A DNA stretch of 64,000 nucleotides from the NCBI GenBank assembly GCA_946965045.2, contig OX337236.1, positions 3,286,001 through 3,350,000 on the forward strand, written 5' to 3'. The position numbers were made by a program, and so were the translations under genes. This DNA is from Epithemia pelagica. Its lineage: Eukaryota; Protista; Bacillariophyta. Below are positions 1-64,000 of the stretch, in pieces; positions within the stretch are counted from its first letter, which is position 1, and each line of letters begins with the position of its first letter. The notes beneath the pieces are model-generated. The model saw nothing but the letters and a program-made list of their open reading frames with translations. It did not search any database and had not been told where the DNA came from.

Positions 1-1265
1 AATTGGCCAAAAAGTCACACAGCGCTTGTTCTTCTTCATAGGGAATTTTCTTGGCTTCTTCGGCTTCAAGTTTGGCTTGATATTCGGCACGTTCCGCTTC
101 TCGTTTGGCCTTTTCTTCTTCGTATTGCATCTTCTTTTGCGCTTTAATGGCGCGTTGGTAGGTGAACCAGGCATTGTTGGCCGTTCGAAAGGCATCGCGT
201 TTGACATCCTTTTGGGTAAACAAGTCATTGATTTCTTTGCGGACCGCATCGCGTTTGGTAAAGAGTTCCTTCTTGGCATCCCGTTTGGTTTGATGGGCTT
301 CATCGAGTTCCTTCATGGCCTTGACAATGGCATCCATTTCGGCCGACACGGCATCAATTTCCTTATCCTTGGCCGAGATTTGTTCGGCCAAGGCCTTGCG
401 TTGGACCCGCATATCATCCAAGGCGGCATCCTTACTCTTGATATCCGTGACAAACTTTTTGGAGGCTTGCAGGGCATCCATTTCCTTGATGAGCTTCTTT
501 TCTTCTGTCAGCGACATGCTGGTGGTTTCTTGCAATTTTTGCAACTTGGCAATTTCCTTGTCAATGTCTTGGACGGAACCAAATCGGGCATTGCTCCGAG
601 CATCCTTCTTGTCCTTGAGCAATTTGTCATTGTCCGTCTTGAGGCGATCCAATTGAGCCCGGAGGGCCTTTTTTTCGTCAATGAGCGTCGTCTTGGTCTT
701 TTTGAAGGACGCCATTTGCGCGCGTTTTTCCGCCATGGTGGATTTGGACGTGGGATCGTCCATGGCTTGGTCAATTTGCTCTTGGACTTCCTTGCGAGCG
801 TCTTGCAAGGTTTGAATTTGTTCGTCCAAGGCGGCCAATTCCGCTTCGTGGGCCTCCTTGTTGGGTTTGTCGACCTACAAATTAGAAGTAACAAGAAGAA
901 GTAAAAAGCAGCAGCGCACAGATAGATGCATGAGTGTGTGAGAGAGAAGGCGATCCACACACAGTCCCATACTTTCTTCTCACACCCTGCGACGCTCTCG
1001 ACACGCACACACACACAACAACAACAACCATTGATCGATCAATAGAAAGATACATAGAGATACGTACTCGTGGAATGGGTTGGGTCAAATCGTACAATTC
1101 TTCAATGGGCTTTTGTTCTTCCCGTGGTCTGGGTTGACGGCCACCCTTTTTCGGTTTCGTGGTGGCACCATCGGTTGTAGTGGTGGTAGCATCGGTGGTC
1201 GGTGGTGCGCCCTCCGTGGCTGGTGGAGTGGCCTCTGCGACGGCGGGTTCGTCCGACGAAGACAT
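1..1265 (-). CDS. Coiled-coil protein, Bfr1-like (nuclear segregation/polysome-associated); two exons 1265-1068 and 874-<1, truncated by the window edge
   Basis: ATG at 1265 (MSSSDEPAV). GTACGT donor at 1067 and TTGTAG acceptor at 875 join in phase 0 to an open K/E/A-rich heptad frame (VDKPNKEAHEAEL...SMSLTEEKKLIKEM...KKIPYEEEQALCDFLAN). The Bfr1 resemblance is recalled, not searched. Confidence 0.7.
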
Positions 1266-1902
1266 GATGAGAGTAGTAGGTTTCTCCAAACAATCAAGAA
1301 AAGAAGAAATAGGTTGGTGTAGATCGAGTCACCAACCAAAATGAATCGATTGGTTGGTTGGTTGTGGTGAAGTGATGATGCTTTGGTCACAACAGCTCTC
1401 CTCTGCTGCCAACCACAAATGCTCCAACCACAAAAGGGTGCCAACACCTCTCGTCTTTCTCTTTCTCGTTTTCCTCTGCTAGCACGGTTGCCGTAGGATA
1501 AAGCCTCTGCAAGTTGTTGTTGCTGTTGTTGTTTGCTTGCTCTCGTCGTCGTTCCTTCTACAACACACTCACAACAAAAGGAAACAACCAACTTGTTGGT
1601 ATGGCAGCATTGCCCAAAGATACGTGGTGTGTGTAGGTACGACTTTTGGGTGTGGTGCGCGGTGCGTGATGCAGCGCGATGTAGGAGTAAAAAAAAGGAT
1701 GGCGAAGGAAACTCTTGGAGCGAGGCGCGACCCAAACAGGACACGTCCGTCCGTCTAACCTCTTCAAATGGATGGTCACGATGGACGACAGACAGACATC
1801 GGATGACGTCACTTCTTGAGGAGCGACCGATGTTTTTACGCGAGCGAATCTTTTGGTCGACTAATCCGCGACCTCACGGAACGTCGACGCAACGGACATT
1901 TA

Positions 1903-1936
1903 CAAGCTGAGTTCAGGGAGTATGTTCCTGACGTAG
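1903..1936 (+). repeat. Left terminal inverted repeat of the large ITm element
   Basis: CAAGCTGAGTTCAGGGAGTATGTTCCTGACGTAG, preceded by TA. Confidence 0.9.
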
Positions 1937-2292
1937 ACCCCTCGTAGATTTAGTACCATAAAATATAATCCTCAATAGCGTTTGGCCTGACTAGTGAATG
2001 AAAGTGTCCGACTCGTGACAACCCAGTGTCTGAATAATAAATTTTTTGTTTCGTACCGTGATGTGTGACAGCTTCCGAACGCTAGAATTCCGTCGAAAAT
2101 GATGAAAAAACGGTTGTTGTCTAACGACCATGGTGGAGGGCCATCCCAACCGTTCGAGATGTTGCCGAGCTGCATCCGGATGCTTTAGGGTTTACTTGAA
2201 CCACCCCAAATGGGGCAACATCTCAAACGGTTGGCATCATCCTCAATAATTCGATCATCCAACTCATCCCACGCAACACGGTCTACAACAGG

Positions 2293-5200
2293 ATGGAACG
2301 AAATTTTTCTGGGAAAGATATTCTTGACGTCTTTAAGACGCGATGCACCCGATCCTCGTTTGGATTCTGCAACAAGTGGATCCAAGACACCGAGATTGTA
2401 GGATACCTGAGAACTTGGTTGCCAGGACTGTCGACAATCAGATTGAATTCTCTTTTCTCTAGAGACATTGTCCTTAAACCCATTTTCGAAAATGAGGTGT
2501 CGGAACCAAACAAGTTTGGCTGGTACCGCCACAAAATCACAATCAATAAACAAAGATACACATTCTTGTATATAAGCTCCGACACAACAAAACTGCCAGT
2601 GATGTTGAACGATCACCAAGAATGGCTGGAGGCTGCAGCCGAGAATGTGATTCGGCGGTCGGGACGAGAGAAGCCAACGAAGCGAAGGAACGAAGACTCA
2701 CCAGGGGTACATGAAGGCACGGCAACTGTATCCAAGCAAGCAAGAAACACTACAACACCACCAGCAATGAAGAGCACTGCAACGCAGCAACATGGTCAAC
2801 CGCCACAAATTGGAGACAGCCCTACCGAAATGCAAACGTCACCACCTCACGACAACACAAATCAGGTGCTTGTTGGAGCAATCCAACATCCTGAATTGGC
2901 CACAGACGAAATCGGCCATGACCATCCACAGAGTTTGCCGATTGGTTTTTCAGTTTTCGAGAGTGAGATGATCCAAGGTCTATCGCAACAAATGGAAAGC
3001 GCCTGTTTTGATGAGCCAAGGAACCGTAGGCTCTTTGCCGGCAAATGCGATTCTCCAGGATCGTCAAAACGAAATCTTGAGCGATGGATAGAAACCCTTG
3101 AAAGGGCCATTTCCAACGTGGAGGCACTTCCGAATGTGGTTAACAAGGGAGACATCTTCCCCCCCAACCAGGAACAGCAACAGAGGGTACTGCTCAAGGC
3201 AACGTATTTACAACTTTCTTATAAGATAGCGTTGCTTGATATGCCACACGGTCGTACATGGCTGAACTGCATAAGCGAAGCCATAAGCAAAATGGAACAG
3301 ATTTATGGTGAAAAAGTAAAAAAACATCCCAAGACCATTGCTCGTTTTCACAGGTACTTTCGGGAAAACGACAGTTTCCCTCATCCCAACTACCACGTTC
3401 ATATTGGGAAAGAGCCATCGCCCGTCTTATTCGTTCACATACCTGAAGCAAAGGTAAAGTTTGAATGCTGGGCAAAGGAAAACCTGAGCACTCTTACAAC
3501 AGAGTCTGCTCTAATGTACCTGAGGACAACATTGCTTCCGGATATGCATACCATGATCGTACAAGAGTGCATGGATACGAATGCAACGCCAGTATCGTAC
3601 GAGGCCTTCTTGGCATCGATGAAGCTTTCCACCATTTCGCAAAGCACAGCGTGGCGATGTATTGCTGCTGCAGGGCTCGTGTTCAAGGAACACACGAAAA
3701 CATACTTCACTGATCGACACGAAAATGCTGAGAATGTTGCCCACAGAGCTGCTTTTGTCAAGAAGTACTTTAAGTGGGAAGAGCTGTCGTATCGGTGGGT
3801 GCAGCTCCCTACCGAGGATGCAATCAAACTTGAAAACGAAGGGAATGCGGGCAAGGAGAAGCTCTTGCCAAACAGCTTTGTATTTGAGTACACTGATGTA
3901 ACAACAGGCAAGCAGATGCGGGAGTACCATGTTGATGCCTTCCCAAGCGAATTTGAACGGTACATCAAACCAGAAAACACAATTCACAATGGAAACTTGT
4001 CACACAGGTTTCCCTCCGACCGCAAACCTGTCATCCTCATCGGCCAGGACGAATCGATCTACAAGCAGTTTTCCTTCTCGTCTAAGGCATGGTACACTAA
4101 AGATGGCGCAACTAAAATGCTGCCAAAGGATGATGGACATGGGATGATGATCAGCGCTTTTGTAAGCCGATCATGGGGCTTCCTTATGAACGGAAACCCG
4201 TTGCTTGCTGCGAGTCTATTTCGGATTAATGAACTCCGTCTACATGCGACACACAACAAATACGTCTCTACCGAGGCTGCAGTGAACCTCAATGGTCACA
4301 CTGCCAAGACTCCAATTACCAATGCCCAACCGTTCACTCGCTTTTTTGAATACGGAGCAGATAAAGAGGGATATTGGAATTATGAATACATGGCCTTGCA
4401 GTTGGAGGATATTGTCGATTGCCTCGTGGTCATGTTCCCCGCCCATGACTTTGTCTTTTTGTTCGACCAAAGCAGTGGTCATGGAAAACAACAATCCGAT
4501 GGGTTAAATGCTCTGAACATGAATAACGACTGGGGAGGAGCTGTTCCCAGCATGCGGGACACACAAATTATTGATCAAGCTTGCCTTGGCCCGTACAACC
4601 ATGACGACAAACTACGAGTTGGTGACGTACAACACCTCGTCTATCAGGAGAACGATCGTGGTCCAGTTGCTAAAAAAGGCCATCGTCTCAATGACGCGCA
4701 GCGTGTCGCATCGAAGAATACACACCGAACTGGTAGAAAGAAAAAGCGCAACCTCACAAAGAAGGAGCTCATGGCAAAACTTGTCCGGGTCATGGGACCT
4801 GGAATGCAACGTTCATTTCAATCGAAAAATGCTGGTGAACTACAGGACCTTTGTAAACGCTCCAACATTGCAACGGTGATTGAAGATGATGTGATCGAGG
4901 AAGGCTGGATGAATAATGCAAAAGGGCTCTTTCAAGTGTTATGGGAGCGGGGGTGGATAGACCCTAACAACATGATCAAGTACGTCAAGACAACCAGAGA
5001 TGCATGGTTGGAAGCGGATAAGAAGACTGTGAAAGAAGCCTATCAGGCGGACTACAAAAAGTACTCTATGGTTCATCTGATGAGCGAATGCTCCGATTTC
5101 AAGAACGAAAAATCTGCAATGGAGAAGCTGGCGGAAGACTTGTCTGAACGACATCGTTGCAGGATCGAGATTCTCGTATCGACCAAGTATCACTGTGAAA

Positions 5201-5559
5201 TGGCCGGTGAGGGGATCGAGTATGGCTGGGGTTACTCAAAAAAAGTCTTTCGTGCTTTCTCACTGAATGAGAAGAAAGACAAAGCTGCCTTTTTACGATG
5301 TTTGACAGCGAGCCTGAAGAAAACAACACCCGAAATCATGCGGAAAATGTCAGCAAAGGCACGTCGCTATATGCTCGCGTACTTGTTATACGATCAAAAT
5401 TCCAACAACAGCGACTATGCAGCTGCGGGCCTCTCGTATGCCGAAATTGAAAAGATGTCAAAAGCAATCAAGTGTCACCGATCCGCCTTCGACCAAGATC
5501 ATGGCTTCATCTCACGTCTCTGGAGAGAAACGCAAGGATCTGGTGCAGTAGAAACCTGA
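2293..5559 (+). CDS. DDE transposase (ITm superfamily, long D-E insertion), 1088 aa, intact
   Basis: Motifs GQDESIY (D586), FLFDQSSGH (D725), KGLFQVLWERG and TKYHCEMAGEGIEYGWG (E976, equivalent to the PxxSPELNPIE motif). Uninterrupted ORF between the TIRs. Confidence 0.85.
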   Translation: MERNFSGKDILDVFKTRCTRSSFGFCNKWIQDTEIVGYLRTWLPGLSTIRLNSLFSRDIVLKPIFENEVSEPNKFGWYRHKITINKQRYTFLYISSDTTKLPVMLNDHQEWLEAAAENVIRRSGREKPTKRRNEDSPGVHEGTATVSKQARNTTTPPAMKSTATQQHGQPPQIGDSPTEMQTSPPHDNTNQVLVGAIQHPELATDEIGHDHPQSLPIGFSVFESEMIQGLSQQMESACFDEPRNRRLFAGKCDSPGSSKRNLERWIETLERAISNVEALPNVVNKGDIFPPNQEQQQRVLLKATYLQLSYKIALLDMPHGRTWLNCISEAISKMEQIYGEKVKKHPKTIARFHRYFRENDSFPHPNYHVHIGKEPSPVLFVHIPEAKVKFECWAKENLSTLTTESALMYLRTTLLPDMHTMIVQECMDTNATPVSYEAFLASMKLSTISQSTAWRCIAAAGLVFKEHTKTYFTDRHENAENVAHRAAFVKKYFKWEELSYRWVQLPTEDAIKLENEGNAGKEKLLPNSFVFEYTDVTTGKQMREYHVDAFPSEFERYIKPENTIHNGNLSHRFPSDRKPVILIGQDESIYKQFSFSSKAWYTKDGATKMLPKDDGHGMMISAFVSRSWGFLMNGNPLLAASLFRINELRLHATHNKYVSTEAAVNLNGHTAKTPITNAQPFTRFFEYGADKEGYWNYEYMALQLEDIVDCLVVMFPAHDFVFLFDQSSGHGKQQSDGLNALNMNNDWGGAVPSMRDTQIIDQACLGPYNHDDKLRVGDVQHLVYQENDRGPVAKKGHRLNDAQRVASKNTHRTGRKKKRNLTKKELMAKLVRVMGPGMQRSFQSKNAGELQDLCKRSNIATVIEDDVIEEGWMNNAKGLFQVLWERGWIDPNNMIKYVKTTRDAWLEADKKTVKEAYQADYKKYSMVHLMSECSDFKNEKSAMEKLAEDLSERHRCRIEILVSTKYHCEMAGEGIEYGWGYSKKVFRAFSLNEKKDKAAFLRCLTASLKKTTPEIMRKMSAKARRYMLAYLLYDQNSNNSDYAAAGLSYAEIEKMSKAIKCHRSAFDQDHGFISRLWRETQGSGAVET

Positions 5560-5971
5560 TCTAATCTCCATTTATCATCAAAATGCATGTAACTTAACTA
5601 TTTATAACAGCAATCCATTTTATTGAATGTATTTCTTGTCAGTTATTGGTATCAATGATCACTTCCGTGTTGCGTGCTCGTGTTGCGTGTTGGATTATCA
5701 GTTTGTAAGTACCTCGAAAATGTGAGAGAGCGAGAAAATGGACGATTTTCGGAGCAGACCTCGCGCGAAACACGCCTCCCTCTCCGAAAACGCGCACGCA
5801 TCGCAAAACTGGCACGCAAATCCTTAAGTAACTCAGCCCACATACCAAAACTTCACCGTTTTTTAGTATGTGAGCTCAAGATTTTTTTTTTGGAATGTGG
5901 GCTGAGGGCTGAGGAGAATGCTGCGTTTCGTGTTTCTTGTGTTTCGTGTTTCGAGTTTTTGCGTTTCGACC

Positions 5972-8821
5972 ATGGGGAAACCAAGCCCTAAGAAACAGTA
6001 TTCAAAAGCAGGCGCTCAAAAACGAGACAGCATGAGTGACAAAGGAAATCTTGACGCTCTTATACTTGCAATAGATGCAGCGGAAGAGCAGTCAGCCAAA
6101 GCAGCAGCGGCGCCCGAAGCAGCAGCAGCCGCAGCACCCGAAGCAGCAGCAACAGACGAAGCGACAACAACAAAGCACCATCGGTTTCTTTCGGATCAAG
6201 ACTTTGCCGAAGTGAAGGATAAAAAGCTTGCAGATGTTCGGCGTGGCCATCCAGAGAAGGACCACAGCAAACAGTATTCGGAAACTCAAATGCGGCAGCT
6301 CCTCATCGATACGCGCACAGAGGACTACAAGAAAGGCATCGAGGAAGTGGAGAAACTCCCTTCTCGTTCTGGACGGGATCCAATCAGGACTTTCACCGAA
6401 GGCCTCAAGACGCTCTCCAAGATCAAAGACAGTGCTGTACTTGCCTGTGCTATGGGAGAGTATGTCTCACGGAAGATTTCGGCCACTTTTTCGGTCCAAG
6501 AAGCTCCAATTCGGAAGCCCGGTTCTGGCTTGCTAAAGGGGAAGATTGTGCCACTTTCGAGTGGAATGGGTCTCCCTGTCAAGAAGAACAGAAAACATAC
6601 CTTCCCGATCGGCAAGCATGTCGGTTACACATTTGCGAACAATCCGGTAGTCAAGATCTACCTTGGAAAAATGCTTCTGTTTGAGGTGAAGGAGTCAAAA
6701 CTCCCAGGCGCCGGGTTTGGCGTTTTTGCAGTTCGGACAATCAAAGATGGTGAAGTGATTGGTGCGTACACGGGAAACGACGTCACGTCTCGGACAGTTG
6801 TACCCAACGAGTACGCGATTCAGTTCGGACGTGACAATCGAAGGCTTCAAGCAGACAACGACGATCACTTCGGCATGGGGCTGCACTTAATCAACGACCA
6901 CCAACACCATCTGTACGGTACAGACAATCCACCGGATGAATCGGACGACGGTTACAACGTGAGAATCATGCCGAATCTTCTAGTTAAGGCAATCAAAAAT
7001 ATTGAGCCGGGCGACGAGCTGTCTTTGTTTTATAACCTTACGGACGAATCGCCGACGTCCTCCGAACAGGTTATCCGACCGTCGACGAAAGGTGACGACG
7101 ACGAAGACGAGGGAAAGAAACGCGGTCGACCCAGTGATGAAAATGAAGACGACGGGAAAAAAACAAAGAAGCCTGTCTTAACTTCTCCTTCTACTGTTTT
7201 CCGTCCAGTTGCTACTGTTGCTCGTCCTCCTTCTCCGCCTCCTCCGCAATACGTTTCTGAGCACTACAATTCGCCCCCTCAGCTGCCGCCGCATTATCCT
7301 CCGCAATATTATCACCATCCTCCGCCGCAGTACAATTATCCTCCGCCGCAGTACAATTACCCTCCGCCGCAGTACAATCATCATCCTCCGCCGCATTATC
7401 CTTATCCTCCGCCGCATTATCCTCATCCTCCGACGAGTCATCCTCCGCCGCAGTACCATGGACATCCTCCGTCCTACAATCAACCCAACTATGGAGGTTA
7501 CGGGGGGACTCTACCTTCATCGCTCCATCATCAGCAGCAACAACAACGCACGACCCAGCCGGTCGAAGGCTCACCCCACCTCCTTCCGAGCAATCCCATC
7601 CCACCTGCAGCACAAGCTCAACCCGTGCTCCTTCCCAGCAGTCCCGTCCTACCTGCAGCACAAGCTCAACCCGCCACTCAAGCCAATCCCAGCCCTAGTA
7701 CTGGAATGTTCGTACCAGTGGTAATGGCAGAAGATGACACGGATAGTATTTTTGAGGAGATGGAAGCGATCGATGCGAAAGCGAAGGAGAATGAGCGTTT
7801 CGAGAAAATGAAGTTGTTACATAGAGAATTGCGCTCGAAGTATTTCAAATGGCTGTACGATATTGAAAACAAAATGTATCGAGGATATTTTTTGACAACT
7901 CCGCCAGATCTCCTCGAAATGTTGGAGAATGCGTGGCACAGCACAGGCTTGGACCAGAAAGGAAAGGGCAAATTTTTCAAATCTGTTCAAGACTACACAC
8001 CAAATTTGTTGATGGCAATGATGGAACATGAGGGAATGGTGTCCAACATTCGGTACTTCGGCCACGTTAACCCCGAACATGCTGCAAAGGTCACGGCCAA
8101 TTTCAAGCAGCTGCTTGCCTCAGCTCTCTATGGGATGAACTACGCAAAAGATGATTCATTTGCGGACCAAATCAACATTCACCTTTCGTTCATGAAGACC
8201 ACAGAGGCAAAAGTTCAAGAACCTCACATCGACTTCTTGTTCCAGAGCGTAACAGGGAACATGTCCGAAGGTCCCAAAACGCCCTCCGGGAAGCAACCAA
8301 TCAAAAAGACTCGGAGAGCGAATGCAGATCTGCCACTCCGGGAACGCATGCCTTTTATTGTTTTCATGCCCCTGGCGGAGGAGGGTATGTCCGTTGAATT
8401 GTGGAGTTTCCGCGGTGAGAAGCACAAGGATTATATGAACGAGCTGGGTAAAGTGGTACATATCCCATATGGCACGTTTCTCCTCGTTCGAGGAGATACT
8501 GTCCATGCTGGTGGCTTTAAGACTGGGGAGATGGGGAATCCACGTGCACATTTCTACGTGTACCAAGGAAAAGATGGGACCGTTCACGATCCCATGCCAA
8601 AGAACACCTACAACCTTCCTTCTGGAGAAAGCAGGCTTTCCGACTACTACTTCCATGACAAAGACATCCCTGGTGTTCGCCGAAGTGGGCTCGTTGGGGT
8701 TAAGCTTTGGGTCGGGGACAAGCGTGTTTGCGTCCTAAGTGACAATCCTCGTAAGGTGCTTGTGGCCGCGAATTATAAACCTGGTAAGAAGATCGCGAGC
8801 AAAGAAGCCGATCAAACTTAG
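5972..8821 (+). CDS. Transposon cargo: SET domain + Pro/Tyr-rich region + 2OG-Fe(II) dioxygenase-like domain, 949 aa
   Basis: SET motifs LFEVKESKLPGAGFGVFA...HLIND...AIKNIEPGDELSLFY (~6677-7035). DSBH motifs QEPHIDF (8225), IPYGTFLLVRGDTVHAGG (8504) and NPRAHFYV (8543). Intact ORF from the ATG at 5972. Confidence 0.8.
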   Translation: MGKPSPKKQYSKAGAQKRDSMSDKGNLDALILAIDAAEEQSAKAAAAPEAAAAAAPEAAATDEATTTKHHRFLSDQDFAEVKDKKLADVRRGHPEKDHSKQYSETQMRQLLIDTRTEDYKKGIEEVEKLPSRSGRDPIRTFTEGLKTLSKIKDSAVLACAMGEYVSRKISATFSVQEAPIRKPGSGLLKGKIVPLSSGMGLPVKKNRKHTFPIGKHVGYTFANNPVVKIYLGKMLLFEVKESKLPGAGFGVFAVRTIKDGEVIGAYTGNDVTSRTVVPNEYAIQFGRDNRRLQADNDDHFGMGLHLINDHQHHLYGTDNPPDESDDGYNVRIMPNLLVKAIKNIEPGDELSLFYNLTDESPTSSEQVIRPSTKGDDDEDEGKKRGRPSDENEDDGKKTKKPVLTSPSTVFRPVATVARPPSPPPPQYVSEHYNSPPQLPPHYPPQYYHHPPPQYNYPPPQYNYPPPQYNHHPPPHYPYPPPHYPHPPTSHPPPQYHGHPPSYNQPNYGGYGGTLPSSLHHQQQQQRTTQPVEGSPHLLPSNPIPPAAQAQPVLLPSSPVLPAAQAQPATQANPSPSTGMFVPVVMAEDDTDSIFEEMEAIDAKAKENERFEKMKLLHRELRSKYFKWLYDIENKMYRGYFLTTPPDLLEMLENAWHSTGLDQKGKGKFFKSVQDYTPNLLMAMMEHEGMVSNIRYFGHVNPEHAAKVTANFKQLLASALYGMNYAKDDSFADQINIHLSFMKTTEAKVQEPHIDFLFQSVTGNMSEGPKTPSGKQPIKKTRRANADLPLRERMPFIVFMPLAEEGMSVELWSFRGEKHKDYMNELGKVVHIPYGTFLLVRGDTVHAGGFKTGEMGNPRAHFYVYQGKDGTVHDPMPKNTYNLPSGESRLSDYYFHDKDIPGVRRSGLVGVKLWVGDKRVCVLSDNPRKVLVAANYKPGKKIASKEADQT

Positions 8822-9347
8822 ATCTTTCCTCGTGGTGAAAGTGTGTTATTGTTGAAAAAGAATACCATGGTACGTTGAGTTGCAGTATGACATTAAGATT
8901 TATTAGTTTATTCCTTCATATTATACTTTAGTACATTGTCGTGTTTGTTTCCATGAAGTGTCGAAAACGCAAAATATGAGATAAGAATCATAGCTCGTCT
9001 GGGACCAATCACGAACTCCCTCGTACATCCATACGAGACGCGCCCGCAAACCGGGACCCAACTGCCGACACTGGGAAGCTGGATGACGACGATGACGATG
9101 ATGATGACCATGACAATCACGACCATAACGATGATGAAGAGGACAAACGGGATGAGCGATGATAGCTACAACAAGGACGACTACAATACAACGACGACAA
9201 TGATAGCCACGACAATGACGAGGACTTGGACGACGACAATAATGATAATCACAACAAGAACGACTGTAGAAGCACTACAAGTACCATGATGACAAATCGA
9301 TTCATATTTAGTGATTAAGGATACCTAAAACGTCCATCAGTAGATAT

Positions 9348-10254
9348 CTAGTACGCCTCGTCCTCATGATCCAAGTAATCGGGACCAAAAAGCCCGTTTT
9401 GCTGCGTACCGATGAAGTCTTCTTGGGTCTCGAGAAATCCATCATCGGCATACGAATCAATGGATGTCCGGTATGCACGGGAAGGATTGCTAAAGAACAA
9501 AGGAGGAGACGACAGGATGTTTTCTCCCAATGCCAGCGACTCATTCAAAGTCTGGCGAGGGTCTGTCGCTCCACTTTCCTTCACCTGTTCCTCAGCAATC
9601 CGACGCTGGAAAGCATGCTTCTGGGAGGGGGTCAGTGCGAAAGCTCGAGACGCCACCTTCGGGGAAGAAGTTACTTTCTTCGGGGTCACATAAGACTCTG
9701 GAGTCTTGTTCTCGACGTCGTCCTCCTTCTTGATCTCCTTCTCGGGCTTGCTGTCGGGCTTGTTGTCGGGCTTGCTGTTGGGTTTGGTGTCTGTGGCAGC
9801 AGAGGGCGCGTCGTGAGAAAGGGAGACTCAAAACCAACAATGAACAATCAAACTTACCTTCTTTGCCGACAGCCTCGATCGCAAGGAGCTCTGCCGCGAT
9901 ATCCGACAGGTTAGCGCATTCGACGTCCTTGTTGCTGACGAAGAACACTGGGATACCATCTTCATCCCCAATGGTGAGTTGCCACTGTTTTGCGCGCTCG
10001 TGCCACGACGAAGGACCCTCAAGGTTGAAGGTCACATGCTTCTTTGTCGAAGCGGGACACTTCGTCGTCGTCGTCTTCTTCTTCTTCGACGTTTTGTTGT
10101 CCACGGCCGTCTTTGTCTTCATTTTCTTGTTTGCCTTGTTTCCCTTGTTTCCCTTGTCGGAGGGAAATGCGGTTGTGGAGGGAGCTGCGGCGGAGTCCTC
10201 CTGCTCCTTCTTCGCAGACTCAGCTCGTTTGGTAGCACTACGCGTCTGGCGCAT
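9348..10254 (-). CDS. Transposon cargo, hypothetical Lys-rich protein; two exons (10254-9858, 9790-9348), 279 aa
   Basis: ATG at 10254 (MRQTRSATKR). The G|GTAAGT donor at 9857 and CACAG acceptor at 9791 (67-bp phase-1 intron) join two open frames; stop at 9348. Confidence 0.65.
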
Positions 10255-10425
10255 CGTTGGAAAGTGAGAACACAATAGGGATTCGTTCGTTTGATTGTTG
10301 TGTTTGTTTGTTTGATTGTTGCCCGCTCTCCGTTCTTGTGTCATCTAGGGAATCCCCCCGCGCTCATTCGTGAACAATATCGGCGCGCGCCACAAAATCA
10401 ACTTGCAGCATGAAGCAACTTCCGA

Positions 10426-10998
10426 ATGACCCGCCGTGCAATGGAACAATCAAACAGAGACGACAGGAAGAGGCAAGGAAGAAGAAACAAGATGACCAAC
10501 ATGAGGACGAAGTTCGAGTTCAACGAAGAGGATGGCCGTGAGGGTGGTGCTGGTCTCCCGTTCAAGTCGTGCTTTTATGCCAGCGATGTTTGCGCGCTCA
10601 TCGGGCCCATGTCGAGAAACAAGGACACTGGCCACAACATCGTCGACCGTGGCCATCTGCTTGTGCAGCGGGAGCTTGCGACCGACTACCTACGGATTGC
10701 AGTCTTTGACCGGGATGCAACAAGCGAGCATGAGGAACCAGCGTTGGTTGTTCCAGTTGGGTTCATTGCTCTGTCGCACCTGGACCAGGTCTCTGGAAAG
10801 ACGAGCAAGAACGGACCTCCCATGGGACGCATCCGCCTCTACACACGCTGCTCCATCAACCCTAAAGCCTGCATGGAACCCCAGGTCGTTACAATCTACA
10901 TGGGCAGCAAGGATATGGATCGCTTCAACATTTCGCTTGGTGCGATGATGCTCAAGCACCCGCTTCAAAATCTCTTCTTTAATCATCAACAAGCCTAG
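10426..10998 (+). CDS. Transposon cargo, hypothetical protein, 190 aa
   Basis: Open frame with globular beta-rich composition (GHLLVQREL...YLRIAVFD...GRIRLYTRC...VVTIYMG), divergent from the 10254 gene. No recognisable family. Confidence 0.55.
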   Translation: MTRRAMEQSNRDDRKRQGRRNKMTNMRTKFEFNEEDGREGGAGLPFKSCFYASDVCALIGPMSRNKDTGHNIVDRGHLLVQRELATDYLRIAVFDRDATSEHEEPALVVPVGFIALSHLDQVSGKTSKNGPPMGRIRLYTRCSINPKACMEPQVVTIYMGSKDMDRFNISLGAMMLKHPLQNLFFNHQQA

Positions 10999-11592
10999 AT
11001 AGTGAACAATGTAGCAGCGTTTTATGATTATCATTTGAGTAGGATCTTCATTCTCTATGAATACGATCTAATTCTATAGTTGTGTTACGTTTACCGTACA
11101 ATACATTGCGTTCAGGTACGGCTGTGTGAGTCACAACAAAGAAAAGAGCATCAATCTTTGTTGTGAACGACGCAACTTCTAGTCTAAGTTCCATATATCT
11201 AACGAGAAGAATATCAATTTTTGACGTGAACAACGCTACAAGTGTTCATAGTCTTTGTTCTATCTTCTATCATTCGATTCTACAATAGAGGTGCATTGGT
11301 TGCACCAAGTTTTGCCGTGAGTCGCCGTAGTAAATCGCGCGGCGACCACCTTCAACTAGATAAAACGACACCTACAAAACGAATGCAGCGCCGACATCGT
11401 TCTCCATGCTCAACCCATGAATGGAGAAGAGGTTCAGAGCATGGGATCATGGAGCCGTCTCCTATTTGGCAAGAGATCGGTCAAAAGGACCGTTCACCAT
11501 GGTCAATTTTTGGTAGAACGGTAGAGGCATAAATAGAAGGGCTATATTAAGGGGATGGCTCGCGCGGATTACGTAGATTTCCTACTGGAGCG

Positions 11593-11626
11593 CTACGTCA
11601 GGAACATTCTGTCTGAACTCAGCTTG
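11593..11626 (-). repeat. Right terminal inverted repeat of the large ITm element
   Basis: Reverse complement CAAGCTGAGTTCAGACAGAATGTTCCTGACGTAG, followed by TA. Confidence 0.9.
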
Positions 11627-11628
11627 TA

Positions 11629-12117
11629 GGCCGTTCCTTGATATTCTGCAAAAACAAAAATCGACACATGACATCACCTTTTTGTAGACAATTGCGCGAC
11701 ACGCCGTCCTTTGGCATTTACAAAACCAAAACCTATAACCGCACTTTTTCCCCCAAGGCCCCCAATAGTCCCCATATTCACTTTGATGATTTGATTACTA
11801 CAATTATCAAAGTAAGACATTAGGAGGACGTTCCGTCTTCCTCTTCATTGAGGTTAGGGGGACCGTTGGAGTCGAACGCGCGCCGTTCAAATCCTAAACC
11901 GTCATTTTTGTTTCTGTAGGGCCCAATGTACACTAGCAAGAAGAAAGCACTATCCCTAATGTCTGTTCAGCTTTTGCCGGCCTGCAAAAGTTGGACCCAA
12001 CTTTTGCAGCCTCAAAAGCTGAAACAGCGTCGAACCCGGATTTGACGCCATATTTCCGGGTTTTTTGTGACGTGTCACCCTCCAACTTTTGTTTTTGCAG
12101 AAGATCAAGGAACGGCC
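11629..12117. mobile_element. Tourist-like (PIF/Harbinger-type) MITE, 489 bp
   Basis: 31-bp TIRs GGCCGTTCCTTGAT(A/C)TTCTGCAAAAACAAAA at 11629-11659 and 12087-12117 (30/31). TTA at 12118-12120; the matching left TTA is at 1900-1902 once the ITm element is removed. Internal palindromes; no ORF. Confidence 0.85.
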
Positions 12118-12291
12118 TTAGTCCTCGCTTCACATTTTGTGTGGAGCCAGGCGCGTCGGTCGACGCTACCCCCCTAGCGGGTGCGCGCGGCAGCGTTAAA
12201 ATAGATTGTACCTTTTTTTTTTTTTTACACCTTTCACGTTCACGGACCGTTGGTCTCATTGTTTCTCATTCCTGTCGATGAGCACAGAAGC

Positions 12292-13374
12292 ATGGACCAC
12301 CCAACGCCACCGCCGCCGCCACAACCAGCAGCAGGGGCTGCAAGAGAAGCAGAGGAGGACTGTGGTACGGGGGCCCAAGAGGAGGAGGAGGAGCAACAAC
12401 ACTCGAACAACGAGAAGGACCCACACTCGAACGACGAGACCCCCGCACCGAACAAGCAGCAGGTCGGTACTACCGAGGAGAGCAGCCACCACCGGACGAA
12501 TAGCAGTCTGCCTGGCACGGTACCTCGCTTGGCTCCCTTCAATCCCAGTCACGACGACAGTGTGAGCCTGGCCTTGGACTTGTTTCAGTTTGACAACGAC
12601 AACCACAATGACGAGGTTTTGGTAGATGTGGGCTGTGGCGATGGTCGCGTCTTGATGCAAGCCGCTCAGCAGTGTCCATCCTTACGATGCATTGGGGTGG
12701 AAACCAATCCGCAATTGGTCCAACGAGCCTGGAATCGATTGCACGCGCAGTATGCGCTGGACGTGCAACGACGCGTTGACATTCGACTCCAAAATGCCGT
12801 CGATGCGTTACTGCCGCCATCATCATTCTCTTCTACAACAACAATGACTGCTACAACCACTGCTACGACTGCGATTGCTACGACAACGGCACCAACGACT
12901 GCTACGACTACGACTACGACTACTACGTCGTCATCATCAACAACACCAGTACCACCCTCTACCATGTTGGGTCACGACTGTCGCGACTTGACCGTGTGGG
13001 ACCATGCCACGGCCTTGTACTTGTACTTGGTCCCCACAGGCATTGCCACCATAATGCCGCATTTGACGGCCTTGGTACAATCTCGACAACAACAACATGC
13101 GAATGACAACGACCCAAATGCCCTTGGTTCTCCACCACGTCGTCGTCCCCGTCCGTTGCAAGTCGTGGCCTGTACCTTTTCCATTCGCGCCTGGCACCCT
13201 GCGCAAAAAATTGCCACGGGAAAATCTCAAGTCTTGTTCCTTTATCATTATCCCCATCCCATTCAATGCAAAGAGGGGGAGGAGGAGAATAGTGGTGGCA
13301 AGGACAAGAAGGACAAGAACCACAATACCCCAACCGAGCAAGTGACCACCCCCTCCACCCATTCCGAATCGTAG
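12292..13374 (+). CDS. Class I SAM-dependent methyltransferase, FAM173/ATPSCKMT-like protein-lysine MTase
   Basis: LAPFNPS, motif I LVDVGCGDGRVL, CIGVE, ATALYLYLVP and VVACTF motifs; poly-Thr insertion. Confidence 0.75.
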   Translation: MDHPTPPPPPQPAAGAAREAEEDCGTGAQEEEEEQQHSNNEKDPHSNDETPAPNKQQVGTTEESSHHRTNSSLPGTVPRLAPFNPSHDDSVSLALDLFQFDNDNHNDEVLVDVGCGDGRVLMQAAQQCPSLRCIGVETNPQLVQRAWNRLHAQYALDVQRRVDIRLQNAVDALLPPSSFSSTTTMTATTTATTAIATTTAPTTATTTTTTTTSSSSTTPVPPSTMLGHDCRDLTVWDHATALYLYLVPTGIATIMPHLTALVQSRQQQHANDNDPNALGSPPRRRPRPLQVVACTFSIRAWHPAQKIATGKSQVLFLYHYPHPIQCKEGEEENSGGKDKKDKNHNTPTEQVTTPSTHSES

Positions 13375-14416
13375 AGCAGGTACGATGCTTTGTTGGGCTT
13401 TTCACCAATCCTACCACGAACCAATCCAGTGTGCGCACCGACGGTCTTATCTACAGGAGTCGATTCGAACCACAGAGTATGATTCCCAAGGAATTTTTTG
13501 TTCCAAGAGTTCCTGCTGTGGCAACCACCACCAATTGGTATGTAGTGAGGGACGAGAGGATGATTGTCGTAGTAGTGTGCGGACCAGCTATTCGTTCCTC
13601 TGTTTCATGGCCAAACGTTCGTCGCATGTCACACACGGTGCTGGCAAACGGCACCCAATCTGCGGCTCCTCGTCCGTCACATGATGTGTATCCTATTCCC
13701 GCAACCACAACCACAACCAGGGGTTTTTCATGGTGCCCAACGGAATGGGACACGAAATGTCTCTTTGTCCGCAAAGGATTGGGGGGGACGGATTCCGTGC
13801 GGGCCACTAGCCACAAACAAAGACAAAGAAGGAATTGCCTCCCATTCCAGAACGACCAAACTCAATTGCCTCCCATTCCAGAACGACCAAACTCGGTGTA
13901 CCATGATGGCCCCTCGAGAGCGGTGGGCACAAACAGTATGACTGGAAACCCTTCTGCAGTCTCCTCGTTCCAAAAAAAAAGACAGCTCCAAGGTACCAAA
14001 CAAACTACACGAACATATATAGATAGCTAGATACTGTGCGACTGGGGTCCAGGCACTGTAACGACCAACAATGAGAATGGTCTTTGCCATTATTATTGAG
14101 ACAGTAGGATGGGATCTTTTTCTAGTCAAGAACGTCCCGGTAGAACCGACTACCTAGGGAGAGAGAGATCGTTGTCTTGAAAGTTTCGACAAGAGATAGA
14201 GTATCCGTGGGACAAGGGCCAAACCAAAAACGGAAGGGATAGCTGCAGTAGCAAACTCCGGATCACTTCCACGTGGAGTTGCTCCGAACGATCTTTTCTG
14301 TGGAGTACAACAACAAAAAACACATCATCTCTCTTCTTCCGTTTCTTGGTGCGAATCGACGAACCAAGCGAGGTTGTTGAGTGTCGCGCAAGGATTGGTT
14401 GGACGGAACCGAAAGG

Positions 14417-15751
14417 ATGGCGTTGCAGATGCTGCGGTTTATGGCCCTGGTCGTCGTTGTCGTCGAATGGAACCAAGGGGCCGTTGGATTCGTGAGGGGC
14501 TTTCAGCCAGGAGGGACGGCTGGTTGGAGTAGTAGGACAAGCACAACCACACTGCGACCACAAGCACAACAAGCACAACAACGACCGCCACCACTCTCTT
14601 CTTCTGGGTGTTGGTCGGAACGTTTCACGACGCAAATAACAACACCTTCTCGCGTTGTCGTATTGGCCCTCTCGTCGTCGTCATCGTCGATAGAATCTAC
14701 TCGTCGTCAATCGCGACGTTCCGTCGACCGTGTTACTACTTCCACAACCACAACAACGACACCGGCCATTGGAGGAGCCGAATTTTTTGGCGGCAAAAAG
14801 GAAAAGGAAGAATTTTACGATCCGCAAGCCGAAGCCACGGCAGTGTTACGAGCGGACCAGGACACATCGAGCGGCGAGTCGTCGAACAATGGGGCCTGGG
14901 ATCGGTTTGCCGACCGGTCGGCCTTTTCGGACGACACGGTCGCCGGATTGGTCCGACACTTGCAATTTCAAGTCAATCAGGTCTTGTATGACGATTCCGA
15001 GGTAGAACCTGCGGTGGAAAAGGGTGGGGTGCAGTATGCCACTGCCAACAAGTTGGTGTGGAAGACACCCTTTGACTCGTTGTACCTCCAGAACCAGAAA
15101 CAAGCCCAAACGACCACCCTCAATCCATTGGAGGCGTTGCAATGTGCCTTAAACGACTTTGAACGCGTCGATGTGGCCCTTACAGCTGGTCGACCACTCC
15201 CCAACGACAACACTGACAACAACAACCAGCGACTGTCAGTGGAACTGCACTGGGAAGTGTCCTTGGCCTGGTCCGAATTTGCGTGGGAACCCCGCGTCCT
15301 CTTGATCGGATCGTCCCACTTGCAACTAGAACGACTCCAACCCGATTCGTCCTGGACGATTGTGCAACAAGACGATTTCTTGTTTGGTGGACATGATCAT
15401 GACAAGAACAACAACAACAAGAACAACGATCAAGTGTCCTTGTTGCGCACTCAATACCTCGCCCCGCAACTCGTGCCGCGCTTTTGGGATTTGTATCACA
15501 TTGGCATGACACCGTCGGCCGAAGTGCAACCCCACGTTACTGTCCAAAAACGACGAGGTTATGAAATTTGGGATTGGCCGGGACGATGGTATGTGACACC
15601 CACCGTGGTCGATACGACCATGGATCGGACGGTCCAATTGGCTCAAGTCTTGCCGAGTCATGCCTTTGGCGTGTCGGCTCTGTCGACCGTGGGACCGACG
15701 CAAGAACGATTTGTCCCCACCTCGCCACTCGAACTCCAAATTCGCAGTAGC

Positions 15752-15783
<32 letters not shown>

Positions 15784-16276
15784 GGCGACGAATGGTGTGT
15801 TGTTGCAATGGCAGATTCCTCTGTCGGTCGAACTTCAATCGCAACTCGTGTGGCCTCCCGCCACCAGCCAGGACGACGACGACGACGAGGATGAACCAGA
15901 CACGACAGCCAAGGAACCGTCATCCTCGAGTACCACCACCACCATGGAACCCGAGTGTCGGTATACATGGGTGGGACCCCGACGAGTGGCGGTCGTTCCC
16001 TTTGGTGGCACGGGGCCCCAAGATAAAGGCATTCCGGCGGCGCGACAAGCCTTGTATCAAGCCGTGATCCAAGAGGGCCACTACCAACCCAAACTCACCA
16101 CCGCAACAACGACTGGAACGGGTCGTCCCCAATTCACCTTTTGGAACCAGGCCTTCAAGGGCTGCTTTACGGCCAATGGATTGGGCATGGCAGTCTATGA
16201 ATGGCGACCCAATTCGTTGCCCTGGTTGGCCCAAAACTACTACGTCGGGTTGGAGCTCCAAGTGCCCGAACCATAG
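14417..16276 (+). CDS. Probable plastid-targeted protein with DUF2358/SnoaL-like and degenerate SOUL heme-binding-like domains
   Basis: Signal-peptide-like N-terminus ending AVG-F followed by a Ser/Thr/Arg-rich transit-like stretch. VELHWEVSLAW...PRVLLIGSS segment and C-terminal RRVAVVPFGG...ARQALY segment typical of SOUL proteins (recalled). Confidence 0.55.
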
Positions 16277-16756
16277 TAAAACCGTTTTTCCATACCATCC
16301 CGAAAGGGGATGGTTCGTAGGCGTTCTAGCTATAATAGGTTCGCATCTTGTCCTGCCGTACTGACACATGTAGTAGTATTCGCATAAAAGAATCTACAGG
16401 CCTAGTACCATATCGGTATAGACGGGACAATGGTGTGTGGTACTAATAGCTAGTGACCATAGTTCTACGGCATAGTACACTCTCGTAACAGCGAGGTGAT
16501 TCGTCGTCGTCGTCCCATTGCCTCAGGACTCAGGACCCCAATCGCACAGAAATCGAACTGTCGTGTAGTTTGGTAGCTTGGGCAACATGGGACGACTGCG
16601 GGGGTTTTGTCCATGCGCTTCCTTGTATTCGTTGTTTTGTCTTGGTTTTCTTTGGGCGCGGGCCAGTCGCTGTCGGTAAAAATTGGACAGACTGACAGAC
16701 CCTGCGCGCACACACACACACAACACACACACACGTTCGCTCTCGCTGCGTACGGA

Positions 16757-19097
16757 ATGGCTTTCCTCACAACTCAGAGGATGAACGGTCCAACGAAAAA
16801 GCCTCGCTTGGAAGCCAATTCGACGATGATGAGTGCAAGCGACATGGAGATGGACGAAGGAACCGAACAGTCGTTGGTAAGATTCGCGAAAGAGAATGAT
16901 TTGGACGTCAGTATTGTCCCGAAGTTGAAAAAAGCCAAGTCAGCCATACATTCCCGGAAAATCGATGAAAAAATTCGGGCCGGTTTTCTCGAAGGATGTT
17001 TACTTTCGACTCATGGAAATTTCACGCAGGATCATGCAAAAGAGGCCTTGAAAATCTTATTCCCGGAACCTGAAGAGCCCAAATCCAATCATCGAGGTCC
17101 CAGCATTGTGGATGGTTTGGACACAACGCTTGCGCACACCTTCGACTTGGAAGCCTTTGCGGAACGAATCGAAAATCTCTTTTCCTGGCATGAATCGGAT
17201 CATGAGCAATTTCTGGCGCCCTACTTTGCACTCGTTCAATCAAGTGGAATGGGGAAAACCAAATTGTTCAAAGAGTTTCGCGACCTTTACAACAAAAATC
17301 AAAGATAATGCTGTAAAACCATCCTCTGCCTTGACGCACATCTGAGCCAAGAAAAACAAAAACAGTTTTTTGACCACCATCTCGTCAAAGTCACCGACAA
17401 TGACGACATCGTGGATGCTGTCTTTGCAAGAATGGACAGCATTATTCGTGGATTGAGTGACAAAGTGGTACTTCTGTTCGATGAAGCACAAGGTCTGATG
17501 GAAGGAGTTGACATTCAAGGGAAGGGTTCTCTTGTGTTTCGAGCCATTCGATGGTGGCTGCGGAAACAGCGCAACGTCCATGTGGTTGCCGTCTTTGCTG
17601 GAACGACTGCGAAGCTCTCCAACTTTTTCCCACCAGATCCCCCGATGCACGGTGATTCGCGGAAAGCAAGGGTCACATACGTGAATTATAAAGCCGGTGA
17701 AGGCGACAAGAAGATGTTATATACGCCTTTTTTTGAGCTGAATACGATTTCTTGTTTGCGAGGGATGGAGCAAGAGACTCTGCGCAGCACGAGCGCAGTA
17801 GTATCCACAAAGTCACAATTTCCAGAGGCGGTGATCTACGGAAGACCGTTGTTTGCCTACTACTATATCACAAATACGCTGGATCCGAAAAAGCTGACAG
17901 AATTTGCCAAGAGTTTGGTGTTGTCATGCGCAAACTATGAAACGGATCTTTCTGCCTGCTACAGCGTTTTAGGTGCACGAGTGCAAATGGGAGTAGTCAA
18001 CTCCTTTTACACATTGACCAAGCTGGTGAGCTCTGGATACGCCTGTTTGGTTAGCTTTCGACAACAGGAGAACAATGCCTCTACTCCTCTGGCGCAAGTG
18101 ACATTTATGCCGGATCCGCTGTGCGCGACCCTGGCCATGCGGTTGATGGACGAAGCGTGGCAGGACGGAGAGCTCCAGGGCCACGGGAAGCAATTTTGGA
18201 CTCTCCAGGCGGAGAAGGCATTCACAACCAAATTGTGTCTACCAGATAACGGGGACGCGGTCGAAAATTTTGCCGCGTTGTACATGCTTTTCTGCGGTGA
18301 TGTGCTGCGAAAAGAGACTGACTCTGGACTCTCAATCTTTTCTGTTTCGTTGGACGAATGGTTTCGACTCTTGAAAAGCGGCGGCAGAAAACCAACCGAC
18401 TCCAGCCCGGAAGATGCGGAGGGAAATGCCCATACTGAATATCTAGCGGTGGACTCTGACGCTGCCATCCTTACAGCCCAAGAAAGAAGTGGAGAAACCG
18501 CAAACACCATATTGCCGAAACGATTTTCGAGCAAACTCGTTTTGCAAGCAAACATTTTTGAGCCACCTTTATCTCGCAGGTCTTGCCAGCTATGCCTACA
18601 AGAATTGCAAGGCCTTTGATATTGCGGCATCGATCAGGGTGAAACAGGTCTCCCCGGCACGCTGCACGTTTCACCCTCTGCTTGTGACCGTCAAGAATTG
18701 GGCCAATTTTTCGAAATCAGATGTTGATCGTTGGTCGGCCACCATGACGGAGTTTCTGGAAGACCTTCGAAAGGATGAAGCGGAACCCACCGCCGTGTGT
18801 ATTATTATTTTGCTGGGCTGCTCAGAAACTCCCACTATTTCCGATGAAAACCTGAGTTCCATGAGTTTGAAGCCATTTCCGGACACCGATGTCTTCCGTT
18901 TGGTTTGCGTAACCGAGAAGGATGAATTTGGTGTCTCAAACGCAGTTCGAAACCTGTATCATGGTTTGGAGCAGACCGAGATCTATTCTTCGCATGCCTT
19001 TGTGGCATGTGAAGAGTCGCCGAAGAACCTATTGCGAAAGCCGTCCCACAATCAGGATCGAGTTGAGAAGCTCTTTGATGCTCTAAAGATTTCATGA
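16757..19097 (+). pseudogene. P-loop NTPase (AAA+-type) with C-terminal putative restriction-endonuclease-fold domain, disrupted
   Basis: Walker A YFALVQSSGMGKTKL and Walker B VVLLFDEAQGL. An in-frame TAA at 17306-17308 splits two same-frame ORFs; frameshift near 18500. C-terminal AFDIAA...LLVTVK motif. Confidence 0.7.
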
Positions 19098-19401
19098 TGG
19101 TGGAGACATGTATTTCGTTAGCTGAAACAGATCCTTTAGGAACTATTCAACTGCCACCACAGAACATTGAGAAGCATGGGGAAGGACGTAATCTCCAGAC
19201 TGGCGCAACCAGGTGGACTGCCGTTCAAATAAACTTGCTGTTGGTGACTCTTTTGTCGACACATATATTATGCGGTTGTGGTGCTGTCATGTCGATAGCG
19301 TACGTACGACAGACACTCTCTGTACACATCGGTCCGCACCCATCAGAGCCGCAAACACTCGCTCGCGATCCTCATAAATTCCGCAGTCAACGTTTGGAGC
19401 C

Positions 19402-19490
19402 ATGAGCATGGCATTGCAAGAACAAGCATGGCAGCCAGGCCTTGTCTTTATGGACGAGACACAACAGAGTGGAATGAAAACGATTGGCCT
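19402..19490 (+). pseudogene. Isolated 5' fragment of a Kelch-array gene (K0) with its leader
   Basis: MSMALQEQAWQPGLVFMDET then frameshifted GAGTGGAATGAAAACGATTGGCCT, matching the array N-terminus MTTTLKEQAWQSGLVLLDETPEWNENDWP. The upstream CTCATAAATTC motif is shared with K3/K6. Confidence 0.8.
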
Positions 19491-20442
19491 CGGGTAGTAG
19501 CAAGAGGTTTTTCAAACTTTTTCGTTGCCACCTGTATTCCAAATGTTGCCTGGTGCAACGTTAAAGGTTTTGGTGCCTCAGATCCAGCCATCTGAACTCC
19601 CTGTGGACACGCTTGTCCAAATGTCCACCGGAAGCCATCGAACCGGGTTCACTCATGTCAGACAATCGTCGCCGCCGTGGTGGTCCTACCACAACAAAAA
19701 CGGACCGAACTAGGATCCCATTCAGGCCGTCTTTGCATCCTTTGCGGGGAAGGTACAACCGACTTGTCTTTTGACAAAAGGGGCACAACACGTCAAAGTG
19801 GTCGGTCGATACTGGTGGAAGATTTCCTGTCGTAGTTTCTGTTGTGGTTGTCACTGCCGTCATTCATGACAATGACAATGGTTTTTGTTGTTTGGGATCC
19901 GGAAACATGTCATCGTTATCGTTGATACAGAGTAGACCTCTTTGTGTGAATCCCAAACCTTGTTGTGTCCCTGTTGTATCGGCCATGGGTGACCTTGATG
20001 GAAGTAATCACGACCATCTTAGGATGAATGGTTTTGCAAAGTACGGGTCATTGTTGCCATTGAACGTTGAGAAGTGGTTGCAAGGTGGTCGTCTTGAGTC
20101 TCATACGCGGCTCGAAAATGGCAACAGCAACTCGTCGCGCGAACCAAAACTGTGTGCATCGGGAGGCAAACTCAAATCATGGAACGATCGACGCGCTCGT
20201 TTTCACCCTGATCCCGTTAAGTGCTAGCCGAAAAAGGAGCAAAACGCGACTGAAAGCGAAAAGGCCCAATGGACCTGAATATAGTTCGTCAGAGCCCTCG
20301 CAAACGTGTTGAGGCAAGACCAACAAATTAGCACTCCCTTACGTTGCTAATTACACTGTGTTTCAATCGATCATCAATCATAATCTTGGATGCTGTTGGG
20401 TCAGTCGATACTTGATCCACCTTTATAGAGTGACAAAACAGA

Positions 20443-21855
20443 ATGAGTGTCCCTCCACAAAAGAAGAACGCCACTGGACTTTCTGAAGTCAAGAGCAAAA
20501 GCCATGTAAGAAAGACAAGGAATCATTTTCTGTTACGAAAGGGGATTCTGTTCAGTTGCGTGTCGACGTTTTGGGTGGCCAATGTGGCCAACCTTGTTCC
20601 TCTCTGGTCCAACGTCGAGCTGAATCAGTTTGGCTACAAACAACAACAAGTCGAAGGAGACAATTTCATGCTTCCGCTTACCAAGGACGCTGCTGCTGTT
20701 AACCTTACACCCATTTGTCAAGCCACACCGTGGCCAGTCGTGCTTCCGTCTAAAATTTATCATTGTGGTCACGACCGACACGCCCTTCTCTCACTCGTGT
20801 ACCCGGAATTTGCCTCCATCCCCAAAAAGCGCTTGACGAAACAATCGATTCGCCATGCCACGCAACACGATGTACTTGTCTTTGGATCCTGTGGACACTG
20901 TCCAGGATTTCCCAGACAACCACGTCTACTGCAAGTCCTGCAGCTTCGCTTTCCCGGTATGATCTTTCACATCAATGAAGAGGCCAAACAGGGTGATATC
21001 TGGGAAAATTTTGCCTCCTACCAATCGTCACTCCCACATCAGCAACAACAACAGCAACTATCACCACAACATGCAACCAATGAGTCCAACAGTTCCGTGC
21101 CAGTGGTGATAGCTCCCCCGCGACGTAATTTTCATGTGGGCTACGCATCCGACTCCAATTATAGTGTCCGAGTCTTTTATGCCAGTCAGATTGTGGCCGA
21201 AGCCCCTCACGAAATGCAGCAATGGTTGTTCGATCCCTTGCAAAAGCCACGCAACACGGGAGAAGCCTTTTTGCTGTACACGGCGAGCAATTGTGTCCGA
21301 TTTCGCGAACAGGCCTTCCGTGCCATTGCGAAGGTCGTTTCCAAGATACCACGGGAAGCCCACAAAAATCGATCCAAGGCCCTTCACAAGGGAGCCAAGT
21401 GTGGGGGTGTCATGAAGCCCCCCATGTCACCCTGGAAACCCAAAAGCTGGCATGGGAATTGGCGGAGCAATTTCGAATCCTATCGTCATTATCGGTTTTG
21501 TCTCGTTTTGGAAAACCAATACCAACCGGGTTACATTACGGAAAAGATTGTTCTGGCCTTTTGGGCCGGATGCATTCCGATTTACTACGGTACCGAAGAA
21601 GTATTTGATATTTTCAATCCTCGAGCCTTTGTCTATTACGACCCGGGTCGTCCCCAACAAGCCCTGGCACAAATTGTGCACTTGGAAACGAACCAAACGG
21701 CCTACGACGAAATGATGAAGGAACCCATTTTGGCGCATGGTAATGACACTATCGATCGTTATTTTTCACTCCAGGATGGCGTGGGTCGTAATTCCTTCTT
21801 GAAACAACGGATTCGTGACATGGTCTGTGCGCAAGTACAAGATTTGGAGCAGTAA
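20443..21855 (+). CDS. Glycosyltransferase family 10 (alpha-1,3/4-fucosyltransferase-like), 470 aa
   Basis: FLLYTASNC and YRFCLVLENQYQPGYITEKIVLAFWAGCIPIYYG (GT10 signature); N-terminal hydrophobic anchor. Confidence 0.88.
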   Translation: MSVPPQKKNATGLSEVKSKSHVRKTRNHFLLRKGILFSCVSTFWVANVANLVPLWSNVELNQFGYKQQQVEGDNFMLPLTKDAAAVNLTPICQATPWPVVLPSKIYHCGHDRHALLSLVYPEFASIPKKRLTKQSIRHATQHDVLVFGSCGHCPGFPRQPRLLQVLQLRFPGMIFHINEEAKQGDIWENFASYQSSLPHQQQQQQLSPQHATNESNSSVPVVIAPPRRNFHVGYASDSNYSVRVFYASQIVAEAPHEMQQWLFDPLQKPRNTGEAFLLYTASNCVRFREQAFRAIAKVVSKIPREAHKNRSKALHKGAKCGGVMKPPMSPWKPKSWHGNWRSNFESYRHYRFCLVLENQYQPGYITEKIVLAFWAGCIPIYYGTEEVFDIFNPRAFVYYDPGRPQQALAQIVHLETNQTAYDEMMKEPILAHGNDTIDRYFSLQDGVGRNSFLKQRIRDMVCAQVQDLEQ

Positions 21856-22502
21856 ATTGATAGAAAGAATAATCAAGCGGAGGAAACACCCCATTGGAAC
21901 AGGATGGTTCAACTCACTTTTGCTTCACAGAACCACAAATTGGAATGGTATGAACAACACCACTAGGCAACGGATTTATTCAAAAGGAAAGTGTGATCAG
22001 TCTTGACATACTTCCTCTTTGGCACTGACGTCATTTTGCAGAATAGGAAGCGGAAATGTCACCCAAGAACACCAGCCGTCCTTCGTTTGGACCGACCAAC
22101 GTTCCACTGCGTCTATCTTGCTCAAAACATCAGTTTGGCTGTCTCTTATTGCTTATAGTCCTACCTAGTTTTTTGTGTCGTTTCTTAGGCCTGCACAACA
22201 CCGTAGGATGGGATCCTTTCGAGCAGAATCCAGCGTACGACTCAAGCGCTCCGCTTTCCAAAGAAGAATGTTTGGTTGGAGGCTCACGGGTATATCCAAG
22301 GATATAGCCTTGATCGATAGAGGTAGGTGGGCACTCGAGCAAGATCCCGATCGACCAAAGCATACAGAAATGGGATCGACCGCTTCTCTCTCTAGCTAGA
22401 GAGGTACAATCCCTACTCTTCGCTCTGTCGTGGGTTCTCTGGTAGCGAAAGACAGACAGAGAGTGCAGAAGGGCAGTCACTACCTACTCTTTGACGAAAC
22501 CT

Positions 22503-24501
22503 TGTTACAGCGTCCGCCATGACACTGCCGTCCTCTGCAAACCTGCCAATGTTTGGTAACCACTCTTGGGTAGATAGCCATGGTACCGTTCCCTCTCTGT
22601 GCTGTTGAAAACTCTCTGGCCTTGATCAGAAGGAATCATCTTTCAACGGAAGATGGCGGTCTTTCATGGCCTCGTTGCATCTTTTAGACAAAAAAGAGCA
22701 ACCTGAATTGTGTCTCTTCAAATGATGGCATATAAGGAACAAGCGACGTTTCGACCATGATCGTATAGTTGTGGGACAGTCGGTGGGGCCATGGACTGGT
22801 AGCAACAGCTGGATCCGACAGCAGCCAACACAGTTTGCCTTCGTTTTGTTTCCGTTGCAATGGCAAAAGTGCAAAGTATACTTCCCGTGCTGCAGGCAGG
22901 ACAGGTTTATCGTGGGTCGTCGTCGATTCCTCTTTCTTGATGTCAATGTCTCGTTGTGGAGCAACCAATCCGTCGACGGGGTACAAATATTGGTGGTGCT
23001 CCGATTCCCAAGACTGTGCTTCTGGTGGACCTTGTTCCAACAAAAGGCAACTGCTTTCGAAGTCGTCATGTGATCCACCAATTGAGATGGTGATGAATCG
23101 ATCGACCTGTTGTGCAAGAGACGATTGTTCTTGTTGTTGGTGTTTGGCTGCTGTTGGTGGATCAGGGATTGTGATTTTTCACTTCTTGTCGTCATCCTTG
23201 ATGAAAGAGATAGACGATTCGTATAGTTGGTGTTGTTTGGATGGATCAAGGCGATTCTTGTTGTCACTGTTGTCCACTTCTGATGGTTCTTCGTGGTGGA
23301 AATCGAGCATGGATGGTTTCTGCTTCTATACTTTGGTTTTGTTATTGGTTACACCACTCCACCACGACAATCTTTGTACCTCGAGCTAATCGGCAGAATC
23401 AGCAAGAAGCGACAACAAGCACAAGAGGGGCTATATGACAAACTCCCCGAACAAAACCTTGCCACGAGTAGGACAGGAATGTTGATTGATTGTCAAGTCT
23501 GGCTTCTCTTATTTGTCGTGAAATCCTCATCAAGTTTGGCTCTATTTTGGCTGTAGGTCCTTTTGCCGGAACCTCTGACACATAAAACTCTTGTACGTTC
23601 TCGACCCCAGGTGGATCCAAACGACGACTCCGCTGGTCTACCTTTTGTTCCTTGAACTCTTGTGGTTTTCAATCGAGACGACAAGTTCACCCATTGGTAA
23701 ATGTAGCACAGGTCCTGACTCCCACCCTCGCGAACGGAGGCCATTGAGCCAGTGCGATATGCGGCCGTCTGCACAATCATTGAACCGCATGCGCGAGCAT
23801 TGCTGACAACCGGCGCAGACGGCACGAGACGGATTTGGCTCTCCCAAAAAGACCATGATTGATGGAGTCGGTATCAATACTGACATAGGAGACCAACCTT
23901 TGCGGTCCAACCACATCCACGTGACATTCTCGAAAGCGATCCAAAGAAGACGACTGCAGGCGTCTGCTGCTAATGCAACACGAGAAGCAAGTCAGAATGG
24001 GATGAATGACATCATTTTCCTTCTGGTCCATCATGTCGTCGGATTCTCGTCTCTGTGTGATTGTACTTGTGGCCTTGCTTCTTTCACTATACCCGATGAG
24101 TGATGCCCATTCGAATCATTGGATCAAGAAGGCAAGAAGACCACTCTCTTGCAACATCTCTCTGTTGAAGTTGTTGTCGTTGTGAACAGACTGTATAGGA
24201 CCAAGGGAAGAATTGTGTGGAAATTAGGGATTGTCAATCTGTGGACCGATTCATCATACAAAAGGACCTCTTCATCACAAATGCTGTCACTCTCTCCCTT
24301 TCGTCGTCGACCAAAAGATACTTTTTGGGGCTTGTCATGAAATCTATGTGCGATTGATTTCCCTTCACCATCGTACGCAGGACAGGCACACCTTACGGTC
24401 TCCACGCAAAAAAAGCAAAGCGCTTCCACGCGTTGCTCTCAAAAATACTTTCTCTCGTGCTGCCATTATTTCTTGTCAACGTATTAGTAAAGCGCTGTAC
24501 C
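22503..24501. repeat. Segmental-duplication module upstream of K1, paralogous to 43477-45538 (upstream of K4)
   Basis: Collinear similarity, e.g. GATCAGAAGGAATCATCTTTCAACGGAAGATGGCGGTCTTTCATGG at ~22624 and ~43598, continuing to the Kelch ATG. Confidence 0.85.
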
Positions 24502-25731
24502 ATGACAACGTTACTGAAAGAACAAGCATGGCAGTCGGGCCTTGTCTTATCGGACGAGACACCAGAGTGGAATCAAAATGACTGGCCTCCACTTGTGGGT
24601 GGATGGCGTGCAGGTCATACTTCGGTCGTACTTGATCACCCCGATACGGACGGCAACGACAACAACAACAACAACAAGAGACAAACCGTCGTCGTGTTGG
24701 GTGGATACCAGACAGTTCAAGGCGCGCTCGATTCCATTCTTGTATTAAACTTGGCAGAATCAACCAAGCAGTGGCGAGAAGGGCCACGCATGAACCAGAA
24801 ACGTTCTGGACATACCACTGTTGTGTGCAACGGTGGCGTCTACGTCATGGGAGGCTACAATGGAAGCTCAGTATTTGATTGTATCGAACGAATTGACAAA
24901 AATGATTTGCTGCTATCACCTTTAACAACAAACATCATCACACATGCGAGTAATTGGACGACATTGACATGTCGGTTATCATCTGGACGACATGGGTGTT
25001 GTGCTGTTGCGGTTCACAACCGATACATCGTTGTAATGGGTGGATACAGCGATCGTTATTTGTCGTCGGTGGATATTATAGATACAAACAGCCACACTGT
25101 CATTGCCGGACCAAGCATGATTGTTCCACGACAATGGTTTGCCAGTGCGGTCATTGGTCACCGCATCTTTGTCGTTGGAGGTCATAACGATAATGGCCAT
25201 CTTGACTCGGTGGAGTATTTGGACAATGCAACACCCTGTGACAATGATGCGACAAAAAAGGAGATAGGCTCGACGTTCATATCTTTCTCGTCCGCTTGGA
25301 TCACTCAGTCGGAGTTGAGGCTTTCCAATGCACAAAGTTCTTGTGCAATGGTTGCCGTTGGATCTTGTCTGGTGGTGGCGGGTGGACAAGGCCATTCAAC
25401 CGTGGAAGTCTTGGATACGCGCCGCAACCGCGTTTGGAATCTCCCACCATTGGATAATCACCGCGACGACTGCAGTACGGTGACTGTTGCCAATCAAGTT
25501 GCCGTGATAAGTGGCTGGGGAAGTCGTACCTGTGCGACATTACCACTACTGGACAAGCATACGTGGTGTTTTCGACGACTCTATGAGCAGCAGATCGACA
25601 GATGGTGTCTATTTCGGGAAAGAAGGAATATCCAACATGCTGATAATTCGCCTTTCCCCACCTGGACATCAGATCGTAAACGAGCAAGGCCCCACACGCA
25701 CCGTAGTGATGAAGGCAAGGATGGAACTTGA
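24502..25731 (+). CDS. Kelch-repeat six-blade beta-propeller protein K1, intact, 409 aa
   Basis: Six repeats with R-x-x-H/C...GG...W pattern (VVVLGG, VYVMGG, IVVMGG, IFVVGG, LVVAGG, VAVISG); no BTB or F-box. Confidence 0.9.
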   Translation: MTTLLKEQAWQSGLVLSDETPEWNQNDWPPLVGGWRAGHTSVVLDHPDTDGNDNNNNNKRQTVVVLGGYQTVQGALDSILVLNLAESTKQWREGPRMNQKRSGHTTVVCNGGVYVMGGYNGSSVFDCIERIDKNDLLLSPLTTNIITHASNWTTLTCRLSSGRHGCCAVAVHNRYIVVMGGYSDRYLSSVDIIDTNSHTVIAGPSMIVPRQWFASAVIGHRIFVVGGHNDNGHLDSVEYLDNATPCDNDATKKEIGSTFISFSSAWITQSELRLSNAQSSCAMVAVGSCLVVAGGQGHSTVEVLDTRRNRVWNLPPLDNHRDDCSTVTVANQVAVISGWGSRTCATLPLLDKHTWCFRRLYEQQIDRWCLFRERRNIQHADNSPFPTWTSDRKRARPHTHRSDEGKDGT

Positions 25732-25759
25732 AATTTGCAACGCATTGCATGTATGTCCT

Positions 25760-27000
25760 AACATTAGCGGAACTATATAGCATTATCATTTTACTCTCAA
25801 ACAGTAGTTGTATTGTTTTCTTCATGGCATTGCGAACTATAGATATCATGTACACCGTTTTACTACCTAGTAGAGAACGAAAGTTACACCATCCGGCATG
25901 ACACTGCAAACAGGAGTGGAGCCAGGCCTTGGGTAGATGTCCATGGTACCATGCCTCTCTGCTGTTGATGGGGTCGAGTAATCATGCTGTGGAAGATTAT
26001 GGTTTCGTGCCTGAAACACTCTGCGCAGCGACTCGTTTCGACGGTCGTCTTCGTTCCGACCATGCGGTCAATTGTGTGGGGATTGTCCTTCTATGGCTAA
26101 TGCCTGCGTGAGAGGACAGTACGCCGTCTCTCGACGCTTGTGGTTTTGGGTGACAGGGCATTTGCGAATCCTTTGGATTTTTTGCCAATGACGTGTTCGA
26201 TATTTTCTCCAATACAGCAACTATACTAGATCATGAGGTCGGCAATTTGCATGCGTCGATCCAGCAATCAGTCTCTCCGTATAAGTAGCTCGTTGACAGT
26301 CCATGGGTATCGGTCCATGGGGATCCACAAGAACAATCACAGTCCGCAAGGTTATGTCTTGCCCCTCAATACCAGTTCCGCCGAAACCATGTTGCACGAT
26401 TGCGACACTGTCGAACAACATCAGTGTTGGACCTCGAACACTATACAACATTTGTGCCTCGTACAGCGCCAACAAAACCACGACCCGCGCCGATCATGTC
26501 TTGGCTGTCGTCTAACAGCAGTGTTGGACCTCGATCACTACCACAGTTGAGTCTCGTACCGAATCAGCAGTACCAACAACAAAACCACGACCACGAATGC
26601 CTCCGATCATGTCTTGGCTGTAGTCTACTAGAACTTCTTGTTGTTCTTCTGCTTCGTTGGATTCTGGTTGGTTTTGCTGCCTTGTCGTTCCACACCAACA
26701 ACCAGCTTGAATCTTTGTATGTAGACTTGAAAGGGCGATGCGACCCTTTCCCACAATCAATTCTTCACTAGGGAGTCGAATTGCGTTCCGTACTTCGATC
26801 CGTAGTACTGGAGGAAGATTCTCGTTCCCGTCCTAGTGTTCTCCTTTCTTTGTTGTTTGTTACACTAGGACTCCTGTTGCGAATCGAAAACCAAGGGGCG
26901 ATTTCTAGCTTGTTGCGATGAAAGTTGTCATTGAGTATGGTGTTCTTCTTTTGTCCAGTGTGACAGCGACAAATGCGGCTTGGTTGTTGTACTTTTGTTA
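25760..27000. repeat. Downstream module R of K1, paralogous to ~55800-57200 (after K6) and ~62520-64000 (after K8)
   Basis: Shared blocks such as TCCAATACAGCAACTATACT, GTTGACAGTCCATGGGTATCGGTCCATG and GACTTGAAAGGGCGATGCGACCCTTTCCCA; boundaries approximate. Confidence 0.8.
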
Positions 27001-27551
27001 TGGGATTCCATAGTGGTTTCTTTCCTGGCTTGCGCTGTTGCGGCGACACTTGATGCTGCGTTTCATCCACTGGACATTTGGTGATTGGCTGCAACGACCA
27101 AGACTTGGTAGTCGACGATACTGGACTGGAGGAGCACTTCCCACATACAAGTCCAACGCCAAGAGAGACACGTCTTCACACCGTCGTCAGATCGGTCCAT
27201 GGAGATCCACAATAACAGTTTGCAGAGTACAAAGTATAGCCACTTTCCCATGGCACTATCACGGAGGAAGGAAAAAAAGACCATGGCAGTGCTGCGGCAT
27301 CCCCACCCACCACCTCGTGTCCAAGTATGGCTTGCTGGATTGTCCATGCGAGCAAACAAACGGCAAACATCTGGATTCTAAATGACAGCACTTGTGGTGC
27401 ATACATGAGTATAACACTTTGGTCCTCCACTGTTGAAGTCCAGTGGAGGAGGACAATCTTTGTTACAAAAAGCACAATAGTGGCCGTATGGTGCTGATTG
27501 CTGATTTTGTCGTTTCAATGGATCTTAAAGCGATCCAAAGAAGACGAATGC

Positions 27552-28021
27552 TGTTCAAAATAATGAGATATGGTCAGTGAATGAAGAAGTGCGACCAATA
27601 TTCGGAACCGGCATTCGGAAGTAGAAGATTCGACCGACAAGAGACGAGTACCATCTTACCATCGTTATTCCAAACAGAACAAATGAACCAATGGGCCGAC
27701 CAAGTCTCATTTAGAGCAACGCGTCATCAACAATAACGGCCCAAACAAGTCCAATACATAGAGAAACGAGATCCTATGGCATCCCATAACTGTCGTCGTC
27801 TAAACATTCTGACAGGCAAGAACGGGCTGGACGACGATACATAGGAAACCAAGATTGCAACAAGATCGCAAAAAGATCTCCAATCTACCTTATCCAACGG
27901 CCGATGATCCAACGGATCACAGCCATCGCTACGAGTAGAAGTAAAGACTAAGCACACAACTTAACTTTGTTTTACACGGGTTGAGCTCGTTCTTGTTGCC
28001 CACGGTAGCAGGAAAACAACA
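27552..28021 (+). repeat. 5' LTR
   Basis: TGTTCAAAATAATG...GGAAAACAACA, matches 33389-33858. Confidence 0.95.
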
Positions 28022-28036
28022 CGCTTCCTCTGTGCT
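28022..28036 (+). other. Candidate primer-binding site
   Basis: CGCTTCCTCTGTGCT directly after the 5' LTR; not TGG-type; resembles the complement of the initiator tRNA-Met D-arm. Confidence 0.4.
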
Positions 28037-28072
28037 GTTTACAGCTAAAACGTTGTCAATTCATCATCCACC

Positions 28073-29329
28073 ATGGCCGCAAATTTTGCCCTTTCACCCG
28101 CTCATGCCAACGCCAATCAAGTGATCAACTTCACGACGGCAGGAGGAGCCAAGTTTTACAAGCAAGCGATTCGTGGATTGTACGATAGTGGAGATCTCTA
28201 CGACCTTGACGCCGATGGACTCAAGACGTTCCTTGATACTCTCCAAGACAGGATCGTTGAACAAAACTGGACTTCGATCTTTGCAATTCCAGAAGCGATC
28301 GCTGCCCCCGCCGCCAATCTTCGTTTGCTCACCAGCGAGTACGGTCGTGTCTCCTTGCAACAAGTCCGTGCCTATGTTGAACACTTCAATGGAGCCAATC
28401 GTCAGACACAGAATGCATACATGGCATATACTTGCATTATGGCATCACTTACCGACGACGCCAAGGCACAGGTCAATATTTGACGCGAAGACTTCACTAT
28501 CGATGGGCGTGGTTCCGGACCCCTTCTCCTCAAGGTTTTAATCTCGTTGGCACATGTGGACACCGAAGCCACCGTTATGGTTCTACGCCAACGCCTGGCT
28601 GACCTTCACATCTATATTATGGATGTGAACGCGGACATCGCCAAGTTTAACTTCTATGTAGACGAGACTCTTCGGGCTCTCAACGCGCGCGGCGAGCAGA
28701 CGCTCGACCTTCTACCGAATCTATTTAAGGCGTACGAAACCGTGAACGACGATAACTTTCTAGAGTTCATTCGTCGCAAGAAGAACGCATATGAAGAAGG
28801 AGACAATCCAGGACTGACCCCGCGTCAACTAATGAGCGTTGCTCGCACCAAATACCAGACGCTCGTGGAACAGAAGAAATGGCAGGCTCTCTCGGCACGC
28901 GACCAAAAATTGATCGCACTTGAAGCATCCGTGAATAAACTCAAGGAACAGAAACGCAAGACTAACCCCAGTGACCAGAAGAAACAGACAAGCAAAGGGA
29001 AGACGGACAAGGCAACTGACAACGATAAGGCCTGGCTTACGGTGGGACCAAAGAGTGGTCAGTCCGAGACGAAGGAAGTCAACGGAAAAATGTGGTACTG
29101 GTGCAAGTGGCACGGAAAGTGGTCGACCAACAAAAACCACACGTCCGCAACGTGTAACGGACGTGGTCTGACAGGAGATAAGAAACGGGCCTACGACGCA
29201 GCCCACGAGAACAGCGATGGTACCACGTCTGAGAACACGGGAACGAACCCAGGACTCCGCCTTGCTAGCGCCTTAGCCGGTGCTACCCACGATGAAGACG
29301 ATGACAGCGACAACAGCACCGACGAGTGA
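28073..29329 (+). CDS. gag: Copia Gag, with one in-frame TGA at 28481-28483
   Basis: Two same-frame ORFs joined by TGA-REDFTIDGRGSGPLLLKVLISLAHVDT; C-terminal WYWCKWHGKWSTNKNHTSATC Zn-knuckle-like motif. Confidence 0.8.
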
Positions 29330-29365
29330 CAACCAAACCCGGGATGGTTCCCCGGGCTGCACGAC

Positions 29366-32300
29366 ATGATCAAGCAGCTCGTTTACACAGTATTAGTGAC
29401 GATCCTTTTATCAAGTTACACTATGCTGTGCTACGGGCTATGGTGTCCTAGGTGCTACCACCTGGAGTCAGTCCTAGACTACGTCCAAAGGCTATGCGAC
29501 TCCATGGCGACCTCTCTCGCGACCAAAATCAAAGTAAAGAAGAAACGAAGAATCGACCATGGCCGGAGACGACGGAGAACTAACTATACAGGACTCCTCC
29601 GGGCATTATGCATGGCAACGATACTGACTTCGACAACCGGACAAGTTACTCACCGAGCGGCTCACGAAGTTGGCTTTGATACCGACAGCAGGAAAGTCTT
29701 GATTGACAATTGCGCCACCGCATCAATTACGAACGACATACAAGACTGCTGCACCAAACCAATCAAAATCAAACGAAAGGTCAAGGGAGTAGCAGGAACA
29801 TATCAACCAGATATATATGAGACGACGATACGATGGGATATCGAGGACGACGACGGCAAGATCCATACGATCACGCTACCAAGGTCCTTCTACATCCCAT
29901 CGACTCCAACCAAACTGCTTTCGCCCCAACATTGGGCACAAACAGCAAAAGATATCAAACCCTTACCGAGAGGAACACGATGTGTGACATATAGCAACGC
30001 TATTGAATTGATTTGGGGGCAAGGACTCTTCAAACGGACGATTCCATTGAAACAACGCGGCTCAAATGTGGGTGAGTTTACGACTGCGCCAGGATACACA
30101 AAATACGAAGCGTTTTGCAAAAAGGCAGGCACGACAATCCAACAAGAGGACAACAAGCCCCTACTGGTTAACAATGCAAACCTCATTGAAGACGACGATG
30201 AATCCATCATGGAACGGTCTCCATCAACCATGGACCACGATGAGGGAGACGACTGGAGCATCGACGAAAATCACAAGAATCTCGACGACGAACAAAATGA
30301 ACATTATTTTCCAACAAGAGATGTACCGATGACTACCGAGTTCCTCATAGACCCCAGCGATACCGTACATGTGATTCCTAATGAAGAAGAGGTACTCCCC
30401 GAAAGTCCAACGCTCGAGTTACTCCGGACACATCATAGAATGGGTCACCTGTCGATGGCGAAAATCCAAAGCCTAGCACGACAAGGAGGACTCCCAAAGC
30501 GACTTGCAAACTGTAAGGTCCCGGTCTGTACGGCGTGTATGTTCGGGAAGGCTACGCGACGTCCCTGGCGAATCAAAGGTCACCGTGGAACACTCGATAC
30601 CATGACGTCACCGGGTCAATGTGTGTCGGTCGACCAAATGATATCAAAGACTCCGGGTTACAATGCGCATCTACGAGGGACTCCCACACGGGACAGATAT
30701 AGGGTGGCTACGGTTTTCGTCGACCACTTCTCAGGGGTAGGCTATGTACACCTTCAACGGAGTACATCAGCTAAAGATACGATCGAAGCTAAAGAACGGT
30801 TTGAAGCTTGGGCAGACACTCACGGAGTCAAGATCCGACATTACCACGCCGATAACGGCATCTTTGCCGACAATAAGTTCCGGGAAGCAGTACAAATGAA
30901 GAATCAACGATTAACTTTCAGTGGAGTTAATGCTCATTTTCAAAGTGGTATGGCCGAACGACGTATTCGAGAACTACAAGAATCAGGAAGAACAATGCTG
31001 ATACACGCCCAAAGACGCTGGCCTAGTACAGTGACAACAAACTTATGGCCCTACGCGGTGCGTTATGCCAACGACATGTTCAATGAGGCACCAATGAAGA
31101 AACACAAAGAAAAGACGCCAATGGAACTATTTACAGGTTCAACGGTAAGATTCAATACAAGACTCGCCCATACGTTCGGATGCCCAGCATACGTACTCGA
31201 CAACGAACTACAAAGCGGAACTCCAATTCCTAAATGGTCCGAACGAGCTCGAGTTGGCATTTTCTTGGGCTATTCTCCCCAACATGCAAGGACAATCGGG
31301 CTTATCTTATCACTCTCTTCCGGATTGACGTCACCCCAATTTCACGTTCAATACGATGACCAATTTGAAACCATACGCAAAAGTTTTGGAGAGGCCCAAC
31401 CAATCTCTCAATGGCAGTATAAGGCAGGGTTCACAAAATCCAAGCCACGCATGAGGGAGAATCAACCACGCGTGGAATTCGGAAGTACAACGACATCATC
31501 ACGACGTGAGACCGATGTTACGATACCCGAAGACAGGGACCAAACTAACGATGCTAACCCGCCTATGGAAGAACGAGAAACTATGCCAGAGCATGAGGGA
31601 GCTAGGCGTTCCCAACGTACTCCTCGTCGAACACAACGATATCAAGACTACTTAACTTCGCTCCAAGAACCCGAAGACGTGATCGGAGAAGTAGCTATCA
31701 CAGCTAAACCAACCGTGACAGTCAATACGGCTCAAGCTAACAGCAATCCAGATGTTATGTACTGGCATGAAGCAATGAAACAAGATGATCGAGCAGAATT
31801 CATAAGGGCAGCACAGAAAGAAGTACAAGATCATAGCGATAATGGGCTATGGGAGGTGGTCAAGCGAAAGGACATTCCTAAAGGAGCGCTAATCTCTCGA
31901 GGAGTGTGGAGTTGTGTCCGAAAGAGAAGACTAAAAACTAGAGAAGTCTACAAATGGAAATCCAGGTTGGCATATGACGGGTCCATGCAAGAAAAGGGGG
32001 TTAACTATTGGGAGACATACACTCCCGTGATTCAATGGCCCGTCGTGAGATTCATCCTGACGATGGCACTCACACAAGGATGGCACATCAAACAGGTAGA
32101 TTATGTGCTGGCATATACCCAAGCAGTCGCCGAGACTGATATGTACATGGAAGCTCCGAAAAGTTTCACCTTCGATACAAAAGGAAACCAGCGAGCAGAG
32201 GACTATGTCCTCAAGATCAAGCAAAATTACTATGGGCAGAAGCAGGGTGCCCGAGTATGGAATCAACACCTCGTGGAACGACTTAAGCAAGTCGGTTTCC

Positions 32301-33361
32301 AACAAAGTGCACACGACGAGTGCCTCTTTTACCATGGTAAATGCGTATACATTTTGTATACGGACGATTCCTTATTGTTGGGTCCCGACAAAGAAGAACT
32401 CGACCGGTTGATTGTTACAATGGAGAATAGTGGTCTGAAAATGACCTATGAAGACGGAGTCAACGATTTTCTTGGGGTCAACATTGACAGAAAAGAAGAT
32501 GGCACCATCCACTTGACTCAACCACATTTAATTGACTCAATCCTCCAAGACCTTCACCTTGCCGCAGAATCAACAAAGAAGAAAGAAACACCGGCACCAA
32601 CTACAGTACGCTTGAGACAAGACCAAGACGGGAAAGCATTTGATCACCATTTCCATTACAGGTTGGCGATCGGGAAACTCAACTTCCTGGAAAAGAGCAC
32701 GAGACCAGATATTAGTTTCGCCGTCCACCAATGTGCTAGATTTTGCGAAAACCCAAAAGCAATTCATGGGAAAGCCGTCAAACACATAGCACGTTACCTC
32801 GCCGGAACACGAAAGCAAGGAGTGATACTCAAACCCGACACCACGAAATCTTTCCAAGTATTCGCCGACGCGGACTTTGCAGGAAATTTTAACAAGCTCG
32901 ACCACCCAAACAAGGACATGGCTCGGTCTCGAACGGGATTTGTGGTCTTCTATGCAGGTTGCCCCATCCTCTGGCAATCAAAACTGCAGTCAGAGATAGC
33001 CTTATCAACCACAGAAGCAGAGATCATCAGTTTGTCGCACGCACTACGTACCGTCATTCCGTTGATGGCCATCACTCGTGAGATGAAGGATTTGGGGTTC
33101 CCTATTCTCTCTACGACGCCCAATATACACTGAAAGGCATTTGAAGATAACAGTGGTGCAGTCGAACTCGCAACGATATACAAGTACAGACCCAGAACAC
33201 GGTATCTGTGCACCAAGTTGTTCCATTTTAAATCTTTTGTGGAACGAAAAGAGATCGAGATTCACCCGTGCGCGACAGACGATCAGACCGCGGATATCTT
33301 CACTAAATCGCTCAACGAATCATCGTTCGAGAAACATCGCGAGAGTATACAAGGATGGTAA
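29366..33361 (+). CDS. pol: Copia Pol (PR-IN-RT-RNase H), with an in-frame TGA at 33131-33133 inside RNase H
   Basis: VLIDNCA protease; HHRMGH...C-x2-C integrase Zn finger; VSVD/ADNG/ERRIRE integrase core; QVDYVLAY and LYTDD RT; FADADFAG/EAE RNase H continuing in frame as KAFEDNSG...DQTADIFTK to the TAA at 33361. Confidence 0.92.
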
Positions 33362-33379
33362 CATCGACTCTACTCGGCC

Positions 33380-33388
33380 GAGAGGGAG
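33380..33388 (+). other. Polypurine tract
   Basis: GAGAGGGAG immediately before the 3' LTR TG. Confidence 0.85.
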
Positions 33389-33858
33389 TGTTCAAAATAA
33401 TGAGATATGGTCAGTGAATGAAGAAGTGCGACCAATATTCGGAACCGGCATTCGGAAGTAGAAGATTCGACCGACAAGAGACGAGTACCATCTTACCATC
33501 GTTATTCCAAACAGAACAAATGAACCAATGGGCCGACCAAGTCTCATTTAGAGCAACGCGACATCAACAATAACGGCCCAAACAAGTCCAATACATAGAG
33601 AAACGAGATCCTATGGCATCCCATAACTGTCGTCGTCTAAACATTCTGACAGGCAAGAACGGGCTGGACGACAATACATAGGAAACCAAGATTGCAACAA
33701 GATCGCAAAAAGATCTCCAATCTACCTTATCCAACGGCCGATGATCCAACGGATCACAGCCATCGCTACGAGTAGAAGTAAAGACTAAGCACACAACTTA
33801 ACTTTGTTTTACACGGGTTGAGCTCGTTCTTGTTGCCCACGGTAGCAGGAAAACAACA
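33389..33858 (+). repeat. 3' LTR
   Basis: Matches 27552-28021. Confidence 0.95.
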
Positions 33859-34452
33859 GAATGCAGGCGTCTGCTGTGAGCTAATGCAACACGGGAAGCG
33901 AGTCAGAATGGGATGAATGACATGTTCCTTCTGGTCCATCATGTCGTCAGATTCTTCTGTTTGGTACTTGTACTTGTACTTGTACTTGTGGCCTTGCTTC
34001 CTTCACTATATACCTGATGAGTGATGCCCACTCACATCATTGGATCAAGAGAGGACCACTGTCTCACTCTGTTTTGTTGTTATTGATGTGAACAGTCCGT
34101 AGGCCCAAGGCAAGAATGGTGTTCCATAAATGGTGTTGGTCGAGATGACTCAGAAACTAGGGATATCTACCCAGTGGATGTTGGATTGTCGATCTGTTGG
34201 ACCTCTTCGTCATAGGAGGACCTCTTCATCACAGATTGGGATGTCGATCTCTCTCCCTCTCGTCTCGTCGTATCTTACATACTTTTCTTGGGGTCATGAA
34301 ATCTATGTGCGATTGATTGCCCTTCATCATCGTACGCAGGACAGGCACAACTTTCCTGTCTCCACACATCACTCTCTCTCCTCTCCTCGCTGCGAAAGCT
34401 CAATTGCAAAGCTGTCATTTCTCGTCGACGTTGTTGTAAAGCGCCGTTGACC

Positions 34453-35669
34453 ATGACAACGACACTGCAAAAGCAAGCATTGCAGTCGGGCCTTGTCTTA
34501 TTTGACGAGACACCAGAATGGAATGAAGACGACTGGCCTCTTCTTGAGGGTGGATGGCGTGCAGGTCATACTTCGCTCGACTTGAGCATACCGATAACAA
34601 CAAGGAACAAACTGTCGTCGTGATGGGAGGACATCAACAAGGTCAATGCGATTTCAATTCCGTTCTTTTATTGAATCTGGCAGACCCAGACAAGCAATGG
34701 CAAGAAGGACCATCAATGAACAAGAAACGTTCTGGACATGCCGCTGCTGTGTGCAACGGAGCCGTCTACGTAATGGGAGGATACAACGATGAAATAATTG
34801 TGATGGGAGGATTCAATCAAGTTCCATTGGATTCTATCGAAAGAATTGATTCCAATGATTTGCTGCAATCATCTTTGACAACCAGCACCACACATGAACG
34901 TCATTGGACGACATTGACATGTCGATTATCAACGGGCCAAGATGGATGTTGTGCTGTTGCGGTGCATGATCGATACATTGTTGTAATGGGTGGCTACAGC
35001 GATCATGATTTGTCGTCAGTGGATATTATAGATACAAACAACCACACTGTCACTGCGGGACCAAGCATGACTGTTCCTCGATCTTTTTGTTCCAGTGCGG
35101 TCGTTGGCCACCGCATTTTTGTCGTTGGAGGTCATAACGATGAGCATGTCAATCTTGCCTCGGTGGAGTACGTGGACTTTGCAGAGCCCTGTGACAGTGA
35201 TCAGATAAAAGAGGAGACTGGTTCAACATTCATTCCCCTCTCGTCCGCTTGGATCACTCATTCTGATTTGGTCCTTTCCAATGCACGAACTTCTTGTGCA
35301 ATGGTTGCCGTGGGATCTTGTCTGGTTGTTGCAGGAGGATGAGGCAATTCAACCGTGGAAGTCTTGGATACACACTTCAACCGCGTGTGGAATCTTCCAC
35401 CATTCGGAAATCACCGTGATGGCTGCAATATGGTGACTGCCAATCAAGTTGCCGTGATTGGTGGTGTGTACAATTTTACCTGTGCGACATTACCACTAAT
35501 GGATAGGAATTTGTGGTGCTTTCGTTGACTCTGTGACCAGCATCCAAACGGATGGTATCAGTCTCTGGATGGACTGAGCATCTAACATGCTGATGTTTCT
35601 CCCTTTCCTACATCGACATCAGCTCGTAAACGCGCAAGGTCCAATGGAGTTTATTTCTCTAGTGGTTGA
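34453..35669 (+). pseudogene. Kelch paralog K2, pseudogene
   Basis: ATG at 34453; 1-bp deletion near 34577; stops at 35340, 35526 and 35583. Confidence 0.88.
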
Positions 35670-36057
35670 CTTGTTTTCAACGTTCGATTGCAATCCTAGG
35701 ACCTAGTATTATAAGTGTTTACTCAAGAGTAGAAACAATATGTTGCAAGATAGAACATGCTTGTATTTTGTGAAAGGCGGGGAAAGAACGACCCGATTTG
35801 TGTACCTCTACAAGTGGTACTACGCTGAAATTGCCTTTAAAGCTGGTTCCGTCTCGGACGAGAGGCTGCCAAGAGATCGGCCAATAACCTGTCGAGTCCG
35901 AACGAGAAGTCTGGCTAGTAGTCATAACACAACCTATCCTAGTTAATCATTGCCTTGAAGCAGATAGTGTTGACAGTCCATAGCTAAAACCTGAATTTCG
36001 ACAATGGCTAATTTCACTAGTATCTGTTACGACTATGGACTATGGATCTGTGGACGA

Positions 36058-37060
36058 CTAGGATGGATCTGTGTAGTCAACGGAGAAGAGTTTCTCTCCA
36101 TTGTTGATGGCAAGTTGCGAGACGATAAGGATGACACGGAAAGCACGGCCATGGGACGCAATGTCATGCCGCCACATTTGACGCAGACAACCCCAGTCCT
36201 TGAACCGTTTGTTGATGGTTTCTTGTCGGCTTTGGACTCGTTGTTACATTTTCAGATTGTCTGCTGGATTGCTGAATCCAGCTGGGCACTTGACAAACTC
36301 AGGATGTTCGCCACGGTAGCCATCATCAGCCTCGACCCTCTCATTGGGGTCGAGGTGTGACAGAAGACAGTCACGGAAAATTGTGATGTCGTTGTGGCTG
36401 CCAGCAACGTAGGGCCCATTCAACCACACGACATCCCCTGTCAAAATACACAGCCCAATTTCATATCTGAGGGCACTTTTCTTGAATTTGTGGCTGTAGA
36501 ACTTGCGTCCGTTCTCAGCCACCCGAAAGTCTGTCCCATCAACACTAATGAGGCAGTCATTCCCTTTGTCTAGCTTATAGCGGTTTTCCCACACTATCTG
36601 TAAAGCATTCTCGGAATGTTAGACAATGAAACAAAAACAAACAAAAACCACTGTAGGGAGACTTACCACTTGACTTTCAAGGTGGACAATGGCATTAATG
36701 AAGAGCAATGTCCATTTCGAGAACGTGTTCCTGTTGACACCACCAGCAAGAGTGCACAGGCACCAAGTCGGACTCCACAAGAGCGCACCACAAATTCAAG
36801 CAAACAAGAATGCCACACCCAAAATACTGCCGAAACATCCGCTCCTCACTTTGGACGGTCCCCTTTTTACGGCGGAACAAAAGGAAATCGTTGCTCCAGA
36901 TCAACCGGGCATAGTACAAAAAGTCTTCAGGGTTTGGGGCAGACCAGCGTTGCCGCTTGTTCCCCTCGGCATTCGACGGAGCCATGATGGACAGTTTTTG
37001 TGAGAAATCTTGAGGACGAGACACGACTTTTAGGTAGAAATCGTACCTTTCACGATTCAC
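36058..37060 (-). pseudogene. PIF/Harbinger-type DDE transposase (DDE_Tnp_4-like), disrupted
   Basis: CLISVDGTDF, VEADDGY and RQETINKRFK triad; intron 36598-36666 (GTAAGT...TACAG); premature TAA near 36244; frameshift or deletion near 36760. Confidence 0.85.
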
Positions 37061-37359
37061 GCGAGCATCGATTTCTCCTTTCTACTTCTACTAGGGACTA
37101 CAACTGTGGATTAGGGACCGTTCCCCACCGAAAAATTTGAACGGATCCATGTTGATTTCGTTGATAGTGTTACATAGGCAGATGACTATTCATTCGTGAC
37201 CAATATAACACCACTCTCTAGACCTGTCATATTGACTTAGCACGTACATGTCCATTACAGATTAGACAAACAACCGATTAAGCGTAAGAAAGCGGGCCGG
37301 TCAGTTGGATGGCACGTGTCAATAATTAATCTTGGTCCTGATGTCAGAAATCTGGTCCC

Positions 37360-37449
37360 GATCTCGGAATTTGGGTCGATCTCGGAATTCGGGCCAGATC
37401 TCGGAATTCGGGTCGATCTCGGAATTCGGGCCAGATCTCGGAATTTGGG
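37360..37449 (+). repeat. Five tandem copies of GATCTCGGAATTYGGG with alternating TC/CCA spacers
   Basis: Copies at 37360, 37378, 37397, 37415 and 37434. Confidence 0.9.
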
Positions 37450-37644
37450 CTTTCCGTTGAACGGACCAATTATGTTTTTTCAGTTACCGCGCCTGCTTGC
37501 AATGCCGTGTGACTGCGAGAGGGAAAGTCAACTCGTTTCTGATTGCAAGCGTGCCAGTCACACAAACACAACGGAGTGCTCAGAAGAAGAACTTCACGTC
37601 GTTGTCTCGCAATCTCTTGCCATCATAAATTTTGTCTCAATGAA

Positions 37645-38883
37645 ATGAAAGTGGTGCTACCGACTGACAGAGTACCTGCTTGGAGTAAGAAAGACGACGC
37701 CAAGCTCGCTGAACTCTTTCGCTAGGGTCCAAGCCATGGTGGAATTTCAAGCAACGACACGTCCGTTAACACTGCGAAGAAAGTCCTTCTCACTCACTTT
37801 CCCGAGCGCTGCAAGCCCGACGTCCACAAGGCATACAAGAATTTTGGCCCTCTCTTTTGCGAAAAAGCCAGAGCCTGGAATATTAACCAGACTTTGACAG
37901 GGGCACGGAAAGCCCGAGCTGGTAAACGACGTAAGTGCAAGTGTCCATTGTTGAAAGTTGCTTCATGATTCTAACTACTTTCTTTCTTTTGTTATAGAAT
38001 CAGCCGTTGCTGCTGAAGAGCAAAATTGCCTAGAGGTTAACAACCTTGTCGAGGACGAAGCCGAGGAAGTTGAAGACGGAGACTACAGTGGCGCTGAGGA
38101 GGAGGAGGACATCTCCATTGATCTTGAAGAGGCGTCAGTTGAATCTGGTGCAGCAGAAGAAGAGGTAGAAGACAACAACAGCGAATCAACAGCTTCAGCA
38201 TGGAGGAGGCGGTTCAAGCGTTCAAAAAGATGGGCCTCACCCCGGCCAAGACACCTAAGAAGGGTGGTGCTGGTGCTGCTTTCAAGGAACTGGTAGTAGC
38301 GGCTTCATATCCCTACTGTGCATCTAAGTTTGAGAGTTCTAATACTCTGTTCTGTTCTGTGGACATGTGTGTCCCAGGAGGGTCCACGAAGACCTACACT
38401 CCGGGGCTGGTGGATGATGGCATGGCAGTCCAGGTCGATTCTGTTGTGCCAAACTATTTCTTCCAGAAAGGTCGACTGTTGGCGGCGCATCCTGATCTTG
38501 GGCAAGCGGACCATAGGGTCACAGAGTTCAAGCAATTCTGTGACCGGGCCAAACAGGAACATGCAACGTATGAGGGTGGCAAACCAAAGTTTGTAGCGAA
38601 GCAGAAAATCAAGTTACCTTTCAAGTGTGTGAAGGAAGATATGCAATACAAACTACAAGCCTTCAGTTCGAAGGACAAAGACTTCACCAAGGAGCAGAGG
38701 GGTGCTGCCAAGATGTTTGTTTTCTCGATACTCCTCAAGGCCGCCAAGCAACCGGAACGAAAGCGTGCAAACCAAGGCACGGCACGGACCATCGCCCCTT
38801 ACAATGATTCTGATGACTCCGATGTCCAAGAGGTGGATGTGGATGAGGATGAGATAAGTCATGATGGTGACTACCAGAACTGA
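37645..38883 (+). pseudogene. Second Harbinger gene, Myb/SANT-like N-terminus plus acidic region, disrupted
   Basis: WSKKDDAKLAELF resembles a Myb repeat start; TAG at 37723; probable intron ~37922-37998; frameshift near 38199; lies inside the TIRs, divergent from the transposase. Confidence 0.65.
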
Positions 38884-41800
38884 ATTTTGACCTACGAGAA
38901 TGTCGCCTCCCCTAAATCTTGGTGGAATGATGTTTGGACTAACGACCTAGCCTTTTGGGACATTGACGATACCTACTACGAGAAAGGCTAGCTTACGTAG
39001 ATAATCGATTAGTAGTGCAATCCAAGACGGAACAAGCTTTTAAGGCAATTTCGCTTCGGCCATTACCCATTTATATCTGTCAGTTGTGGGACAGTGCCAC
39101 AACCGTGACTGTGCAGTCGTGAGACCACACTCTAAATAACACAGAATGGATTGCTAGCTGTGGCACGGAGGCCACCAACCAATGAGAGGAGCAGGAACAA
39201 AAGCACGCCAAGGCAAAACCTTGTTGGACCTGACGTTGTCGAGTTTGTATGGAAGTAAGGAGGGAGGACCATGTCATATCCAATTCCGACATGATGGCCA
39301 AGAACAGGTTGTCCCTTTCGGAGGAGAGTCTCCGCGCTCCAATCACAATGCCTTCTTCTACCTGATGTTGCATGTGAATCACAATACGTTGCTGCACTTG
39401 ACATGTACCATAGTAATGTGTCATTTGCCCGATATGAAAGGTCGCCACACTTGGATCATCCGCAAACGTTCTACGGGTTCTTCTCGTCGCCTGACTCGCC
39501 ACGCTTCGAGAATCCTAGTACCGAGATGCCTGGCTTGCATCACTTTTTTGCGGGTCATTGGTACTTCCCTGTGAAAATGCTTTGAATTTCTTTGTTCCTG
39601 CGCCCGGAGGCAACCTCGTATCAAACCAATCTTCCGTATGATTGTGTTCGTCTTCGGTCATTTATTCGTCAAAGTGCTGTCCGATGGCAAATGGCTTCGT
39701 ATCAAAGGTCAACACAGATGCACCGTCCACTTCGGACTCAAACGGACCACCAGCATTCCCATCTCCCGCTTCCTCCGATGGCAATGGCAAATTATGGTTG
39801 CTCCATGCCGTCTGGCGACAGGCCACTCTCTTCCACGACAACGCTTTCCAAGCACAAATGAAACACTTGGAATTTTTATCCAATCAAGTCTATCGGGAGC
39901 TCCATCTGTTGGTCCAATGACGAAGAAACCTGCGACTGTGCTCGATAATTTCCACCAAGGCCAAAATACCTTGCCGTGGAAGGCGCCGCCGACTCCGCCG
40001 ACGCTGAAGTAGTAGGTTTTTGGTCCAAATCAAATCTCCATCGGGGCGTTTGCATGTTTGGTAGCAGTTCTCCAAAGTCCCAACGTCCCAAACACTTGAA
40101 CCATGGAAGAAGGGGATCCGACTCGAGAAATGTACGCACACAAGATGGAACACAAGCGACCAACGGGTGCCGCCTTGGGTAATAGCGGTTTGAGCAACGA
40201 GTGCACAGAGGACTCGTCCTGTGTGTCGCCCTTGCTGCTGTAACAGAGAAAATTGGTTGTTATGTTGGTGGTGCAACAGGAGAAACTGTGTTCTCGTACG
40301 GTGGTATGCAGAACTTGTCGGACAGTATCCATGGCTTGCCAGGGTTAAATCAAATCTTCCATTGCATCGGCCTAATCCATTGCATTGACCAATGCCATGG
40401 TGGTAGATCCCACACGAGACGCTTGTTGCGCCAATTCACGAGCCATGATATTTCCAGCAGCAGTATCCCAGTGTTCCAAAATAGCTGCATCGGTCAACTC
40501 GGACAGCAAAAGGTTTCACCGGGTAGGGTACTGGTTCGAATCAAGGCGGCCAACAAACAATGCTGCATTACGGCGAGGGGAGAACGAACCACGGATGCAT
40601 CGTGTCGAACTTGGAGGGTAAAGGACAATGCCCAGACACTGCTTTCAATTGCCTCTTCAGCCTCGACCTAATCCTCCTGAGACAAGGCTTGACAGCGACT
40701 GAACCGTGGGTGTTGTTGCTCCTCTTTTTCCTTCTCCTCGTTGCCAGTCTTTTGTGAATGTCCGCATGGGAGATGCCGGATGGAGTGGTACTTTCAATTG
40801 CCTCTTCAGCCTCGACCAAACGTGACAAAGGCCACAAGGAATCAATCGGGTCTTGGACCGGACTACCAAATCCAGCAAATGACTTTGCAGTTGTCGCCCA
40901 CCACGTTCCACTTGTTCTTGTCGTGTGAGCTCCAAGTTGGTGGGTGGTGCCAACAGTCTTGTCAGTGGTGATCTCCAAGCAGCAGCAAAAGCCGAAGAAG
41001 AAGCATGGCCCCATCCATAGAACTCCAAAGACGGAATGGAGCCGTCATTGAGAAGCAAAGGGAAGGATGCAGTCTGTGGACTGCGGCAACCGCACCGAAA
41101 GTACTTCAATTGAACTTAAACAAAAGACGGCGACGGCCACAGACACATTGTGGTGCTGATTGCTGATGGTATCTTTTTTGTCGTTCGTTTCGATGGATAT
41201 TCCCCCAAACTTTGATGTGGAGTCCCCCTCCCCCAAAGTCTGCGGAGTCTCTTCCAAATCTTGGTCGCGGAATGAGGACAGGAATTGCTCGCAGGCGCGC
41301 CGACCGAGACGAGCCCGGTCACTCTAAAATATCGATTGATGTCGCCAAAAGACGACCACTCTTTAATAGAATCTACTGCTACACTCAATGGGAAACAAGG
41401 CATCTACGGTATCATCCCAACGGCAACGGCGTTCGATCCACGGCCATGGCAGCCAAAGAATGATCATCCCAATTGGCAGTCTAAACTCATGGCAGGTATT
41501 CCTTGGGGAACCTCCAACCACACTCCCACTGGCGCAACAGATGGACCCATGACATGCATTGCGCAACCTGCCGGTGCTTTTTGTAAAAGACGCCTAGCCA
41601 GGTTGCCAAGGTCAACAGTTTACAAGCACCGTACCATGCCATGTCAGCAGCAAGTGGCCTTGGCCTTTTGATCCGTTGTATTACTGGGGTTCTTGGCGAG
41701 AGACACCACGACCCATGGCAAAAATTGCAGGATGACGAAACTGACCTGAGATGGAACAACAAGATGAAGTTTATTCCGGTATCCAAAAACACTTCCACGG

Positions 41801-42017
41801 TACTCCGAACAAGAATGCGTGATCTTCGTCATTGCGTGGCTACCGTCACGATTTGTCTCCTGACGAAAGCGACTCATCTTCGGTCTATCCATTTCGTCAA
41901 GTCAGTCGTGCTTCCAGTCCGCACCCATCAGCATCACAACAACAGAGCAGTCCTACGTGCCTCTTACAAGGCAGTGTCTCGATCCTCATAAATTCGCTGC
42001 CGTCATTGTGTGGAACC

Positions 42018-43226
42018 ATGACAACGACACTGAAAGAACAAGCATGGCAGTCGGGTCTTGCCCTGTTAGACGAGACACCTGAATGGAATGAAAACGACTG
42101 GCCACCTCTCGAAGGTGGATGGCGTTCGTGTCATGCTACGGTCGTACTCGATCACCCCGATACGGCCAGCAACGACAACAACAACAATAACAACAGGAGA
42201 CAAACGGTTGTCTTGATGGGAGGAAATCAACAACGCCGAGGTGTCACCAAATCCGTTCTTGTATTGAACTTAGCAGACCCAGACAGGCAATGGCAAGAAG
42301 GGCCACCCATGAACAAGAGTCGTGAAGGACATGCCGCTGTTGTTTGCAACGGAGGTGTTTATGTTGTTGGAGGAGACGACAGTATTTTTACATGTTTGAA
42401 TTGCATCGAAAGAATCGATTCCAATGATTTGCTGCAATCATCTACAACAAACAGCAACACACATGAGCGTCATTGGACGACATTAAACTGTCGTTTATCA
42501 GCGGAACGAGTGGGATGTTGTGCTGTTGCGGTGCATAATCGATACATTGTTGTAATGGGTGGCTACAGCGATCATGATTTGTCGTCAGTGGATATTATAG
42601 ATACAAACAACCACACTGTCACTGCGGGACCAAGCATGACTATTCCTCGATCATTTTGTGCCAGTGCGGTTATTGGTCACCGCATCTTTGTCGTTGGAGG
42701 CCGAAACGGGTACGGCAATCTTGACTCGGTGGAGTATTTGGACGACACAACACCCTGGGACAGTGATGAGACAGAAAAGGAAACTGGCTTGACGTTCACT
42801 TCTTTCTCACCCACCTCTATCACTCATTCGGAGTTGAGGCTTTCCGAACTTCGAGGTTCCTGTGCAATGGTTGCTGTGGGATCGTGTCTGGTGGTGGCGG
42901 GTGGACAAGGCCATTCAACCGTGGAAGTCTTGGATACGCGCCGCAACCGCGTTTGGAATCTCCCACCATTGGATAATCACCGCCACGGCTGCAGTGTAGT
43001 GACTGTTGCCAATCAAGTTGCCGTGGTTGGTGGATATCGCAATCCTACCTGTGCGACATTCCCATTAATGGACAAGAATACGTGGTGTTTTCGCCGTCTC
43101 TGTGAGCAGCAGCCCAACAGATGGTATCATTGTCGAGAAAGATCGGGTAAGGCTAACGGAGATGTCAATGTAACATCCTGGACCATCGTGACATCCATTC
43201 TTAAGCGATTAAAAACCAATACTTGA
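42018..43226 (+). CDS. Kelch paralog K3, intact, 402 aa
   Basis: Six Kelch repeats, same N-terminus MTTTLKEQAWQSG. Confidence 0.9.
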   Translation: MTTTLKEQAWQSGLALLDETPEWNENDWPPLEGGWRSCHATVVLDHPDTASNDNNNNNNRRQTVVLMGGNQQRRGVTKSVLVLNLADPDRQWQEGPPMNKSREGHAAVVCNGGVYVVGGDDSIFTCLNCIERIDSNDLLQSSTTNSNTHERHWTTLNCRLSAERVGCCAVAVHNRYIVVMGGYSDHDLSSVDIIDTNNHTVTAGPSMTIPRSFCASAVIGHRIFVVGGRNGYGNLDSVEYLDDTTPWDSDETEKETGLTFTSFSPTSITHSELRLSELRGSCAMVAVGSCLVVAGGQGHSTVEVLDTRRNRVWNLPPLDNHRHGCSVVTVANQVAVVGGYRNPTCATFPLMDKNTWCFRRLCEQQPNRWYHCRERSGKANGDVNVTSWTIVTSILKRLKTNT

Positions 43227-45538
43227 TGGAGGATGGAACTTGAAATGTACGGCCACAAACTTTATCATGACCATGGAGATCGTGTCCATCCTAAGTGTCC
43301 ATCTTTAGTTAAGTTGTCAATCAAACAGGTTAATGAAAAGCTCTAAATCACTGTACCTATACGGAGTGGCTTGCTACGTCGAAAAAGACATTACTCTAGA
43401 CCGGTTTCAAAGAGCAACTCCTAGTTTGGTCGGATCCATCCACCATGATCAGCTATCCGTGTACTATATAATGAGATGTTACAGCGTCGGCCATGGCACT
43501 GCTGTCCGCTGCAAACCTGCGGATATCTGGCAACCACTTTTGGGTGGATGGCCATGGTACTGTTCCCTCTCTGTGCTGTTGAAAACTCTCTGGCCTTGAT
43601 CAGAAGGAATCATCTTTCAACGGAAGATGGCGGTCTTTCATGGTCTCGTTGCATATTTTAGACAAAAAAGAGCAACCTGAATTGTGTCTCTTCAAGTGAT
43701 GGCATATAACGAACAAGTGACCTTTCGACCATGACCTGATAGTTGTGGGACGCAGTCGGTGGGGCCATGGATTGGTAGAAATGGCTGGATCCGACAGCCA
43801 ACACACTTTGTCTTCGTTTAGTTTCCATTGCGAACGCAGCAGTGAAGGGTCGTCGTCGATTCCTCTTCCTTGGTGTCAATGTCTCGTTGTGGAGCAACCA
43901 ATCCGTCGACGCGGTACAAATATTGGTTTATCGTGGGTCGTCGTCGATTCCTCTTCCTTGGTGTCAATGTCTCGTTGTGGAGCAACCAATCCGTCGACGC
44001 GGTACAAATATTGGTGGTGCTACGATTCCCAAGACTGTGCTTCTGGTGGACCTTGGTCCAACAAGGCAACTGTTTTGGAAGTCGTCATTTGATCCACCCA
44101 TTGTGGTGATGCATCGATCGACCTGTTTGTATGCGACGATTGTTCTTCTTGTTATTTAGTTGCTATTGGTGGATCAGAATCGTGATTTTTCACTTCTTGT
44201 CGTGATCCTTGATGAAAGAGACGGACGATTGTTCTAGTTGGTGTTGTTCGGATGGGTCAAGGCAAATCTTGTTGTCACTGTTGTCCACTTCTGAGGGTTC
44301 TTCGTGGAAATCGAGCATGGGTGGTTGCTGCTTCTGTACTTTTGTTTTGTTATTGGGCGTGGAAGTGGGGAAACCGAGTTTTACACCACCGCTCCACCAC
44401 GACAATATTTGTATCTCGAACTAAGCAGCAGACTCAGCAAGCGACAAAAAGCACAAGAGAGACTATACGACAAACTCCCCCAACAAAGCCTTGTCACGAG
44501 CAGGACAGGAATGTTGATTGATTGTTCATTGTCAAGTCTGGTTTCTCTTACTTGTCGTGAAATCCTCATCTGGTGTGGCTCTTTTTTGGCTGTTGGTCGT
44601 TTTGCCGGAACCTCTGACACACAAAACTCTTGTACGTTCTCGACGCCAGGTGGATCCACGCGACGACTCCCCCGGTCCACCTTTTGTTTCTTGCACTCTT
44701 GTGGTTTTCAATCGAGACAACAACACCACCCATTGGCAAATGTAGCACCGGTCCTGACACCCACCTTGGCGAGCGGAGGCCATTGAACCAGTGCCATATG
44801 CGTCTGCCACAATAAGTGGACCACATGCGCGAGCATTACTGACTACCGGCGCGACGACGGCACGAGACGGTTTTGCCTCTCCCAAAAAGATGATGATTGA
44901 TGGAGTCGGTATCAAAACTGACATAGGAGACCAACCTTTGCCGTCCAACCACATCCACGTGACATTCTCGAAAGACGAATGCAGGCATCTGGTGCGAGCT
45001 AATGCAACACGGGAAGCGAGTCACAATGGGATGAATGGCATGTTCCTTCTGGTCCATCATGTCGTCGGATTCTTGTTTTTGTGCAGTTGTACTTGTGGCC
45101 TTACTTCCTTCACTATATACCCGATGCATTCGAATCATTGGATCAAGAGAAGACCACTCTCTCTGTTGTTGTTTGTTGTCGTTGTTGTGAGCAGTCTGTA
45201 GGACCAAAGGGAAGAATGGTAGCGCGGACGAGATGACTCAGAAACTAGGGATATCTACCCAGTGGATGTTGGATTGTCAATCTGTGGACGTCTTCATCAT
45301 CAATCATAAGAGGACCTCTTCATCACAGTTTGGGATCTCTCGCTCTCCCATGTCGTATCCAAATAATGCAGCAAAAGATATAAGTCTTATATTGCATCAG
45401 CAAAAGATACTTTTCATGAAATCTATGTGCGATTGATTGCCCTTCACCATCGACGAGCGCACGACCACAGACGCTCCACGCAAAAAAGCTCGCTGCAAAT
45501 ATCCTCGCGTGCTGTCATTTCTCGTCGACACCGTGACC

Positions 45539-46753
45539 ATGACGACGACATTGAAAGAACAAGCATGGCAGTCGGACCTTGTTTTGTTAGACGAGACACC
45601 TGAATGGAATTTCGACGACTGGCCTCCTCTTGAGGGTGGATGGCGTTCGTCTCATGCAACAGTCGTACTTGACCATCCCGATACGGAAAACGATAGCAAC
45701 AACAGGGCGCAGACGGTCGTCGTGTTGGGCGGATACCAGACAGTTCAAGGCGCGCTCGATTCCATCCTTGTATTAAATTTGGCAGAATCAACCAAGCAGT
45801 GGCGAGAAGGGCCACGCATGAACCAGAAACGTTCTGGACATGCCACTGTTGTGTGCAACGGTGGCGTCTACGTCATGGGAGGCTACAATGGAAGCTCAGT
45901 ATTTGATTGTATCGAACGAATTGACGAAAAGGATTTGCTGCTATCACCTTTAACAACAAACATCATCACACATGCGAGTAATTGGACGACATTAACTTGT
46001 CGATTATCAACGCAACGATGGGGATGTTGTGCTGTCGCGGTGCACAACCGATATATTGTTACGATGGGTGGCTACAACGGTCGTAATTTGTCGTCAGTGG
46101 ATATTATAGATACAAACAACCACACTGTGATTGAGGGACCATCCATGACTGTTAAACGACAATTATGTGCCAGTGCGGTCATTGGTCACCGCATCTTTGT
46201 CGTTGGAGGTCATAACGATAATGGCAATCTTGACTCGGTGGAGTATTTGGACTATGCAACACCCTGTGACAATGATGCGACAAAGAAGGAGAAAGGCTCG
46301 ACGTTCATATCTTTCTCGTCCGCTTGGATCACTCAGTCGGAGTTGAGGCTTTCCAATGCACGAAGTCGTTATGCAATGGTTGCCGTTGGATCTTGTCTGA
46401 CTGTGGCGGGAGGATGGGACAATTCAACCGTGGAAGTTTTGGATACGCACCGCAACCGCGTGTGGAATCTCCCACCATTCGGAAATGACCGCATTGGCTG
46501 CAGTATGGTGACTGTTGCCAATCAAGTTACCGTGATTGGTGGATATCGCAATCCTTCATGTGCAACATTACCACTACTGGATAGGAATTCGTGGTGTTTT
46601 CGACGACTCTGTGAGCATCCTAGGAACGAATGGTATCACTGTTTAGAAAGATCGGGTAACGGAAATGTTAATGTATCTTCCCGCACCATCTCGACGTCCA
46701 CTCTGAAACGATTGAGGACAAATGACCAATGCATGATGGAGGATGGTACTTGA
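45539..46753 (+). CDS. Kelch paralog K4, intact, 404 aa
   Basis: Six Kelch repeats, uninterrupted ORF. Confidence 0.9.
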   Translation: MTTTLKEQAWQSDLVLLDETPEWNFDDWPPLEGGWRSSHATVVLDHPDTENDSNNRAQTVVVLGGYQTVQGALDSILVLNLAESTKQWREGPRMNQKRSGHATVVCNGGVYVMGGYNGSSVFDCIERIDEKDLLLSPLTTNIITHASNWTTLTCRLSTQRWGCCAVAVHNRYIVTMGGYNGRNLSSVDIIDTNNHTVIEGPSMTVKRQLCASAVIGHRIFVVGGHNDNGNLDSVEYLDYATPCDNDATKKEKGSTFISFSSAWITQSELRLSNARSRYAMVAVGSCLTVAGGWDNSTVEVLDTHRNRVWNLPPFGNDRIGCSMVTVANQVTVIGGYRNPSCATLPLLDRNSWCFRRLCEHPRNEWYHCLERSGNGNVNVSSRTISTSTLKRLRTNDQCMMEDGT

Positions 46754-49354
46754 AATGTGCAACAAGTTGCACGGCCATGAGCTTGCCAACGATATCCTGA
46801 CCATTATACTCTCGTACAAAACAGGGATCGTGTCCATCTTAGTTACGTTGTGAATCATATAAGCTCTATATGACGATAACTATACAGGATAAAAGACATT
46901 ACTCTAAACTTTTTTCATAGAGCAACTCCTAGTATGGTTTGAAGTTACCACCTTGTATAGAAGATGATCGCACATGAATTTCCTTCTGATGCTATGGCGT
47001 TTGTGGCAGTCGAATCCATCCGCCATGATCAGCAATCGTGTTGTAGATAATGAGATGTAACAGCGTCCGCCATGACACTGCTGTCCTCTGCAAACCTACG
47101 GATATCGATCCAGCGATGAGACAGCGATGGGTAGGAGAGGAGCACAAAGAGGAGCACGACTCCGACATGGACAAAATGGGTGGATCGACATTTCCTTTCC
47201 AGCAGGAGGAGAAGGACGAGAGGGTGAAGCCATGTTGGCCCTGTTGTTGGCTTCTGCCGGTTCTTCGAGGACCGTGTAATGATTGAAAGCCATGGACGAC
47301 GATGCTCTGGAGTCTGAAGGGCAGGTTCACACGTGGAAGTCGACGAGGCTTCATTGACGAAGGCTATCTTGTTTTGGTTGGTTGGTTGGTTGGTTGGTGG
47401 AGAAGAACGGGTCATGTTTGCCTTCGCTATTGCCATGGATTGTGGTTGTCGTTTGTCTAGATGGTCCATGTTCCCTTTGTTGCGTCGTTGTGATGCTCGT
47501 GGATTGCCATGCGACCACTTTGCAAAACCCAATTTGGGGCCTAAACACGTTGCAGCATGGCCACGTAATCGCACCGTTGCACTTTTCGCTCTTCTCCTGC
47601 ATACAACATAAACTAGTCATACTGTGGTGTTTCATTGGTTCAAGTCAACAGTTTGAGCATAGTATTGGCCAACTCGGTATACCAAACGACATGATGCGCT
47701 TGAGAGTATTGGAAAGTTTGGCTGGTAGCTTCTAAGATGCATCCTTTTTCTCTCCACCTGCACTTTGAATCCGGATAGCATTGTGATTCTTGTGAGTGAA
47801 TCGGCTATTTCCAAAAGGCGTCTACCGAGGTCGACAACGCGTAAGGACACACAGTCGCCACGAAAGCTCCGGACTGTTGGACCATACGGAATAGCCAGTT
47901 CGAGACAGGAATCAAGAGAGTGCAAATCTCTGCAGTTTTCTTGTGCGACATGTTAGTTCTGAGTTGTTTGATATTGCCTCCCAATCGCGAACCACCTGTG
48001 ATCGTGATACTTTGATTTCCATCTTATATGCTTTGGTTGCTCGTGGCTGACGACACAGCATTGTTGGTGAAAGACACACCATCTGGTACCAACCAGAAGT
48101 TGGGGCCATGTTGCTGCAAGGCGGAAGAGGAACATGGTTCCATGTGGTGGTGGGAGTCATTGGTTCGGTGCAACAGTGCCACTTGCAAGTACCAGAGTGT
48201 TGGTGTGGATGTTGCCGGTTGCCAGTTGTTGTGGTTTGGGTGTTGAGACTTTGTCGTTGTATCTCAAATGGTCCTGCTACAATTGTCTGGTGGCTGGGCC
48301 ATCGTCGTCGTGCTAGTTGTTATGGTTGCTTGATGTAGCCAGGGAAGAGCTTGACTCGTGGTGGCCGTTGTAGGGAGGTGCCTTGTTGGTGTGGTTGTTC
48401 ATGTCTGGTGATTGGTGGAAGCAACATCCCCACTCGTTGTTCTACATTCCTGACATGTGCACCACGGCCAAATCGGACGTCAGGTCAGCGAGACGTTTTA
48501 CCTGGAACACGGCAAACTCAAAGGTTAAGTGATGATTGTCCGTCAGAACACCAAACCGCGCGGTGGAACCTGACCAATTCGACTACGCAATGTGAGATAT
48601 TGGCCATCTTGCTTCTTCTGGGCGATAAAGAGAGCGGCGTAGCATCCCAATTCCCGACTGTCGCAAGGTCTTGAGTGGCATTCAATCGTGCCACAATGTG
48701 GGACGTTGAGATTTTGTCATTGTCTCTTCAAGGTCCTGCTGCTATTGTCTTGAGGCAGAGCCGTAGTCGTCATCATCCTGCTAGTCATCATGGTTGCTTG
48801 ATGAAGCCAGGGAAGAGCTTGACTCATGATGGTCGTTGTAGGGAGGGGAGGTGCCTTGTTGGTGTGTGGTTATTGGTGGAAGCAACCTCACCACTCGTTG
48901 TTCTACCACAGCTGAGTGACCGTTGACCAAACTCGAGGCTTGTTCCAATCCTGTACATTCCTGACCCATCCGCAGATAGACCCGTCCACAATTGGATTTG
49001 TTCATTCCAAAGGCTGGTTTCTCTTAATTGTCGTGACAGAGGGGTCCTCATCTGGTTTGGCTGTGGGTCGTTTTGATGTAACATGTAACATGGCCTTCGG
49101 ATGAAACAATGCCTTTTGCCCAAATTCCTTATGCTACTAGTCAACGAGAAAGACATGAGGATGCTTCGACGCCTTGTTCTTTCGGATGTTGTCCATCGTT
49201 TGTTCAATGTGCGATATCGTACGTACGACAGACGCTATTTGGGCTCCAGAGCTTCCACGTGTATTCTAAGAGTCCTGATGCTTCTATTATATTCTCTCTC
49301 GCAACAGCCGCAAACGCACTCCACATAAATTCAGCGGTCAAAACGTTTCGAAGC

Positions 49355-50506
49355 ATGCCCACGACATTGAAAGAACAAGCATGGCAGTCGGGCCTTGTCC
49401 TGAAGAACGAGACAGCTGAATGGAATCAAAATCACTGGCCGCCTCTTGTGGGAGGAGCGCGAGAGTATCATACATCCGTCGTACTAAATCATCTCGATAC
49501 TGACAAAGATAGCAACAGCAAGAGACAAACGGTCGTCGTGTTGGGCGGATATCAAGCAGATCCAGGCAGTCTCGATTCCGTTCTGTTATTAAATCTGGCA
49601 GACCCAGACATGCAATGGCGAGAGGGTCCGCCCATGAACAAGAGTCGTGAAGGACATGCCGCTGTTGTGTGCAATGGCGGCATCTACGTGATTGGAGGAT
49701 TCAATATAGGATCTTTGGATTGCATGGAACGAATCGATGCCAAGGATATACTTCAATTATCTTTGACAACCAGCAGCACACACGAGATCCAATGGACGAC
49801 ATTGACATGTCGCTTATCAACGCAACGAAGAGGATGTTGTGCGGTTGCGGTTCACAACCGATACATCGTTGTAGTGGGTGGATGGGATGGAAGGCAAAGG
49901 TTGTCGTCAGTGGATATTATTGATACCAGGAACCACACCGTCACTGTGGGACCAAGCATGACTGTTCCACGACGATTTTGTACCAGCGCGTTTATTGGTC
50001 ACCGCATCTTTGTCGTTGGGGGCCAAAACGATGATGGCTATCTTGACTCGGTGGAGTATTTAGACCTTGCAAGGCCATGTGGCACTGAAAAGACAAAGGA
50101 GGACTCGGCTAATACATTCATCTCCTTCTCACCCACCTGGACCACTCATTCCGAGTTGCTTTCCATTGCACGAAGTTCTTGTGCAATGGTTGCCGTGGGA
50201 TCTTGTCTGGTGGTGGCGGGAGGATGGCGCAATTCAACCGTGGAAGTCTTGGATACGCACCGCAACCGCGTTTGGAATCTCCCACCATTTGGAAATCACC
50301 GCGATGGCTGCTCTATGGTGACTGTTGCCAATCAACTTGCCGTGATTGGTGGACGTCGGAATCCTTCATGTGCAACATTACCACTAATGGATCGGAATTC
50401 GTGGTGTTTTCGCCGTCTCTGTGAACAGCAACTTAGCGGGTGGCATCTTTTTCGGGAAGGAATGGACATTTCGTCCTTCTCCACCTCGACATCAAAATCT
50501 GAATGA
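49355..50506 (+). CDS. Kelch paralog K5, intact, 383 aa
   Basis: Six Kelch repeats, uninterrupted ORF from MPTTLKEQAW. Confidence 0.9.
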   Translation: MPTTLKEQAWQSGLVLKNETAEWNQNHWPPLVGGAREYHTSVVLNHLDTDKDSNSKRQTVVVLGGYQADPGSLDSVLLLNLADPDMQWREGPPMNKSREGHAAVVCNGGIYVIGGFNIGSLDCMERIDAKDILQLSLTTSSTHEIQWTTLTCRLSTQRRGCCAVAVHNRYIVVVGGWDGRQRLSSVDIIDTRNHTVTVGPSMTVPRRFCTSAFIGHRIFVVGGQNDDGYLDSVEYLDLARPCGTEKTKEDSANTFISFSPTWTTHSELLSIARSSCAMVAVGSCLVVAGGWRNSTVEVLDTHRNRVWNLPPFGNHRDGCSMVTVANQLAVIGGRRNPSCATLPLMDRNSWCFRRLCEQQLSGWHLFREGMDISSFSTSTSKSE

Positions 50507-53500
50507 ACAATGACCAGTATGTACTAAAAGGCAAGGATGAAAGTTGAAATGGGCAACATATTGCATTGATGTCCTGCAAAAGGGGATACATTATATAGTG
50601 TAATCTTTTTGTTCTGAAACTATTGCTCTAGTGTTTGCATGGCATTGCAAACTATTGAGATATTCATGTACCATCGGTGTAGTAGAAATTAAATTGTGTG
50701 ACACAGCGTACGGCAGGGAACGTGATTTCTCGAAACGACGAAAGCCATGGATTATCGAGCGCTTTGCTTTGTGTTGAGTGTTTCTGTCGTTGTGGCCTTT
50801 GTTTTGCCAGCCCCTTCGGATTATGCAAAAGAAAAATCCGCTATTTTGGCTGGACTCCAAACTTCTATAAGAGTCACTGTGACTGCATGAATGGAATTCG
50901 TTCTATTCTCTGACGGAGCGACGATAATCCCCGCATTTGCTTGGACTGTAAAAGGACGTCGGGATTTGCCATGTGTATGACTAAAGTCAAGAGCAATGAC
51001 AGGACAATCTTCGCACACCCCTTCAATCACGGTATGGGGATCCAAACGACCCACCCTCTCCACTTCATGTTCGTTCAATTCTTGTTCCAAATCTTTTGGA
51101 ATGAATCCCAAGTACCAATATTGACCTTCGCAAACTTGTGCAATCGAACTGGATACTGACTACTTGGCATTTGCTGAAGGTTCTTGGATATTACGTGTCT
51201 ACCAAGGACTGCACATGCCAGCAATAATGGAAATCGGAGACGATGCACGACGACGTTCCACAGAGATGCCTTGCACTGGTACCGACGGGAGGACAAACCT
51301 TTGTTGTCTAACCATCCAAGTTACATTTCAAGCAGTCGATGGTGACTCATCGTCAATCATTGGATTGAAGACGATTCGACAGAGGACGAGCCATGGGCAA
51401 AGATGCGGACAACATTGAGAAAAGAGAGATTTGTCGTTTCCCAATGAGAGAATGAGTCGAGGCCTCGTCTGCGGCCTGCTTGGCCATCGTCAACATCCGT
51501 TGTTGCAGTTGAAGCAAGGTAAGGTTGGTACAGCATGTCGATCGGCCGGTATACACCAACTCACCATTCCGACAAGAAAGGTTCCATCGCTTCGCGACTT
51601 CGCGAAGAAACCGATGCAGCACGGATTATATGGCGCACCCGATGAGACAACAATTGCATGGCTTGTCCATGACTCGTGAGAAACGTCTTGCACTGGTTCG
51701 CCAGGTTACGAGCCCAAATTGAGGTGCCCATCCATTGCCAGTGCCACGGCTCCAGAATTCAGAACGGCAACAGCACGTAGTAGCCACCATTGGGTGTCAA
51801 TGGCAAGAATGACTCGTCCCCATCGAGACTTGTCGTATCTCTTTGCGGATCTATGCTCTCAGTAGATTGGAGCGATTCGAACTTGTCCATGCAAACTCTC
51901 TCGCGAATGACTTGCGCTCTTCTTGATCTGTGACTTGAGTGCTCCACCTCCATTCGTTGTTTCAAGTTCGTCGTTCGTCCTCTCGTCATCGTCGTCGGTG
52001 TCCCCAGCGGGGGTGAGGAGTCGGGTCGCATGTGTGTCGTGCTTTTTTGGTGTTCGAACACCCATTCACTAATCCTCATGACTTACCCCCGCTGAGAGCT
52101 AATTCTGGAAGCGCACCCAAAAAGGCTGTACCTACAATCTTTTGGACAGTAGAAGATATTAGAAACGCTAGGAATGTTTCGTGGCGCCAACCGACACGAC
52201 GAATCACCATGATGTGAACGAGACGAAACAAATGTTGGTTCGCTCCTTTCCTGGGATGGTCCTGCAAACCCCAACCCATCACCACCAACGCAACAGACTC
52301 CAGCATATAATATAAAATGTCGTTCTAACAGCAATGGCCTCCTGAAAAGAACCCCTCAAGCCTCTCAAGTGCCACCAATGGCCGCTACTGTCGAATCCAA
52401 GCAGGGTGAATCAAGAAACTCCCTTTGTTATGAAATGTACCCGTTACAGGCAGCCTCAACCACACTCCCAGTGACGCAACAATATTCATGAAACAATTCT
52501 GCAGCAAGGACTCTTTTTCTCATTCACAAGATTCGTGGTGGTGATCGTCACGAAAACGTCATTTGGTCCCCAACGCCATGATGGCCAGGCCAACTTGGTT
52601 CGAACCCTTCATCATAGCCTTGTTGTTGGGGATTGGAAACAAGCCTTGGTTCCTGCTGGCAATAAGCAACGGGTCATTGTCCTGCAGAGTTGTGAGGATG
52701 GCCGAGGAGGAGCCACATGCTCGATCGGTGTACTGATAATTCCCAAGGGCGTTTGGCAAAGCTTGAGTAACGACAGAAAAGAGACGAGGGAATGGCGAAA
52801 ATGATGAGAGCAACAGTCGGGGCAGTAAGGATGACCACCAATAAGTGCGATAGGATCCATCATCCAGCACAGCACGAACAAAACGTCTCTGCAGAGAAGT
52901 CGACCGAAAACTACAGAAAAATCTCAAGATCAGTCTCGTCCGTTTGCGACAGAAGATCCTCCATAGAGTCCGCCCAAGGCGCAGACGTGACCTGTGCGAA
53001 ATGGTTGAGTCATTGTTTGATACTCTGAAACTACCAAGCGTTCCCTCCCGTTTGTCTTTTTACCAACAAGATTCTAACATCAAATCAGCAACCAGAAACG
53101 AACACGAGCGATCCACCAATCATGATGGAAGTGTATCCTCTGTTGGTTTCCAGGCCGAGGAAAAGTGTTCCGCAATGATTGAAATTCTTGTTTCGTGAAA
53201 TCCACTTCGCCATCCCGATGGTCCCTCTAGAAGAAGGGTAGTTGTGGTTATCCAAAGGAAAGGCTCAAAAAAGTGTACAATTGCAGAGAGATCCTCTAGT
53301 CATGAGATCTCACGAAGAACCTAGGGATGCAACACAGGGAAAGAAAATATGTGGTCATTTTCTCGCCATGAGGTTTATTTCGGTATCCAGAAACTTTTCC
53401 ACGATACTCCACAAAAGGATGCGTGGTCTTCTTCAATGGCCTTGGCCTTTTGTATTACTGGGGTTCTTCGCGAGAGGCACCACGACATACTGTACTACTA

Positions 53501-54590
53501 GGACGACGCATGGCGAAAATTGCAGGGCGACGAAACGGTCTGAGCCAGTACCACGACAACGACCGGCACCCGTCATGACCATCGACCTTCAGTAGTAGCA
53601 GGACGGAACAGCAACAGCCGCGAATCATCACACTGAACCACGAACGACGACTGACATGTGTACTGCCCAGTAGTTGAAGCAAGTTCCTTCCCAGACGACT
53701 CGCAACACTACCAATGTCTCCATCCACGGCCTGTGTGCAATGCCGTTGCTTTTCCGTCGACTCGGCATTCGTTGAGGGGAACCAACAACCGGACAGACTG
53801 GAGCCTTCATTGTATGGTTATTAGGATTGGGAAAGGCCAAACAAATCACGACCATACTGTACTCCCCTTACCAGTGCAAGTGACATCAGCAACAACCACA
53901 AAGCATCACCTTTATCGCTGTTATGCGCATCTTGTTGTGATTTTGATGTATGGAATTGCCAACCAGATCACGACAATACTCTACTCCACGGCCCATCGCA
54001 AGCGACATCAGCAACAACCACAAAATATCTGAACGAATCCACACCACCTTCATCACTTTTACGGGTACTCTCCGTTGACGCTTCAAGGTCTGCAGCAACT
54101 TGATTGTCCTGTTTTGTCACCTTTCTTCTTGTTTGGTACTAGAAGGACTCTTCTAGTCTCCACCAGTAAAAGGTTCCACTCGGTCCACCAAAGCAACATG
54201 GTCAACTTTTCTTGTTGGAATCCACCAACAAATTGTTGTTCTACTAGGACGACGCATCCCGAAAATTACCCGGCGACGAAATTGACCAGAGCTAGTAATA
54301 AAAGGATGGAACAGCAAGAGCAGTGCCAACAAACATGGCGTTTATTCCGGTATCCAATAAAACTTCTACGGTACTCCGAACAAGAATGAGTAATATTCTT
54401 CATTGCGTGGCTACGGTCACGATTTGTCTCGTGACAAAACTCCTACCCCTCTTTGGTCCATCCATTTCATGCAGTCAGTCGTGCTTCCAGTCCACACCCA
54501 TCATCATGACAGGAGCAAAGCAAACCAACGTGCCTCTTACAAGACAGTGTCTCGATCCTCATAAATTCTGGAGTTGAGACGTTTGGAACC

Positions 54591-55704
54591 ATGACCACAA
54601 CACTGAAAGAACAAGCATGGCAGTCAGGCCTTGTCCTGTTAAACGAGACACCAGAGTGGAATTTCGAGGACTGGCCTCCTCTTGTGGGAGGAGCGCGAGA
54701 GTATCATACATCCGTCGTACTAAATCATCTCGTTATCGTCATAGTTCCGTCGTACTGGATCATACCGATAACAACCAGGAACAAACCGTCGTCGTGTTGG
54801 GCGGATTTCAACAAGGCCAAGGCGTGCTTGATTCCGTTCTTGTATTAAACTTGGCAGAATCAAACAAGCAGTGGCGGGAAGGTCCACCCATGCACCAGAA
54901 ACGTTCTGGACATGCCGCTGTTGTTTGCAACGGAGCCATCTACGTGATGGGAGGAGACAATGGAGCACCTTTGGATTGTATGGAACAAAAATTGATGCCA
55001 ATTATTTTCTGCAATCATCTTTGACAACAACCACCACGCAGGACAGTCATTGGACGACATTGAATTGTCGCTTATCAACGCCACGATGGGGATGTGGTGC
55101 TGTTGCGGTTCACAATCGATATATTGTTGTATTGGGTGGACAAACCAGATTGCAAACCATGTCGTCGGTGGATATTATTGATACCAGCAATCACATAGTT
55201 ACTGCGGGACCGTCCATGAACATTCCTCGACGATTGTGTACCAGTGCGGTCATTGGTCACCGCATTTTTGTCGTTGGGGGGCATAAAGAGCATCGCCGTC
55301 TTGACACGGTGGAGTACTTGGACTGTGCAACACTCTGTGGCAATGATGAGACAAAAAAGGAGATTGGCTCGACATTCATTTCTTTCTCGTCCACCTGGAT
55401 CACTCATCCTGATTTGGTGCTTTCCAAACCTCGAGGTTGGTGTGGAATGGTTGCCGTGGGATCCTGTCTGGTGTTGGCGGGAGGACGTAGCCTTACCGTG
55501 GAAGTTTTGGATACGCTTCGCAACCGCGTTTGGAATCTCCGACCATCTGGTTATCCCTACGCTGGCTGCAGTATGGTGGCTGTTGCCAATCAAGTTGCCG
55601 TGATTGGTGGATTTCACACTACTTCCTGTGCAACATTCCCACTAATGGACAAGAATACATGCTGTTTTCGTCGACTCTGTGAGCAGAATCCCAGTGGATG
55701 GTAA
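54591..55704 (+). pseudogene. Kelch paralog K6, chimeric pseudogene
   Basis: Coding similarity spread over three frames: chimeric duplication at ~54731 and +2 A near 54987; stop at 55704 (probably premature). Confidence 0.88.
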
Positions 55705-56676
55705 CATTCTATGGAAGGAATGGGTATCTGAGATGCTGATATCTCACCCTTCTCCACCATGATATCAGGCCATAAACGAGCAAGGCCCAGAGTATGACAT
55801 TGCTAATAACTATCGAGATACCATGAACACCGCTTTACTAGTAGAAAATGAAATGTCACAGTGCCGTCTGGAATGACATAATAGCTGTCCCTCGCAAAAA
55901 AGGAGTGGTGCCAGGCTAATGGGTGCATACACAAAATGGTACCAGGCGTCTCTCCTGTTTAATGCGTGGAGTTATCTGGCTGTCGAAGATGATGGTTGTG
56001 CGCCTGAAACACTCTAGTCGGAACCATCAATACCAAACAACGCCAACATCTACAAACATGCCAGCGACAAGCGTGCTTCTTCTCGGCTGTTGTAAAGAAG
56101 GCAGAGCGACCCGTCGGACGATGGTCTTGGATCTCGCCATGCGTCAGTTTGTAGGCCCGGTCCTTCTATTATTACGAAATTTGTGAATTCTTTGGAATTT
56201 TCGCCTCGATATTTCCTCCAATACAGCAACTATACTTTTTCATCAGGTCAGCAATTTGCTTGCGTCGATACGGCAACCATTCTCTCCGTAGTGGCTCGTT
56301 GACAGTCCATGGTTATCGGTCCATGGGGATCCACAAGAACAATCGCAGTGTGCAAAGTTATGGCTTGCCCCTCAATGCCAGTTCCGCCGAAACTTTGTTG
56401 CACGATTGCAACACTGTCGAACAGCATTAGTGTTGGACATTGACCACTACAACGTTTGTGCCTCGTACAGCACCCACACAACCACGACCCGCGCCGATCA
56501 TGTCTTGGCTGTCGTCTAACAGCAGTGTTGGACCTCGATCACTACCACAGTTGAGTCTCGTACCGAACTCAGTAGTACCAACAACGAAAGTGTTGGACCT
56601 CGATCACTACCACAGTTGAGCCTCGTAGCGAACTCTGCAGTACTAACCACAAAACCACGACCACGAACGGCGTCGA

Positions 56677-57268
56677 TCATGTCTTGTCTTTGTCTAATCG
56701 AACTTGTTGTTGTTCTTCTTCTTGTTCGCTGGATTCTGGTTGGTTTTGCTGCCTTGTCGTTCCACACCAACATCCAGTTTGAATCTTTGTCTGTAGACTT
56801 GAAAGGGCGATGCGACCCTTTCCCATGATCAGTTCTTCACTACTCCAATCGGACGCATCAGGAGGGAGTTGAATAGCGTTCCATACTTCAATCCATAGTA
56901 CTGCGCTCCTCGTCACCGGCGCAACTACCTCCAATGGGGCGACTTTGTGATCGATTCAGCAGGTCCTCATGGTGTCATGTCGAGAAAGGGTCCACAATAA
57001 TTGGCGTCCAGACTGACATGCGATGCCACAACACAAAGAGATTGGCCTGGTCTTGTTGTTGATTCTCGTTCCACGAAAGACATGTGGATGAGGAAGCATA
57101 CCATCGTCCTAGTGCTCTTCTTTTTGTTGTTCTGTTTTTTGTTGCACTAGACCTCCTGTTGCGAATCGAAAGCCAAGGTACGATTTCTAGCTTGTTGCGA
57201 TGAAAGTTGTCATTGAGTATGTTCATCTGGTTAGAGTCTTCTTTAGAGTCTTTCTCCACGGGAGACAT
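56677..57268 (-). pseudogene. Decayed minus-strand gene fragment, possibly a C2 domain; also copied at ~63450-64000 and, with deletions, at ~26650-26950
   Basis: Fragments RTTKRRALGRWYASSSTCLSWNEN and SAVLWIEVWN...EELIMGKGRIALSSL resemble C2 motifs PxWNE and LxxEVWD...GxxxIxLxxL. Confidence 0.4.
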
Positions 57269-58641
57269 GAGAGCAAGTCACAGCAGAAAACGCTGCCAGA
57301 AGGCGCGGAAAAGGTCAATCTCCGAAACCAAATAAGACGGCGACGACGGCGACAGCGACGCATTGTGGTGCTTGCTGATGGTATCTTTTTGTCGTTCGTT
57401 TCAATGGATATTCCCCCAAATTGTGATGTGGAGTGTGGAGTCCCCCTCCCCCAAAGTCTGGAGTCCCTTCCAAATCTTGGTCGCGGAATGAGGACAGGAA
57501 TGGCTCGCAGGCGCGCCGACCGAGACAAACCCTGTCACTCTATCTCACAGGCGCGCCGACCGAGACGAGCAGTTCCACTCTTTCCTCTATTCGAAAAAGG
57601 AGAGGACAATTGACAATTGCTCTCGTCGCCAAGACGACCACTCTACAATAGAACCTACTGCCACACTCCATGGGAAACCATGGAATCGTTCGTTACGAGC
57701 AATTTATGAGACTCTGCCAGTGACGAGGCATGTACTTCTCTTCTTCCTTTTCTTGGTGAAAGACTACGAGCATCAAAGAGATTGTCGCAAGGAAAAAAGC
57801 CAACCATATAAAGGCGCTTCGAATGAAATGGAACAAGGGAGAACAACAACGACCATTCCACAAAAGCGGTGGCATCGAGGATGCAGAAACGTTGACGATG
57901 CGTCATTCCTCATCCACAAAACTCCCTCTGCAAGCTTGTCTGCCTCCCCAAGACCCCACATTGATGCTGGTGGTGTACAATCGTTGTTGGTGAGACTCTC
58001 TCGATCAACCAAGTGGTCCCTCCAGTTTGTCTTCTTCGCAACAAAATCCTAACGCTACATGAGCAACAAGAAAAGAAACCGAGCGATCCACCATGGACCA
58101 ATGCAAACAGGGTGATATCGAGTACTCTTCTGATTTACCGCATTCATCCTCAAAAAGATCAGCAATGATTGGTACATGGAATCTCGTGTTTCGTGTAAAC
58201 AACATCACCATCCCATGGGTCCCTTTGTAAGAAAAGTAATTATGGTTATTGAAAGCAGAGGCTCGACAAGTAGGATTGCAAAGAGATCCTCTTGTCATGA
58301 GCGCCCACGAAGAACGAAAAACCTATGGATATGAGAATGAACTGGATAGGAGCCATACATATCAGTGGTCGTCTGTCTCGCCATGAGGTTTATTTCGGTA
58401 TCCAAAAACTTTTATGGAACTCGAAACAAGAATGCGTGATCATCTTCATTGCGTGGCTACGGTCACGATTTGTCTCGTGACGAAAGCTCCTACCCTTCTT
58501 TGGTCCATCCATTTCGTCAATAAGTCAGTCGTGCTTCCAGTCCGCACCCATCAGAATCCCAGGAGGAAAGCAAAACCACTAACCACACACAATTCAGTGT
58601 CTAGATCCCCATAAATTCGTTGCAATTAATATTTTGGAGCA

Positions 58642-59805
58642 ATGAGCATGACACTAAAAGAACAAGCATGGTAGTCGGGCCTTTTCTTATCGAAAGAGAC
58701 AGCACAATGAAATGAAACCGATTGGCCTTCTCTCGAGGGTGGATGGCGTGACGAACATGCCTCGGTCGTACTTGATCATAACCATACGAACAATGACAAC
58801 AACAACAACAAGAGACAAACGGTCGTCGTGTTTGGCGGATATCAATCAGGTCATGGCAGTCTCGATTCCATTCTTGTATTGAACTTGGCAGCGCCGGACA
58901 AGCACTGGCGAGAAGGGCCATCAATGAACAAGAGTCGTCGAGGACATGCCGCTGTTGGGTGCAACGGAGGCGTCTACGTGATAGGAGGATACAATGGAAG
59001 ATTATATTTAGATTGTATCGAACGAATTGAGATAAAGAATTTGCTGCATTCACCTTTAACAACAAGCAACAAACGTGAGAGGCATTGGACGAGATTGACA
59101 TGTCGCTTATCAACGAGACGATCAGGATGTTGTGCTGTTGCGGTTCACAACCGATACATTGTTGTAATGGGTGGATGGGATGGAAGGCAAAGGTTGTCGT
59201 CAGTGGATATTATTGATACCAGGAACCACACCGTCACTGTGGGACCAAGCATGACTGTTCCACGACGATTTTGTACCAGCGCGGTTATTGGTCACCGCAT
59301 CTTTGTCGTTGGAAGCCGTGGTGAGCATGGCAATGTTGTCTTGGTGGAGTACTTGGACTATGCAACACCCTGGGACAATCATGAGACAAAGGAGCAAACT
59401 GGCTCGACATTCATTTCTTTCTCACCCACCTGGACCACTCATCCTGAGTTGGTGCTTTCCAATGCACGAAGTTCTTGTGCAGTGGTTGCCGTGGGATCTT
59501 GTTTGGTTGTGGCGGGAGGATGGGGTTCAACCGTAGAAGTCTTGGATATTCACCGCAACCGCGTATGGAATCTCCCACCACCATTCGTGAATCACCGCAA
59601 TGGCTGCAGTATGGTGGCTGTTGCAAATCAAGTTGCCGTGATTGGTGGATGGGAGAATCCTTCCTGTGCGACAGTACCACTAATGGATAGGAAGTCGTGG
59701 TGTTTTCGTCGACTCTGTGAGCAGCAGCCCAATCGATGGTATCATTCTTTTGAAGGTTTGGGTATCCGAGATGATGATATCTCACCCTTCTCCACATCGA
59801 CATGA
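58642..59805 (+). pseudogene. Kelch paralog K7, pseudogene (early nonsense codons)
   Basis: ATG at 58642; in-frame TAG at 58672 and TGA at 58708; remainder open. Confidence 0.88.
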
Positions 59806-61327
59806 GCTTGTAAACGCGCAAGGTTCGATACTCACCGTGGTGATGAAGGGACGGATGAAAACCTAGACGTTTTGTTATAAGTCATTGACTTGTTTTCTAT
59901 GTTCGATTGCAATCCTAGAACCTAGTTAGTGTTTACTCAAAAGTAGAAAGAACATGTTGCAAGATAGAATGTGCTTGTTTGTGGTCAAAGGCAAGGAAGG
60001 AACGATCCGACTTGCGCGTGTCTACGAGTGGTACTACGCCTTGGCCATGACCTTGTGGTGGTATCATGGCACTTCTTTACACGGCACAACGTCATCGATT
60101 GGTAACTGTGGTAGCTAGGGCAAGAACCGACTGTGCTATATTCCAAAAAAGTTCTCAAATTGGCTTTGTTCTAGAGTTTGATGAATCCGACAAAAGGACG
60201 AAACAGGTGGATCCAAAAGTCCGATGATGAGAGGATCAGGAGCAGAAGCACGACAAGGTAAAACTTTGTTGGACCGGATGAGGTCCGCTTCTGATAGTTC
60301 GAGTTTTGGATGGAAGTAAGGAGGGAGGACCGTGTCATGTCCAATCCCGACACGATAACCAAGAACAGTGTCCCTTTCGGAGGAGTCACCATGCGACCGA
60401 ATGTGTTCGATTCTTCACCATCAAGTTTCCTGCTTCCATGGTGGATCGGCGGAACCCTACGTCCAGAGACGTATACCGCAACTCTTTTTGCAAGACCCTC
60501 TTGGCTACGATCGAACAGCCCACGTTGTCTCCTGCGAATGGAATTTCGTCTCGTCAGGAGGACAGTTGCAACAAGGACAGTGAAGTCCCTCCAGAACAAG
60601 TCCAAGAGGAACCCACCAAATCGGATCGGTCGTGCCAGTTGTCACAATGGACCAGCACGACAACAAGGAATCCAGCCTTGTCGTTGACACACCACAACCT
60701 CCCGAACTACCAACGCAGCGACAAAGAAGAAGGCCTTCATTGTTCTTCCTCCAAATGAACGAAACTCATGGTATCATTGTCGTGGAACCAACTGTATTGA
60801 ATTCCGTCTTGGAAGTTGGACTTTGTGGGCACTTTCGTGCCTTTGACGACGACGAGTCAGGAAACATCCACCACCACTATTTCCTGTCGCAACATTGCTC
60901 GTTGAATTGCTCATGCCTGGAAACAAGCTCCTCCTCATCGCGATGTCGTGCCCCTCGATGACAGTTCCGCCGAAACCTTGTTGCACGATAACGACACTGT
61001 CGCACAAGAGTACTCTACCTCCACTTTGTGCCTCGCACTGACCTATTCATCATACAAAAGGACCTCTTCATCATCACAAATAATGCTGTCGCTCTCTCCC
61101 TCTCGTCGTCGACCAAAAGATACTTTTCTTGGGGCTTGTCATGAAATCTATGTGCGATTGATTGTCCTTCACCATCGTACGCAGGACAGGCACACCTTTT
61201 CTGTCTCCATAAAAAGCACACCGCGGTCTCCACGCAAAAAAAGCAAAGCTTCCACGCGTTGCTGTATTATTATTACAAAAATACCCTCTGTCATTTCTTG
61301 TCAACGTATTAGTAAAGCGCCGTGACC

Positions 61328-62502
61328 ATGACAACGACACTGAAAGAACAAGCATGGCAGTCGGGCCTTGTCCTGTTAGACGAGACACATGAATGGAATT
61401 TCGAGGACTGGCCTTCTCTTGAGGGAGAAGGGCGTTATCGTCATGCTTCGGTCGTACTGAATCATCCCGATAACAACCAAGAACAAACGGTCGTCGTGTT
61501 GGGCGGATATCAACCGGGGCTAGGCGAGCTCGATTCCATTCATGTATTAAACTTGGCAGAATCAAACAAGCAGTGGCGAGAAGGGCCGAAGAAACGTGGG
61601 CATCATGCCGCTGTTGTGTGCAATGGCGGCGTCTACGTGATGGGAGGATACTCTGAAGGTTCATGTTTGAATTGTATCGAACAAATTGATGCCAATTATT
61701 TGCTGCAATCATCTTTGACACTAGCATCACACACGAGATGAACTGGACGACATTGACATGTCGGTTATCAACGCCACGATGGGGATGTGGTGCTGTCGCG
61801 GTTCACAACCGATACATCGTTGTAATGGGTGGCTACAACGGTCGTTATTTGTCGTCGGTGGATATTATTGATACCAGGAACCACACTGTCTCTGTGGGAC
61901 CATCCATGAATGTTCCTCGATTTTGTTGTGCCAGTGCGGTCATTGGACACCGCATCTTTGTCGTTGGAGGTTGGAACGAGCATGGTCGTGTTGACAAGGT
62001 GGAGTATTTGTACTATGCAACACCCTGTGACAGTGATGTGACAAAAAAGGAGATAGGCTTGACATTCATTTCTTTCTCACCCACCTGGACCACTCATTTG
62101 GAGTTGAGGCTTTCCAATGCACGAAGATCTTGTGCAGTGGTTGCCGTGGGATCTTGTCTGGTTGTGGCGGGAGGAGCATGGGTCAATTCAACCGTGGAAG
62201 TTCTGGATACGCACCACAACCGCGTTTGGAATCTCCCACCAGTGAATTTACCCAGGGGCTGCAGTATGGTGACTGCTGCCAATCGAATTGCTGTGATTGG
62301 TGGAGGGCACAATCCTTCGTGTACGACATTACCACTAATGGATAGGAATTCGTGGTGTTTTCGTCGACTCTGTGAGCAGCAATCGAACGGATGGTATCAT
62401 TCTCTTGAAGGTATGGGTATCCGAGATGCTGATATCTCACCCTTCTCCACACCGACATTAGCTTGTAAACGAAAAAGGCCTAATACTCACCTCGGTGATT
62501 AA
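61328..62502 (+). pseudogene. Kelch paralog K8, frameshifted
   Basis: 1-bp deletion near 61721 splits the gene into ORFs ending at 61741 and 62502. Confidence 0.85.
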
Positions 62503-64000
62503 GGAGAGAATGAAACTTGAAATCTGCTACGTATTGCATGTACGTCCTGACATTGGCAGAACTAAAGCATTATCATTTCGTTCTCAAATCGTAGTTGTAT
62601 TGTTTTCTTCATGACATTGCGAACTATTATTGAGATATCATGTACTCCGTTGTAAAGTTACACCATAGTGGAGCCAGTCCTTTGGTAGATGTCGATGGGA
62701 CCATGCCTTTCCGCTGTTGAATAGGCCGAGTTATCATGCTGTGGAGGATTATGGTTGCGTGCCTGAAACACTTGGCGCAGCGACGGTCGACCATGCGTTA
62801 AACTGTGAGGTCCGGTCCTTCTATGGCCCATGCCTACTACGTGAGAGGACAGTACACCGTCTCTCGATGCTCGTGGTGGTTTTGGGTGACAGGACATTTG
62901 CGAATCCTTGGGAATTTTTGCCACCGAAGTGTTCGATAGTTCCTCCAATACAGCAACTATACTTTATCATGAGGTCGGCAAATTGATTGCGTCGATCCAG
63001 CAATCAGTCTCTCCGTAGTGGCTCGTTGACAGTCCATGGGTATCGGTCCATGAGGATCCACAAGAACAATCGCAGTGTGCAAGGTTATGTGTTGCCCCTC
63101 AATGCCAGTTCCACCGAAACCTTGTTGCACGATTGCAACACTGTCGAACAGCACTGTTGGACATGGACCACTACAACGTTTGTGCCTCGTACAGCACCAC
63201 CAAAACCACGACCCGCGCCGATCATGCCTTGGCTGTCGTCTAACAGCAGCGTTGGACCTCGATCACTACCACATTGGAGTCTCGTACCGAACTCAGAAGT
63301 ACCAACAACAAATGTGTTGGACCTCGATCACTACCACAGTTAAGCCTCGTAGCGAACTCTGCAGTACTAACCACAAAACCACGACCACGAACGGCGTCGA
63401 TCATGTCTTGTCTGTCGTCTAATAGAACTTGTTTTGTTGTTGTTGTTCTTCTTCTTCGTTGGATTCTGGTTGGCGTTGCTGCCTTGTCGTTCCACACCGA
63501 CACCCAGCTTGAATCTTCGTATGTATTAAACTTGAAGGGGCGATGCGACCCTTTCCCATGATCAGTTCTTCACTACTCCAATCGGACGCATCAGGAGGGA
63601 GTTAAATTGCGTTCCATACTTCAATCCATAGTACTGCGCTCCTCGTCACCGGCGTAACTACCTCCAATGGGGCGACTTTGTGATCGATTCAGCAGGTCCT
63701 CATGTTGTCATGTCGAGAAAGGGTCCTCGAAAATTGGCGACCAGACTGCCATGCGGTGCCACAACACAAAGAGATTTGCGTGGTCTTGTTGTTGATTCTC
63801 GTTCCATGAAAGACATGTGGATGAGGAAGCATACAATCGCCCTAGTGCTCTTCTTTTTGTTGTTCTGTTCTTTGCTGCACTAGACCTCCTGTTGCGAATC
63901 GAAAGCCAAGGTACGATTTCTAGCTTGTTGCGATGAAAGTTGTCATTGAGTATGTTCATCTGGTTAGAGTCTTCTTTAGAGTCTTTCTCCACGGGAGACA

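Follow-up and report, generated by a model that had tools for sequence, protein, structure and literature searches.

Classical elements of the IS630/Tc1/mariner (ITm) superfamily, such as Mos1, Hsmar1/Metnase and Sleeping Beauty, are about 1.3–2.5 kb long, carry short terminal inverted repeats (TIRs), duplicate a TA dinucleotide upon insertion and encode a transposase of ~340–360 amino acids, the DDE RNase H-like core of which has a D-to-E spacing of 34–41 residues. The Tec and TBE elements of ciliates, which are ITm-related, span several kb and encode a transposase and two further proteins, resemble the element reported here in these respects and differ from it in their accessory genes, in their hosts and in being removed during macronuclear development. 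The preliminary description of the present locus stated that classical elements encode only a transposase; this holds as a rule but is not absolute, as three-gene mariner elements are known (PMC3627910). Virus-borne mariner-type elements also duplicate TA and encode a transposase with two further proteins, one of which is a methyltransferase or Fanzor1; however, these elements are single-copy, their transposase is of normal size, and their additional genes encode an endonuclease together with either a methyltransferase or Fanzor1.

Enzymes of the SET and oxygenase classes have been reported on several other DNA transposons. In Phytophthora, SET histone-methyltransferase genes occur in the HarbingerS and MuDR families (Repbase Reports 2014, cited in PMC12730594); PMC12730594 reads the SET gene of these stramenopile transposons as a counter to epigenetic silencing and mentions neither an oxygenase fusion nor an ITm-type carrier. 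Fungal DNA transposons (KDZ, Plavaka, PHISTA and others) encode TET/JBP-family 2OG-Fe(II) dioxygenases (PMC12730594), which act on 5-methylcytosine and are proposed to edit epigenetic marks in favor of the element. In the SETMAR (Metnase) gene of anthropoid primates, a SET methyltransferase is combined with a mariner-type transposase, but this is an immobile host fusion gene, formed when Hsmar1 landed beside a SET gene (PMC2847698). Literature searches covering TcMar-Sagan and SET-bearing ITm elements of diatoms retrieved no account of the family reported here; TcMar-Sagan itself is listed as a class only, mostly in basidiomycete genomes.

The element described here lies in a 64,000-nucleotide stretch of the genome of the diatom Epithemia pelagica (contig OX337236.1; hereafter the window, in which all positions are counted). 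It shares the TA duplication, the short TIRs and the DDE RNase H-like core with the classical ITm elements, but it is 9.7 kb long, its transposase comprises ~1,090 amino acids with a D-to-E spacing of ~250 residues and matches no Pfam model, and three extra conserved genes accompany the transposase gene. Unlike the virus-borne elements, it is multi-copy and nuclear, and it encodes a protein with a SET-type methyltransferase domain (by class) and an oxygenase-like domain, as well as two further proteins. It resembles the oomycete elements in carrying a SET gene, although those belong to the PIF/Harbinger and Mutator superfamilies and generate other target duplications, and it resembles the fungal elements in carrying a putative Fe(II)/2-oxoglutarate oxygenase, although this domain matches no Pfam family, gives leads to PhyH-like proteins only and is fused to SET. 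As for SETMAR, Metnase is the top structural match of the transposase, whereas the SET and transposase proteins are here separate and mobile.

The element occupies positions 1903–11626 (9,724 bp) and is bordered by TA on both sides (1901–1902 and 11627–11628). We consider it, with a probability of roughly three in four, to represent a cut-and-paste DNA transposon of a diatom that is autonomous, was active very recently and has its own accessory genes (Table 1). Its 34-bp TIRs are imperfect, matching at 31 of 34 positions with the first 14 all identical, and the similarity of the inverted ends continues more weakly to ~45 nt. The left end (1903) has CAAGCTGAGTTCAG exactly in common with the right end (11626) when the latter is read as its reverse complement, and a search of the 64-kb window with the 18-nt terminal motif retrieved only the two element ends (0.15 sites expected by chance). 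The adjoining sequence at 11629–12117 has the characteristics of a PIF/Harbinger-type MITE: it is short (489 bp) and non-coding, with 31-nt inverted ends that are 97% complementary and a 3-bp TTA duplication. When the 9.7-kb element and one TA were removed in silico, this MITE was preceded by TTA at 1900–1902 and followed by TTA at 12118–12120, as the preliminary description had proposed. The MITE is therefore older than the 9.7-kb element, which is nested in the left TTA duplication of the MITE.

Table 1. Positions of the element, its neighboring MITE and its predicted genes in the 64-kb window
Feature	Position	Strand	Basis or remark
TTA, left target-site duplication of the MITE	1900..1902	.	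TA at 1901–1902 is the insertion site duplicated by the 9.7-kb element
Left TIR (CAAGCTGAGTTCAG...)	1903..1936	+	34 nt; same end in five copies and older copy L001
ORF1, giant ITm-like DDE transposase, 1,088 aa	2293..5559	+	Invariant residues, model (pLDDT 85), fold matches
ORF1 putative catalytic residues	D586 4048–4050; D725 4465–4467; E976 5218–5220	+	Conserved motifs and model
ORF2, 949 aa	5972..8821	+	SET profile match, repeats, oxygenase motifs
ORF2 SET domain	~6713–7036	+	Pfam SET
ORF2 Pro/Gln/Tyr-rich linker with 7-residue repeat	~7261–7485	+	Repeats
ORF2 C-terminal 2OG-Fe(II)-oxygenase-like domain	~7700–8818	+	Motifs and leads
Oxygenase-like motif residues	H 8225–8227; D 8231–8233; H 8504–8506; R 8543–8545	+	Conserved residues
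ORF3, predicted two exons	10344..9858 and 9790..9348	-	Frames and conserved parts; intron 9857..9791, 67 nt, GTAAGT..CAG
ORF4, 190 aa	10426..10998	+	41–67% identical to counterparts in three sister subfamilies
Right TIR	11593..11626	-	End comparison, motif search, copy comparison
TA, right target-site duplication copy	11627..11628	.	Matches other copies
Older MITE (11629–12117) and right TTA (12118–12120)	11629..12120	.	Inverted ends, TTA pair

The source assembly contains five full-length copies at unrelated sites, namely L002–L005 and the copy in the window (L006). The match of each of the other four to the window runs exactly from TA to TA at 99.93–99.98% identity over 9,724 bp, the flanks being unrelated; TA is present on both sides of all five, ORF1 is identical in all five, and ORF2, ORF3 and ORF4 are intact in each. 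The boundaries, the 34-bp TIRs and the TA duplication given in the preliminary description are thus reproduced by five independent insertions, and the four further copies agree in ends, TA duplications and gene order; the recent activity that it had proposed, as one of two readings of the intact reading frames, is borne out by near-identity at unrelated sites. An older copy, L001, has the same end, with TA on its left. Ordinary genes adjoin all five insertion sites. The ORF1 sequence cluster comprises 43 members at ≥90% identity, and in two runs of the organism the k-mer depth on the element was ~20–30 times that of the flank, a depth that does not equal copy number. The run search detected the element in none of the runs on record as RNA. 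Raw contigs compared with positions 1–6000, a segment that takes in the left end alone, gave neither an empty site nor a footprint of excision. Small non-canonical joints in X3 were considered as introns but were rejected owing to their short sides (22–26 nt).

The AlphaFold model of ORF1 covers the sequence after the first 439 residues and contains an RNase H-like fold with an insertion of ~230 residues between strands 4 and 5; this extra domain occupies the 250 residues that separate D725 from E976. The motifs GQDES, FLFD(H/Q)SSGH and PK(F/Y)HxE..GEGIEYxW, which are invariant or nearly so in 26–30 relatives, are located in the model on strand 1, where strand 4 ends and where the helix following strand 5 begins, respectively, and they are similar to motifs typical of ITm enzymes (DES following strand 1, D-x-S-x-x-H and PK.H.E....IE..W). 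D586, D725 and E976 are accordingly placed as the putative catalytic residues. In an exhaustive structural alignment against 48,161 chains, the top four matches were all Tc1/mariner catalytic domains, i.e., Metnase (Z 12.5), Mos1 (12.2 and 11.8) and Sleeping Beauty (11.8), with 175–199 residues aligned across the insertion and nearly the whole reference domain covered; integrases reached Z ≤10, and the margin of Tc1/mariner over retroviral integrases is only ~2 Z units. Foldseek returned weak rows only from the PDB, in which Mos1 had a probability of 0.90–0.96 but E >0.05. A shape search of the ESM Atlas with the ORF1 model led to bacterial IS630/DDE_3 clusters and to a basidiomycete cluster, partly DDE_3, that aligned over 364 residues and through the extra domain as well; the Atlas feature search likewise led to DDE_3.

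At the sequence level, scanning all ORFs and 30 relatives of ORF1 against Pfam revealed no transposase family, and for ORF1 and these relatives DDE_3, DDE_1 and Transposase_1 were absent even with E relaxed to 1; neither ORF1 nor the family profile retrieved any sequence from the PDB. Weak HTH_33 matches (E 0.1) were obtained for three of the 30 relatives, and helices precede the core in the ORF1 model. A profile search of 1.84 billion representative sequences yielded 11,734 matches at E ≤0.001, the best 150 of which are all close kin and include no annotated DDE_3 proteins. The element thus has the TA duplication, the TIRs and the closest fold of the ITm group, but neither a match to its Pfam models nor the short D-to-E spacing of its named families, from all of which ORF1 is far removed in this respect. 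The TA duplication, the best structural matches and the motif resemblance support the assignment of ORF1, a giant and strongly diverged enzyme, to the IS630/Tc1/mariner transposases or to a close sister group of them. The Tc1/mariner placement in the preliminary description stands with the qualification that this transposase departs strongly from the classical enzymes, having ~1,000 amino acids, a ~250-residue spacing and no Pfam match.

The SET domain of ORF2 scores 26.7–28.9 bits against a Pfam cut-off of 22.4 (25.7 bits for the L007 homolog), contains the sequences LPGAGFGVFA and GDELSLFY, which conform to GxG and ELxxxY, and reads N-D-H at the canonical NHS site. The nearest solved SET domains are the PR domains of MECOM, PRDM16 and PRDM12 (E 1.5e-4 to 3e-3), and ORF2 is predicted to be a PR/SET-type lysine methyltransferase by class. 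The C-terminal domain is probably, on weak indications, an Fe(II)/2-oxoglutarate oxygenase: the HxD, H and R residues are invariant in four known relatives, and a language-model search of the Atlas led at 0.92–0.93 to 2OG/PhyH clusters. A Pfam scan of this domain gave no family match, its PDB match to FtmOx1 was non-significant (E ~1) with the alignment falling at the VHAGG..PR motif, and a structure prediction from the 4-sequence alignment was unusable (pLDDT 36). A search with full-length ORF2 returned only its own cluster, low-complexity words having probably filled the candidate list, whereas the C-terminal domain searched alone retrieved three relatives, all in the same assembly. The fusion of SET to the oxygenase-like domain via the proline-rich linker occurs in the subfamily of the window and in one sister.

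The predicted ORF3 product comprises 309 amino acids, or 279 from the Met at 10254; its N-terminal region is basic and rich in Lys/Thr, and is followed by a conserved core (QWQLTIGDEDG) and an acidic C-terminal motif (DDGFLETQED). A single 250-aa ORF was rejected as the model for this minus-strand gene, as its conserved C-terminal portion is encoded in a different frame, joined through the predicted 67-nt intron; the two-ORF layout is also present in L007 and L008. For ORF4, the Atlas gave a weak lead to a C2-like fold. Three diverged sister subfamilies were identified in the same genome (L009, L008 and L007), with transposases 38–53% identical, related ends (TA followed by C(A/T)AGCTGGTT...) and the same gene order as in the window, in which the transposase gene is followed by a SET gene, a two-ORF gene on the minus strand and a homolog of ORF4. 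Across these subfamilies, ORF4 is 41–67% and the ORF3 tail 32–56% identical, and SET is recognized at Pfam-level scores. A distant relative, P0017, is a TA-flanked one-gene element of 3.57 kb. Accessory genes were found neither at the Fragilaria crotonensis loci L010 and L016 (a scan of L010 gave no clear ends) nor on the short metagenome contigs L011, L017 and L018.

Because three diverged subfamilies keep the same gene order, the accessory genes are, on sequence comparison, old and conserved genes of the element rather than a recent capture, and the one-gene distant relatives indicate a single addition in the past. The preliminary description regarded the three genes as cargo and named as evidence against its reading either cargo genes that occupy the syntenic position in relatives without TIRs or transposase, or further transposase copies that are never linked to the cargo. 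Both tests favored its reading: the genes do travel with the transposase in all copies, and they stand in the same order in the other copies and the three diverged subfamilies. The word cargo nevertheless suits them less well than that of accessory genes which the clade has conserved for a long time.

Every full copy comes from one assembly, as would be the case if the 9.7-kb unit had arisen by segmental duplication or through an error of assembly and were no transposon at all. This is highly improbable, given that the identity ends exactly at the inverted ends in each copy, that every copy lies between two TAs and among genes unrelated to those around the others, that the sequence also occurs in independent runs of the organism and in marine sediment metagenomes, and that a loose-end junction in the raw contigs is identical to the L001 flank. 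More weight is due to the proposal that ORF1 represents a separate, undescribed DDE superfamily whose resemblance to Tc1/mariner is limited to the overall RNase H-like fold and the TA target. This would fit the failure of the Pfam DDE_3, DDE_1 and mariner models to match any of 30 family members and of the profile to match any PDB sequence, the large extra domain between the second D and E, and the size of the family by itself. We nevertheless regard it as unlikely, since the four best of all chains compared are Tc1/mariner catalytic domains covered almost completely, both Atlas searches lead to IS630/DDE_3, including the fungal cluster aligned through the extra domain, the local motifs are ITm-like, and all subfamilies show the TA duplication.

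The accessory genes could also be passengers, i.e., host genes captured once that contribute nothing to transposition or expression. One-gene distant relatives indicate that such genes are dispensable for the transposase family in general, and host-gene capture is known for DNA transposons; useless genes would, however, be expected to decay or vanish over the distance at which four subfamilies, with transposases only 38–53% identical, retain the gene order and recognizably conserved accessory proteins, and all four genes are intact in the five young copies. Smaller elements are usually better at transposing, which also counts against passengers, and we consider this explanation improbable. A comparably doubtful idea is that the accessory proteins, rather than shielding the element, hold it in check or guide it, a repressive or targeting mark set by the PR/SET-like enzyme limiting copy number or directing insertion to safe chromatin. 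The nearest solved domains being PR domains would accord with this, and self-regulation is known, as a general statement, for some Tc1/mariner elements (bioRxiv 10.1101/2021.09.26.461848); yet the PR-domain similarity is too weak for a substrate or mark to be deduced, recent multiplication to many near-identical copies is unlike strong self-restraint, and the five insertion sites adjoin ordinary genes.

In the reading that we prefer, of a transposon with accessory genes of its own, ORF1 would recognize the CAAGCTG... inverted ends and excise the element by means of D586, D725 and E976 on the RNase H-like fold, with the ~230-residue domain lying between the second Asp and the Glu, and the element would then be inserted at TA, which is duplicated; the cut-and-paste mode is itself presumed from these features. 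The clade would have acquired long ago, and kept since, a set comprising the PR/SET-type lysine methyltransferase, the product of the predicted spliced gene, basic at its head and acidic at its tail, and the 190-aa ORF4 protein. In their most likely role, these proteins would modify chromatin, or proteins of chromatin, on the element or near it, such that the element stays expressed and mobile despite host silencing or that target chromatin is prepared. A more specific version, which we offer tentatively and think possible but rather less probable than its being wrong, is that the protein combining SET and oxygenase-like domains, together with ORF4 and the basic/acidic product of ORF3, forms a transposon-encoded chromatin module, in which a lysine-methyl “writer” is joined to an oxidative “eraser” or hydroxylase and which the giant ITm-like clade would need in order to evade silencing by the diatom or to make target chromatin ready. 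If so, this would be an ITm-type element with its own epigenetic counter-defense, carried by a previously unnamed superfamily branch with a 250-residue insertion in the catalytic domain.

To our knowledge, active DNA transposons have rarely been caught in diatoms. Five copies that differ by 1–4 bases in 9.7 kb represent a natural and presumably still mobile element, and with its ends, target and transposase now defined, it may serve as a genetic tool or insertion-mutagenesis system for diatoms. The range of ITm-type enzymes is widened to proteins of ~1,000 amino acids whose catalytic core contains a large additional domain, and because the ORF1 family is very large (>11,000 representative sequences) and unannotated, such elements have probably been missed by many genome annotations. 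The element joins the SET-bearing Harbinger/MuDR elements of oomycetes and the TET/JBP-bearing elements of fungi, and it provides a testable case of transposon-borne chromatin enzymes, in which a transposase has remained associated with two further proteins and with a SET enzyme that may or may not carry the oxygenase-like domain.

The 9.7-kb element is well supported as real, and the preliminary description, which had presented it as a cargo-mobilizing diatom element of the IS630/Tc1/mariner (ITm) type, was essentially right as a whole. The left end, starting at window position 1903, reads CAAGCTGAGTTCAGGGAGTATGTTCCTGACGTAG; compared with the reverse complement read backward from 11626, the first 14 bases agree without exception and 31 of the 34 agree overall, and a weaker likeness extends to ~45 nt. 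A search for the terminal 18-nt motif, with three mismatches allowed, identified only two sites in the 64-kb window (0.15 expected), which are the two element ends. The proposed 34-bp terminal inverted repeats and TA duplication were thus both confirmed, the latter in all five copies discussed below. Independent evidence for the boundaries had been seen in the neighboring MITE, and this argument holds: TTA adjoins the right side of the MITE, and removal of the 9.7-kb element together with one TA restores the duplication on the left side, where positions 1900–1902 read TTA. The element had thus inserted at the TA contained in the MITE's 3-bp duplication, which fixes both element boundaries as well as the order of events; the MITE is the older of the two, and the 9.7-kb element inserted into its left duplication.

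Features of the 9.7-kb element and the adjoining MITE (window coordinates)
Feature	Position	Strand	Description
Element	1903–11626		9,724 bp
TA target duplication	1901–1902 and 11627–11628		flanking both element ends
Inverted repeat	2136–2166 / 2214–2244		hairpin-forming; 31 nt, 84% complementarity; upstream of ORF1
ORF1, giant transposase gene	2293–5559	+	1,088 aa; long open frame between the ends
Inverted repeat	5832–5850 / 5888–5906		hairpin-forming; 19 nt, 95%; upstream of ORF2
ORF2, SET plus oxygenase-like gene	5918/5972–8821	+	967/949 aa; long open frame
ORF3	10344 to 9348	-	split over two frames, joined by a predicted 67-nt GTAAGT..CAG intron (9857..9791)
ORF4	10426–10998	+	190 aa; long open frame
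MITE, PIF/Harbinger-like	11629–12117		489 bp; 31-nt ends, 97% complementary; directly right of the element

In a public protein collection, the cluster (≥90% identity) that includes the ORF1 protein has 43 members, and a single ENA assembly encodes the exact protein on five of its contigs, one of which (L006) is the window locus. The other four young copies (L002–L005) align to window positions 1901–11629 and not beyond, with 99.93–99.98% identity; only nine positions vary among the five copies, each of which is bordered directly by TA at both ends and has unrelated flanks and neighboring genes. The ORF1, ORF2 and ORF4 proteins are identical in all five, and ORF3 varies by one residue or one in-frame codon. 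Locus L001 is an older copy with 96.9% identity; it has its left end with TA in common with the window element and follows the same layout up to window position 7033, where similarity ends (L001:14746 onward). A Copia-type RVT_2 gene is present at L001:19078–23162, 4.3 kb beyond this break; the L001 copy is probably interrupted by an LTR retrotransposon, the locus sequence covering part of the copy.

In contigs from two sequencing runs of the organism, k-mer depth is ~2,800–5,000 over the element versus ~90–170 over the flank (a depth, not a copy number), and a loose end of run contigs at window 1901 corresponds to the L001 flank. Pieces 99–100% identical to the element are also present in marine sediment metagenomes. 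Copies that end exactly at TA on both sides within unrelated flanks, together with the presence of the sequence in independent runs and in metagenomes, exclude chance, segmental duplication and assembly error as explanations, and the near identity of the copies shows very recent transposition of the whole 9.7-kb element. The suggested recent activity was therefore borne out, the claim of an intact transposase and three further intact genes agrees with all four genes being intact across the five copies, and the proposed check for copies with the same ends, TA duplications and gene order yielded four further full ones, all matching. In one run (X3), the summed contig depth over window 1801–6000 shows a 20-fold spread between bins (3,400 to 81,000), and is much flatter in X1 and X2; if X3, whose kind is unrecorded, were RNA, the spread would represent strong expression of the transposase region. 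Among the runs recorded as RNA, none contained the element. To the right of the insertions, the TA is followed by G in all five young copies, and two sites read ATT-TA-GGCC, which may reflect a target preference beyond TA, the sample being too small to tell. The L003 copy is located inside a short tandem repeat (L003:9580–9610 and 19337–19370), with ~28 nt left of the insertion (ATTTTTTCTTTAGGGGCTGCTGATGGGG) repeated almost unchanged just right of it.

Neither the ORF1 sequence itself nor a profile built from 30 relatives matched any Pfam family or PDB sequence. A word-indexed search identified 38 relatives of similar length, including proteins of the diatom Fragilaria crotonensis, and the family proved very large in a profile search (11,734 representatives at E ≤ 0.001). 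The motifs GQDES (D586), FLFD(H/Q)SSGH (D725) and PK(F/Y)HxE..GEGIEYxW (E976) are near-invariant or invariant across the family. In an AlphaFold model of residues 440–1020 (mean pLDDT 85), D586 is placed on strand 1, D725 where strand 4 ends and E976 at the beginning of the helix that follows strand 5, a predicted placement that is the geometry of DDE transposases; strands 4 and 5 are separated by an inserted domain of ~230 residues. Among 48,161 solved chains, catalytic domains of Tc1/mariner transposases took the first four places (Metnase, Z = 12.5; Mos1, 12.2 and 11.8; Sleeping Beauty, 11.8), aligning over 175–199 residues apiece and spanning the insertion, and retroviral integrases came next (Z ≤ 10); by its fold, ORF1 belongs to the ITm class of DDE enzymes. 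An ESM Atlas shape search with the model returned bacterial IS630 clusters, with DDE_3 in 100% of members, and, in its second row, a cluster of basidiomycete proteins 476 aa long, of which 43% carry Pfam DDE_3; a feature search also pointed toward ITm-type (DDE_3) proteins. The basidiomycete cluster aligns over 364 residues of the model, beyond the plain ITm core, which suggests that relatives of the extra domain may exist in fungi. TcMar-Sagan is listed mostly for basidiomycetes in genome papers, and a link between it and this cluster would be a guess.

In ITm enzymes, strand 1 is followed by DE(S/T) and strand 4 by D-N-A-x-x-H, and the last helix is preceded by P-x-L-N-P-I-E-x-x-W; the three ORF1 motifs correspond well to these. 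On the basis of fold, TA target and local motifs, we conclude that ORF1 is an ITm-type enzyme; the original assignment to the Tc1/mariner superfamily stands to this extent, but ORF1 fails the curated sequence models and the 34–41 residue spacing of ITm enzymes (250 in ORF1). On the structures and motifs compared, the ORF1 family may branch off deep within ITm or may form a sister superfamily. No description of a transposase family with such a giant insertion was found in the literature, Repbase and Dfam lying outside the scope of the search.

The SET domain of ORF2 scores 26.7–28.9 bits against a Pfam cut-off of 22.4 and contains the GxG and ELxxxY motifs, with N-D-H in place of the canonical NHS; its nearest solved sequences are the PR/SET domains of MECOM, PRDM16 and PRDM12 (E = 1.5e-4 to 3e-3). 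It is followed by a stretch of 7-residue Pro/Gln/Tyr repeats and a 370-residue C-terminal domain, which has no Pfam match and three relatives, all in the same assembly, among which HxD, a second H and R are invariant. Atlas features point to 2OG-Fe(II)/PhyH-like oxygenases (0.92–0.93), and the profile matches the PhyH-type oxygenase FtmOx1 in the PDB with E only ~1 but exactly at the VHAGG..PR motif; the predicted structure has a pLDDT of 36. From these sequence features, the domain is a probable 2OG-Fe(II)-type oxygenase. In the predicted ORF3 product (309 aa, or 279 aa if started from the Met codon at window position 10254), a conserved QWQLTIGDEDG core separates a basic Lys/Thr-rich head from an acidic tail with the motif DDGFLETQED. 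ORF4 has no recognizable family, and an Atlas lead to C2-like folds was weak. The hairpins upstream of ORF1 and ORF2, the latter also present in the sister-subfamily locus L009 (13654–13730; 20 nt, 100%), may be regulatory sites.

Three further subfamilies were identified in the same assembly: L009 (9.8 kb, decayed, 74–79% DNA identity to the window element), L008 (8.4 kb, transposase 44% identical) and L007 (7.0 kb, transposase 38% identical, 25 cluster members). In each of them TA lies outside the ends, which start C(A/T)AGCTGGTT, and all three contain the transposase, the SET gene (detected at Pfam level in L007), a two-ORF minus-strand gene and an ORF4 homologue in the order and orientation of the window element. 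Identity to the sister counterparts is 41–67% for ORF4 and 32–56% for the ORF3 tail. Among the four subfamilies, the oxygenase-like domain occurs only in that of the window and in L009, where it forms its own separate ORF in a frameshifted copy. A distant ORF1 relative (P0017; 32% identical), which recurs unchanged on 15 metagenome contigs, is the only gene of a 3.57-kb element; in three loci this element is bounded by TA followed by TGGCAGGTTTC and by GAAACCTGCCA followed by TA. No accessory-gene homologues were found at the other distant loci examined, and many further ORF1 relatives lie on 3.4–5.9-kb contigs. No SET gene was found at the Fragilaria crotonensis locus L010, where a gene for a piggyBac-type transposase (DDE_Tnp_1_7; L010:13745–15316) is located 1.6 kb downstream of the ORF1 relative.

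The element belongs with already-known kinds, namely cargo-bearing mariner-type elements and transposons with chromatin enzymes. Mariner elements of giant algal viruses have three genes, for a transposase, an endonuclease and a methyltransferase or Fanzor1 (PMC3627910); Phytophthora HarbingerS and MuDR elements carry SET genes (PMC12730594), several fungal DNA transposon lineages carry TET/JBP oxygenases (PMC12730594), and the host gene SETMAR unites SET and mariner (PMC2847698). In none of these does an ITm-type carrier bring together a SET enzyme and an oxygenase-like domain with two more conserved genes.

In the simplest history suggested by these comparisons, a one-gene element with a giant transposase would have gained three genes once, anciently, in one clade, and the oxygenase-like domain would have joined the SET gene later. 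The three-gene cargo originally described is upheld by the same gene order in all copies, although the genes appear to be an ancient gain kept since within the clade; transposase and cargo are linked, the genes traveling along in the young copies and in three subfamilies. Retention across so much divergence argues that the accessory genes serve the element, so that their being pure passengers is less likely, whereas accessory proteins that restrain or target the element are a live alternative. In the most likely mode of action, the transposase would bind the inverted ends, excise the element and integrate it at TA. The targets of the SET(-oxygenase) protein and of the basic/acidic ORF3 protein would be chromatin or the transposition complex itself, and their action would keep the element expressed or accessible.

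Follow-up and report, generated by a model that had tools for sequence, protein, structure and literature searches.

A SET methyltransferase-like domain fused to a predicted 2OG/Fe(II) oxygenase in a gene carried by a recently active Tc1/mariner-like transposon

Structure of the transposon

The window analysed here (the whole stretch of 64,000 nucleotides, to which all coordinates refer) contains a DNA transposon, designated element A, with the following features:

1901..1902: left TA flank, target-site duplication or target dinucleotide (TA before CAAGCTGAGTTCAG at 5 of 5 loci)
1903..11626: element A, DNA transposon with a Tc1/mariner-like TA target, 9,724 bp
1903..1947, + strand: left terminal inverted repeat, 45 nt
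2293..5559, + strand: transposase ORF, 1,088 aa
5972..8821, + strand: SET-oxygenase fusion gene, 949 aa
9592..11194, - strand: further conserved ORFs of the 3' part (250, 68, 98 and 48 aa), predicted in each copy
11582..11626, - strand: right terminal inverted repeat, partner of the left repeat
11627..11628: right TA flank (TA after CTGAACTCAGCTTG at 5 of 5 loci)

The first-pass annotation of this DNA had described the gene at 5972-8821 as transposon-borne, and the terminal inverted repeats, the TA flanks and four near-identical copies at other loci confirm this. With the TA included, the inverted-repeat pair measures 47 nt, the left arm being 83% complementary to positions 11582-11628. The TA might be regarded as part of the inverted repeat or as a duplication; the data fit either, and both suit a TA-targeting element. 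The four further copies (L003-L006) are located in the same assembly, are at least 99.93% identical and have unrelated flanks, the homology stopping at window positions 1898-1901 on the left and 11629-11632 on the right. Since near-identical copies occupy unrelated sites, element A has been active recently. Three more-diverged copies (96.4-97.6% amino acid identity) also possess an intact ORF of 948-970 aa behind the transposase. Element sequence was present in three sequencing runs as well; with contigs of up to 509 kb, a fragmented element and a very high word depth these runs resemble DNA assemblies.

The transposase belongs to a diatom-rich family of proteins of about 1,000 aa that appears to be related to DDE_3 (Tc1/IS630). 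It gave neither a direct Pfam match nor a match in a search of PDB sequences. Among its 77 homologues, several of which are named from Fragilaria crotonensis, the remotest carries PF13358 (DDE_3) and another carries PF13592, and atlas features and structures place the transposase near DDE_3 clusters. The four gene calls of the 3' part recur in L003-L007, L015 and L016, and none of these ORFs matched a Pfam family at its cut-off.

The fusion protein

The fusion gene is a single uninterrupted reading frame for which no intron is required. Its 949 codons are free of stops, as had been noted before, and an upstream ATG at 5918 would give a version of 967 aa. The ORF is intact at 8 of the 8 element A loci examined, the window copy counted. 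All of the motifs quoted in the first-pass annotation were found in the translation, namely GAGFGVFA (aa 246-253), HLIND (305-309) and ELSLFY (349-354) in the N-terminal half and QEPHID (749-754), VHAGG (844-848) and PRAHFY (857-862) in the C-terminal part. The following parts, all on the + strand, were distinguished:

6149..6667, aa 60-232: conserved N-terminal region ahead of SET, 45% identical to the piggyBac-borne paralogue described below
6713..7036, aa 248-355: SET domain (PF00856, 26.7 bits against a cut-off of 22.4, model positions 1-105 of 105)
7115..7132, aa 382-387: KKRGRP, basic motif, presumably AT-hook-like
7238..7485: linker rich in Pro, Tyr, His and Gln, with 21-nt (7-aa) repeats (repeat families D1 and D2) and seven PPxY motifs
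7835..8647, aa 622-892: double-stranded beta-helix (DSBH) 2OG/Fe(II) oxygenase domain (AlphaFold2 pLDDT 87.3, pTM 0.88)
8225..8233: H752-x-D754, predicted iron-binding HxD (H invariant, D at least 90% conserved in 48 sequences)
8504..8506: H845 of VHAGG, predicted distal iron ligand (invariant in the 48)
8543..8545: R858, predicted 2-oxoglutarate-binding Arg, 13 residues past H845 (at least 90% conserved)

The N-terminal region had no match in a Pfam scan. KKRGRP was read from the sequence, and its AT-hook-like label is one that we assign from general knowledge; the paralogue has KKRGRS at the equivalent position. A proline-rich repeat linker is also present in both paralogues, with differing sequences.

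Judging from its sequence, the SET domain appears to be a divergent member of the SET/PR type. In a profile search of PDB sequences SET/PR chains ranked first, with the PR domain of MECOM at E 6.6e-5 and weaker matches to PRDM16, EZH2, PRDM12 and MLL1; three receptor-fusion rows in the same search were non-significant (E > 2). The SET domain of the piggyBac-borne paralogue scored 17.9-18.2 bits, under the Pfam cut-off. Both families have a conserved GAGFG and the conserved tyrosine of ELSLFY. Where canonical enzymes have their NH motif, the sequence reads ND(H), so that the Asn is retained and the His replaced. Across the alignment of five sequences from both families, the GxG, the NH-motif Asn and the closing Tyr of ELxLFY do not vary. 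With the SET half as query, the only homologues recovered were paralogues of the same genome, and AlphaFold2, working from an alignment of five sequences, gave an unreliable model of the N-terminal/SET half (pLDDT 32.5).

The oxygenase fold and its active-site residues, on both of which the first-pass annotation had made its reading depend, are present. The confident model is backed by fold searches. A Foldseek-based search gave 365 PDB matches at E <= 1e-3, and the best 50 of the 365 were all 2OG oxygenases. In a Foldseek-independent structure search the 50 matches listed ranged from Z 12.6 at the top to Z 9.2, and all of them were DSBH folds of the 2OG oxygenase type except vaccinia C16 (Z 11.6) and DUF4867 (Z 9.8). 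The nearest folds among the matches listed in the structure searches were AsqJ, OkaE and AndA (Z 12.6-12.7), followed slightly below the top value by the prolyl hydroxylases Trichoplax PHD, Pseudomonas P4H and PHD2 (Z 11.6-11.8). AlkB-type chains lay lower, with ALKBH1 at Z 10.3, FTO at 9.9 and AlkB at 9.6. None of the 50 matches listed by each fold search was a JmjC or TET/JBP chain. At the sequence level the domain had no Pfam match to JmjC, TET/JBP, 2OG-FeII_Oxy_2 or the P4H families even at E 10, and neither the domain nor any of the 58 family members scanned matched PF05721 (PhyH). A weak sequence match to FtmOx1 was obtained (E 0.075).

Among 48 homologues, whose identities reach down to 20%, the residues H752, H845 and H860 never vary, while D754 and R858 each show at least 90% conservation. 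A basic loop occupies aa 765-790. In a profile alignment H845 falls on His205 of FtmOx1, which we take to be an iron ligand, and the role proposed for R858 follows the usual HxD...H...R layout of the superfamily. The combination of a SET methyltransferase-like domain and an Fe/2OG oxygenase in one polypeptide, which the first-pass annotation had proposed, is thus borne out by Pfam, the fold model and the conserved residues, and this architecture is both real and rare.

Among the matches listed, the modelled oxygenase most resembles PhyH-like enzymes that act on small molecules, along with the prolyl hydroxylases. Hydroxylation of a protein side chain or of a small substrate would be more likely than lysine demethylation or oxidation of 5mC. 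The JmjC, TET/JBP and AlkB readings were set aside in view of the fold ranking and because no profile matched, and the "eraser" function suggested earlier has found no specific support. The nearest structural neighbours of the oxygenase act on small molecules and so provide no direct link to chromatin, an observation that speaks against a chromatin role.

Distribution of the fusion gene and of the oxygenase family

A paralogue of the fusion gene resides in the same genome (L001). It encodes 921 aa, is 38-45% identical and fully colinear, and has kept the SET and the oxygenase motifs. The SET halves align by BLASTP at E 9e-79; tblastn had missed that of L001. The carrier of this paralogue is a 14.3-kb piggyBac-like element with the 4-bp flanks CTAG/CTAT. 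Of the remaining cargo ORFs in element A, those tested had no tblastn match in the locus of this piggyBac-like element. In a tree of 48 family members the oxygenase domains of element A and of the piggyBac-like element are sisters (support 100/98), which indicates that a single fusion has reached two superfamilies of transposons. A third, older lineage is represented by a decayed copy (L017) with the same order of domains, the SET being 85% and the oxygenase 73% identical. The fusion cargo is therefore encoded within the element and retained across three element lineages from two superfamilies.

Among recent copies the dN/dS of the oxygenase was 0.06-0.13, a value that rests on 0-4 substitutions and lends weak support to constraint. 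Measured against the decayed copy, again over few substitutions, it was 0.49 for the SET core and 0.66 for the oxygenase. All of these ratios lie below 1, though only to a moderate degree.

The oxygenase domain has 444 homologous representatives at E up to 1e-3. Pfam yielded nothing in the 58 family members scanned beyond a single TFIIS-N/Med26 domain, a nuclear transcription module. Remoter homologues of the oxygenase domain are located among ordinary-looking host genes, and for this reason the domain itself is not transposon-specific. The linkage to transposable elements expected in the first-pass annotation thus holds for the fused gene, which was found only in transposons, and does not extend to the remote oxygenase homologues in their host-like contexts. 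In a search of 5.8 billion proteins, which depended on shared words, no fusion outside transposons was found.

Possible function

In the interpretation that we favour, the fusion ORF is cargo, an accessory gene carried by a Tc1/mariner-like DNA transposon that was active recently. Its product combines four parts: a conserved N-terminal region with a lysine-methyltransferase domain of a divergent SET/PR type, a patch of basic residues resembling an AT-hook, a probably disordered linker rich in Pro, Tyr and His, and a PhyH-like oxygenase with what appears to be a complete HxD...H...R site. Both domains would be catalytic and the protein nuclear, and chromatin or other nuclear proteins would be modified to the advantage of the transposon, for instance by working against silencing by the host. 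Taken as a whole, this is the best explanation and we give it an even chance of being correct. An anti-silencing role is plausible by analogy, because similar proposals exist for other transposon-borne SET and 2OG oxygenase genes.

The activity of the SET part is one point at which this interpretation might fail. It might be thought that the oxygenase is the sole enzyme and the SET part a catalytically dead, PR-like binding module, since its nearest sequence matches are the PR domains of MECOM, PRDM16 and PRDM12, its NHxC motif reads NDH, its AlphaFold2 model is poor and the paralogous SET remains under the Pfam cut-off. However, the GxG, Asn and Tyr positions have stayed identical across both families, and some PR domains (PRDM9, MECOM/PRDM16) have reported activity, so we consider a dead module unlikely. 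The gene might also be a passive passenger, a host gene captured in the manner of Pack-type elements that does nothing for its carrier. The remote homologues among ordinary host genes show that a source exists, and a dN/dS of 0.5-0.7 does not indicate strong constraint. Against this, the same fused gene has been retained in three lineages and in two unrelated superfamilies, ORFs of 921-970 aa are intact, catalytic motifs have been kept at 38-45% identity, and the protein search returned no fusion outside transposons. A passenger is accordingly rather improbable to our mind; retention of one fused gene by two unrelated transposase superfamilies argues instead that the cargo serves transposons generally and not one element.

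Other explanations concern the substrate of the oxygenase. The slight chance of a protein hydroxylase deserves mention, acting on a proline or other residue of a host nuclear factor or of its own PPxY linker, with the SET domain acting on the same target or serving for docking. The prolyl hydroxylases come close to the top of the fold ranking, and a proline-rich repeat linker persists in both paralogues despite its differing sequence; but the Z values are closely spaced over the 2OG subfamilies, which structure therefore cannot tell apart, and a sequence-level match to P4H families is lacking in Pfam. It is very unlikely that SET and oxygenase form a true writer/eraser pair, in which the oxygenase would remove methyl groups from lysine, 5mC or N-methylated nucleic acid in concert with the SET writer. 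Host JmjC-SET fusions have been recorded (Iyer et al. 2010, PMC2938197), TET/JBP genes occur in transposons of fungi, and AlkB-family chains have the same fold (Z 9.6-10.3 against 12.6 at the top). Yet JmjC and TET/JBP chains were absent among the 50 matches listed by the Foldseek-based and by the independent search, the latter reaching down to Z 9.2, the corresponding Pfam families remained unmatched, and the best structural neighbours are PhyH-like enzymes. A bolder extension of the favoured interpretation seems quite improbable at present. In this view the oxygenases constitute a eukaryotic 2OG/Fe(II) family not described before, whose targets are chromatin or components of transcription; joined to SET, the oxygenase would make up an autonomous module of two enzymes that counters silencing and passes from one transposon superfamily to another. 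If true, this extension would provide transposons with a non-JmjC, non-TET route for rewriting the epigenetic marks of their host. Apart from this, an oxygenase family of 444 representatives without a Pfam model has been flagged.

Transposons with chromatin-type enzymes of their own are rare. If the host is a transformable diatom, the system would permit a direct test of whether an enzyme encoded by a transposon affects silencing.

Comparison with known systems

SET and oxygenase genes have been found before as separate transposon cargo, in red-algal Plavaka elements, oomycete HarbingerS, Helitrons and the fungal TET/JBP elements. Of the accessory genes of red-algal Plavaka transposons, PAG2 encodes an N6-adenine methylase with SET, and PAG3 a ParB-like protein with a putative 2OG oxygenase whose best HHpred match is PHYHD1 (2OPW) (bioRxiv 10.1101/2025.02.11.637652). 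Compared by description, both systems consist of SET and a PhyH-like 2OG oxygenase as cargo of putative function on algal DNA transposons, and in both the cargo moves among transposon superfamilies. In the fusion described here, however, the two domains reside in one polypeptide instead of two genes, and the N6-methylase and ParB parts are missing. The carriers also differ, being Tc1/mariner-like and piggyBac-like here and Plavaka, Mutator and Zisupton for PAG2/PAG3.

HarbingerS and MuDR transposons of Phytophthora encode SET (Kojima & Jurka 2014, cited in PMC12730594). As far as the citing description goes, they resemble element A in being stramenopile DNA transposons with a SET histone-methyltransferase-like gene, but they belong to other superfamilies and no oxygenase domain is reported in them there. 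Fungal TET/JBP genes occur in KDZ/Plavaka, Zisupton, IS3EU, EnSpm and Helitron transposons (PMC12730594). They too represent a 2OG/Fe(II) oxygenase passed between transposon lineages, for which anti-silencing has been proposed; the oxygenase of element A, in contrast, is not TET/JBP-like by fold ranking or sequence and is fused to SET. As outlined in the two papers that cite them (PMC12730594 and bioRxiv 10.1101/2025.02.11.637652), the VANC proteins of Arabidopsis VANDAL (MuDR) elements are transposon-encoded accessory proteins that reportedly protect their own element from epigenetic silencing. On the same accounts VANC is a sequence-specific DNA-binding protein with neither SET nor oxygenase and with an experimentally shown function, whereas a comparable role of the fusion protein is suggested by analogy.

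The best structural neighbours of the oxygenase are the PhyH-like enzymes AsqJ, AndA, FtmOx1, SnoN and KanJ (Z 12-12.7 over about 195 residues). The HxD...H triad is common to these enzymes and the fusion, and the VHAGG..G.PR stretch aligns with FtmOx1. Identity is just 8-15%, however, with no Pfam PhyH match, and the relatives are stand-alone tailoring enzymes of secondary metabolism, whereas the domain described here is SET-fused and transposon-borne.

SETMAR (Metnase) of primates is a fusion of SET with the Hsmar1 mariner transposase and has become a domesticated host gene. It shares with element A the association of SET with a mariner-type transposon. In SETMAR, however, SET is joined to the transposase itself, whereas element A, which is active, carries it in a cargo gene apart from the transposase. 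What is new is the union of SET and a 2OG oxygenase in one protein, on an element that is still moving, as seen from copies that are at least 99.9% identical.

The SET-oxygenase gene and its transposon

The transposon-borne SET-oxygenase fusion is real and well supported, both structurally and genomically. Its carrier, element A, is a recently active, TA-flanked DNA transposon of 9,724 bp (window 1903-11626) with the fusion gene as cargo, as shown by its inverted repeats, its near-identical copies bounded by TA and their unrelated flanks. An inverted repeat pair of 47 nt (window 1901-1947 and 11582-11628, 83% complementary) brackets the cargo region. Five loci of a single assembly encode the exact SET-oxygenase protein. 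One of them is on the contig of the window itself; over 9,729 bp the remaining four were at least 99.93% identical, and their homology ended at CAAGCTG...CAGCTTG with TA on either side, amid unrelated flanks and neighbouring genes; the location on a transposon suggested in the first-pass annotation is thus confirmed. Three more copies (protein 96.4-97.6% identical) are organised alike, and their cargo ORF (948-970 aa) is intact.

The ORF upstream of the cargo encodes 1,088 aa and belongs to a large family of proteins of about 1,000 aa, several of which are assigned to the diatom Fragilaria crotonensis. In this family many of the clusters have multiple copies and most lie on contigs of 3-5 kb. 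No direct Pfam or PDB match of the ORF was found; its link to DDE_3 (Tc1/IS630) comes from Atlas features and structures and from Pfam marks on distant members. On the opposite strand (window 9592-11194, minus) gene calling gave the same ORFs, of 250, 68, 98 and 48 aa, in each copy of element A. No Pfam family reached its cut-off in a scan of these ORFs, which may represent a third, spliced cargo gene.

Some further features were seen in passing. One copy (L014:1-14847) has an RVT_2 (Copia-type) ORF on each side; its transposase is in two pieces, of 543 and 547 aa, and its cargo ORF is intact (948 aa). Another inverted repeat pair (window 11628-12118; 32 nt, 97% complementary, 427 nt apart) starts where element A is flanked by TA on the right; it may be a small MITE-like element beside which A inserted. 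A 31-nt unit is exactly duplicated in tandem at window 13833-13894, and window 28000-34000 shows a strong positive AT skew of 0.18-0.25 over about 6 kb.

Domains of the fused protein

The cargo gene (window 5972-8821, plus strand) is a single uninterrupted ORF of 949 codons; an alternative upstream ATG at window 5918 would give 967 aa. All motifs quoted in the first-pass annotation are present in the 949-aa protein.

Motifs of the SET-oxygenase protein
aa 246-253: GAGFGVFA, SET side
aa 305-309: HLIND, SET side
aa 349-354: ELSLFY, SET side
window 7115-7132: KKRGRP, patch after SET
aa 749-754: QEPHID, oxygenase side
aa 844-848: VHAGG, oxygenase side
aa 857-862: PRAHFY, oxygenase side

We take the KKRGRP patch to be AT-hook-like. 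A linker of 7-aa repeats (window 7238-7456) contains seven PPxY motifs, five of them PPPQY and two PPPHY; such motifs are classic ligands of WW domains.

The SET domain proposed earlier was recognised by Pfam at aa 248-355 (26.7 bits, cut-off 22.4) over the entire model. When the region and its paralogues were used as a profile against all PDB sequences, SET/PR chains came out on top, led by the PR domain of MECOM (E 6.6e-5), with PRDM16, EZH2, PRDM12 and MLL1 at weaker scores. Both transposon families conserve the GxG motif and the final Tyr; of the NH motif they keep the Asn, with Asp in place of the His. The paralogue on element B, a piggyBac-like element, scored 17.9 bits, under the cut-off, and the AlphaFold model of the SET half, built from an alignment of five sequences only, had a pLDDT of 32.5. 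On sequence grounds we accept this half as a divergent SET/PR-type domain.

The oxygenase half gave no Pfam match, even at E 10. At E <=1e-3 an exhaustive profile search retrieved 444 cluster representatives, and 41 of these still qualified at E <=1e-30. In a 48-member alignment reaching down to 20% identity, Q749, H752, P800, H845, G847 and H860 were invariant, and D754 and R858 were at least 90% conserved, so that the HxD...H...R pattern noted earlier is a property of the family. The AlphaFold2 model from this alignment was confident (pLDDT 87.3, pTM 0.88). Foldseek found 365 PDB matches at E <=1e-3, the best 50 of which were all Fe(II)/2OG oxygenases; Swiss-Prot models yielded the same families and two unnamed mycobacterial proteins. 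At the level of sequence the sole link was to FtmOx1, a weakly scoring profile match (E 0.075) with VHAGG..GNPR opposite VVHAGG..GKPR and H845 on FtmOx1 residue 205. Because the fold searches, the conserved HxD...H...R residues and the FtmOx1 link agree, the C-terminal domain is a DSBH 2OG/Fe(II) oxygenase, as the first-pass annotation had supposed, and its cofactor site is complete.

The modelled shape places this family, which lacks a Pfam model, closest to PhyH-like enzymes and prolyl hydroxylases. VIA-align re-scoring gave Z 12.0-12.7 for AsqJ, OkaE, AndA, FtmOx1, SnoN and PrhA and 11.8 for PHD2. A Foldseek-independent search of 48,161 chains gave the same ranking: PhyH-like enzymes (12.6), then bacterial unknowns and prolyl hydroxylases (11.6), and lower down ALKBH1 (10.3), OGFOD1/Tpa1 (10.1-10.2), FTO (9.9), T7H (9.8) and AlkB (9.6); no JmjC or TET/JBP chain was among the best 50 matches listed. 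The earlier idea of an 'eraser' gains no specific support, since PhyH-like enzymes and prolyl hydroxylases rank above JmjC, TET/JBP and AlkB. Judged from the model, the domain is no less likely to be a protein hydroxylase.

Further carriers and origin of the fusion

The nearest homologue of the oxygenase domain (45% identity) is in the same assembly as the window and is preceded by a 385-aa SET ORF, also 45% identical. Both belong to element B, and at another locus of this element SET and oxygenase are joined as one 921-aa ORF.

Copies of element B, 98% identical to each other
L008:1897-16218
L001:744-12900

At L008, the locus showing both ends, element B measures about 14.3 kb, and its inverted ends, about 2.5 kb long, consist of 193-bp tandem repeats. 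The 4-bp flanks are CTAG for one copy and CTAT for the other, where piggyBac usually has TTAA. The transposase is of the piggyBac type (DDE_Tnp_1_7, PF13843; 37.7 bits, cut-off 22.4), its ORF split in three calls. None of the other element A ORFs that were compared matched the element B locus. A maximum-likelihood tree built from 48 oxygenase domains joined the copies of A and B as sisters (support 100/98). Combined with homology that is colinear over the full length of the protein, this indicates that the fusion arose once and then spread between transposon superfamilies.

A third carrier lineage, L017, is an older relative of element A (identity 56% in the transposase, 85% in SET, 73% in the oxygenase), with its cargo gene broken into three ORFs. 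Synonymous divergence between window 2293-8821 and L017:4265-10949 was far lower in the cargo (0.13-0.23) than in the transposase (0.89), a hint that cargo was swapped between the lineages by recombination after the transposases had diverged.

Among recent copies of element A, overall dN/dS was 0.56-0.74; for the oxygenase domain it was 0.06-0.13, on 0-4 substitutions only. Against the decayed L017 copy the ratio was 0.49 (SET core), 0.66 (oxygenase) and 0.33 (transposase). These values weakly support constraint. More telling is that two superfamilies have kept long ORFs and catalytic motifs at 38-45% identity.

The first-pass annotation had asked whether homologues might be ordinary host genes. 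Protein homologue searches found the fusion solely within transposons; distant members of the oxygenase family do sit in host-like contexts, and for this reason the domain was probably recruited from a host family. One such member has the same gene neighbourhood in three samples, and another lies among hydrolase and AAA genes. P0023 (L013:8001-9572), with a TFIIS-N/Med26 domain (E 3e-12), is located between MutS and PP2C genes, a hint that host members of the family act in transcription. A closer relative than these is a 732-aa protein on a 4.9-kb metagenome contig (L002:610-4248), which joins the same oxygenase domain to a different, Cys-rich N-terminus. Its gene follows a weak Ulp1-protease-like ORF (PF02902, 19.5 bits, cut-off 20.7), and the pair may be another mobile element.

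Possible role and comparison with known systems

The basic N-terminus and the KKRGRP patch suggest that the protein would be nuclear. Both domains would be catalytic and the protein would benefit its element, conceivably by countering host silencing, an interpretation already put forward in the literature for cargo of this kind. The only sequencing runs found to contain the gene resemble assemblies of DNA.

For SET genes and for 2OG oxygenases alike, carriage by transposons has been documented before. Our literature search found no report of a single polypeptide that unites SET with a PhyH-like oxygenase, of such a fusion carried by Tc1/mariner-like and piggyBac-like elements, or of such cargo in a probable diatom. 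TET/JBP genes occur in fungal transposons, with a proposed anti-silencing role (Kojima 2025, PMC12730594), and the same article cites SET genes of HarbingerS and MuDR elements in Phytophthora. Host JmjC-SET fusions have been described (PMC2938197). In red-algal Plavaka elements, PAG2 combines an N6-methylase with SET, PAG3 combines ParB with a 2OG oxygenase whose best HHpred match is PhyH-like 2OPW, and both move between transposon families (Bostrychia preprint, 10.1101/2025.02.11.637652). There, however, SET and 2OG oxygenase reside in separate genes, whereas here they form one polypeptide.
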